From: Haplodiscus bocki
Taxonomy: Eukaryota
DNA: 64,000 bases
NCBI GenBank assembly: GCA_965655095.1
Contig: OZ296649.1
Coordinates: 93,434,001 to 93,498,000, forward strand
Direction: 5' to 3'
Part shown: positions 1-64,000 of the stretch, in pieces
How the letters are laid out: each line of letters starts with the position of its first letter
Numbering within the stretch: position 1 is the first letter of the stretch
Program-made: the position numbers and the translations under genes
The notes under the pieces: generated by a model
Databases searched by the model: none
Seen by the model: the letters and a program-made list of their open reading frames with translations, nothing else
Told to the model about the DNA's origin: nothing

Positions 1-3000
1 AGTAAAGCCGGAAAAACCCGAGTCATTACATTCTGCTGTCCTTAGTTGCTAATGAATTGCTGCGGTTATCCTTTGGGCCCCGTTGTCACATTAAGATACA
101 GATCTTCATGAAAGATTATGTAATAGGAAAGAAGTTTAACTCAATGAGACCTTCTGTTTTTGCTGAGACAACTTAGTATTGTACTAATGTTTATTCTGCT
201 AATACGAAAAGGTTAAAGTTTATTAAAAGACGAGTTCAGAGGAAAGATTGAAGGAAATGGAAAAAGGAATCAATAATTCAGACCATAAACCATGTTTGAA
301 TTTGAGGAGAGAACAAATATGCTTCTCGACCAAATTGGTGTTTCCAGCCGTCACAACATCGATGTCCAATGTATCACCGTGATGATAGTGTCTGTGTTAT
401 CTTCTGTCTTCTGGTAAACATAGGCTTTCAATTTTCCCGAAGGTTTTGCGCAAATTCGTGGTCCATCTAGAAATAAATTACAGTGTTCCTCTCCGGACAA
501 AAAAAGATATTGAATTTTTAGAAAACAACACTCGTACAGTTCTGTGTTCAAATTGCGCTCCCAACTTATTGGAGAATTCAGCGGCATTCCCACGCTGATA
601 CGAGAGTGCTGTTGACTCCTCTGGAAAGAAGTGTTACGTCAATCTACGAAGATTGATTCCGTGAGCTGTATGAGATTAAATCATACAGAAGACGAGTGTC
701 CCTTTTTGGATGCCGAAGAAAAGCTTCAAACTCTTATTGATTGCATATTATAACGTTAGGTCACATCTTCAATGCTCTCAAAAAAAGCAGACGGCATATT
801 ACAAAATTGACCTTCCTGACTCAACACCGATGTCAACTTCAGAACTGAGCCGTTTGATAAGAATGAAATACAATCAAACCGAGGTCTCTGATTAAATTTG
901 TTACCTTCCGTTGAAGGGTGCAGATGATCCTCATCGTAGTAGTACCTGCTTCATGTTTCATGAAGTTTAGAGGGTTTTTCTGAACAAACAAACTAAAGAG
1001 AGCGATATAACTTTGACGCTGGTGTGGTTGAAAAAAGCCCATAATTACAATCAATTGACGTTGGCCCGTTGTGGCTTGAGTTAAGAGAAAAGTTTGTCTC
1101 GAGACTTATTGGTCAAGAACCGTGGTATTCTTCAACCAGGGACTGAAAAACGTTCGCGAACGACCACTTGAAAAAAATCTAGAACGAAATTCGTTCCGCA
1201 CGAACAACAATTGAACTTCATCCGACAACAAATGAAACAAGTTTCCCTGGAAGAAGTGAATGCGCAATCGGAATTATTACAGACGAAAGATTCGGAAAAT
1301 GAAGCCAGGAAAGTAGAAGAGCTGTAGTACCTTCAGATCTTATATTCTTTACCACTTCAGCAACTCCACGGAAGCGGCTGACTTCCCGATAATGCACGAA
1401 GTGAACGGAGGTGATAAAGATCAGTGTGAAATGCTTTGACTAAAGCGACATATAGTTTGAGTGGCCGGAAGCTGTCGATTAGGGACTTGAGGGAATTCGT
1501 GGATGCGCTTCTTGACAAAAGCAAAATTGCCGAAAACACCGTAAAGTCAGTATTCTTTGCATGGTGTATTTCTTCGAGACTACTATGGGAAGATGATAGC
1601 CAAAAGTTGCCAAGAGAGGCCACAAAAATAGTCAACCCTAGAATCTCGAAAAACAACAAAATTCCAACATCGTTGTAGTTAACAAGAAAATCTTCATATC
1701 AAACCTATTTTACTGTACCAAACCATTGAAACGTTTTTTGGGTTTGTTTTCAATTCAATACCCTAAAACTTACATTTTTACTGAAACTTGGACAGCTCGC
1801 TCTAGCCCACTGATGAAAGGCAAAGGACAAACTTTTTATGCGACAACGCCTTTCGCAATGTCTCGTATTCGCTTATTCTCCTGTATGTGTCATAGGGTTA
1901 AAACTTTCTTGAGTTGGTCACTAGCGGCAACGCTGAATTGGTTCCATGGTAGCTCCCCATCTTTAATTGTGGAGAATTATGTGGGTCGGCATCTACACAT
2001 TCTCTTTTCAACTCCATCTCTTGAGACAATTTCTTCTATTGTGTGTCAGGCTTTTCAAAAAACTCTTTGCTAAAAGTTGATAAAAGTCAAAAAGACTGGC
2101 AAAAAAAGTATCAGTGTTTTTTTAGCGAAGTTGGAGAAAAAAGCTAAAATTGAAGACACATGATGTCGTTTCAGGTTCGAACATGTTGCTGCCCAACGTT
2201 CCAAAAAGTTTCAAAATAAACAAAGCATAAATGAACATCGTGAGAAGAGGCTGTTTTTGACCGTTCACGCTAGATTATTGATTGATACATCAAGTCTTAG
2301 ACAGAAAAGAGAAACTAAGCATGAGCCGGCTTAAAACTAACATTCTTCCATTCAGTCAGAATGTGTAAAAGTGTCCCGGTGTTTACATTTGTATAGGTTT
2401 TTGACCAAAAAACAAAACGTTTTTGAACTTCAAAGTTCTGACCGCTACAACGATGGTCCATATGGTGCCCCTCAAATTCGTATGTAACTGTGATGCCCTT
2501 TCAAAAATCAAGAAATCGCTCGAAAAAGCATCAAAAAACAACCTGGTGACACAATTAAGTACAGTAATCGAAAGTACTCCTTCATCTTGGGCGACAATAG
2601 TTCAAAACAAGTGTCAGGAAAGGTAATCAAGTTGTGTTGTGAATTGATGACGAGGCACAGCAATGGACTAGTAGCGGTCACAAAACAGGTGGTAGACGAC
2701 AAAATTTAATACGAACTGGAATTGGCCAACGCCACGTTTCGCCCATCCGGAAAATTTTTGAAGGCATCAGAAAGCTTTCGAATAAAATACAAGAAGTAAG
2801 TAGAACTAGGCCATAGGATCACATGGATCGTCGAATACTCAGGCAAAAATTTTCTCAAATGATAAAAATCGCCAGTCAATCGTAAAACTCTTGACAAATA
2901 GAAAGCTTCCTCCGACGTCAACGTTATCATTAAAGCCGGAAAAACCCGAGTCATTACATTCTGCTGTCCTTAGTTGCTAATGAATTGCTGCGGTTATCCT

Positions 3001-6000
3001 TTGGGCCCCGTTGTCACATTAAGATACAGATCTTCATGAAAGATTATGTAATAGGAAAGAAGTTTAACTCAATGAGACCTTCTGTTTTTGCTGAGACAAC
3101 TTAGTATTGTACTAATGTTTAATCTGCTAATACGAAAATGTTAAAGTTTATTAAAAGACGAGTTCAGAGGAAAGAATGAAGGAAATGGAAAAAGGAATCA
3201 ATAAATCTGACCATAAACCATGTTTGAATTTGAGGAGAGAACAAATATGCTTCTCGACCAAATTGGTGTTTCCAGCCGTCACAACATCGATGTCCAATGT
3301 ATCACCGTGATGATAGTGTCTGCGTTATCTTCTGTCTTCTGGTAAACAAAGGCTTTCAAGTTTCCCGAAGGTTTTGCTCAAATTCGTGGTCCATCTAGAA
3401 ATAAATTACAGTGTTCCTCTCCGGAAAAAAGATATTGATTTTTTAGAAAACAACACTCGTACAGTTCTGTGTTCAAATTGCGCTCCCAACTTATTGGAGA
3501 ATTCAGCGGCTTTCCCATGCTGATACGAGAGTGCTGTTGACTCCTCTGGAAGGGAGTGTTACGTCAATCTACGAAGATTGATTCCGTGAGCTGTATGAGA
3601 TTAAATCATACAGAAGACGAGTGACCCTTCTTGGATGCCGAAGAAAAGCTTCAGACTCTTAATGATTGCATAATAGGTCGTTAGGTCACATCTTCAATGA
3701 TCTCAAAAAAAGCAGACGGCATATTACAAAATTGACCTTCCTGCCTCAACACCGATGTCAACTTCAGAACTGAGCCGTTTGATAAGAATGAAATTCAATC
3801 AAACCGAGGTCTCTGATGAAATTTGTTACCTTCCGTTGAAGGGTGCAGATGATCCTCATCGTAGTAGTACCTGCTTCATGTTTCATGAAGTTTAGAGGGT
3901 TTTTCTGAACAAACAAACTAAAGAGAGCGATATAACTTTGACGCTGGTGTGGTTGAAAAAAGCCCATAATTACAATCAATTGACGTTGGCCCGTTGTGGC
4001 TTGAGTTAAGAGAAAAGTTTGTCTCGAGACTTATTGGTCAAGAACCGTGGTATTCTTCAACCAGGGACTGAAAAACGTTCGCGAACGACCACTTGAAAAA
4101 AATCTAGAACGACATTCGTTCCGCACGAACAACAATTGAACTTCATCCGACAACAAATGAAACAAGTTTCCCTGGAAGAAGTGAATGCGCAATCGGAATT
4201 ATTACAGACGAAAGATTCGGAAAATGAAGCCAGGAAAGTAGAAGAGCTGTAGTACCTTCAGATCTTATATTCTTTACCACTTCAGCAACTCCACGGAAGC
4301 GGCTGACTTCCCGATAATGCACGAAGTGAACGGAGGTGATAAAGATCAGTGTGAAATGCTTTGACTAAAGCGACATATAGTTTGAGTGGCCGGAAGCTGT
4401 CGATTAGGGACTTGAGGGAATTCGTGGATGCGCTTCTTGACAAAAGCAAAATTGCCGAAAACACCGTAAAGTCAGTATTCTTTGCATGGTGTATTTCTTC
4501 GAGACTACTATGGGAAGATGATAGCCAAAAGTTGCCAAGAGAGGCCACAAAAATAGTCAACCCTAGAATCTCGAAAAACAACAAAATTCCAACATCGTTG
4601 TAGTTAACAAGAAAATCTTCATATCAAACCTATTTTACTGTACCAAACCATTGAAACGTTTTTTGGGTTTGTTTTCAATTCAATACCCTAAAACTTACAT
4701 TTTTACTGAAACTTGGACAGCTCGCTCTAGCCCACTGATGAAAGGCAAAGGACAAACTTTTTATGCGACAACGCCTTTCGCAATGTCTCGTATTCGCTTA
4801 TTCTCCTGTATGTGTCATAGGGTTAAAACTTTCTTGAGTTGGTCACTAGCGGCAACGCTGAATTGGTTCCATGGTAGCTCCCCATCTTTAATTGTGGAGA
4901 ATTATGTGGGTCGGCATCTACACATTCTCTTTTCAACTCCATCTCTTGAGACAATTTCTTCTATTGTGTGTCAGGCTTTTCAAAAAACTCTTTGCTAAAA
5001 GTTGATAAAAGTCAAAAAGACTGGCAAAAAAAGTATCAGTGTTTTTTTAGCGAAGTTGGAGAAAAAAGCTAAAATTGAAGACACATGATGTCGTTTCAGG
5101 TTCGAACATGTTGCTGCCCAACGTTCCAAAAAGTTTCAAAATAAACAAAGCATAAATGAACATCGTGAGAAGAGGCTGTTTTTGACCGTTCACGCTAGAT
5201 TATTGATTGATACATCAAGTCTTAGACAGAAAAGAGAAACTAAGCATGAGCCGGCTTAAAACTAACATTCTTCCATTCAGTCAGAATGTGTAAAAGTGTC
5301 CCGGTGTTTACATTTGTATAGGTTTTTGACCAAAAAACAAAACGTTTTTGAACTTCAAAGTTCTGACCGCTACAACGATGGTCCATATGGTGCCCCTCAA
5401 ATTCGTATGTAACTGTGATGCCCTTTCAAAAATCAAGAAATCGCTCGAAAAAGCATCAAAAAACAACCTGGTGACACAATTAAGTACAGTAATCGAAAGT
5501 ACTCCTTCATCTTGGGCGACAATAGTTCAAAACAAGTGTCAGGAAAGGTAATCAAGTTGTGTTGTGAATTGATGACGAGGCACAGCAATGGACTAGTAGC
5601 GGTCACAAAACAGGTGGTAGACGACAAAATTTAATACGAACTGGAATTGGCCAACGCCACGTTTCGCCCATCCGGAAAATTTTTGAAGGCATCAGAAAGC
5701 TTTCGAATAAAATACAAGAAGTAAGTAGAACTAGGCCATAGGATCACATGGATCGTCGAATACTCAGGCAAAAATTTTCTCAAATGATAAAAATCGCCAG
5801 TCAATCGTAAAACTCTTGACAAATAGAAAGCTTCCTCCGACGTCAACGTTATCATTAAAGCCGGAAAAACCCGAGTCATTACATTCTGCTGTCCTTAGTT
5901 GCTAATGAATTGCTGCGGTTATCCTTTGGGCCCCGTTGTCACATTAAGATACAGATCTTCATGAAAGATTATGTAATAGGAAAGAAGTTTAACTCAATGA

Positions 6001-9000
6001 GACCTTCTGTTTTTGCTGAGACAACTTAGTATTGTACTAATGTTTAATCTGCTAATACGAAAATGTTAAAGTTTATTAAAAGACGAGTTCAGAGGAAAGA
6101 ATGAAGGAAATGGAAAAAGGAATCAATAAATCTGACCATAAACCATGTTTGAATTTGAGGAGAGAACAAATATGCTTCTCGACCAAATTGGTGTTTCCAG
6201 CCGTCACAACATCGATGTCCAATGTATCACCGTGATGATAGTGTCTGCGTTATCTTCTGTCTTCTGGTAAACAAAGGCTTTCAAGTTTCCCGAAGGTTTT
6301 GCTCAAATTCGTGGTCCATCTAGAAATAAATTACAGTGTTCCTCTCCGGAAAAAAGATATTGATTTTTTAGAAAACAACACTCGTACAGTTCTGTGTTCA
6401 AATTGCGCTCCCAACTTATTGGAGAATTCAGCGGCTTTCCCATGCTGATACGAGAGTGCTGTTGACTCCTCTGGAAGGGAGTGTTACGTCAATCTACGAA
6501 GATTGATTCCGTGAGCTGTATGAGATTAAATCATACAGAAGACGAGTGACCCTTCTTGGATGCCGAAGAAAAGCTTCAGACTCTTAATGATTGCATAATA
6601 GGTCGTTAGGTCACATCTTCAATGATCTCAAAAAAAGCAGACGGCATATTACAAAATTGACCTTCCTGCCTCAACACCGATGTCAACTTCAGAACTGAGC
6701 CGTTTGATAAGAATGAAATTCAATCAAACCGAGGTCTCTGATGAAATTTGTTACCTTCCGTTGAAGGGTGCAGATGATCCTCATCGTAGTAGTACCTGCT
6801 TCATGTTTCATGAAGTTTAGAGGGTTTTTCTGAACAAACAAACTAAAGAGAGCGATATAACTTTGACGCTGGTGTGGTTGAAAAATGCCCATAACTACAA
6901 TTTTTGACGTTGGCCCGTTGTGGCTTAAGTTAAGAGAAAAGTTTGTCTCGAGACTGTTATTGGTCAAGAACCGTGGTATTCTTCAACCGGGGACTGAAAA
7001 ACGTTCGCGAACGACCAATCGAAAAAAATCTAGAACAAAATTCGTTCCGCACGAACAACAATTGAACTTCATCCGACAACACATGAAACAAGTTTCCCTG
7101 GAAGAAGTGAATGCGCGATCGGAATTATTACAGAAGAAAGAATTGGAAATTAAAGCCAGAAAAGTAGAAGAGCTGTAATACCTTCGGTTCTTATATTCTT
7201 TACCACTTCAGCAACTCCACGGAAGCGGCTGACTTCCCGACAATGCACGAAGTGAACGGAGGTGATAAAGATCAGTGTGAAATGCTTTGACTAAAGCGAC
7301 ATATATTTTGAGTGGCCGGAAGCTGTCGATTAGGGACTTGAGGGAATGCGTGGACGCGCTTCTTGACAAAGGCAAAAATGCCGAAAACACCGTAAAGTCA
7401 GTATTCTTTGCATGGTGTAATTCTTCGAGACTACTATGGGAAGATGATACCCAAAAGTTGCCAAGAGAGGCCACAAAAATAGTCAACCCTAGAATCTCGA
7501 AAAACAACAAAGTTCCAACATCGTTGTAGTTAACAAGAAAATCTTCATATCAAACCTATTTTACTGTACCAAACCATTAAAACCTTTTTTGAGTTTGTTT
7601 TCAATTCAATACCCTAAAACTTACATTTTTACTAAAACTCGGACAGCTCGCTCTAGCCCACTGATGAAAGGCAAAGGACAAATTTTCTATGCGACAATGC
7701 CTTTCGCAATGTCTCGTATTCGCTTATTCTCCTATATGTGTCATAGGGTTAAGACTTTATTGAGTTGGTCACTAGCGGCAACGCTGAATTGGTTCCATGG
7801 TAGCTCCCCATCTTTAATTGTGAAGAATTATGTGGGTCGGCATCTACACATTCTCTTGAGACAATTTCTTCTATTGTGTGTCAGGCTTATCAAAAAAACT
7901 CTTTGCTAAAAGTTGATAAAAGTCAAAAAGACTGGCAAAAATAAGTATCAGTGTTTTTTTAGCGAAGTTGGAAAAAAGCTAAAATTGAAGACACATGATG
8001 TCGTTTCAGGTTCGAACATGTTGCTGCCCAACGTTCCAAAAAGTTTCAAAATAAACAAAGCATAAATGAACATCGTGAGAAGAGGCTGTTTTTGACCGTT
8101 CACACTAGATTATTGATCGATACATCAAGTGTTAGACAGAATAGAGAAACTAAGCATGAGCCGGTTTAAAACTAACATTCTTCCATTCAGTCAGAATGTG
8201 TGAAAGTGTCCCGGTGATTACAATTGTATAGGTTTTTGACCGAAAAACAAAACGTTTTTCAACTTCAAAGTTCTGACCGCTACAACGATGGTCCATATGG
8301 TGCCCCTCAAATTCGTATGTAACTGTGATGCCCTTTCAAAAATCAAGATATCGCTCGAAAAAGCATCAAAAAACAACCTGGTAACACAATTAAGTACAGT
8401 CATCGAAAGTACTCCTTCATCTTGGGCGACAATGGTTCAAAACAAGTGTCAGGAAAGGTAATCAAGTTGTGTTGTGAATTGATGACGAGGCACAGCAATG
8501 GACTAGTAGCGGTCACAAAACAGGTGGTAGACGACAAAATTTAATACGAACTGGAATTGGCCAACGCCACGTTTCGCCCATCCTGAAAATTTTTGAAGGC
8601 ATCAGAAAGCTTTCGAATAACATACAAGAGGTACGTAGAACTAGGCCATAGGATCACATAGATCGTCGAAAACTCAGGCAAAAAAATTCTCAAATGATGA
8701 AAAATCGCCAGTCAATCGTAAAACTCTTGACAAATAAAAAGCTTCCTCCGACGTCAACGTTATCAGTAAAGCCGGAAAAACCCGAGTCATTACACTCTGC
8801 TGTACTTAGTTGCTATTGAATTGCTGCAGTTATGCTTTGGGCCCCGTTGTCACATTAAGATACAGATCTTCATGAAAGATTATGTAATAGGAAAGAAGTT
8901 TAACTCAATGCGACCGTCTGTTTTAGCTGAAACAACTCAGTATTGTACTAATGTTTATTCTGCTAATACGAAAATGTTAAAGTTTAAAAAAAGACGAGTT

Positions 9001-9849
9001 CAGAGGAAAGAATGAAGGAAATGGAAAAAAGACTCAATAATTCTGACCATAAACCATGTTTGAACTTGAGGAGAGAACAAATATGCTTCTCGACCAAGTT
9101 GGTGTTTCCAGCCGTCACAACATCGATGTCCAATGTATCACCGTGATGATAGTGTCTGCGTTATTTTCTGTCTTCTGGTAAACATAGGCTTTCAATTTTC
9201 CCGAAGGTTTCGCGCAAATTCGTGGTCCATCTAGAAATAAATTACAGTGTTCCTCTCCGGACAAAAATATTGAATTTTTAGAAAACAACACGCGTACAGT
9301 TCTGTGTTCAAATTGCGCTCCCAATTTATTGGAGAAGTCAGCGGCATTCCCATGCTGATACGAGAGTGCTGTTGACTCCTCTGGAAGGGAGTGTTACGTC
9401 AATCTACGAAGATTGATTCCGTGAGCTGTATGAGATTAAATCAAACAGAAGACGAGTGTCCCTTCTTGGATGCCGAAGAAAAGCTTCAGACTCTTAATGA
9501 TTGCATAATAGGTCGTTAGGTCACATCTTCAATGATCTCAAAAAAGCAGACGGCATATTACAAAATTGACCTTCCTGACTCAACACCGATGTCAACTTCA
9601 GAACTGAGCCGTTTGATAAGAATGAAATACAATCAAACCGAGGTCTCTGATTAAATTTGTTACCTTCCGTTGAAGGGTGCAGATGATCCTCATCGTAGTA
9701 GTACCTGCTTCATGTTTCATGAAGTTTAGAGGGTTTTTCTGAACAAACAAACTAAAAGCGATATAACTTTGACGCTGGTGTGGTTGAAAAAAGCCCATAA
9801 TTACAATCAATTGACGTTGGCCCGTTGTGGCTTAAGTTAAGAGAAAAGT

Positions 9850-10083
9850 TTGTCTCGAGACTTATTGGTCAAGAACCGTGGTATTCTTCAACCAGGGACT
9901 GAAAAACGTTCGCGAACGACCATTCGAAAAAAATCTAGAACAAAATTCGTTCCGCACGAACAACAATTGAACTTCATCCGACAACACATGAAACAAGTTT
10001 CCCTGGAAGAAGTGAATGCGCGATCGGAAATATTACAGAAGAAGGATTTGAAATTTAAAGCCAGGAAAGTAGAAGGGCTGTAA
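9850..10083 (+). pseudogene. Degenerate coding segment with a charged, possibly coiled-coil stretch (representative copy)
   Basis: It reads EQQLNFIRQHMKQVSLEEVNARSEILQKKDL. By homology it continues the 23716-24543 frame. The right-domain version encodes a homologous peptide (EQLNFIRKQMKQEVSLKGVNAKLESLQKK) with synonymous differences. Confidence 0.6.
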
Positions 10084-11257
10084 TACCTTCGGTTCTTATA
10101 TTCTTTACCACTTCAGCAACTCCACGGAAGCGGCTGACTTCCCGATAATGCACGAAGTGAACGGAGGTGATAAAGATCAGTGTGCAATGCTTTGACTAAA
10201 GCGACATATAGTTTGAGTGGCCGGAAGCTGTCGATTAGGGACTTGAGGGAAATTGTGGACGCGCTTCTTGACAAAGGCAAAAATGCCGAAAACACCGTAA
10301 AGTCAGTATTCTTTGCATGGTGTAATTCTTCGAGACTACTATGGGAAGATGATACCCAAAAGTTGCCAAGAGAGGCCACAAAAATAGTCAACCCTAGAAT
10401 CTCGAAAAACAACAAAGTTCCAACATCGTTGTAGTTAACAAGAAAATCTTCATATCAAACCTATTTTACTGTACCAAACCATTAAAACCTTTTTTGAGTT
10501 TGTTTTCAATTCAATACCCTAAAACTTACATTTTTACTGAAACTCGGACAGCTCGCTCTAGCCCACTGACGAAAGGCAAAGGACAAATTTTCTATGCGAC
10601 AATGCCTTTCGCAATGTCTCGTATTCGCTTATTCTCCTATATGTGTCATAGGGTTAAGACTTTATTGAGTTGGTCACTAGCGGCAACGCTGAATTGGTTC
10701 CATGGTAGCTCCCCATCTTTAATTGTGAAGAATTATGTGGGTCGGCATCTACACATTCTCTTGAGACAATTTCTTCTATTCTGTGTCAGGCTTATCAAAA
10801 AAACCCTTTGCTAAAAGTTGATAAAAGTCAAAAAGACTGGCAAAAATAAGTATCAGTGTTTTTTTAACGAAGTTGGAGCAAAAAAGCTAAAATTGGAGAC
10901 ACATGATGTCGTTTCAGGTTCGAAGATGTTGCTGCCCAATGTTCCAAAAAGTTTCAAAATAAACAAAGCATAAATGAACATCGTGAGAAGAGGCTGTTTT
11001 TGACCGTTCACGCTAGATTATTGATTGATACAACAAGTCTTAGACAGAAAAGAGAAACTAAGCATGAGCCGGCTTAAAACTAACATTCTTCCATTCAGTC
11101 AGAATGTGTAAAAGTGTCCCGGTGTTTACATTTGTATAGGTTTTTGACCAAAAAACAAAACGTTTTTGAACTTCAAAGTTCTGACCGCTACAACGATGGT
11201 CCATATGGTGCCCCTCAAATTCGTATGTAACTGTGATGCCCTTTCAAAAATCAAGAA

Positions 11258-11600
11258 ATGGCTCGAAAAAGCATCAAAAAACAACCTGGTAACACAATTA
11301 AGTACAGTAATCGAAAGTACTCCTTCATCTTGGGCGACAATGGTTCAAAACAAGTGTCAGGAAAGGTAATCAAGTTGTGTTGTGAATTGATGACGAGGCA
11401 CAGCAATGGACTAGTAGCGGTCACAAAACAGGTGGTAGACGACGAAATTTAATACGAACTGGAATTGGCCAACGCCACGTTTCGCCCATCCGGAAAATTT
11501 TTGAAGGCATCAGAAAGCTTTCGAATAAAATACAAGAAGTAAGTAGAACTAGGCCATAGGATCACATGGATCGTCGAATACTCAGGCAAAAAAATTCTCA
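11258..11600 (+). pseudogene. Degenerate coding segment (representative copy)
   Basis: Track ORF 11258..11452 continues in frame past its TAA as YELELANATFRPSGKFLKASESFRIKYKK*VELGHRITWIVEYSGK. Its start overlaps, by homology, the end of the 19033-20187 frame (GNTIKYSN). Confidence 0.55.
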
Positions 11601-14600
11601 AATGATGAAAAATCGCCAGTCAATCGTAAAACTCTTGACAAAAAAAAGCTTCCTCTGACGTCAACGTTATCAGTAAAGCCGCAAAAACCCGAGTCATTAC
11701 ACTCTGCTGTACTTAGTTGCTATTGAATTGCTGCAGTTATGCTTTGGGCCCCGTTGTCACATTAAGATACAGATCTTCATGAAAGATTATGTAATAGGAA
11801 AGAAGTTTAACACAATGCGACCGTCTGTTTTAGCTGAAACAACTCAGTATTGTACTAATGTTTATTCTGCTAATACGAAAATGTTAAAGTTTAAAAAAAG
11901 ACGAGTTCAGAGGAAAGAATGAAGGAAATGGAAAAAAGACTCAATAATTCTGACCATAAACCATGTTTGAATTTGAGGAGAGAACAAATATGCTTCTCGA
12001 CCAAGTTGGTGTTTCCAGCCGTCACAACATCGATGTCCAATGTATCACCGTGATGATAGTGTCTGCGTTATTTTCTGTCCTCTGGTAAACATAGGCTTTC
12101 AATTTTCCAGAAGGTTTCGCGCAAGTTCGTGGTCCATCTAGAAATAAATTACAGTGTTCCTCTCCGGACAAAAATATTGAATTTTTAGAAAACAACACGC
12201 GTACAGTTCTGTGTTCAAATTGCGCTCCCAACTTAGGAGAATTCAGCGGCATTCCCATGCTGATACGAGAGTGCTGTTGACTCCTCTGGAAGGGAGTGTT
12301 ACGTCAATCTACGAAGATTGATTCCGTGAGCTGTATGAGATTAAATCATACAGAAGACGAGTGTCCCTTCTTGGATGCCGAAGAAAAGCTTCAGACTCTT
12401 AATGATTGCATAATAGGTCGTTAGGTCACATCTTCAATGATCTCAAAAAAGCAGACGGCATATTACAAAATTGACCTTCCTGACTCAACACCGATGTCAA
12501 CTTCAGAACTGAGCCGTTTGATAAGAATGAAATACAATCAAACCGAGGTCTCTGATTAAATTTGTTACCTTCCGTTGAAGGGTGCAGATGATCCTCATCG
12601 TAGTAGTACCTGCTTCATGTTTCATGAAGTTTAGAGGGTTTTTCTGAACAAACAAACTAAAGAGAGCGATATAACTTTGACGCTGGTGTGGTTGAAAAAA
12701 GCCCATAATTACAATCAATTGACGTTGGCCCGTTGTGGCTTAAGTTAAGAGAAAAGTTTGTCTCGAGACTTATTGGTCAAGAACCATGGTATTCTTCAAC
12801 CAGGGACTGAAAAACGTTCCCGAACGACCATTCGAAAAAAATCTAGAACAAAATTCGTTCCGCACGAACAACAATTGAACTTCATCCGACAACACATGAA
12901 ACAAGTTTCCCTGGAAGAAGTGAATGCGCGATCTGAAATATTACAGAAGAAGGATTTGAAATTTAAAGCCAGGAAAGTAAAGAGCTGTAATACCTTCGGT
13001 TCTTATATTCTTTACCTTTTCAGCAACTCCACGGAAGCGGCTGACTTGTCGATAATGCACGAAGTGAACGGAGGTGATAAAGATCAGTGTGAAATGCTTT
13101 GACTAAAGCGACATATAGTTTGAGTGGCCGGAAGCTGTCGATTAGGGACTTGAGGGAATTCGTGGACGCGCTTCTTGACAAAGGCAAAAATGCCGAAAAC
13201 ACCGTAAAGTCAGTATTCTTTGCATGGTGTAATTCTTCGAGACTACTATGGGAAGATGATACCCAAAAGTTGCCAAGAGAGGCCACAAAAATAGTCAACC
13301 CTAGAATCTCGAAAAACAACAAAGTTCCAACATCGTTGTAGTTAACAAGAAAATCTTCATATCAAACCTATTTTACTGTACCAAACCATTAAAACCTTTT
13401 TTGAGTTTGTTTTCAATTCAATACCCTAAAACTTACATTTTTACTGAAACTCGGACAGCTCGCTCTAGCCCACTGATGAAAGGCAAAGGACAAATTTTCT
13501 ATGCCACAATGCCTTTCGCAATGTCTCGTATTCGCTTATTCTCCTATATGTGTCATAGGGTTAAGACTTTATTGAGTTGGTCACTAGCGGCAACGCTGAA
13601 TTGGTTCCATGGTAGCTCCCCATCTTTAATTGTGAAGAATTATGTGGGTCGGCATCTACACATTCTCTTGAGACAATTTCTTCTATTGTGTGTCAGGCTT
13701 ATCAAAAAAACCCTTTGCTAAAAGTTGATAAAAGTCAAAAAGACTGGCAAAAATAAGTATCAGTGTTTTTTTAACGAAGTTGGAGCAAAAAAGCTAAAAT
13801 TGGAGACACATGATGTCGTTTCAGGTTCGAAGATGTTGCTGCCCAATGTTCCAAAAAGTTTCAAAATAAACAAAGCATAAATGAACATCGTGAGAAGAGG
13901 CTGTTTTTGACCGTTCACGCTAGATTATTGATTGATACATCAAGTCTTAGACAGAAAAGAGAAACTAAGCATGAGCCGGCTTAAAACTAACATTCTTCCA
14001 TTCAGTCAGAATGTGTAAAAGTGTCCCGGTGTTTACATTTGTATAGGTTTTTGACCAAAAAACAAAACGTTTTTGAACTTCAAAGTTCTGACCGCTACAA
14101 CGATGGTCCATATGGTGCCCCTCAAATTCGTATGTAACTGTGATGCCCTTTCAAAAATCAAGAAATCGCTCGAAAAAGCATCAAAAAACAACCTGGTGAC
14201 ACAATTAAGTACAGTAATCGAAAGTACTCCTTCATCTTGGGCGACAATAGTTCAAAACAAGTGTCAGGAAAGGTAATCAAGTTGTGTTGTGAATTGATGA
14301 CGAGGCACAGCAATGGACTAGTAGCGGTCACAAAACAGGTGGTAGACGACAAAATTTAATACGAACTGGAATTGGCCAACGCCACGTTTCGCCCATCCGG
14401 AAAATTTTTGAAGGCATCAGAAAGCTTTCGAATAAAATACAAGAAGTAAGTAGAACTAGGCCATAGGATCACATGGATCGTCGAATACTCAGGCAAAAAA
14501 ATTCTCAAATGATGAAAAATCGCCAGTCAATCGTAAAACTCTTGACAAATAAAAAGCTTCCTCCGACGTCAACGTTATCAGTAAAGCCGGAAAAACCCGA

Positions 14601-17600
14601 GTCATTACACTCTGCTGTACTTAGTTGCTACTGAATTGCTGCAGTTATGCTTTGGGCCCCGTTGTCACATTAAGATACAGATCTTCATGAAAGATTATGT
14701 AATAGGAAAGAAGTTTAACTCAATGCGACCGTCTGTTTTAGCTGAAACAACTCAGTATTGTACTAATGTTTATTCTGCTAATACGAAAATGTTAAAGTTT
14801 AAAAAAAGACGAGTTCAGAGGAAAGAATGAAGGAAATGGAAAAAAGACTCAATAATTCTGACCATAAACCATGTTTGAATTTGAGGAGAGAACAAATATG
14901 CTTCTCGACCAAGTTGGTGTTTCCAGCCGTCACAACATCGATGTCCAATGTATCACCGTGATGATAGTGTCTGCGTTATTTTCTGTCTTCTGGTAAACAC
15001 AGGCTTTCAATTTTCCCGAAGGTTTCGCGCAAATTCGTGGTCCATCTAGAAATAAATTACAGTGTTCCTATCCGGACAAAAATATTGAATTTTTAGAAAA
15101 CAACACGCGTACAGTTCTGTGTTCAAATTGCGCTCCCAACTTATTGGAGAATTCAGCGGCATTCCCATGCTGATACGAGAGTGCTGTTGACTCCTCTGGA
15201 AGGGAGTGTTACGTCAATCTACGAAGATTGATTCCGTGAGCTGTATGAGATTAAATCATACAGAAGACGAGTGTCCCTTCTTGGATGCCGAAGAAAAGCT
15301 TCAGACTCTTAATGATTGCATAATAGGTCGTTAGGTCACATCTTCAATGATCTCAAAAAAGCAGACGGCATATTACAAAATTGACCTTCCTGACTCAACA
15401 CCGATGTCAACTTCAGAACTGAGCCGTTTGATAAGAATGAAAAACAATCAAACCGAGGTCTCTGATTAAATTTGTTACCTTCCGTTGAAGGGTGCAGATG
15501 ATCCTCATCGTAGTAGTACCTGCTTCATGTTTCATGAAGTTTAGAGGGTTTTTCTGAACAAACAAACTAAAGAGAGCGATATAACTTTGACGCTGGTGTG
15601 GTTGAAAAAAGCCCATAATTACAATCAATTGACGTTGGCCCGTTGTGGCTTAAGTTAAGAGAAAAGTTTGTCTCGAGACTTATTGGTCACGAACCGTGGT
15701 ATTCTTGAACCAGGGACTGAAAAACGTTCGCGAACGACCATTCGAAAAAAATCTAGAACAAACTTCGTTCCGCACGAACAACAATTGAACTTCATCCGAC
15801 AACACATGAAACAAGTTTCCCTGGAAGAAGTGAATGCGCGATCGGAAATATTACAGAAGAAGGATTTGAAATTTAAAGCCAGGAAAGTAGAAGAGCTGTA
15901 ATACCTTCGGTTCTTATATTCTTTACCTTTTCAGCAACTCCACGGAAGCGGTTGACTTGCCGATAATGCACGAAGTGAACGGAGGTGATAAAGATCAGTG
16001 TGAAATGCTTTGACTAAAGCGACATATAGTTTGAGTGGCCGGAAGCTGTCGATTAGGGACTTGAGGGAATTCGTGGACGCGCTTCTTGACAAAGGCAAAA
16101 ATGCCGAAAACACCGTAAAGTCAAAATTCTTTGCATGGTGTAATTCTTCGAGACTACTATGGGAAGATGATACCCAAAAGTTGCCAAGAGAGGCCACAAA
16201 AATAGTCAACCCTAGAATCTCGAAAAACAACAAAGTTCCAACATCGTTGTAGTTAACAAGAAAATCTTCATATCAAACCTATTTTACTGTACCAAACCAT
16301 TAAAACCTTTTTTGAGTTTGTTTTCAATTCAATACCCTAAAACTTACATTTTTACTGAAACTCGGACAGCTCGCTCTAGCCCACTGATGAAAGGCAAAGG
16401 ACAAATTTTCTATGCCACAATGCCTTTCGCAATGTCTCGTATTCGCTTATTCTCCTATATGTGTCATAGGGTTAAGACTTTATTGAGTTGGTCACTAGCG
16501 GCAACGCTGAATTGGTTCCATGGTAGCTCCCCATCTTTAATTGTGAAGAATTATGTGGGTCGGCATCTACACATTCTCTTGAGACAATTTCTTCTATTGT
16601 GTGTCAGGCTTATCAAAAAAACCCTTTGCTAAAAGTTGATAAAAGTCAAAAAGACTGGCAAAAATAAGTATCAGTGTTTTTTCAACGAAGTTGGAGCAAA
16701 AATGCTAAAATTGGAGACACATGATGTCGTTTCAGGTTCGAAGATGTTGCTACCCAATGTTCCAAAAAGTTTCACAATAAACAACGCATAAATGAACATC
16801 GTGGGAAGAGGCTGAATTTGACCGTTCACACTAGATTCTTGATTGATACATCAAGTGTTAGACAGAAAAGAGAAACTAAGCATGAGCCGGTTTAAAACTA
16901 ACATTCTTCCATTCAGTCAGAATGTGTAAAAGTGTCCCGGTGTTTACATTTGTATAGGTTTTTGACCAAAAAACAAAACGTTTTTGAACTTCAAAGTTCT
17001 GACCGCTACAACGATGGTCCATATGGTGCCCCTCAAATTCGTATGTAACTGTGATGCCTTTTCAAAAATCAAGATATCGCACGAAAAAGCATCAAAAAAC
17101 AACCTGGTAACACAAATAAGTACAGTAATCGCAAGTACTCCTTCATTTTGGGCGACAATGGTTCAAAACAAGTGTCAGGAAAGGTAATCAATTTGTGTTA
17201 TGAAATGATGACGAGGCACAGCAATGGACTAGTAGCGGTCACAAAACAGGTGGTAGACGACTAAATTTAATACGAACTGGAAGTGGCCAACGCCACGTTT
17301 CGCCCATCCGGAAAAAATTTGAAGGCATCAGAAAGCTTTCGAATAACATACAATAAGTAAGTACAACTAGGCCATAGGATCACATAGATCGTCAAATACT
17401 CAGGAAAAAAATTTCTCAAATGATAAAAATCGCCAATCAATCGTAAAACTCTTGACAAATAGAAAGCTTCCTCCGACGTCAACGTTATCAGTAAAGCCGG
17501 AAAAACCCGAGTCATTACATTCTGCTGTCCTTAGTTGCTATTGAATTGCTGCGGTTCTCCGTTGGGCCCCGTTGTCACATTAGGATACAGAGCTTCATGA

Positions 17601-19032
17601 AAGATTATGTAAAAGGAACGAAGTTTAACTCAATGCGACCGTCTGTTTTAGCTGAAGCAACTCAGTATTGTACTAATGTTTATTCTGCTAATACGAAAAT
17701 GTTAAAGTTTAAAAAAAGACGAGTTCAGAGGAAAGAATGAAGGAAATGGAAAAAGGACTCAATAATTCTGACCATAAACCATGTTTGAATTTGAGGAGAG
17801 AACAAATATGCTTCTCGACCAAAATGGTGTTTCCAGCCGTCACAACATCGATGTCCAATGTATCACCGGGATGATAGTGTCTGCGTTATCTTCTGTCTTC
17901 TGGTAAACATAGGCTTTCAATTTTCCCGAAGGTTTTGCACAAATTCGTGGTCCATCTAGAAATAAATTACACGGTTCCTCCCTGGACAAATGAAGATATT
18001 GAATTTTTCGAAATCAACACTCGTACAGGTTTGTGTCCACATTGCCCTCCAAAGCTTATCGGAGGATTCAGCGGCATTCCCATGCTGATACGAGAGTGCT
18101 GTTGACTACTCTGGAAGAGAGTGTTACGTCAATCTACGAAGATTGATTCCGTGAGCTGTATGAGATTAAATCATACAGAAGACGAGTGTCCCTTCTTGGA
18201 TGCCGAAGAAAAGCTTCAAACTCTTAATGATTGCATAATAAGTCGTTAGGTGACATCTTCAATGATCTCAAAAAAAGCAGACGGCATATTACAAAATTGA
18301 CCTTCCTGACTCAACACCGATGTCAACTTCAGAACTGAGAAGTTTGATAAGAATGAAATACATTCAAACCGAGGTCTCTGATGAAATTTGTTACCTTCCG
18401 TTGAAAGGTGCAGATGATCCTCATCGTAGTAGTACCTGCTTTATGTTTCATGAAGTTTAGAGGGTTTTTCTGAACAAACAAACTAAAGAGAGCGATATAA
18501 CTTTGACGCTGGTGTGCTTGAAAAATGCCCATAACTACAATCAATTGACGTTGGCCAGTCGTGGCTTAAGTTAAGAGGAAAGTCTCGAGACTTATTGGTC
18601 AAGAACCGTGGTAGTCTTCAACCAGGGACTGAAAAACGTTCGCGAACGACCACTCGAAAAAATCTAGAACGAAATTCGTTCCGCACGAACAACAATTGAA
18701 CTTCATCCGACAACAAATGAAACAAGTTTCCCTGGAAGAAGTGAATGCGCAATCGGAATTATTACAGAAGAAAGATTTGGAAATTGAAGCCAGGAAAGTA
18801 GAAGAACTGTAATACCTTCGGATCTTATAATCTTTACCACTTCAGCAACTCCACGGAAGCGGCTGACTTCCCGATAATGCACGAAGTGAACGGAGGTGAT
18901 AAAGATCAGTGTGCAATGCTTTGACTGAAGCGACAATTAGTTTGAGTGGCCGGAAGCTGTCGGTTAGGGACTTGAGTGAATTCGTGGATGCGCTTCTCGA
19001 CAAAGAAGGCAAAAATGCCGAAAACACCGTAA

Positions 19033-20187
19033 AGTCAGTATTCTTTGCATGGTGTAATTCTTCGAGACTACTATGGGAAGATGATACGCAAAAGTGGCCA
19101 AGAGATGCCACTGAAATAGTCAACCCTAGAATCTCGAAAAACAACAAAGTTCCAACATAGTTGTAGTGAACAAGAAAATCTTCATATCAAACCCATTTTA
19201 CTGTACCAAACCATTAAAACCTTTTTTGTTTCAACTAATTGGACTGCGGTTTTGGAAGACCCAAAGAAAATTGGGCCAGCCATGTAGATAACTGTAAAAA
19301 CGCATGATTCATTATTAATTTCAATTCAATACCCTAAAACTTACATTTTTACTGAAACTCGGACAGCTCGCTCTAGCCCACTGATGAAAGGCAAAGGACA
19401 AATTTTTTATGCGACAACGCCTTTCGCAATGTCTCGTATTCGCTTATTCTCCTGTATGTGTAATAGGGTGAAAACTCTATTGAGTTGGTCACTAGCGGCA
19501 ACGCTGAATTCGTTCCATGGTAGCTCCCCATCTTCAATTGTGGAGAACTATGTGAGTCGGCCTCTACACATTCTCTTTAGACAATTTCTTCTATTGTGTG
19601 TCAGGCTTATCAAAAAAACTCTTTGCTAAAAGTTGATAAAAGTCAAAAAGACTGGCAAAAACATCTACCAGTGTTCTTTTAACGAAGTTGGAGCAAAAAA
19701 GAAATTTGAAGACACATGTCGTTTCAGGTTCGAAGATGTTGCCGCCCAATGTTCCAAAAAGTTTCACAATAAACAACGCATAAATGAACATCGTGGGAAG
19801 AGACTGAATTTGACCGTTCACACTAGATTCTTGATTGATACCTCAAGTGTTAGACAGAAAAGAGAAACTAATCATGAGCCGGTTTTAAATTAACATTCTT
19901 CAATTCAGTCAGAATGTGTAAAACTGTCCCGGTGTTTACACTTGTATAGGTTTTTGACCAAAAAACAAAACGTTTTTCAACTTCCAAGTTCTGACAGCTA
20001 CAACGATGGTCCATATGGTGCCCCTCAAATTCGTATGTAACTGTGATGCCTATTCAAAAATCAAGATATCACACGAAAAAGCATCAAAAAACAACATGGT
20101 AATACAATAAAGTACAGTAATTGCAAGTGCTCCTTCATTTTGGGCGACATTAGTTGAAAACAAGGGTTCGGAAAGGTAATCATTTAG
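19033..20187 (+). pseudogene. Degenerate coding segment of unknown family (representative copy; homologous decayed sequence lies in every monomer)
   Basis: By hand translation, one frame gives 385 codons with 8 stops including the last (19117, 19285, 19627, 19891, 20038, 20044, 20155, 20185). It reads SQYSLHGVILRDYYGKMI...KPILLYQTIKTFFVSTNWTAVLEDPKK...QYPKTYIFTE...YQCSFNEVG...NDGPYGAPQIRM...TIKYSNCKCSFILGD. It contains track ORFs 19384..19629 and 19633..19893 in the same frame. Confidence 0.7.
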
Positions 20188-23100
20188 GTTATGAATTTAA
20201 GACGAGGCACGGCAATGGACTAGTAGCGGTAACAAAACAGGTGGTAGACGACAATATTTAATACGAACTGGAAATGGCCAACGCCACGTTTCGCCCACCC
20301 GGAAAACTTTTGAAGGCATCAGAAAGCATTCGAATAACATACAAGAAGCAAGTAGAACTAGGCCATACGGTCACATAGATCGTCAAATACTCAGGCAAAA
20401 AATTTCTCAATTGATAAAAATCGCCAATCAATCGTAAAACTCTTGACAAATAGAAAGCTTCCTCCGACGTCAACGTTACCAGTAAAGCCGGAAACTCCCG
20501 AGTCATTACATTCTGCTGTCCTTAGTTGCTATTGAAAGGCTGCGGTCATCCTTTGGGCCCCCTTGTCACATTAAGATACAGATCTTCATGAAAGATTATG
20601 TAATAAGAAAGAAAATTAACTCAATGAGACCTTCTGTTTTTGCTGAGACAACTTAGTATTGTACTAATGTTTATCTTCTGCTAATACGAAAATGTTAAAG
20701 TTTAAAAAAAGACGAGTTCAGAGGAAAGAATGAAGGAAATGGAAAAAGGACTCAATAATTCTGACCATAAACCATGTTTGAATTTGAGGAGAGAACAAAT
20801 ATGCTTCTCGACCAAAATGGTGTTTCCAGCCGTCACAACATCGATGTCCAATGTATCACCGGGATGATAGTGTCTGCGTTATCTTCTGTCTTCTGGTAAA
20901 CATAGGCTTTCAATTTTCCCGAAGGTTTTGCACAAATTCGTGGTCCATCTAGAAATAAATTACACGGTTCCTCCCTGGACAAATGAAGATATTGAATTTT
21001 TCGAAATCAACACTCGTACAGGTTTGTGTCCACATTGCCCTCCAAAGCTTATCGGAGGATTCAGCGGCATTCCCATGCTGATACGAGAGTGCTGTTGACT
21101 ACTCTGGAAGAGAGTGTTACGTCAATCTACGAAGATTGATTCCGTGAGATGTATGAGATTAAATCATACAGAAGACGAGTGTCCCTTCTTGGATGCCGAA
21201 GAAAAGCTTCAAACTCTTAATGATTGCATAATAAGTCGTTAGGTGACATCTTCAATGATCTCAAAAAAAGCAGACGGCATATTACAAAATTGACCTTCCT
21301 GACTCAACACCGATGTCAACTTCAGAACTGAGAAGTTTGATAAGAATGAAATACATTCAAACCGAGGTCTCTGATGAAAGTTGTTACCTTCCGTTGAAAG
21401 GTGCAGATGATCCTCATCGTAGTAGTACCTGCTTTATGTTTCATGAAGTTTAGAGGGTTTTTCTGAACAAACAAACTAAAGAGAGCGATATAACTTTGAC
21501 GCTGGTGTGGTTGAAAAATGCCCATAACTACAATCAATTGACGTTGGCCAGTCGTGGCTTAAGTTAAGAGGAAAGTCTCGAGACTTATTGGTCAAGAACC
21601 GTGGTAGTCTTCAACCAGGGACTGAAAAACGTTCGCGAACGACCACTCGAAAAAATCTAGAACGAAATTCGTTCCGCACGAACAACAATTGAACTTCATC
21701 CGACAACAAATGAAACAAGTTTCCCTGGAAGAAGTGAATGCGCAATCGGAATTATTACAGAAGAAAGATTTGGAAATTGAAGCCAGGAAAGTAGAAGAAC
21801 TGTAATACCTTCGGATCTTATAATCTTTACCACTTCAGCAACTCCACGGAAGCGGCTGACTTCCCGATAATGCACGAAGTGAACGGAGGTGATAAAGATC
21901 AGTGTGAAATGCTTTGACTAAAGCGACATATAGTTTGAGTGGCCGGAAGCTGTCGATTAGGGACTTGAGGGAATTCGTGGACGCGCTTCTTGACAAAGGC
22001 AAAAATGCCGAAAACACCGTAAAGTCAGTATTCTTTGCATGGTGTAATTCTTCGAGACTACTATGGGAAGATGATACGCAAAAGTGGCCAAGAGATTCCA
22101 CTGAAATAGTCAACCCTAGAATCTCGAAAAACAACAAAGTTCCAACATAGTTGTAGTTAACAAGAAAAACTTCATATCAAACCCATTTTACTGTACCAAA
22201 CCATTAAAACCTTTTTTGTTTCAACTAATTGGACTGCGGTTTTGGAAGACCCAAAGAAAATTGGGCCAGCCATGTAGATAACTGTAAAAACGCATGATTC
22301 ATTATTAATTTCAATTCAATACCCTAAAACTTACATTTTTACTGAAACTCGGACAGCTCGCTCTAGCCCACTGATGAAAGGCAAAGGACAAATTTTTTAT
22401 GCGACAACGCCTTTCGCAATGTCTCGTATTCGCTTATTCTCCTGTATGTGTAATAGGGTGAAAACTCTATTGAGTTGGTCACTAGCGGCAACGCTGAATT
22501 CGTTCCATGGTAGCTCCCCATCTTCAATTGTGGAGAACTATGTGAGTCGGCCTCTACACATTCTCTTGAGACAATTTCTTCTATTGTGTGTCAGGATTAT
22601 CAAAAAAACTCTTTGCTAAAAGTTGATAAAAGTCAAAAAGACTGGCAAAAACATCTACCAGTGTTCTTTTTAACGAAGTTGGAGCAAAAAAGAAATTTGA
22701 AGACACATGTCGTTTCAGGTTCGAAGATGTTGCCGCCCAATGTTCCAAAAAGTTTCACAATAAACAACGCATAAATGAACATCGTGGGAAGAGACTGAAT
22801 TTGACCGTTCACACTAGATTCTTGATTGATACCTCAAGTGTTAGACAGAAAAGAGAAACTAATCATGAGCCGGTTTTAAATTAACATTCTTCAATTCAGT
22901 CAGAATGTGTAAAACTGTCCCGGTGTTTACACTTGTATAGGTTTTTGACCAAAAAACAAAACGTTTTCAACTTCCAAGTTCTGACAGCTACAACGATGGT
23001 CCATATGGTGCCCCTCAAATTCGTATGTAACTGTGATGCCTATTCAAAAATCAAGATATCGCACGAAAAAGCATCAAAAAACAACATGGTAATACAATAA

Positions 23101-23715
23101 AGTACAGTAATTGCAAGTGCTCCTTCATTTTGGGCGACATTAGTTGAAAACAAGGGTTCGGAAAGGTAATCATTTAGGTTATGAATTTAAGACGAAGCAC
23201 GGCAATGGACTAGTAGCGGTCACAAAACAGGTGGTAGACGACAATATTTAATACGAACTGGAAATGGCCAGCGCCACGTTTCGCCCACCCGGAAAACTTT
23301 TGAAGGCATCAGAAAGCATTCGAATAACATACAAGAAGCAAGTAGAACTAGGCCATACGGTCACATAGATCGTCAAATACTCAGGCAAAAAATTTCTCAA
23401 TTGATAAAAATCGCCAATCAATCGTAAAACTCTTGACAAATAGAAAGCTTCCTCCGACGTCAACGTTACCAGTAAAGCCGGAAACTCCCGAGTCATTACA
23501 TTCTGCTGTCCTTAGTTGCTATTGAAAGGCTGCGGTCATCCTTTGGGCCCCCTTGTCACATTAAGATACAGATCTTCATGAAAGATTATGTAATAAGAAA
23601 GAAAATTAACTCAATGAGACCTTCTGTTTTTGCTGAGACAACTTAGTATTGTACTAATGTTTATCTTCTGCTAATACGAAGTTAAAGTTTAATATAGACG
23701 AGTTGAGAGGAAAGA

Positions 23716-24543
23716 ATGAAGGAGATGGAAAAAGGACTCAATAATTCTGACCATAAACCATGTTTAAATTTGAGGAGAGACAAGATGTATCTCGACCAAA
23801 TTGGTGTTTCCAGCCGTCACAACTTCGATCTCCAATCTATCACCGGGATGATAGTGTGTGCGTTATTTTCTGGTAAACATGGGCCTTCAATTTTCTGGAA
23901 GGTTTTGCGCAAATTCGTGGTTCATCCAGAAATAAATTACACGGTTCCTCTCTGGACAATTGAAGATATTGAATTTTTAGAAATGAAAACTCGTACAGGT
24001 TTGTGTCCACATTGCCCTCAAAAACTTATTGGAGGATTCAGCGGCATTCCCATGCTGATACGAGAGTGCTGTTGACTACTCTGGAAGAGAGTTTTACGTC
24101 AACCTACGGAGATTGATTCCGTGGGCAGTATGAGATTAAATCATACAGAACACGAGTGTTCCTTCTTGGATGCCGGAGAAAGGCTTCGACCTCTTATTGA
24201 TTCCATAAAAAGTCGTTAGGTCACATCTTCAATGCTCTCAAAAAAAGCAGACGCATATTACAAAATTGACCTTCCTGACTCAACACCGATGTCAACTTCA
24301 GAACTGAGCCGTTCGAAGAGGATGAAATACATTCAAACCGAGGTCTCTGATGAAATTTGTTACCTTCCGTTGAAAGGTGCAGATGATCCTCATCGTAGTA
24401 GTACCTGCTTTATGTTTCATGAAGTTTAGAGGGTTTTTCTGAACAAACAAACTAAAGAGAGCGATATAATTTTGACGCTGGTGTGGTTGAAAAATGCCCA
24501 TAACTACAATCAATTGACGTTGGCCAGTCGTGGCTTAAGTTAA
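23716..24543 (+). pseudogene. Degenerate coding segment of unknown family with a CxxC motif (representative copy, C subtype)
   Basis: Track ORFs 23716..24075 and 24232..24429 share a frame, and the intervening and downstream DNA stays in frame. This gives 276 codons with stops only at 24073, 24217, 24427 and 24541. It reads MKEMEKGLNN...GLCPHCPQKLIGG...YYKIDLPDSTPMSTSEL...EICYLPLKG...WLKNAHNYNQLT. Confidence 0.72.
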
Positions 24544-27500
24544 GAGGAAAGTCTCGAGACTTATTGGTCAAGAACCGTGGTAGTCTTCAACCAGGGACTG
24601 AAAAACGTTCGCGAACGACCACTCGAAAAAATCTAGAACGAAATTCGTTCCGCACGAACAACAATTGAACTTCATCCGACAACAAATGAAACAAGTTTCC
24701 CTGGAAGAAGTGAATGCGCAATCGGAATTATTACAGAAGAAAGATTTGGAAATTGAAGCCAGGAAAGTAGAAGAGCTGTAATACCTTCGGTTCTTATATT
24801 CTTTACCTTTTCAGCAACTCCACGGAAGCGGCTGACTTGCCGATAATGCACGAAGTGAACGGAGGTGATAAAGATCAGTGTGAAATGCTTTGACTAAAGC
24901 GACATATAGTTTGAGTGGCCGGAAGCTGTCGATTAGGGACTTGAGGGAATTCGTGGACGCGCTTCTTGACAAAGGCAAAAATGCCGAAAACACCGTAAAG
25001 TCAGTATTCTTTGCATGGTGTAATTCTTCGAGACTACTATGGGAAGATGATACCCAAAAGTTGCCAAGAGAGGCCACAAAAATAGTCAACCCTAGAATCT
25101 CGAAAAACAACAAAGTTCCAACATCGTTGTAGTTAACAAGAAAATCTTCATATCAAACCTATTTTACTGTACCAAACCATTAAAACCTTTTTTGAGTTTG
25201 TTTTCAATTCAATACCCTAAAACTTACATTTTTACTGAAACTCGGACAGCTCGCTCTAGCCCACTGATGAAAGGCAAAGGACAAATTTTCTATGCGACAA
25301 TGCCTTTCGCAATGTCTCGTATTCGCTTATTCTCCTATATGTGTCATAGGGTTAAGACTTTATTGAGTTGGTCACTAGCGGCAACGCTGAATTGGTTCCA
25401 TGGTAGCTCCCCATCTTTAATTGTGAAGAATTATGTGGGTCGGCATCTACACATTCTCTTGAGACAATTTCTTCTATTGTGTGTCAGGCTTATCAAAAAA
25501 ACCCTTTGCTAAAAGTTGATAAAAGTCAAAAAGACTGGCAAAAATAAGTATCAGTGTTTTTTCAACGAAGTTGGAGCAAAAATGCTAAAATTGGAGACAC
25601 ATGATGTCGTTTCAGGTTCGAAGATGTTGCTACCCAATGTTCCAAAAAGTTTCACAATAAACAACGCATAAATGAACATCGTGGGAAGAGGCTGAATTTG
25701 ACCGTTCACACTAGATTCTTGATTGATACATCAAGTGTTAGACAGAAAAGAGAAACTAAGCATGAGCCGGTTTAAAACTAACATTCTTCCATTCAGTCAG
25801 AATGTGTAAAAGTGTCCCGGTGTTTACATTTGTATAGGTTTTTGACCAAAAAACAAAACGTTTTTGAACTTCAAAGTTGTTGACCGCTACAACGATGGTC
25901 CATATGGTGCCCCTCAAATTCGTATGTAACTGTGATGCCTTTTCAAAAATCAAGATATCGCACGAAAAAGCATCAAAAAACAACCTGGTAACACAAATAA
26001 GTACAGTAATCGCAAGTACTCCTTCATTTTGGGCGACAATGGTTCAAAACAAGTGTCAGGAAAGGTAATCAATTTGTGTTATGAAATGATGACGAGGCAC
26101 AGCAATGGACTAGTAGCGGTCACAAAACAGGTGGTAGACGACTAAATTTAATACGAACTGGAAGTGGCCAACGCCACGTTTCGCCCATCCGGAAAAAATT
26201 TGAAGGCATCAGAAAGCTTTCGAATAACATACAATAAGTAAGTACAACTAGGCCATAGGATCACATAGATCGTCAAATACTCAGGAAAAAAATTTCTCAA
26301 ATGATAAAAATCGCCAATCAATCGTAAAACTCTTGACAAATAGAAAGCTTCCTCCGACGTCAACGTTATCAGTAAAGCCGGAAAAACCCGAGTCATTACA
26401 TTCTGCTGTCCTTAGTTGCTATTGAATTGCTGCGGTTCTCCGTTGGGCCCCGTTGTCACATTAGGATACAGAGCTTCATGAAAGATTATGTAAAAGGAAC
26501 GAAGTTTAACTCAATGCGACCGTCTGTTTTAGCTGAAGCAACTCAGTATTGTACTAATGTTTATTCTGCTAATACGAAAATGTTAAAGTTTAAAAAAAGA
26601 CGAGTTCAGAGGAAAGAATGAAGGAAATGGAAAAAGGACTCAATAATTCTGACCATAAACCATGTTTGAATTTGAGGAGAGAACAAATATGCTTCTCGAC
26701 CAAAATGGTGTTTCCAGCCGTCACAACATCGATGTCCAATGTATCACCGGGATGATAGTGTCTGCGTTATCTTCTGTCTTCTGGTAAACATAGGCTTTCA
26801 ATTTTCCCGAAGGTTTTGCACAAATTCGTGGTCCATCTAGAAATAAATTACACGGTTCCTCCCTGGACAAATGAAGATATTGAATTTTTCGAAATCAACA
26901 CTCGTACAGGTTTGTGTCCACATTGCCCTCCAAAGCTTATCGGAGGATTCAGCGGCATTCCCATGCTGATACGAGAGTGCTGTTGACTACTCTGGAAGAG
27001 AGTGTTACGTCAATCTACGAAGATTGATTCCGTGAGCTGTATGAGATTAAATCATACAGAAGACGAGTGTCCCTTCTTGGATGCCGAAGAAAAGCTTCAA
27101 ACTCTTAATGATTGCATAATAAGTCGTTAGGTGACATCTTCAATGATCTCAAAAAAAGCAGACGGCATATTACAAAATTGACCTTCCTGACTCAACACCG
27201 ATGTCAACTTCAGAACTGAGAAGTTTGATAAGAATGAAATACATTCAAACCGAGGTCTCTGATGAAAGTTGTTACCTTCCGTTGAAAGGTGCAGATGATC
27301 CTCATCGTAGTAGTACCTGCTTTATGTTTCATGAAGTTTAGAGGGTTTTTCTGAACAAACAAACTAAAGAGAGCGATATAACTTTGACGCTGGTGTGGTT
27401 GAAAAATGCCCATAACTACAATCAATTGACGTTGGCCAGTCGTGGCTTAAGTTAAGAGGAAAGTCTCGAGACTTATTGGTCAAGAACCGTGGTAGTCTTC

Positions 27501-30500
27501 AACCAGGGACTGAAAAACGTTCGCGAACGACCACTCGAAAAAATCTAGAACGAAATTCGTTCCGCACGAACAACAATTGAACTTCATCCGACAACAAATG
27601 AAACAAGTTTCCCTGGAAGAAGTGAATGCGCAATCGGAATTATTACAGAAGAAAGATTTGGAAATTGAAGCCAGGAAAGTAGAAGAACTGTAATACCTTC
27701 GGATCTTATAATCTTTACCACTTCAGCAACTCCACGGAAGCGGCTGACTTCCCGATAATGCACGAAGTGAACGGAGGTGATAAAGATCAGTGTGAAATGC
27801 TTTGACTAAAGCGACATATAGTTTGAGTGGCCGGAAGCTGTCGATTAGGGACTTGAGGGAATTCGTGGACGCGCTTCTTGACAAAGGCAAAAATGCCGAA
27901 AACACCGTAAAGTCAGTATTCTTTGCATGGTGTAATTCTTCGAGACTACTATGGGAAGATGATACGCAAAAGTGGCCAAGAGATGCCACTGAAATAGTCA
28001 ACCCTAGAATCTCGAAAAACAACAAAGTTCCAACATAGTTGTAGTTAACAAGAAAATCTTCATATCAAACCCATTTTACTGTACCAAACCATTAAAACCT
28101 TTTTTGTTTCAACTAATTGGACTGCGGTTTTGGAAGACCCAAAGAAAATTGGGCCAGCCATGTAGATAACTGTAAAAACGCATGATTCATTATTAATTTC
28201 AATTCAATACCCTAAAACTTACATTTTTACTGAAACTCGGACAGCTCGCTCTAGCCCACTGATGAAAGGCAAAGGACAAATTTTTTATGCGACAACGCCT
28301 TTCGCAATGTCTCGTATTCGCTTATTCTCCTGTATGTGTAATAGGGTGAAAACTCTATTGAGTTGGTCACTAGCGGCAACGCTGGATTCGTTCCATGGTA
28401 GCTCCCCATCTTCAATTGTGGAGAACTATGTGAGTCGGCCTCTACACATTCTCTTTAGACAATTTCTTCTATTGTGTGTCAGGCTTATCAAAAAAACTCT
28501 TTGCTAAAAGTTGATAAAAGTCAAAAAGACTGGCAAAAACATCTACCAGTGTTCTTTTAACGAAGTTGGAGCAAAAAAGAAATTTGAAGACACATGTCGT
28601 TTCAGGTTCGAAGATGTTGCCGCCCAATGTTCCAAAAAGTTTCACAATAAACAACGCATAAATGAACATCGTGGGAAGAGACTGAATTTGACCGTTCACA
28701 CTAGATTCTTGATTGATACCTCAAGTGTTAGACAGAAAAGAGAAACTAATCATGAGCCGGTTTTAAATTAACATTCTTCAATTCAGTCAGAATGTGTAAA
28801 ACTGTCCCGGTGTTTACACTTGTATAGGTTTTTGACCAAAAAACAAAACGTTTTTCAACTTCCAAGTTCTGACAGCTACAACGATGGTCCATATGGTGCC
28901 CCTCAAATTCGTATGTAACTGTGATGCCTATTCAAAAATCAAGATATCACACGAAAAAGCATCAAAAAACAACATGGTAATACAATAAAGTACAGTAATT
29001 GCAAGTGCTCCTTCATTTTGGGCGACATTAGTTGAAAACAAGGGTTCGGAAAGGTAATCATTTAGGTTATGAATTTAAGACGAGGCACGGCAATGGACTA
29101 GTAGCGGTCACAAAACAGGTGGTAGACGACAATATTTAATACGAACTGGAAATGGCCAACGCCACGTTTCGCCCACCCGGAAAACTTTTGAAGGCATCAG
29201 AAAGCATTCGAATAACATACAAGAAGCAAGTAGAACTAGGCCATACGGTCACATAGATCGCCAAATACTCAGGCAAAAAATTTCTCAATTGATAAAAATC
29301 GCCAATCAATCGTAAAACTCTTGACAAATAGAAAGCTTCCTCCGACGTCAACGTTACCAGTAAAGCCGGAAACTTCCGAGTCATTACATTCTGCTGTCCT
29401 TAGTTGCTATTGAAAGGCTGCGGTCATCCTTTGGGCCCCCTTGTCACATTAAGATACAGATCTTCATGAAAGATTATGTAATAAGAAAGAAAATTAACTC
29501 AATGAGACCTTCTGTTTTTGCTGAGACAACTTAGTATTGTACTAATGTTTATCTTCTGCTAATACGAAAATGTTAAAGTTTAAAAAAAGACGAGTTCAGA
29601 GGAAAGAATGAAGGAAATGGAAAAAGGACTCAATAATTCTGACCATAAACCATGTTTGAATTTGAGGAGAGAACAAATATGCTTCTCGACCAAAATGGTG
29701 TTTCCAGCCGTCACAACATCGATGTCCAATGTATCACCGGGATGATAGTGTCTGCGTTATCTTCTGTCTTCTGGTAAACATAGGCTTTCAATTTTCCCGA
29801 AGGTTTTGCACAAATTCGTGGTCCATCTAGAAATAAATTACACGGTTCCTCCCTGGACAAATGAAGATATTGAATTTTTCGAAATCAACACTCGTACAGG
29901 TTTGTGTCCACATTGCCCTCCAAAGCTTATCGGAGGATTCAGCGGCATTCCCATGCTGATACGAGAGTGCTGCTGACTACTCTGGAAGAGAGTGTTACGT
30001 CAATCTACGAAGATTGATTCCGTGAGATGTATGAGATTAAATCATACAGAAGACGAGTGTCCCTTCTTGGATGCCGAAGAAAAGCTTCAAACTCTTAATG
30101 ATTGCATAATAAGTCGTTAGGTGACATCTTCAATGATCTCAAAAAAAGCAGACGGCATATTACAAAATTGACCTTCCTGACTCAACACCGATGTCAACTT
30201 CAGAACTGAGAAGTTTGATAAGAATGAAATACATTCAAACCGAGGTCTCTGATGAAAGTTGTTACCTTCCGTTGAAAGGTGCAGATGATCCTCATCGTAG
30301 TAGTACCTGCTTTATGTTTCATGAAGTTTAGAGGGTTTTTCTGAACAAACAAACTAAAGAGAGCGATATAACTTTGACGCTGGTGTGGTTGAAAAATGCC
30401 CATAACTACAATCAATTGACGTTGGCCAGTCGTGGCTTAAGTTAAGAGGAAAGTCTCGAGACTTATTGGTCAAGAACCGTGGTAGTCTTCAACCAGGGAC

Positions 30501-33500
30501 TGAAAAACGTTCGCGAACGACCACTCGAAAAAATCTAGAACGAAATTCGTTCCGCACGAACAACAATTGAACTTCATCCGACAACAAATGAAACAAGTTT
30601 CCCTGGAAGAAGTGAATGCGCAATCGGAATTATTACAGAAGAAAGATTTGGAAATTGAAGCCAGGAAAGTAGAAGAACTGTAATACCTTCGGATCTTATA
30701 ATCTTTACCACTTCAGCAACTCCACGGAAGCGGCTGACTTCCCGATAATGCACGAAGTGAACGGAGGTGATAAAGATCAGTGTGAAATGCTTTGACTAAA
30801 GCGACATATAGTTTGAGTGGCCGGAAGCTGTCGATTAGGGACTTGAGGGAATTCGTGGACGCGCTTCTTGACAAAGGCAAAAATGCCGAAAACACCGTAA
30901 AGTCAGTATTCTTTGCATGGTGTAATTCTTCGAGACTACTATGGGAAGATGATACGCAAAAGTGGCCAAGAGATTCCACTGAAATAGTCAACCCTAGAAT
31001 CTCGAAAAACAACAAAGTTCCAACATAGTTGTAGTTAACAAGAAAAACTTCATATCAAACCCATTTTACTGTACCAAACCATTAAAACCTTTTTTGTTTC
31101 AACTAATTGGACTGCGGTTTTGGAAGACCCAAAGAAAATTGGGCCAGCCATGTAGATAACTGTAAAAACGCATGATTCATTATTAATTTCAATTCAATAC
31201 CCTAAAACTTACATTTTTACTGAAACTCGGACAGCTCGCTCTAGCCCACTGATGAAAGGCAAAGGACAAATTTTTTATGCGACAACGCCTTTCGCAATGT
31301 CTCGTATTCGCTTATTCTCCTGTATGTGTAATAGGGTGAAAACTCTATTGAGTTGGTCACTAGCGGCAACGCTGAATTCGTTCCATGGTAGCTCCCCATC
31401 TTCAATTGTGGAGAACTATGTGAGTCGGCCTCTACACATTCTCTTGAGACAATTTCTTCCATTGTGTGTCAGGATTATCAAAAAAACTCTTTGCTAAAAG
31501 TTGATAAAAGTCAAAAAGACTGGCAAAAACATCTACCAGTGTTCTTTTTAACGAAGTTGGAGCAAAAAAGAAATTTGAAGACACATGTCGTTTCAGGTTC
31601 GAAGATGTTGCCGCCCAATGTTCCAAAAAGTTTCACAATAAACAACGCATAAATGAACATCGTGGGAAGAGACTGAATTTGACCGTTCACACTAGATTCT
31701 TGATTGATACCTCAAGTGTTAGACAGAAAAGAGAAACTAATCATGAGCCGGTTTTAAATTAACATTCTTCAATTCAGTCAGAATGTGTAAAACTGTCCCG
31801 GTGTTTACACTTGTATAGGTTTTTGACCAAAAAACAAAACGTTTTCAACTTCCAAGTTCTGACAGCTACAACGATGGTCCATATGGTGCCCCTCAAATTC
31901 GTATGTAACTGTGATGCCTATTCAAAAATCAAGATATCGCACGAAAAAGCATCAAAAAACAACATGGTAATACAATAAAGTACAGTAATTGCAAGTGCTC
32001 CTTCATTTTGGGCGACATTAGTTGAAAACAAGGGTTCGGAAAGGTAATCATTTAGGTTATGAATTTAAGACGAAGCACGGCAATGGACTAGTAGCGGTCA
32101 CAAAACAGGTGGTAGACGACAATATTTAATACGAACTGGAAATGGCCAGCGCCACGTTTCGCCCACCCGGAAAACTTTTGAAGGCATCAGAAAGCATTCG
32201 AATAACATACAAGAAGCAAGTAGAACTAGGCCATACGGTCACATAGATCGTCAAATACTAAGGCAAAAAATTTCTCAATTGATAAAAATCGCCAATCAAT
32301 CGTAAAACTCTTGACAAATAGAAAGCTTCCTCCGACGTCAACGTTACCAGTAAAGCCGGAAACTCCCGAGTCATTACATTCTGCTGTCCTTAGTTGCTAT
32401 TGAAAGGCTGCGGTCATCCTTTGGGCCCCCTTGTCACATTAAGATACAGATCTTCATGAAAGATTATGTAATAAGAAAGAAAATTAACTCAATGAGACCT
32501 TCTGTTTTTGCTGAGACAACTTAGTATTGTACTAATGTTTATCTACTGCTAATACGAAGTTAAAGTTTAATCTAGACGAGTTGAGAGGAAAGAATGAAGG
32601 AGATGGAAAAAGGACTCAATAATTCTGACCATAAACCATGTTTAAATTTGAGGAGAGACAAGATGTATCTCGACCAAATTGGTGTTTCCAGCCGTCACAA
32701 CTTCGATCTCCAATCTATCACCGGGATGATAGTGTGTGCGTTATTTTCTGGTAAACATGGGCCTTCAATTTTCTGGAAGGTTTTGCGCAAATTCGTGGTT
32801 CATCCAGAAATAAATTACACGGTTCCTCTCTGGACAATTGAAGATATTGAATTTTTAGAAATGAAAACTCGTACAGGTTTGTGTCCACATTGCCCTCAAA
32901 AACTTATTGGAGGATTCAGCGGCATTCCCATGCTGATACGAGAGTGCTGTTGACTACTCTGGAAGAGAGTTTTACGTCAACCTACGGAGATTGATTCCGT
33001 GGGCAGTATGAGATTAAATCATACAGAACACGAGTGTTCCTTCTTGGATGCCGGAGAAAGGCTTCGACCTCTTATTGATTCCATAAAAAGTCGTTAGGTC
33101 ACATCTTCAATGCTCTCAAAAAAAGCAGACGCATATTACAAAATTGACCTTCCTGACTCAACACCGATGTCAACTTCAGAACTGAGCCGTTCGAAGAGGA
33201 TGAAATACATTCAAACCGAGGTCTCTGATGAAATTTGTTACCTTCCGTTGAAAGGTGCAGATGATCCTCATCGTAGTAGTACCTGCTTTATGTTTCATGA
33301 AGTTTAGAGGGTTTTTCTGAACAAACAAACTAAAGAGAGCGATATAATTTTGACGCTGGTGTGGTTGAAAAATGCCCATAACTACAATCAATTGACGTTG
33401 GCCAGTCGTGGCTTAAGTTAAGAGGAAAGTCTCGAGACTTATTGGTCAAGAACCGTGGTAGTCTTCAACCAGGGACTGAAAAACGTTCGCGAACGACCAC

Positions 33501-33649
33501 TCGAAAAAATCTAGAACGAAATTCGTTCCGCACGAACAACAATTGAACTTCATCCGACAACAAATGAAACAAGTTTCCCTGGAAGAAGTGAATGCGCAAT
33601 CGGAATTATTACAGAAGAAAGATTTGGAAATTGAAGCCAGGAAAGTAGA

Positions 33650-36630
33650 AGAACTGTAATACCTTCGGATCTTATAATCTTTACCACTTCAGCAACTCCA
33701 CGGAAGCGGCTGACTTCCCGATAATGCACGAAGTGAACGGAGGTGATAAAGATCAGTGTGAAATGCTTTGACTAAAGCGACATATAGTTTGAGTGGCCGG
33801 AAGCTGTCGATTAGGGACTTGAGGGAATTCGTGGACGCGCTTCTTGACAAAGGCAAAAATGCCGAAAACACCGTAAAGTCAGTATTCTTTGCATGGTGTA
33901 ATTCTTCGAGACTACTATGGGAAGATGATACGCAAAAGTGGCCAAGAGATTCCACTGAAATAGTCAACCCTAGAATCTCGAAAAACAACAAAGTTCCAAC
34001 ATAGTTGTAGTTAACAAGAAAAACTTCATATCAAACCCATTTTACTGTACCAAACCATTAAAACCTTTTTTGTTTCAACTAATTGGACTGCGGTTTTGGA
34101 AGACCCAAAGAAAATTGGGCCAGCCATGTAGATAACTGTAAAAACGCATGATTCATTATTAATTTCAATTCAATACCCTAAAACTTACATTTTTACTGAA
34201 ACTCGGACAGCTCGCTCTAGCCCACTGATGAAAGGCAAAGGACAAATTTTTTATGCGACAACGCCTTTCGCAATGTCTCGTATTCGCTTATTCTCCTGTA
34301 TGTGTAATAGGGTGAAAACTCTATTGAGTTGGTCACTAGCGGCAACGCTGAATTCGTTCCATGGTAGCTCCCCATCTTCAATTGTGGAGAACTATGTGAG
34401 TCGGCCTCTACACATTCTCTTGAGACAATTTCTTCCATTGTGTGTCAGGATTATCAAAAAAACTCTTTGCTAAAAGTTGATAAAAGTCAAAAAGACTGGC
34501 AAAAACATCTACCAGTGTTCTTTTTAACGAAGTTGGAGCAAAAAAGAAATTTGAAGACACATGTCGTTTCAGGTTCGAAGATGTTGCCGCCCAATGTTCC
34601 AAAAAGTTTCACAATAAACAACGCATAAATGAACATCGTGGGAAGAGACTGAATTTGACCGTTCACACTAGATTCTTGATTGATACCTCAAGTGTTAGAC
34701 AGAAAAGAGAAACTAATCATGAGCCGGTTTTAAATTAACATTCTTCAATTCAGTCAGAATGTGTAAAACTGTCCCGGTGTTTACACTTGTATAGGTTTTT
34801 GACCAAAAAACAAAACGTTTTCAACTTCCAAGTTCTGACAGCTACAACGATGGTCCATATGGTGCCCCTCAAATTCGTATGTAACTGTGATGCCTATTCA
34901 AAAATCAAGATATCGCACGAAAAAGCATCAAAAAACAACATGGTAATACAATAAAGTACAGTAATTGCAAGTGCTCCTTCATTTTGGGCGACATTAGTTG
35001 AAAACAAGGGTTCGGAAAGGTAATCATTTAGGTTATGAATTTAAGACGAAGCACGGCAATGGACTAGTAGCGGTCACAAAACAGGTGGTAGACGACAATA
35101 TTTAATACGAACTGGAAATGGCCAGCGCCACGTTTCGCCCACCCGGAAAACTTTTGAAGGCATCAGAAAGCATTCGAATAACATACAAGAAGCAAGTAGA
35201 ACTAGGCCATACGGTCACATAGATCGTCAAATACTCAGGCAAAAAATTTCTCAATTGATAAAAATCGCCAATCAATCGTAAAACTCTTGACAAATAGAAA
35301 GCTTCCTCCGACGTCAACGTTACCAGTAAAGCCGGAAACTCCCGAGTCATTACATTCTGCTGTCCTTTGTTGCTATTGAAAGGCTGCGGTCATCCTTTGG
35401 GCCCCCTTGTCACATTAAGATACAGATCTTCATGAAAGATTATGTAATAAGAAAGAAAATTAACTCAATGAGACCTTCTGTTTTTGCTGAGACAACTTAG
35501 TATTGTACTAATGTTTATCTTCTGCTAATACGAAGTTAAAGTTTAATCTAGACGAGTTGAGAGGAAAGAATGAAGGAGATGGAAAAAGGACTCAATAATT
35601 CTGACCATAAACCATGTTTAAATTTGAGGAGAGACAAGATGTATCTCGACCAAATTGGTGTTTCCAGCCGTCACAACTTCGATCTCCAATCTATCACCGG
35701 GATGATAGTGTGTGCGTTATTTTCTGGTAAACATGGGCCTTCAATTTTCTGGAAGGTTTTGCGCAAATTCGTGGTTCATCCAGAAATAAATTACACGGTT
35801 CCTCTCTGGACAATTGAAGATATTGAATTTTTAGAAATGAAAACTCGTACAGGTTTGTGTCCACATTGCCCTCAAAAACTTATTGGAGGATTCAGCGGCA
35901 TTCCCATGCTGATACGAGAGTGCTGTTGACTACTCTGGAAGAGTTTTACGTCAACCTACGGAGATTGATTCCGTGGGCAGTATGAGATTAAATCATACAG
36001 AACACGAGTGTTCCTTCTTGGATGCCGGAGAAAGGCTTCGACCTCTTATTGATTCCATAAAAAGTCGTTAGGTCACATCTTCAATGCTCTCAAAAAAAGC
36101 AGACGCATATTACAAAATTGACCTTCCTGACTCAACACCGATGTCAACTTCAGAACTGAGCCGTTCGAAGAGGATGAAATACATTCAAACCGAGGTCTCT
36201 GATGAAATTTGTTACCTTCCGTTGAAAGGTGCAGATGATCCTCATCGTAGTAGTACCTGCTTTATGTTTCATGAAGTTTAGAGGGTTTTTCTGAACAAAC
36301 AAACTAAAGAGAGCGATATAATTTTGACGCTGGTGTGGTTGAAAAATGCCCATAACTACAATCAATTGACGTTGGCCAGTCGTGGCTTAAGTTAAGAGGA
36401 AAGTCTCGAGACTTATTGGTCAAGAACCGTGGTAGTCTTCAACCAGGGACTGAAAAACGTTCGCGAACGACCACTCGAAAAAATCTAGAACGAAATTCGT
36501 TCCGCACGAACAACAATTGAACTTCATCCGACAACAAATGAAACAAGTTTCCCTGGAAGAAGTGAATGCGCAATCGGAATTATTACAGAAGAAAGATTTG
36601 GAAATTGAAGCCAGGAAAGTAGAAGAGCTG
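33650..36630 (+). repeat. Extra tandem duplicate of the C monomer
   Basis: ORFs at 30713, 31252 and 32594 recur at +2976 (33689, 34228, 35570). The private variant TTCTTCCATTG is shared only by ~31455 and ~34431. Confidence 0.85.
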
Positions 36631-38216
36631 TAACACCTTCGGTTCTTATATTCTTTACCTTTTCAGCAACTCCACGGAAGCGGCTGACTTGCCGATAATG
36701 CACGAAGTGAACGGAGGTGATAAAGATCAGTGTGAAATGCTTTGACTAAAGCGACATATAGTTTGAGTGGCCGGAAGCTGTCGATTAGGGACTTGAGGGA
36801 ATTCGTGGACGCGCTTCTTGACAAAGGCAAAAATGCCGAAAACACCGTAAAGTCAGTATTCTTTGCATGGTGTAATTCTTCGAGACTACTATGGGAAGAT
36901 AATACCCAAAAGTTGCCAAGAGAGGCCACAAAAATAGTCAACCCTAGAATCTCGAAAAACAACAAAGTTCCAACATCGTTGTAGTTAACAAGAAAATCTT
37001 CATATCAAACCTATTTTACTGTACCAAACCATTAAAACCTTTTTTGAGTTTGTTTTCAATTCAATACCCTAAAACTTACATTTTTACTAAAACTCGGACA
37101 GCTCGCTCTAGCCCACTGATGAAAGGCAAAGGACAAATTTTCTATGCGACAATGCCTTTCGCAATGTCTCGTATTCGCTTATTCTCCTATATGTGTCATA
37201 GGGTTAAGACTTTATTGAGTTGGTCACTAGCGGCAACGCTGAATTGGTTCCATGGTAGCTCCCCATCTTTAATTGTGAAGAATTATGTGGGTCGGCATCT
37301 ACACATTCTCTTGAGACAATTTCTTCTATTGTGTGTCAGGCTTATCAAAAAAACCCTTTGCTAAAAGTTGATAAAAGTCAAAAAGACTGGCAAAAATAAG
37401 TATCAGTGTTTTTTCAACGAAGTTGGAGCAAAAAAGCTAAAATTGGAGACACATGATGTCGTTTCAGGTTCGAAGATGTTGCTACCCAATGTTCCAAAAA
37501 GTTTCACAATAAACAACGCATAAATGAACATCGTGGGAAGAGGCTGAATTTGACCGTTCACACTAGATTCTTGATTGATACATCAAGTGTTAGACAGAAA
37601 AGAGAAACTAAGCATGAGCCGGTTTAAAACTAACATTCTTCCATTCAGTCAGAATGTGTAAAAGTGTCCCGGTGTTTACATTTGTAAAGGTTTTTGACCA
37701 AAAAACAAAACGTTTTTGAACTTCAAAGTTGTTGACCGCTACAACGATGGTCCATATGGTGCCCCTCAAAGTCGTATGTAACTGTGATGCCTTTTCAAAA
37801 ATCAAGATATCGCACGAAAAAGCATCAAAAAACAACATGGTAACACAAATAAGTACAGTAATCGCAAGTACTCCTTCATTTTGGGCGACAATGGTTCAAA
37901 ACAAGTGTCAGGAAAGGTAATCAAGTTGTGTTATGAAATGATGACGAGGCACAGCAATGGACTAGTAGCGGTCACAAAACAGGTGGTAGAAATTTAATAC
38001 GAACTGGAAGTGGCCAACGCCACGTTTCGCCCATCCGGAAAAAATTTGAAGGCATCAGAAAGCTTTCGAATAACATACAATAAGTAAGTACAACTAGGCC
38101 CTAGGATCACATAGATCGTCAAATACTCAGGAAAAAAATTTCTCAAATGATAAAAATCGCCAATCAATCGTAAAACTCGTGACAAATAGAAAGCTTCCTC
38201 CGACGTCAACGTTATC

Positions 38217-39528
38217 AGTAAAGCCGGAAAAACCCGAGTCATTACATTCTGCTGTCCTTAGTTGCTATTGAATTGCTGCGGTTCTCCGTTGGGCCCCGTT
38301 GTCACATTAGGATACAGAGCTTCATGAAAGATTATGTAAAAGGAACGAAGTTTAACTCAATGCGACCGTCTGTTTTAGCTGAAGCAACTCAGTATTGTAC
38401 TAATGTTTATTCTGCTAATACGAAGTTAAAGTTTAATATAGACGAGTTGAGAGGAAAGAATGAAGGAGATGGAAAAAGGACACAATAATTCTGACCATAA
38501 ACCATGTTTAAATTTGAGGAGAGACAAGATGTATCTCGACCAAATTGGTGTTTCCAGCCGTCACAACTTCGATCTCCAATCTATCACCGGGATGATAGTG
38601 TGAGTCGGCCTCTACACATTCTCTTGAGACAATTTCTTCTATTGTGTGTCAGGCTTATCAAAAAAACTCTTTGCTAAAAGTTGATAAAAGTCAAAAAGAC
38701 TGGCAAAAACATCTACCAGTGTTCTTTTAACGAAGTTGGAGCAAAAAAGAAATTTGAAGACACATGTCGTTTCAGGTTCGAAGATGTTGCCGCCCAATGT
38801 TCCAAAAAGTTTCACAATAAACAACGCATAAATGAACATCGTGGGAAGAGACTGAATTTGACCGTTCACACTAGATTCTTGATTGATACCTCAAGTGTTA
38901 GACAGAAAAGAGAAACTAATCATGAGCCGGTTTTAAATTAACATTCTTCAATTCAGTCAGAATGTGTAAAACTGTCCCGGTGTTTACACTTGTATAGGTT
39001 TTTGACCAAAAAACAAAACGTTTTTCAACTTCCAAGTTCTGACAGCTACAACGATGGTCCATATGGTGCCCCTCAAATTCGTATGTAACTGTGATGCCTA
39101 TTCAAAAATCAAGATATCGCACGAAAAAGCATCAAAAAACAACATGGTAATACAATAAAGTACAGTAATTGCAAGTGCTCCTTCATTTCGGGCGACATTA
39201 GTTGAAAACAAGGGTTCGGAAAGGTAATCATTTAGGTTATGAATTTAAGACGAGGCACGGCAATGGACTAGTAGCGGTCACAAAACAGTTGGTAGACGAC
39301 AATATTTAATACGAACTGGAAATGGCCAACGCCACGTTTCGCCCACCCGGAAAACTTTTGAAGGCATCAGAAAGCATTCGAATAACATACAAGAAGCAAG
39401 TAGAACTAGGCCATACGGTCACATAGATCGTCAAATACTCAGGCAAAAAATTTCTCAATTGATAAAAATCGCCAATCAATCGTAAAACTCTTGACAAATA
39501 GAAAGCTTCCTCCGACGTCAACGTTACC
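38217..39528 (+). repeat. Internally deleted monomer (1,312 bp; about 1.66 kb missing)
   Basis: The junction GATGATAG-TGTG-AGTCGGCC at 38591-38610 joins two monomer positions that are normally ~1.67 kb apart (compare 17878 and 19551). The MLFFEIL marker ORF is missing from this unit. Confidence 0.95.
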
Positions 39529-40427
39529 AGTAAAGCCGGAAACTCCCGAGTCATTACATTCTGCTGTCCTTTGTTGCTATTGAAAGGCTGCGGTCATCCT
39601 TTGGGCCCCCTTGTCACATTAAGATACAGATCTTCATGAAAGATTATGTAATAAGAAAGAAAATTAACTCAATGAGACCTTCTGTTTTTGCTGAGACAAC
39701 TTAGTATTGTACTAATGTTTATCTTCTGCTAATACGAAGTTAAAGTTTAATCTAGACGAGTTGAGAGGAAAGAATGAAGGAGATGGAAAAAGGACTCAAT
39801 AATTCTGACCATAAACCATGTTTAAATTTGAGGAGAGACAAGATGTATCTCGACCAAATTGGTGTTTCCAGCCGTCACAACTTGGATCTCCAATCTATCA
39901 CCGGGATGATAGTGTGTGCGTTATTTTCTGGTAAACATGGGCCTTCAATTTTCTGGAAGGTTTTGTGCAAATTCGTGGTTCATCTAGAAATAAATTACAC
40001 GGTTCCTCTCTGGACAATTGAAGATATTGAATTTTTAGAAATGAAAACTCGTACAGGTTTGTGTCCACATTGCCCTCAAAAACTTATTGGAGGATTCAGC
40101 GGCATTCCCATGCTGATACGAGAGTGCTGTTAACTACTCTGGAAGAGTTTTACGTCAACCTACGGAGATTGATTCCGTGGGCAGTATGAGATTAAATCAT
40201 ACAGAACACGAGTGTTCCTTCTTGGATGCCGGAGAAAGGCTTCGACCTCTTATTGATTCCATAAAAAGTCGTTAGGTCACATCTTCAATGCTCTCAAAAA
40301 AAGCAGACGCATATTACAAAATTGACCTTCCTGACTCAACACCGATGTCAACTTCAGAACTGAGCCGTTCGAAGAGGATGAAATACATTCAAACCGAGGT
40401 CTCTGATGAAATTTGTTACCTTCCGTT

Positions 40428-43400
40428 TAAGGATGCAATTGATTCTCATCGTAGTAGTATCTGCTTCATGTCTTTAGAATTTCATACGGCTTTTTAGAAT
40501 GCAAAGATTACAAACGCACTAACTGAAAAAAGTGACATATTTAGGATGCCGGTCAGGTTGAAGAACACCCATAATTATAATCAATTAACGTGAAAAAATT
40601 GCGCTTAACTTATGAGAAGATTTTGTCTCACGACTGTTTCTTGTTCAGAAACTGTTGTATTCTGCAGCCAAGGATTGAAAAACGTGCGCCAGAGACCACT
40701 CGAAAAAAATGTAGAACGAGCGATTGGTTCTGCATGAACAATTAAATTTCATTCGAAAGCAAACGAAACAAGAACTTTCCCTGAAAGGAGTGAATGCGAA
40801 ACTGGAATCATTACAGAAAAAAAGATTTACAAATTAAAGTAAGGAAAGTAGAAGAGTAGAAGAGTAGAAGAGCGGTACTACCTTCAGTCCTTATAATCTT
40901 TACCACTTCAGCAACTCCACGAAAGCGGCTGACTCTCCAATAATGCACAAAGTAAAAGGAGGTGATACAAACCAGTACGAGTTGCTTTGACTGAAGCGAC
41001 AATTAGTTTGAGTGGCCGGAAGCTGTCGGTTAGGGACTTGAGTGAATTCGTGGATGCGCTTCTCGACAAAGAAGGCAAAATTGGCGAACACACCGTAAAG
41101 TCACTATTCTTTGCATGGTGTATTTCTTCGAGACTACTATGGGAAGATGATACCCAAAAGTTGCCAAAAGATGCCACTAAAATAGTCAACCATAGAATCT
41201 CGAAAAATAACAAAGTTCCAACATCGTTGTAGTTAACAAGAAAATTTTCAAACCAAACCTATTTTACTATACCAAACTAAAAAAAAACTTTTTTGTTTCA
41301 AATAATTGGACTGCGGTTTTGCAAGACCCAAAAAAAATAAGGCCTACCATGTAAAAACCTGTAAATACGTATGATTCATTATGATTCTCAATTCAATACC
41401 CTAAAACTTACATTTTTACTGAAACTCGGACAGCTCGCTCTAGCCCACTGATGAAAGGCAAAGGACAAATTTTTTATGCGACAACGCCTTTCACAATGTC
41501 TCGTATTCGCTTATTCTCCAGTATGTGTAATAGGGTTAAAACTTTATTGAGTTGGTCACTAGCGGCCACGCTGAATCCGTTCCATGGTAGCTCCCCAACT
41601 TTAATTGTGGAGAACTATGTGAGTCGGCCTCTACACATTCTCTTGAGACAATTTCTTCTATTGTGTGTCAGGCTTATCAAAAAAACCCTTTGCTAAAAGT
41701 TGATAAAAGTCAAAAAGACTGGCAAAAATAAGTATCAGTGTTTTTTCAACGAAGTTGGAGCAAAAAAGCTAAAATTGGAGACACATGATGTCGTTTCAGG
41801 TTCGAAGATGTTGCTACCCAATGTTCCAAAAAGTTTCACAATAAACAACGCATAAATGAACATCGTGGGAAGAGGCTGAATTTGACCGTTCACACTAGAT
41901 TCTTGATTGATACCTCAAGTGTTAGACAGAAAAGAGAAACTAATCATGAGCCGGTTTTAAATTAACATTCTTCAATTCAGTCAGAATGTGTAAAACTGTC
42001 CCGGTGTTTACACTTGTATAGGTTTTTGACCAAAAAACAAAACGTTTTTCAACTTCCAAGTTCTGACAGCTACAACGATGGTCCATATGGTGCCCCTCAA
42101 ATTCGTATGTAACTGTGATGCCTATTCAAAAATCAAGATATCGCACGAAAAAGCATCAAAAAACAACATGGTAATACAATAAAGTACAGTAATTGCAAGT
42201 GCTCCTTCATTTTGGGCGACATTAGTTGAAAACAAGGGTTCGGAAAGGTAATCATTTAGGTTATGAATTTAAGACGAAGCACGGCAATGGACTAGTAGCG
42301 GTCACAAAACAGGTGGTAGACGACAATATTTAATACGAACTGGAAATGGCCAACGCCGCGTTTCGCCCACCCGGAAAACTTTTGAAGGCATCGAAAGGAT
42401 TCGAATAACATACAAGAAGCAAGTAGAACTAGGCCATATGGTCACATAGATCGTCAAATACTCAGGCAAAAAATTTCTCAATTGATAAAAATAGCCAATC
42501 AATCGTAAAACTCTTGACAAATAGAAAGCTTCCTCCGACGTCAACGTTATCAGTAAAGCCGGAAACTCCCGAGTCATTACATTCTGCTGTCCTTAGTTGC
42601 TATTGAAATGCTGCGTTTATCCTTTGGGCCCCGTTGTCACATTAAGATACAGATCTTCATGAAAGATTATGTAATAAGAAAGAAAACTAACTCAATGCGA
42701 CCTTCTGTTTTTGCTGAGACAACTTAGTATTGTACGAATGTTTATTTTCTGCTAATACGAAGTTAAAGTTTAATAAAAGACGAGCTCAGAGGAAAGAATG
42801 AAGGAATTGAAAAAAGGATTCAATAATTCTGACCATAAACCATGTTTGAATTTGAGGAGAGAACAAAGATGTATCTCGACCAAATTGGTGTTTCCAGCCG
42901 TCACAGCTTCAATCTCCAATCTATCACCGGGATGATAGTGTGCGCGTTATCTTCCGGTAAACATGGGCTTTCAATTTTCTGGAAGGTTTTGTGCAAATCC
43001 GTGGTTCATCTAGAAATAAATTACACGGTTCCTCCCTGGACAAATGAAGATAATGAATTTTTAGAAATCAACACTCGAACAGGTTTGTGTCCACATTGCC
43101 CTCCAAAGCTTATCGGAGGATTCAGCGGCATTCCCATGCTGATACGAGAGTGCTGTTGACTACTCTGGAGGTGAGTGTTACGTCAATCTACGGAGATTGA
43201 TTCCGTGGGCAGTATGAGATTAAATCATACAGAAGACTAGTGTCCCTTCTTGGATGCCGGAGAAAAGCTTCAAACTCTTAATGATTGCATAATAAGTCGT
43301 TAGGTCACTTCTTCAATGATCTCAAAAAAAGCAGACGGCATATTACAAAATTGACCTTCCTGACTCAACACCGATGTCAACTTCAGAACTGAGCCGTTCG

Positions 43401-46400
43401 AAAAGAAAGAAATACAGTCAAACCGAGGTCTCTGATGAAATTTGTTACCTTCCGTTTAAGGATGCAATTGATCCTCATCGTAGTAGTATCTGCTTCATGT
43501 CTTTAGAATTTCATACGGCTTTTTAGAATGCAAAGATTACAAACGCACTAATTGAAGAAAGTAACATATTTAGGATGCCGGTAAGGTTGAAGAACGCCCA
43601 TTATTATAAGCAATTAACGTGAAAAAATTGCGCTTAACTTATGAGAAGATTTTGTCTCACGAGTGTTTCTTGTTCAGAAACTGTTGTATTCGACAGCCAA
43701 GGATTGAAAAACGTGCGCCAGAGACCACTCGAAAAAAAAGTAGAACGAGCGATTGGTTTTGCACGAACAATTGAATTTCATTCGAAAGCAAATGAAACAA
43801 GAAGTTTCCCTGAAAGGAGTGAATGCGAAACTGGAATCATTACAGAAAAAAAGATTTACAAATTAAAGTAAGGAAAGTAGAAGAGCGGTACTACCTTCAG
43901 TCCCTATAATCTTTACCACTTCAGCAACTCCACGAAAGCGGCTGACTCTCCGATAATGCACAAAGTAAAAGGAGGTGATAAAAACCAGTACGAGTTGCTT
44001 TGACTGAAGCGACAATTAGTTTGAGTGGCCGGAAGCTGTCGGTTAGGGACTTGAGTGAATTCGTGGATGCGCTTCTCGACAAAGAAGGCAAAATTGGCGA
44101 ACACACCGTAAAGTAACTATTCTTTGCATGGTGTATTTCTTCGAGACTACTATGGGAAGATGATACCCAAAAGTTGCCAAAAGATGCCACTAAAATAGTC
44201 AACCATAGAATCTCGAAAAACAACAAAGTTCCAGCATCGTTGTAGTTAACAAGAAAATTTTCAAACCAAACCTATTTTACTATACCAAACTAAAAAAAAA
44301 CTTTTTTGTTTCAAATAATTGGACTTCTGTTTTGCAAGACCCAACAAAAATAAGGCCTACCATGTAAAAACCTGTAAATACGTATGATTCATTATGATTC
44401 TCAATTCAATACCCTAAAACTTACATTTTTACTGAAACTCGGACAGCTCGCTCTAGCCCACTGATGAAAGGCAAAGGACAAACTTTTTATGCGACAACGC
44501 CTTTCGCAATGTCTCGTATTCGCTTTTTCTCCTGTATGTGTAAAAGGGTGAAAACTTTATTGAGTTGGTCACTAGCGGCAACGCTGAATCCGTTCCATGG
44601 TAGCTCCCCAACTTTAATTGTGGAGAACTATGTGAGTCGGCCTCTACACATTCTCTTTTCAATTCCATCTCTTGAGACAATTTCTTCTATTGTGTGTCAG
44701 GCTTATCGAAATATCAAGAAAAAATTGTTTGCTAAAAGTCAAAAATAGTGGCAAAAATAAGTATCAGTGTTTCTTTAACGAAATTGGAGCAAAAAAGCTG
44801 ACATTGAAGACCCATGATGTCGTTTCAGGTTCGAACATGTTGCTGCCCAATGTTCCAAAAAGTTTCACAATAAACAAAGCATAAACGAACATCGTGAGAA
44901 GAGGCTGTTTTTGACCGTTCACACTAGATTATTGATTGATACATCAAATGTAAGACAGAAAAGAGAAATTAAGCATGAGCCGGTTTTAAACTAACATTCT
45001 TCCATTCAGTCAATGTGTAAAAGTGTCCCTGTGTTTACACTTGTATAGGTTTTTGACCAAAAAACAAAAGTTTTTTGAACTTCCAAGTTCTGACCGCAAC
45101 AACGATGGTCCATATGGTGCCTCTCAACTTCGTATGCAACTGTGCTGCCTTTTCAAAAAAATCAAGATATCGCACGAAAAAGCATCAAAAAACAACCAAC
45201 CTGGTAACACAATTAAGTATTCGATGACGAGGCACGGCAAAGGACTAGTACCGGTCACAAAACAGGTGGTAGACGACAAAAGTTGAAACGAACTGGAATT
45301 GGCCAACGCCACGTTTCGCCCATCCGGAAAACTTTTGAAGGCATCAGAAAGCATTCGAATAACATACGAGAAGTAAGTATAACTAGGCCATACGATCACA
45401 TAGATCGTCAAATACTCAAGAAAATTATTTTTCAAATGATAAAAATTGCCAATCAATCGTAAAACTCTTGACAAATAGAAAGCTTCCTCCGACGTCAACG
45501 TTATCAGTAAAGCCGGAAACTCCCGAGTCATTACATTCTGCTGTCCTTAGTTGCTATTGAAATTCTGCGTTTATCCTTTGGGCCCCGTTGTCACATTAAG
45601 ATACAGATCTTCATGAAAGATTATGTAATAAGAAAGAAAACTAACTCAATGCGACCTTCTGTTTTTGCTGAGACAACTTAGTATTGTACGAATGTTTATT
45701 TTCTGCTAATACGAAGTTAAAGTTTAATAAAAGACGAGTTCAGAGGAAAGAATGAAGGAAATGGAAAAAGGACTCAATAATTCTGACCATAAACCATGTT
45801 TGAATTTGAGGAGAGAACAAAGATTTATCTCGACCAAATTGGTGTTTCCAGCCGTCACAACTTCAATCTCCAATCTATCACCGGGATGATAGTGTGCGCG
45901 TTATCTTCTGGTAAACATGGGCTTTCAATTTTCTGGAAGGTTTTGTGCAAATTCGTGGTTCATCTAGAAATAAATTACACGGTTCCTCCCTGGACAAATG
46001 AAGATATTGAATTTTTAGAAATCAACACTCGTACAGGTTTGTGTCCACATTGCCCTCCAAAGCTTATCGGAGGATTCAGCGGCATTCCCATGCTGATACG
46101 AGAGTGCTGTTGACTACTCTGGAGTTGAGTGTTACGTCAATCTACGAAGATTGATTCCGTGGGCAGTATGAGATTAAATCATACAGAAGACTAGTGTCCC
46201 TTCTTGGATGCCGGAGAAAAGCTTCAAACTCTTAATGATTGCATAATAAGTCGTTAGGTCACTTCTTCAATGATCTCAAAAAAAGCAGACGGCATATTAC
46301 AAAATTGACCTTCCTGACTCAACACCGATGTCAACTTCAGAACTGAGCCGTTCGAAAAGAAAGAAATACAGTCAAACCGAGGTCTCTGATGAAATTTGTT

Positions 46401-49400
46401 ACCTTCCGTTTAAGGATGCAATTGATCCTCATCGTAGTAGTATCTGCTTCATGTCTTTAGAATTTCATACGGCTTTTTAGAATGCAAAGATTACAAACGC
46501 ACTAATTGAAGAAAGTAACATATTTAGGATGCCGGTAAGGTTGAAGAACGCCCATTATTATAAGCAATTAACGTGAAAAAATTGCGCTTAACTTATGAGA
46601 AGATTTTGTCTCACGAGTGTTTCTTGTTCAGAAACTGTTGTATTCGACTGCCAAGGATTGAAAAACGTGCGCCAGAGACCACTCGAAAAAAAAGTAGAAC
46701 GAGCGATTGGTTTTGCACGAACAATTGAATTTCATTCGAAAGCAAATGAAACAAGAAGTTTCCCTGAAAGGAGTGAATGCGAAACTGGAATCATTACAGA
46801 AAAAAAGATTTACAAATTAAAGTAAGGAAAGTAGAAGAGCGGTACTACCTTCAGTCCCTATAATCTTTACCACTTCAGCAACTCCACGAAAGCGGCTGAC
46901 TCTCCGATAATGCACAAAGTAAAAGGAGGTGATAAAAACCAGTACGAGTTGCTTTGACTGAAGCGACAATTAGTTTGAGTGGCCGGAAGCTGTCGGTTAG
47001 GGACTTGAGTGAATTCGTGGATGCGCTTCTTGACAAAAGCAATATTGCCGAAAACACCGTAAAGTCAGTATTCTTTGCATGGTGTATTTCTTCGAGACTA
47101 CTATGGGAAGATGATACGCAAAAGTTGCCAAGAGATGCCACTGAAATAGTCAACCCTAGAATCTCGAAAAACAACAAAGTTCCAACATCGTTGTAGTTAA
47201 CAAGAAAATTTTCAAACCAAACCTATTTTACTATACCAAACTAAAAAAAAACTTTTTTGTTTCAAATAATTGGACTTCTGTTTTGCAAGACCCAAAAAAA
47301 AATAAGGCCTACCATGTAAAAACCTGTAAATACGTATGATTCATTATGATTCTCAATTCAATACCCTAAAACTTACATTTTTACTGAAACTCGGAAAGCT
47401 CGCTCTAGCCCACTGATGAAAGGCAAAGGACAAACTTTTTATGCGACAACGCCTTTCGCAATGTCTCGTATTCGCTTTTTCTCCTGTATGTGTAAAAGGG
47501 TGAAAACTTTATTGAGTTGGTCACTAGCGGCAACGCTGAATCCGTTCCATGGTAGCTCCCCAACTTTAATTGTGGAGAACTATGTGAGTCGGCCTCTACA
47601 CATTCTCTTTTCAATTCCATCTCTTGAGACAATTTCTTCTATTGTGTGTCAGGCTTATCGAAATATCAAAAAAAAATTGTTTGCTAAAAGTCAAAAATAG
47701 TGGCAAAAATAAGTATCAGTGTTTCTTTAACGAAATTGGAGCAAAAAAGCTGACATTGAAGACACATGATTTCGTTTCAGGTTCGAACATGTTGCTGCCC
47801 AATGTTACAAAAAGTTTCACAATAAACAAAGCATAAACGAACATCGTGAGAAGAGGCTGTTTTTGACCGTTCACACTAGATTATTGATTGATACATCAAA
47901 TGTAAGACAGAAAAGAGAAATTAAGCATGAGCCGACTTTAAACTAACATTCTTCCATTCAGTCAATGTGTAAAAGTGTCCCTGTGTTTACACTTGTATAG
48001 GTTTTTGACCAAAAAACAAAAGGTTTTTGAGCTTCCAAGTTCTGACCGCAACAACGATGGTCCATATGGTGCCTCTCAACTTCGTATGCAACTGTGCTGC
48101 CTTTTCAAAAAAATCAAGATATCGCACGAAAAAGCATCAAAAAACAACCAACCTGGTAACACAATTAAGTATTCGATGACGAGGCACGGCAAAGGACTAG
48201 TACCGGTCACAAAACAGGTGGTAGACGACAAAAGTTAAAACGAACTGGAATTGGCCAACGCCACGTTTCGCCCATCCGGAAAACTTTTGAAGGCATCAGA
48301 AAGCATTCGAATAACAAACGAGAAGTAAGTATAACTAGGCGATACGATCACATAGATCGTCAAATACTCAAGAAAATTTTTTTTCAAATGATAAAAATTG
48401 CCAATCAATCGTAAAACTCTTGACAAATAGAAAGCTTCCTCCGATGTCAACGTTATCAGTAAAGCCGGAAAAACCCGAGTCATTACATTCTGCTGTGCTT
48501 AGTTGCTATTGAATTGCTGCGTTCATCCTTTGGGCCCCGTTGTCACATTAAGATACAGATCTTCAAGGAAGATTATGTAATAAGAAAGAAAATTAACTCA
48601 ATGCGACCTTCTGTTTTTGCTGAGACAACTTAGTATTGTACGAATGTTTATTTTCTTCTAATAAGAAGTTAAAGTTTAATAAAAGACGAGTTCAGAGGAA
48701 AGAATGAAGGAAATGGAAAAAGGACTCAATAATTCTGACCATAAACCATGTTTGAATTTGAGGAGAGAACAAAGATTTATCTCGACCAAATTGGTGTTTC
48801 CAGCCGTCACAACTTCAATCTCCAATCTATCACCGGGATGATAGTGTGCGCGTTATCTTCTGGTAAACATGGGCTTTCAATTTTCTGGAAGGTTTTGTGC
48901 AAATTCGTGGTTCATCTAGAAATAAATTACACGGTTCCTCCCTGGACAAATGAAGATATTGAATTTTTAGAAATCAACACTTGTACAGGTTTGTGTCCAC
49001 ATTGCTCTCCAAAGCTTACCGGAGGATTCAGCGGCATTCCCATGCTGATACGAGAGTGCTGTTGACTACTCTGGAAGTGAGTGTTACGTCAATCTACGAA
49101 GATTGATTCCGTGGGCAGTATGAGATTAAATCATACAGAAGACTAGTGTCCCTTCTTGGATGCCGGAGAAAAGCTTCAACCTCTTAAAGATTGCATAATA
49201 AGTCGTTAGGTCACTTCTTCAATGATCTCAAAAAAAGCAGACGGCATATTACAAAATTGACCTTCCTGACTCAACACCGATGTCAACTTCAGAACTGAGC
49301 CGTTCGAAAAGAAAGAAATACAGTCAAACCGAGGTCTCTGATGAAATTTGTTACCTTCGATTCAATGATGCAAGTGATCCTCATCGTAGTAGTGTCTGCT

Positions 49401-52400
49401 TCATGTCTTTAGAATTTCATACGCCTCTTTAGAATGCAAAGACTACAAACGCACTAACTGAAGAAAGTGACATATTTAGGATGCCGGTAAGGTTGAAGAA
49501 CGCCCATTAATATAATCAATTACCGTGAAAAAATTGCGCTTAATTTATGAGAAGATTTTGTCTCACGAGTGTTTCTTGTTCAGAAACTGTTGTATTCGAC
49601 AGCCAAGGATTGAAAAACGTGCGCCAGAGACCACTCGAAAAAAAAGTAGAACGAGCGATTGGTTTTGCACGAACAATTGAATTTCATTCGAAAGCAAATG
49701 AAACAAGAAGTTTCCCTGAAAGGAGTGAATGCGAAACTGGAATCATTACAGAAAAAAAGATTTACAAATTAAAGTAAGGAAAGTAGAAGAGTAGAAGAGC
49801 GGTACTACCTTCAGTCCTTATAATCTTTACCACTTCAGCAACTCCACGAAAGCGGCTGACTCTCCAATAATGCACAAAGTAAAAGGAGGTGATACAAACC
49901 AGTACGAGTTGCTTTGACTGAAGCGACAATTAGTTTGAGTGGCCAGAAGCTGTCGATTAGGGACTTGAGTGAATTCGTGGATGCGCTTCTTGACAAAGAA
50001 GGCAAAATTGGCGAACACACCGTAAAGTCACTATTCTTTGCATGGTGTATTTCTTCGAGACTACTATGGGAAGATGATACCCAAAAGTTGCCAAAAGATG
50101 CCACTAAAATAGTCAACCCTAGAATCTCGAAAAATAACAAAGTTCCAACATCGTTGTAGTTAACAAGAAAATCTTCATATCAAACCTATTTTACAGTACC
50201 AAACCATAAAAACCTTTTTTGTTTCAACTAATTGGACTGCGGTTTTGGAAGACCCAAAGAAAATTGGGCCAGCCATGTAGATAACTGTACATACGCATGA
50301 TTCATTATTAATTTCAATTCAATACCCTAAAACTTACATTTTTACTGAAACTCTGACAGCTCGCTATAGCCCACTGATGAAAGGCAAAGGACAAATTTTT
50401 TATGCGACAACGCCTTTCACAATGTCTCGTATTCATTTATTCTCCAGTATGTGTAATAGGGTTAAAACTTTATTGAGTTGGTCACTAGCGGCCACGCTGA
50501 ATTCGTTCCATGGTAGCTCCCCATCTTTAATTGTGGAGAACTATGTGAGTCGGCCTCCACACATTCTCTTGAGACAATTTGTTCTATTGTGTGTCAGGCT
50601 TATCAAAAAAACTCTGCTAAAAGTTGATAAAAGTCAAAAAGACTGGCAAAAATAACTACCAGTGTTCTTTTAACGAAGTTGGAGCAAAAAAGATGAATTT
50701 GAAGACACATGATGTCGTTTCAGGTTCGAAGATGTTGCTGCCCAATGTTCCAAAAAGTTTCACAATAAACAACGCATGAATGAACATCGTGGGAAGAGGC
50801 TGAATTTGACCGTTCACACTAGATTCTTGATTGATACCTCAAGTGTTAGACAGAAAAGAGAAACTAATCATGAGCCGGTTTTAAATTAACATTCTTCCAT
50901 TCAGTCAGAATGTGTAAAACTGTCCCGGTGTTTACACTTGTAAAGGTTTTTGACCAAAAAACAAAACGTTTTTCAACTTCCAAGTTCTGAGAGCTACAAC
51001 GATGGTCCATATGGTGCCTCCTAAATTGGTATGCAACTGTGCTGCCTTTTCAAAAAAATCAAGATATCGCACGAAAAAGCATCAAAAAACAACCTGGTAA
51101 TACAATTAAGTACAGTAATTGCAAGTGCTCCTTCATTTTGGGCGACATTAGTTGAAAACAAGGGTTCGTAAAGGTAATCATTTAGGTTATGAATGTAAGA
51201 GGAGGCACGGCAATGGACTAGTAGTGGTCACAAAACAGGTGGTAGACGACAATATTTAATACGAACTGGAAATGGCCAGCGCCACGTTTCGCCCACCCGG
51301 AAAACTTTTGAAGGCATCAGAAAGCATTCGAATAACATACAAGAAGCAAGTAAAACTAGGCCATACGGTCACATAGATCGTCAAATACTCAGGCAAAAAA
51401 TTTCTCAAATGATAAAAATCGCCAATCAATCGTAAAACTCTTGACAAATAGAAAACTTCCTCCGACGTCAACGTTATCAGTAAAGCCGGAAACTCCCGAG
51501 TCATTACATTCTGCTGTCCTTAGTTGCTATTGAAATGCTGCGTTTATCCTTTGGGCCCCGTTGTCACATTAAGATACAGATCTTCATGAAAGATTATGTA
51601 ATAAGAAAGAAAACTAACTCAATGCGACCTTCTGTTTTTGCTGAGACAACTTAGTATTGTACGAATGTTTATTTTCTGCTAATACGAAGTTAAAGTTTAA
51701 TAAAAGACGAGCTCAGAGGAAAGAATGAAGGAATTGAAAAAAGGATTCAATAATTCTGACCATAAACCATGTTTGAATTTGAGGAGAGAACAAAGATGTA
51801 TCTCGACCAAATTGGTGTTTCCAGCCGTCACAGCTTCAATCTCCAATCTATCACCGGGATGATAGTGTCTGCGTTATCTTCTGTCTTCTGGTAAACATAG
51901 GCTTTCAATTTTCCCGAAGGTTTTGCACAAATTCGTGGTCCATCTAGAAATAAATTACACGGTTCCTCCCTGGACAAATGAAGATATTGAATTTTTAGAA
52001 ATCAACACTCGTACAGGTTTGTGTCCACATTGCCCTCCAAAGCTTACCGGAGGATTCAGCGGCATTCCCATGCTGATACGAGAGTGCTGTTGACTACTCT
52101 GGAAGTGAGTGTTACGTCAATCTACGAAGATTGATTCCGTGGGCAGTATGAGATTAAATCATACAGAAGACAAGTGTCCCTTCTTGGATGCCGGAGAAAA
52201 GCTTCAACCTCTTAAAGATTGCATAATAAGTCGTTAGGTCACTTCTTCAATGATCTCAAAAAAAGCAGACGGCATATTACAAAATTGACCTTCCTGACTC
52301 AACACCGATGTCAACTTCAGAACTGAGCCGTTCGAAAAGAAAGAAATACAGTCAAACCGAGGTCTCTGATGAAATTTGTTACCTTCCATTCAATGATGCA

Positions 52401-55400
52401 AGTGATCCTCATCGTAGTAGTGTCTGCTTCATGTCTTTAGAATTTCATACGCCTCTTTAGAATGCAAAGACTACAAACGCACTAACTGAAGAAAGTGACA
52501 TATTCAGGATGCCGGTAAGGTTGAAGAACGCCCATTAATATAATCAATTACCGTGAAAAAATTGCGCTTAATTTATGAAAAGATTTTGTCTCACGAGTGT
52601 TTCTTGTTCAGAAACTGTTGTATTCGACAGCCAAGGATTGAAAAACGTGCGCCAGAGACCACTCGAAAAAAAAAGTAGAACGAGCGATTGGTTTTGCACG
52701 AACAATTGAATTTCATTCGAAAGCAAATGAAACAAGAAGTTTCCCTGAAAGGAGTGAATGCGAAACTGGAATCATTACAGAAAAAAAGATTTACAAATTA
52801 AAGTAAGGAAAGTAGAAGAGCGGTACTACCTTCAGTCCCTATAATCTTTACCACTTCAGCAACTCCACGAAAGCGGCTGACTCTCCGATAATGCACAAAG
52901 TAAAAGGAGGTGATAAAAACCAGTACGAGTTGCTTTGACTGAAGCGACAATTAGTTTGAGTGGCCGGAAGCTGTCGATTAGGGACTTGAGTGAATTCGTG
53001 GATGCGCTTCTCGACAAAGAAGGCAAAATTGGCGAACACACCGTAAAGTCACTATTCTTTGCATGGTGTATTTCTTCGAGACTACTATGGGAAGATGATA
53101 CCCAAAAGTTGCCAAAAGATGCCACTAAAATAGTCAACCATAGAATCTCGAAAAACAACAAAGTTCCAACATCGTTGTAGTTAACAAGAAAATTTTCAAA
53201 CCAAACCTATTTTACTATACCAAACTAAAAAAAAACTTTTTTGTTTCAAATAATTGGACTTCTGTTTTGCAAGACCCAAAAAAAATAAGGCCTACCATGT
53301 AAAAACCTGTAAATACGTATGATTCATTATGATTCTCAATTCAATACCCTAAAACTTACATTTTTACTGAAACTCGGAAAGCTCGCTCTAGCCCACTGAT
53401 GAAAGGCAAAGGACAAACTTTTTATGCGACAACGCCTTTCGCAATGTCTCGTATTCGCTTTTTCTCCTGTATGTGTAAAAGGGTGAAAACTTTATTGAGT
53501 TGGTCACTAGCGGCAACGCTGAATCCGTTCCATGGTAGCTCCCCAACTTTAATTGTGGAGAACTATGTGAGTCGGCCTCTACACATTCTCTTTTCAATTC
53601 CATCTCTTGAGACAATTTCTTCTATTGTGTGTCAGGCTTATCGAAATATCAAAAAAAAATTGTTTGCTAAAAGTCAAAAATAGTGGCAAAAATAAGTATC
53701 AGTGTTTCTCTAACGAAATTGGAGCAAAAAAGCTGACATTGAAGACACATGATTTCGTTTCAGGTTCGAACATGTTGCTGCCCAATGTTCCAAAAAGTTT
53801 CACAATAAACAAAGCATAAACGAACATCGTGAGAAGAGGCTGTTTTTGACCGTTCACACTAGATTATTGATTGATACATCAAATGTAAGACAGAAAAGAG
53901 AAATTAAGCATGAGCCGGTTTTAAACTAACATTCTTCCATTCAGTCAATGTGTAAAAGTGTCCCTGTGTTTACACTTGTATAGGTTTTTGACCAAAAAAC
54001 AAAAGGTTTTTGAACTTCCAAGTTCTGACCGCAACAACGATGGTCCATATGGTGCCTCTCAACTTCGTATGCAACTGTGCTGCCTTTTCAAAAAAATCAA
54101 GATATCGCACGAAAAAGCATCAAAAAACAACCAACCTGGTAACACAATTAAGTATTCGATGACGAGGCACGGCAAAGGACTAGTACCGGTCACAAAACAG
54201 GTGGTAGACGACAAAAGTTAAAACGAACTGGAATTGGCCAACGCCACGTTTCGCCCATCCGGAAAACTTTTGAAGGCATCAGAAAGCATTCGAATAACAA
54301 ACGAGAAGTAAGTATAACTAGGCGATACGATCACATAGATCGTCAAATACTCAAGAAATTTTTTTTTCAAATGATAAAAATTGCCAATCAATCGTAAAAC
54401 TCTTGACAAATAGAAAGCTTCCTCCGATGTCAACGTTATCAGTAAAGCCGGAAAAACCCGAGTCATTACATTCTGCTGTGCTTAGTTGCTATTGAATTGC
54501 TGCGTTCATCCTTTGGGCCCCGTTGTCACATTAAGATACAGATCTTCAAGGAAGATTATGTAATAAGAAAGAAAATTAACTCAATGCGACCTTCTGTTTT
54601 TGCTGAGACAACTTAGTATTGTACGAATGTTTATTTTCTTCTAATAAGAAGTTAAAGTTTAATAAAAGACGAGTTCAGAGGAAAGAATGAAGGAAATGGA
54701 AAAAGGACTCAATAATTCTGACCATAAACCATGTTTGAATTTGAGGAGAGAACAAAGATTTATCTCGACCAAATTGGTGTTTCCAGCCGTCACAACTTCA
54801 ATCTCCAATCTATCACCGGGATGATAGTGTGCGCGTTATCTTCTGGTAAACATGGGCTTTCAATTTTCTGGAAGGTTTTGTGCAAATTCGTGGTTCATCT
54901 AGAAATAAATTACACGGTTCCTCCCTGGACAAATGAAGATATTGAATTTTTAGAAATCAACACTCGTACAGGTTTGTGTCCACATTGCTCTCCAAAGCTT
55001 ACCGGAGGATTCAGCGGCATTCCCATGCTGATACGAGAGTGCTGTTGACTACTCTGGAAGTGAGTGTTACGTCAATCTACGAAGATTGATTCCGTGGGCA
55101 GTATGAGATTAAATCGTACAGAAGACTAGTGTCCCTTCTTGGATGCCGGAGAAAAGCTTCAACCTCTTAAAGATTGCATAATAAGTCGTTAGGTCACTTC
55201 TTCAATGATCTCAAAAAAAGCAGACGGCATATTACAAAATTGACCTTCCTGACTCAACACCGATGTCAACTTCAGAACTGAGCCGTTCGAAAAGAAAGAA
55301 ATACAGTCAAACCGAGGTCTCTGATGAAATTTGTTACCTTCCATTCAATGATGCAAGTGATCCTCATCGTAGTAGTGTCTGCTTCATGTCTTTAGAATTT

Positions 55401-58400
55401 CATACGCCTCTTTAGAATGCAAAGACTACAAACGCACTAACTGAAGAAAGTGACATATTTAGGATGCCGGTAAGGTTGAAGAACGCCCATTAATATAATC
55501 AATTACCGTGAAAAAATTGCGCTTAATTTATGAGAAGATTTTGTCTCACGAGTGTTTCTTGTTCAGAAACTGTTGTATTCGACAGCCAAGGATTGAAAAA
55601 CGTGCGCCAGAGACCACTCGAAAAAAAAGTAGAACGAGCGATTGGTTTTGCACGAACAATTGAATTTCATTCGAAAGCAAATGAAACAAGAAGTTTCCCT
55701 GAAAGGAGTGAATGCGAAACTGGAATCATTACAGAAAAAAAGATTTACAAATTAAAGTAAGGAAAGTAGAAGAGTAGAAGAGTAGAAGAGCGGTACTACC
55801 TTCAGTCCTTATAATCTTTACCACTTCAGCAACTCCACGAAAGCGGCTGACTCTCCAATAATGCACAAAGTAAAAGGAGGTGATACAAACCAGTACGAGT
55901 TGCTTTGACTGAAGCGACAATTAGTTTGAGTGGCCAGAAGCTGTCGATTAGGGACTTGAGTGAATTCGTGGATGCGCTTCTTGACAAAGAAGGCAAAATT
56001 GGCGAACACACCGTAAAGTCACTATTCTTTGCATGGTGTATTTCTTCGAGACTACTATGGGAAGATGATACCCAAAAGTTGCCAAAAGATGCCACTAAAA
56101 TAGTCAACCCTAGAATCTCGAAAAATAACAAAGTTCCAACATCGTTGTAGTTAACAAGAAAATCTTCATATCAAACCTATTTTACAGTACCAAACCATAA
56201 AAACCTTTTTTGTTTCAACTAATTGGACTGCGGTTTTGGAAGACCCAAAGAAAATTGGGCCAGCCATGTAGATAACTGTAAATACGCATGATTCATTATT
56301 AATTTCAATTCAATACCCTAAAACTTACATTTTTACTGAAACTCGGACAGCTCGCTATAGCCCACTGATGAAAGGCAAAGGACAAATTTTTTATGCGACA
56401 ACGCCTTTCACAATGTCTCGTATTCATTTATTCTCCAGTATGTGTAATAGGGTTAAAACTTTATTGAGTTGGTCACTAGCGGCCACGCTGAATTCGTTCC
56501 ATGGTAGCTCCCCATCTTTAATTGTGGAGAACTATGTGAGTCGGCCTCCACACAATCTCTTGAGACAATTTGTTCTATTGTGTGTCAGGCTTATCAAAAA
56601 AACTCTGCTAAAAGTTGATAAAAGTCAAAAAGACTGGCAAAAATAACTACCAGTGTTCTTTTAACGAAGTTGGAGCAAAAAAGATGAATTTGAAGACACA
56701 TGATGTCGTTTCAGGTTCGAAGATGTTGCTGCCCAATGTTCCAAAAAGTTTCACAATAAACAACGCATGAATGAACATCGTGGGAAGAGGCTGAATTTGA
56801 CCGTTCACACTAGATTCTTGATTGATACCTCAAGTGTTAGACAGAAAAGAGAAACTAATCATGAGCCGGTTTTAAATTAACATTCTTCCATTCAGTCAGA
56901 ATGTGTAAAACTGTCCCGGTGTTTACACTTGTAAAGGTTTTTGACCAAAAAACAAAACGTTTTTCAACTTCCAAGTTCTGAGAGCTACAACGATGGTCCA
57001 TATGGTGCCTCCTAAATTCGTATGCAACTGTGCTGCCTTTTCAAAAAAATCAAGATATCGCACGAAAAAGCATCAAAAAACAACCTGGTAATACAATTAA
57101 TTACAGTAATTGCAAGTGCTCCTTCATTTTGGGCGACATTAGTTGAAAACAAGGGTTCGGAAAGGTAATCATTTAGGTTATGAATGTAAGAGGAGGCACG
57201 GCAATGGACTAGTAGTGGTCACAAAACAGGTGGTAGACGACAATATTTAATACGAACTGGAAATGGCCAGCGCCACGTTTCGCCCACCCGGAAAACTTTT
57301 GAAGGCATCAGAAAGCATTCGAATAACATACAAGAAGCAAGTAGAACTAGGCCATACGGTCACATAGATCGTCAAATACTCAGGCAAAAAATTTCTCAAA
57401 TGATAAAAATCGCCAATCAATCGTAAAACTCTTGACAAATAGAAAACTTCCTCCGACGTCAACGTTATCAGTAAAGCCGGAAACTCCCGAGTCATTACAT
57501 TCTGCTGTCCTTAGTTGCTATTGAAATGCTGCGTTTATCCTTTGGGCCCCGTTGTCACATTAAGATACAGATCTTCATGAAAGATTATGTAATAAGAAAG
57601 AAAACTAACTCAATGCGACCTTCTGTTTTTGCTGAGACAACTTAGTATTGTACGAATGTTTATTTTCTGCTAATACGAAGTTAAAGTTTAATAAAAGACG
57701 AGTTCAGAGGAAAGAATGAAGGAAATGAAAAAAGGACTCAATAATTCTGACCATAAACCATGTTTGAATTTGAGGAGAGAACAAAGATGTATCTCGACCA
57801 AATTGGTGTTTCCAGCCGTCACAGCTTCAATCTCCAATCTATCACCGGGATGATAGTGTCTGCGTTATCTTCTGTCTTCTGGTAAACATAGGCTTTCAAT
57901 TTTCCCGAAGGTTTTGCACAAATTCGTGGTCCGTCTAGAAATAAATTACACGGTTCCTCCCTGGACAAATGAAGATATTGAATTTTTAGAAATCAACACT
58001 CGTACAGGTTTGTGTCCACATTGCCCTCCAAAGCTTATCGGAGGATTCAGCGGCATTCCCATGCTGATACGAGAGTGCTGTTGACTACTCTGGAAGTGAG
58101 TGTTACGTCAATCTACGAAGATTGATTCCGTGGGCAGTATGAGATTAAATCATACAGAAGACTAGTGTCCCTTCTTGGATGCCGGAGAAAAGCTTCAAAC
58201 TCTTAATGATTGCATAATAAGTCGTTAGGTCACTTCTTCAATGATCTCAAAAAAAGCAGACGGCATATTACAAAATTGACCTTCCTGACTCAACACCGAT
58301 GTCAACTTCAGAACTGAGCCGTTCGAAAAGAAAGAAATACAGTCAAACCGAGGTCTCTGATGAAATTTGTTACCTTCCGTTTAAGGATGCAATTGATTCT

Positions 58401-61400
58401 CATCGTAGTAGTATCTGCTTCATGTCTTTAGAATTTCATACGGCATTTTAGAATGCAAAGATTACAAACGCACTAACTGAAGAAAGTAACATATTTAGGA
58501 TGCCGGTAAGGTTGAAGAACGCCCATTATTATAAGCAATTAACGTGAAAAAATTGCGCTTAACTTATGAGAAGATTTTGTCTCACGAGTGTTTCTTGTTC
58601 AGAAACTGTTGTATTCGACAGCCAAGGATTGAAAAACGTGCGCCAGAGACCACTCGAAAAAATGTAGAACGAGCGATTGGTTTTGCACGAACAATTGAAT
58701 TTCATTCGAAAGCAAATGAAACAAGAAGTTTCCCTGAAAGGAGTGAATGCGAAACTGGAATCATTACAGAAAAAAAGATTTACAAATTAAAGTAAGGAAA
58801 GTAGAAGAGCGGTACTACCTTCAGTCCTTATAATCTTTACCACTTCAGCAACTCCACGAAAGCGGCTGACTCTCCGATAATGCACAAAGTAGAAGGAGGT
58901 GATAAAAACCAGTACGAGTTGCTTTGACTGAAGCGACAATTAGTTTGAGTGGCCGGAAGCTGTCGATTAGGGACTTGAGTGAATTCGTGGATGCGCTTCT
59001 CGACAAAGAAGGCAAAATTGACGAACACACCGTAAAGTCAGCATTCTTTGCATGGTGTATTTCTTCGAGACTACTATGGGAAGATGATACCCAAAAGTTG
59101 CCAAAAGATGCCACTAAAATAGTCAACCCTAGAATCTCGGAAAATAACAAAGTTCCAACATCGTTGTAGTTAACAAGAAAATCTTCATATCAAACCTATT
59201 TTACAGTACCAAACCATAAAAACCTTTTTTGTTTCAACTAATTGGACTGCGGTTTTGGAAGACCCAAAGAAAATTGGGCCAGCCATGTAGTTAACTGTAA
59301 ATACGCATGATTCATTATTAATTTCAATTCAATACCCTAAAACTTACATTTTTACTGAAACTCTGACAGCTCGCTATAGCCCACTGATGAAAGGCAAAGG
59401 ACAAATTTTTTATGCGACAACGCCTTTCACAATGTCTCGTATTCATTTATTCTCCAGTATGTGTAATAGGGTTAAAGCTTTATTGAGTTGGTCACTAGCG
59501 GCCACGCTGAATTCGTTCCATGGTAGCTCCCCATCTTTAATTGTGGAGAACTATGTGAGTCGGCCTCCACACATTCTCTTGAGACAATTTGTTCTATTGT
59601 GTGTCAGGCTTATCAAAAAAACTCTGCTAAAAGTTGATAAAAGTCAAAAAGACTGGCAAAAATAACTACCAGTGTTCTTTTAACGAAGTTGGAGCAAAAA
59701 AGATGAATTTGAAGACACATGATGTCGTTTCAGGTTCGAAGATGTTGCTGCCCAATGTTCCAAAAAGTTTCACAATAAACAAGGCATGAATGAACATCGT
59801 GGGAAGAGGCTGAATTTGACCGTTCACACTAGATTCTTGATTGATACATCAAATGTAAGACAGAAAAGAGAAACTAATCATGAGCCGGCTTTAAATTAAC
59901 ATTCTTCCATTCAGTCAGAATGTGTAAAACTGTCCCGGTGTTTACACTTGTAAAGGTTTTTGACCAAAAAACAAAACGTTTTTCAACTTCCAAGTTCTGA
60001 GAGCTACAACGATGGTCCATATGGTGCCTCCTAAATTCGTATGCAACTGTGCTGCCTTTTCAAAAAAATCAAGATATCGCACGAAAAAGCATCAAAAAAC
60101 AACCTGGTAATACAATTAAGTACAGTAATTGCAAGTGCTCCTTCATTTTGGGCGACATTAGTTGAAAACAAGGGTTCGGAAAGGTAATCATTTAGGTTAT
60201 GAATGTAAGATGAGGCACGGCAATGGACTAGTAGCGGTCACAAAACAGGTGGTAGACGACAATATTTAATACGAACTGGAAATGGCCAACGCCGCGTTTC
60301 GCCCACCCGGAAAACTTTTGAAGGCATCAGAAAGCATTCGAATAACATACAAGAAGCAAGTAGAACTAGGCCATACGGTCACATAGATCGTCAAATACTC
60401 AGGCAAAAAATTTCTCAAATGATAAAAATCGCCAATCAATCGTAAAACTCTTGACAAATAGAAAACTTCCTCCGACGTCAACGTTATCAGTGAAGCCGGA
60501 AACTCCCGAGTCATTACATTCTGCTGTCCTTAGTTGCTATTGAAATGCTGCGTTTATCCTTTGGGCCCCGTTGTCACATTAAGATACAGATCTTCATGAA
60601 AGATTATGTAATAAGAAAGAAAACTAACTCAATGCGACCTTCTGTTTTTGCTGAGACAACTTAGTATTGTACGAATGTTTGTTTTCTGCTAATACGAAGT
60701 TAAAGTTTAATAAAAGACGAGTTCAGAGGAAAGAATGAAGGAAATGAAAAAAGGACTCAATAATTCTGACCATAAACCATGTTTGAATTTGAGGAGAGAA
60801 CAAAGATGTATCTCGACCAAATTGGTGTTTCCAGCCGTCACAGCTTCAATCTCCAATCTATCACCGGGATGATAGTGTCTGCGTTATCTTCTGTCTTCTG
60901 GTAAACATAGGCTTTCAATTTTCCCGAAGGTTTTGCACAAATTCGTGGTCCATCTAGAAATAAATTACACGGTTCCTCCCTGGACAAATGAAGATATTGA
61001 ATTTTTCGAAATCAACACTCGTACAGGTTTGTGTCCACATTGCCCTCCAAAGCTTATCGGAGGATTCAGCGGCATTCCCATGCTGATACGAGAGTGCTGT
61101 TGACTACTCTGGAAGTGAGTGTTACGTCAATCTACGAAGATTGATTCCGTGGGCAGTATGAGATTAAATCATACAGAAGACTAGTGTCCCTTCTTGGATG
61201 CCGGAGAAAAGCTTCAACCTCTTAAAGATTGCATAATAAGTCGTTAGGTCACTTCTTCAATGATCTCAAAAAAAGCAGACGGCATATTACAAAATTGACC
61301 TTCCTGACTCAACACCGATGTCAACTTCAGAACTGAGCCGTTCGAAAAGAAAGAAATACAGTCAAACCGAGGTCTCTGATGAAATTTGTTACCTTCCATT

Positions 61401-64000
61401 CAATGATGCAAGTGATCCTCATCGTAGTAGTGTCTGCTTCATGTCTTTAGAATTTCATACGCCTCTTTAGAATGCAAAGACTACAAACGCACTAACTGAA
61501 GAAAGTGACATATTTAGGATGCCGGTAAGGTTGAAGAACGCCCATTAATATAATCAATTACCGTGAAAAAATTGCGCTTAATTTATGAGAAGATTTTGTC
61601 TCACGAGTGTTTCTTGTTCAGAAACTGTTGTATTCGACAGCCAAGGATTGAAAAACGTGCGCCAGAGACCACTCGAAAAAAAAGTAGAACGAGCGATTGG
61701 TTTTGCACGAACAATTGAATTTCATTCGAAAGCAAATGAAACAAGAAGTTTCCCTGAAAGGAGTGAATGCGAAACTGGAATCATTACAGAAAAAAAGATT
61801 TACAAATTAAAGTAAGGAAAGTAGAAGAGTAGAAGAGTAGAAGAGCGGTACTACCTTCAGTCCTTATAATCTTTACCACTTCAGCAACTCCACGAAAGCG
61901 GCTGACTCTCCAATAATGCACAAAGTAAAAGGAGGTGATACAAACCAGTACGAGTTGCTTTGACTGAAGCGACAATTAGTTTGAGTGGCCAGAAGCTGTC
62001 GATTAGGGACTTGAGTGAATTCGTGGATGCGCTTCTTGACAAAGAAGGCAAAATTGGCGAACACACCGTAAAGTCACTATTCTTTGCATGGTGTATTTCT
62101 TCGAGACTACTATGGGAAGATGATACCCAAAAGTTGCCAAAAGATGCCACTAAAATAGTCAACCCTAGAATCTCGAAAAATAACAAAGTTCCAACATCGT
62201 TGTAGTTAACAAGAAAATCTTCATATCAAACCTATTTTACAGTACCAAACCATAAAAACCTTTTTTGTTTCAACTAATTGGACTGCGGTTTTGGAAGACC
62301 CAAAGAAAATTGGGCCAGCCATGTAGATAACTGTAAATACGCATGATTCATTATTAATTTCAATTCAATACCCTAAAACTTACATTTTTACTGAAACTCG
62401 GACAGCTCGCTCTAGCCCACTGATGAAAGGCAAAGGACAAACTTTTTATGCGACAACGCCTTTCGCAATGTCTCGTATTCGCTTTTTCTCCTGTATGTGT
62501 AAAAGGGTGAAAACTTTATTGAGTTGGTCACTAGCGGCAACGCTGAATCCGTTCCATGGTAGCTCCCCAACTTTAATTGTGGAGAACTATGTGAGTCGGC
62601 CTCTACACATTCTCTTTTCAATTCCATCTCTTGAGACAATTTCTTCTATTGTGTGTCAGGCTTATCAAAATATCAAAAAAAAATTGTTTGCTAAAAGTCA
62701 AAAAGAGTGGCAAAAATAAGTATCAGTGTTTCTTTAACGAAGTTGGAGCAAAAAAGCTGACATTGAAGACACATGATGTCGTTTCAGGTTCGAACATGTT
62801 GCTGCCCAATGTTCCAAAAAGTTTCACAATAAACAAAGCATAAACGAACATCGTGAGAAGAGGCTGTTTTTGACCGTTCACACTAGATTATTGATTGATA
62901 CATCAAGTGTAAGACAGAGAAGAGAAATTTAGCATGAGCCGGTTTTAAACTAACATTCTTCCATTCAGTCAATGTGTAAACGTGTCCCCGTGTTTACACT
63001 TGTATAGGTTTTTGACCAAAAAACAAAAGGTTTTTGAACTTCCAAGTTCTGACCGCAACAACGATGGTCCATATGGTGCCTCTCAACTTCGTATGCAACT
63101 GTGCTGCCTTTTCAAAAAAATCAAGATATCGCACGAAAAAGCATCAAAAAACAACCTGGTAACACAATTAAGTATTCGATGATGAGGCACGGCAAAGGAT
63201 TAGTACCGGTCACAAAACAGGTGGTAGACGACAAAAGTTAAAACGAACTGGATTTGGCCAACGCCACGTTTCGCCCATCCGGAAAACTTTTGAAGGCATC
63301 AGAAAGCATTCGAATAACAAACGAGAAGTAAGTATAACTAGGCGATACGATCACATAGATCGTCAAATACTCAAGAAATTTTTTTTTCAAATGATAAAAA
63401 TTGCCAATCAATCGTAAAACTCTTGACAAATAGAAAGCTTCCTCCGATGTCAACGTTATCAGTAAAGCCGGAAAAACCCGAGTCATTACATTCTGCTGTG
63501 CTTAGTTGCTATTGAATTGCTGCGTTCATCCTTTGGGCCCCGTTGTCACATTAAGATACAGATCTTCAAGGAAGATTATGTAATAAGAAAGAAAATTAAC
63601 TCAATGCGACCTTCTGTTTTTGCTGAGACAACTTAGTATTGTACGAATGTTTATTTTCTTCTAATAAGAAGTTAAAGTTTAATAAAAGACGAGTTCAGAG
63701 GAAAGAATGAAGGAAATGGAAAAAGGACTCAATAATTCTGACCATAAACCATGTTTGAATTTGAGGAGAGAACAAAGATTTATCTCGACCAAATTGGTGT
63801 TTCCAGCCGTCACAACTTCAATCTCCAATCTATCACCGGGATGATAGTGTGCGCGTTATCTTCTGGTAAACATGGGCTTTCAATTTTCTGGAAGGTTTTG
63901 TGCAAATTCGTGGTTCATCTAGAAATAAATTACACGGTTCCTCCCTGGACAAATGAAGATATTGAATTTTTAGAAATCAACACTCGTACAGGTTTGTGTC
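40428..64000 (+). repeat. Right sub-array carrying the alternative divergent block; includes a two-monomer (E-F) higher-order repeat of ~5.98-5.99 kb
   Basis: All eight blocks from 40428 onward read ...GATGCAA(T/G)TGAT...TCTTTAGAATTTCATAC instead of the left-type ...GTGCAGATGAT...TTTCATGAAGTTTAG. ORF offsets are +5983 (47416/53399, 48235/54218, 48748/54731, 49547/55530) and +5991 (49835/55826, 50377/56368, 51256/57247). Confidence 0.88.
40847..40870 (+). repeat. 8-bp micro tandem repeat (AGTAGAAG)x3 inside the monomer
   Basis: There are three copies here, at 55765-55788 and at 61820-61843; two copies at 49782-49797; and a single copy in the other monomers. Confidence 0.9.

Follow-up and report, generated by a model that had tools for sequence, protein, structure and literature searches.

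Two diverged versions of one block in a tandem array of Haplodiscus bocki, probably derived from two neighbouring paralogues

How can the units of one tandem array be homogenised over most of their length and yet carry, in a single short block, two versions that differ at about a fifth of their sites and change over at one point of the array? This question is raised by a locus on contig OZ296649.1 of Haplodiscus bocki, which we analysed in a stretch of 64,000 nucleotides (hereafter the window; Table 1) with 60 kb added on each side. The array occupies approximately 93,416,300-93,526,970 on the contig (roughly from -17.7 to +93.0 kb when counted as in the window), i.e., it continues beyond the window edges for 17.7 kb on the left and 29 kb on the right and amounts to ~110 kb in total. 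Its units of 2.9-3.0 kb are arranged head-to-tail at one locus, which is a macrosatellite-like arrangement; the sequence flanking the array is unique on either side, and the 184 kb examined (the window plus the flanks) are free of N. When the block was used as a query against the 1.5-Gb assembly, all of the 37 candidates were located at the array (18 copies each of versions 1 and 2, plus a divergent copy at the end), and relatives of the unit were not found elsewhere in its own assembly by the genome searches. The units were numbered U00-U37 (38 aligned rows): U01-U18 have version 1, U19 is truncated and has no block, and U20-U37 have version 2. In U19, which had been overlooked in an earlier note on this DNA, a deletion of ~1.7 kb took out the block, and its junction near 38601 shows a 4-base microhomology (TGTG). 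An Rfam search of positions 36000-46500 of the window gave no matches.

Table 1. Coordinates of the features in the window (position 1 is its first nucleotide).
Feature	Position	Strand	Remark
Window	1..64000	+	wholly within the ~3-kb tandem array; Haplodiscus bocki OZ296649.1, 93,434,001-93,498,000
First version-1 block in the window	913..1452	+	
Last version-1 block, unit U18	36224..36758	+	
Truncated unit U19	37943..39248	+	1306 bp; block absent; between the array halves
Boundary unit U20	39249..42272	+	head left-type, block version 2, tail left-type
U18-U20 exchange tract	40145..40427 (start approximate)	+	283 bp identical; stops at the first diagnostic site
First block with version 2, in U20	40428..41003	+	
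Version-2 opening tract, ~215 bp	40428..40643 (end approximate)	+	close to copy A
Reading-frame remnant 5' to the block	42839..43297	+	~153 codons, 3 stops; stop-free in copy A
Other version-2 blocks in the window (7)	start 43457, 46411, 49363, 52391, 55346, 58382, 61401		
Dispersed-repeat piece	44814..45022	.	resembles (~70%) dozens of loci located on other contigs; within every unit

The block is ~560 bases long, and its two versions differ at ~22% of the sites. The abrupt mid-array switch described in the earlier note is borne out: version 1 is present in 13 of 13 copies to the left of 40428 and version 2 in eight of eight copies from there on, with the identity to the copy at 40428 being 92-96% among the version-2 copies and 72-73% for the version-1 copies. 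Painting of 92 diagnostic substitutions over the whole array gave 18 copies of version 1 and then 18 of version 2 with no interleaving. The same note was also right in describing the block as more diverged than the rest of the unit; namely, in a profile of 120-column windows, the left-right distance was 0.18-0.31 in the five windows of the block vs 0.06-0.12 in the 21 windows outside, and the smallest left-right distance was 0.15-0.27 inside vs 0.00-0.06 outside. Between the two versions, the distance was 0.28-0.31 over the first 215 bp of the block and 0.17-0.21 over the remainder. In both parts of the block, trees split the left from the right units with a branch support of 99-100%, whereas the tree upstream of the block mixed left and right units and forced three label changes. 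The switch is hence real in the assembly, sharp, and far from chance. Some version-2 blocks have an 8-bp unit, AGTAGAAG, in triplicate (at 40847-40872, 55765-55790, and 61820-61845), which marks a sub-lineage.

It is very improbable that the switch is an artefact, in which haplotypes or arrays consisting wholly of version 1 and wholly of version 2 were joined at 40.4 kb. The switch is indeed absolute and lies beside the odd truncated unit U19, and no contig from the sequencing runs bridges the boundary; the contigs of the four runs (two samples, one study) carry both versions but are too short to reach across it, while single contigs do cover the junctions from copy A through the truncated head B to U01 at the left end of the array. 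A haplotype join, however, predicts about half the depth for each version, and the depth in X1 and X3 fits the full assembled number instead. When the copy number was estimated as the contig depth divided by that of the single-copy A (31 in X1 and 47 in X3), a version-1 piece gave 8.9 (X1) and 9.6 (X3) vs 9.8 assembled copies, and a version-2 word gave 7.7 (X1) and 7.2 (X3) vs seven assembled units, although depth is not copy number, three of the 14 rows were ~3-6 times above the assembled count, and X2 was high throughout. The three over-high rows are probably explained by other letters of the contigs that were missing from the comparison. Furthermore, a join does not account for the boundary unit, which runs left-right-left instead of switching once, for the single locus with unique flanks and an unbroken sequence, or for the presence of both versions in both samples. 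A haplotype or array join is thus unlikely, and the contig depth, rough as it is, argues against it. In the second sample (X4), the depth of version 1 in the region 36000-42500 was much above that of the version-2 pieces, and the depth at 38604-38820 was close to nil, which may point to another make-up of the array in that sample.

Outside the block, the two halves of the array have been exchanging sequence. There are 50 identical tracts of at least 150 bp between left and right units, even between U02 and U36; nonetheless, none of the 50 covers any of the five 100-bp bins of the block, where no run of identity exceeds 32 bp. Between units of the same half, such tracts are as frequent over the block as in the rest of the unit. 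Recent three-unit duplications are also seen within the halves (U12-U14 with U15/U16/U18 at 99.6-99.8%; U23/U25/U28 and U26/U29 at 99.5-99.9%), and no near-identical ones were found across the boundary. The within-half distances in the block (0.03-0.06) are no higher than elsewhere, so that it does not qualify as a mutation hot spot, and faster local mutation is ruled out. The array shows both patterns of a neutral island of divergence under concerted evolution: copies that are alike outside the block and diverged within it, and exchange tracts that avoid the block or halt at its edge. Gene conversion declines with mismatches and indels, with a threshold that can be as high as 20% (PMC3728101), and the loss of conversion with divergence is established (PMC3728101, PMC3924837). 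The absence of mixing in the block is the pattern expected from conversion failing above ~20% divergence; it is likely, on this analysis, that the block is now too divergent for conversion, with 20-30% mismatch plus indels blocking the pairing.

What, then, made the versions diverge? The earlier note had read many of the changes as synonymous in one frame and proposed that the versions diverged while still functional. In that frame, the differences fall on codon positions 1, 2, and 3 in almost equal numbers (37, 39, and 34). The codon examples that it quoted are selections from single copies: the ESDI word of version 2 occurs in four of eight copies, the NYNQLT word of version 2 in one of eight, and the NYNQLT word of version 1 in five of 13; moreover, the three quoted words are in a common frame in version 1 and not in version 2. 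The dN/dS in the proposed frame came to 1.23 and 1.38, a result that by the note's own account speaks against its reading. In a frameshift-corrected frame, which follows the stop-poorest path through the frameshifts and is hence the one most favourable to coding, dN/dS was 0.73-1.19 in six of six pairs between the versions, with all intervals spanning 1. We also used fixed differences alone, by which later decay is removed; 18.5 of the 68 fixed differences were synonymous vs 19.1±3.4 by permutation. An omega of 0.5 predicts ~30 synonymous fixed differences, and omega of 0.5 or below is rejected (P 0.002-0.005), while 0.7 is compatible with the counts (P 0.07-0.11). A three-base (lag-3) spacing of substitutions, which is a frame-free test, was absent in 15 of 15 comparisons. 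P values below 0.05 were obtained in three of 24 frame tests in a first set (0.002, 0.032, and 0.046) and in two of eight in the fixed-difference set (0.024 and 0.040), none of them in the path proposed in the earlier note and none consistent between pairs. Indel lengths were multiples of three in three of the five indels common to the comparisons between versions vs 13 of 109 within the array (P=0.014), but P becomes 0.11 without an ambiguous indel of 12/15/16 nt.

In addition, all 16 copies of the block listed have stops and frameshifts. The array does not resemble a selected island of intact paralogues (neofunctionalised, opsin type), in that the block copies are broken and show no synonymous excess; nor was purifying selection, with dN/dS well below 1, detected between the versions as two active transposon or virus strains would have it. 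Purifying selection between the versions is largely refuted, and the differences between them resemble those of unconstrained DNA and not of working genes, suggesting that the divergence was mostly neutral. Hand-picked synonymous codons in a decayed frame, we caution, do not show selection.

The unit itself nevertheless probably descends from a coding sequence, as judged from remnants of an open frame, while no homologue was found in our searches. Copy A, a relative of the unit at the left end of the array, has an open frame of 250 codons (flank piece L005:2964-3716); none of 200 first-order resamples matched this length, the plus strand of copy A being stop-poor, whereas one of three flank controls also had a long frame (211 codons). 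The register of this frame is stop-poor in other lineages of the array as well. Unit U02 has a stop-free frame of 149 aa from an ATG (L005:8505-8957), the same stretch of which is stop-free in copy A, and this frame is the gene call P0001 in a public assembly, with a singleton cluster to itself. Over the whole remnant frame (~420 codons), which was picked after the fact, omega between copy A and version 2 was 0.72 (0.54-0.98, P=0.032) and 0.78 (P=0.067).

Searches for the parent gene gave the following results. Pfam showed nothing at the curated cut-off for 18 six-frame read-throughs, and for 10 open frames its sole match was a sub-threshold PHD in a neighbouring array. Word-based protein searches, in which the 250-aa frame and two alignments were compared with longer proteins only, found no homologue; a full HMMER scan of 1.84 billion representatives, the one search that also covered proteins of near length, gave a single match, P0001, which is letter-for-letter the array's own U02 frame. 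An Atlas search had no usable match (best 0.86), none of 52 pattern matches in viral contigs was confirmed, and an AlphaFold model of the frame was unusable (pLDDT 37.6). Homology to known mobile elements or viruses, or dispersed copies, was accordingly not found, a blank that weighs little for a decayed frame. Two weak genome matches (E 0.07 and 0.5) were rejected as chance; one is off-frame in what we take, by its motifs, to be an LTR-retrotransposon pol region, and the other is near what we likewise take to be a LINE remnant.

These remnants bear on the proposal that the versions diverged as working genes, either as two active copies or as two strains of something mobile or viral, and became inactive once captured. 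With a fast-evolving protein, dN/dS near 1 would be possible, and the remnant frame, the tendency of indel lengths to multiples of three, and the omega of 0.72-0.78 between copy A and version 2 are all on the side of this proposal. We regard it as quite unlikely, nonetheless, because the versions show no excess of synonymous differences with omega of 0.5 rejected, their frames differ from each other, and no relative is known from elsewhere in the genome or from the databases searched. Early coding constraint is possible somewhere in the family, but the comparison of the two versions itself does not exhibit it. The active copies or strains named in the earlier note as the source are likewise not supported: dN/dS is near 1, no relative was found elsewhere in the assembly, and equally diverged relatives are present at the ends of the array.

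These unique relatives are copy A and the truncated head B on the left, and the tail Z of U37 on the right. The identity of copy A to the array is 75-80%, and the distances are 0.23 for A-B, 0.27-0.30 for B-array, 0.17-0.22 for Z-array, and 0.20-0.29 for A-array; the distances of the end copies (17-30%) are hence in the same range as those between the versions (0.17-0.31). The distance between copy A and version 2 drops from ~0.19 to 0.07-0.13 exactly on the left edge of the block; over the first ~215 bp it amounts to 11-14%, vs 20% immediately before and 27% immediately after. In terms of mismatches, 23 of 214 sites in this tract differ vs 91 of 456 before it (P=0.003) and 89 of 334 after it (P=4e-6), and a tree of the first ~215 bp groups copy A with version 2. 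At the other end, version 2 in the last unit is followed by ~165 bp of array-type sequence and then by the unique tail Z. Version 1 was also considered as the block of paralogue B, which is disfavoured; the stretch from the head of B to the first block is 11-13% from other units and not 27-30%. A very high-copy dispersed repeat (L005:1000-1330), with a depth more than 2000 times that of single copy, abuts the left end of copy A.

We consider it probable, at roughly two chances in three (0.68), that the versions trace back to a pair of old, adjacent paralogues, which recombined unequally to give a chimeric unit that was then amplified. The starting state would have been a decaying gene present as an old tandem cluster of at least four paralogues, already mosaic, of which the unique copies at both ends of the array would be the surviving members. 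A crossover on each side of the block, or one long conversion, may have transferred the right-end paralogue's block to the amplified unit, and this incoming block would already have been a mosaic with its first 215 bp common to copy A. Unequal exchange would then have enlarged each half, with version 2 spreading leftwards, and short conversions presumably keep the rest of the unit alike across the boundary and halt at the block, as the observed pattern of tracts suggests. Version 2 is likelier than version 1 to be the intruding block, and we infer the donor and the direction of transfer by distance and position only. Neither a separately preserved head of the version-2 donor nor a separately preserved block of B is present. 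Weak hints of past coding constraint, namely, the lean of indel lengths to threes, the A-version 2 omega below 1, and the few low P values of the frame tests, are among the points against this explanation, as are the array-type sequence before Z and the lack of a contig across the boundary. The progenitor reading of the earlier note thus survives in one part, i.e., an array from at least two long-diverged copies joined by recombination, and falls in the other, i.e., divergence under coding constraint.

Alternatively, the island might have arisen in place: two early tandem copies exchanged everything but the block, where clustered indels halted conversion, and each later seeded one half of the array, so that a crossover from a separate end paralogue is dispensed with. 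The block has five indels, one of 12-16 nt, the remainder of the unit is homogenised, and the mechanism is described (PMC3728101). We find this unlikely, since it leaves unexplained why a tract of version 2 beginning exactly at the block edge is 11% from copy A, and why the last unit has a unique tail whose divergence equals that of the block's second half.

Under the preferred origin from two neighbouring paralogues, the array works like an instance of known concerted evolution, namely, a neutral island of divergence in a macrosatellite-like array. Units of D4Z4 are 3.3 kb and near-identical, with a working DUX4 frame. Hybrid D4Z4 alleles (PMC3599962) are similar to this array in having units of macrosatellite size and two unit types after exchange, but those types stem from arrays on chromosomes 4 and 10, whereas here a single locus supplied both types, which are 22% apart within one 560-bp block. 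A diverged region between copies homogenised elsewhere is likewise seen in the GOT1 paralogues of Tigriopus (PMC3728101; reviewed in PMC3924837), and an island of divergence under conversion in the tandem copies of HMA4 (bioRxiv 10.1101/2025.10.29.685298). Those islands concern two or three working genes, and some are read as selected; in contrast, this array has 36 broken copies in two spatial halves and no sign of selection. In Drosophila melanogaster, Sdic (PMC7475035) is a chimeric repeat formed between older flanking genes, and its conversion tracts track array position with common boundaries along the unit, both as in this array; Sdic is, however, young, coding, expressed, and under selection, while every copy is broken here. 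A literature search on the combined features of the pattern found no matching paper, though the pattern may have been reported all the same.

No new gene, element, or function is shown by the array. It would be, rather, an unusually clean natural record of array growth, in which old end paralogues stand beside a chimeric amplified unit; also, exchange crosses a divergence of 5-12% and not of 20-30%, which makes the array a possible test case for the limit of conversion in a non-model animal. There is a very small chance that selection at the RNA level holds the halves apart, with small RNAs directed against an unrecognised orphan gene or element that exists in two variants. If so, both versions of a putative 560-bp targeting block would be maintained while the remainder of the unit is homogenised, and the array would be one of a cluster of element fragments amplified in tandem.

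Several features were noticed in the neighbourhood. A second array (L010:4265-9869; 98265-103869 in the numbering of the window) consists of four units of 1.4 kb (92-95%), all of which have a minus-strand frame of 150-165 aa showing a weak PHD-finger match under the cut-off (E=4e-4); we assume that it resembles an amplified piece of LINE ORF1. A third array, from L011:2189 to the end of L012, has at least seven units of 2.54 kb at 96-99.6% and begins with a copy at 85% and a fragment at 68%, so that divergent copies are again found at an array end. Between the arrays, the minus strand of L010:2068-2758 has frames with candidate transposon motifs and no Pfam hit; the motifs look to us like a BED finger and a hAT dimerisation end, and the stretch is presumably a decayed hAT transposon. 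About 10 kb to the left of the main array, a minus-strand frame (L004:1702-2130) has no Pfam hit and is possibly an exon of a host gene, its end resembling, we presume, the first part of a tubulin-glutamylase (TTLL) gene. Finally, L001:3960-5780 is an old satellite of ~130 bp with copies 74-82% alike.
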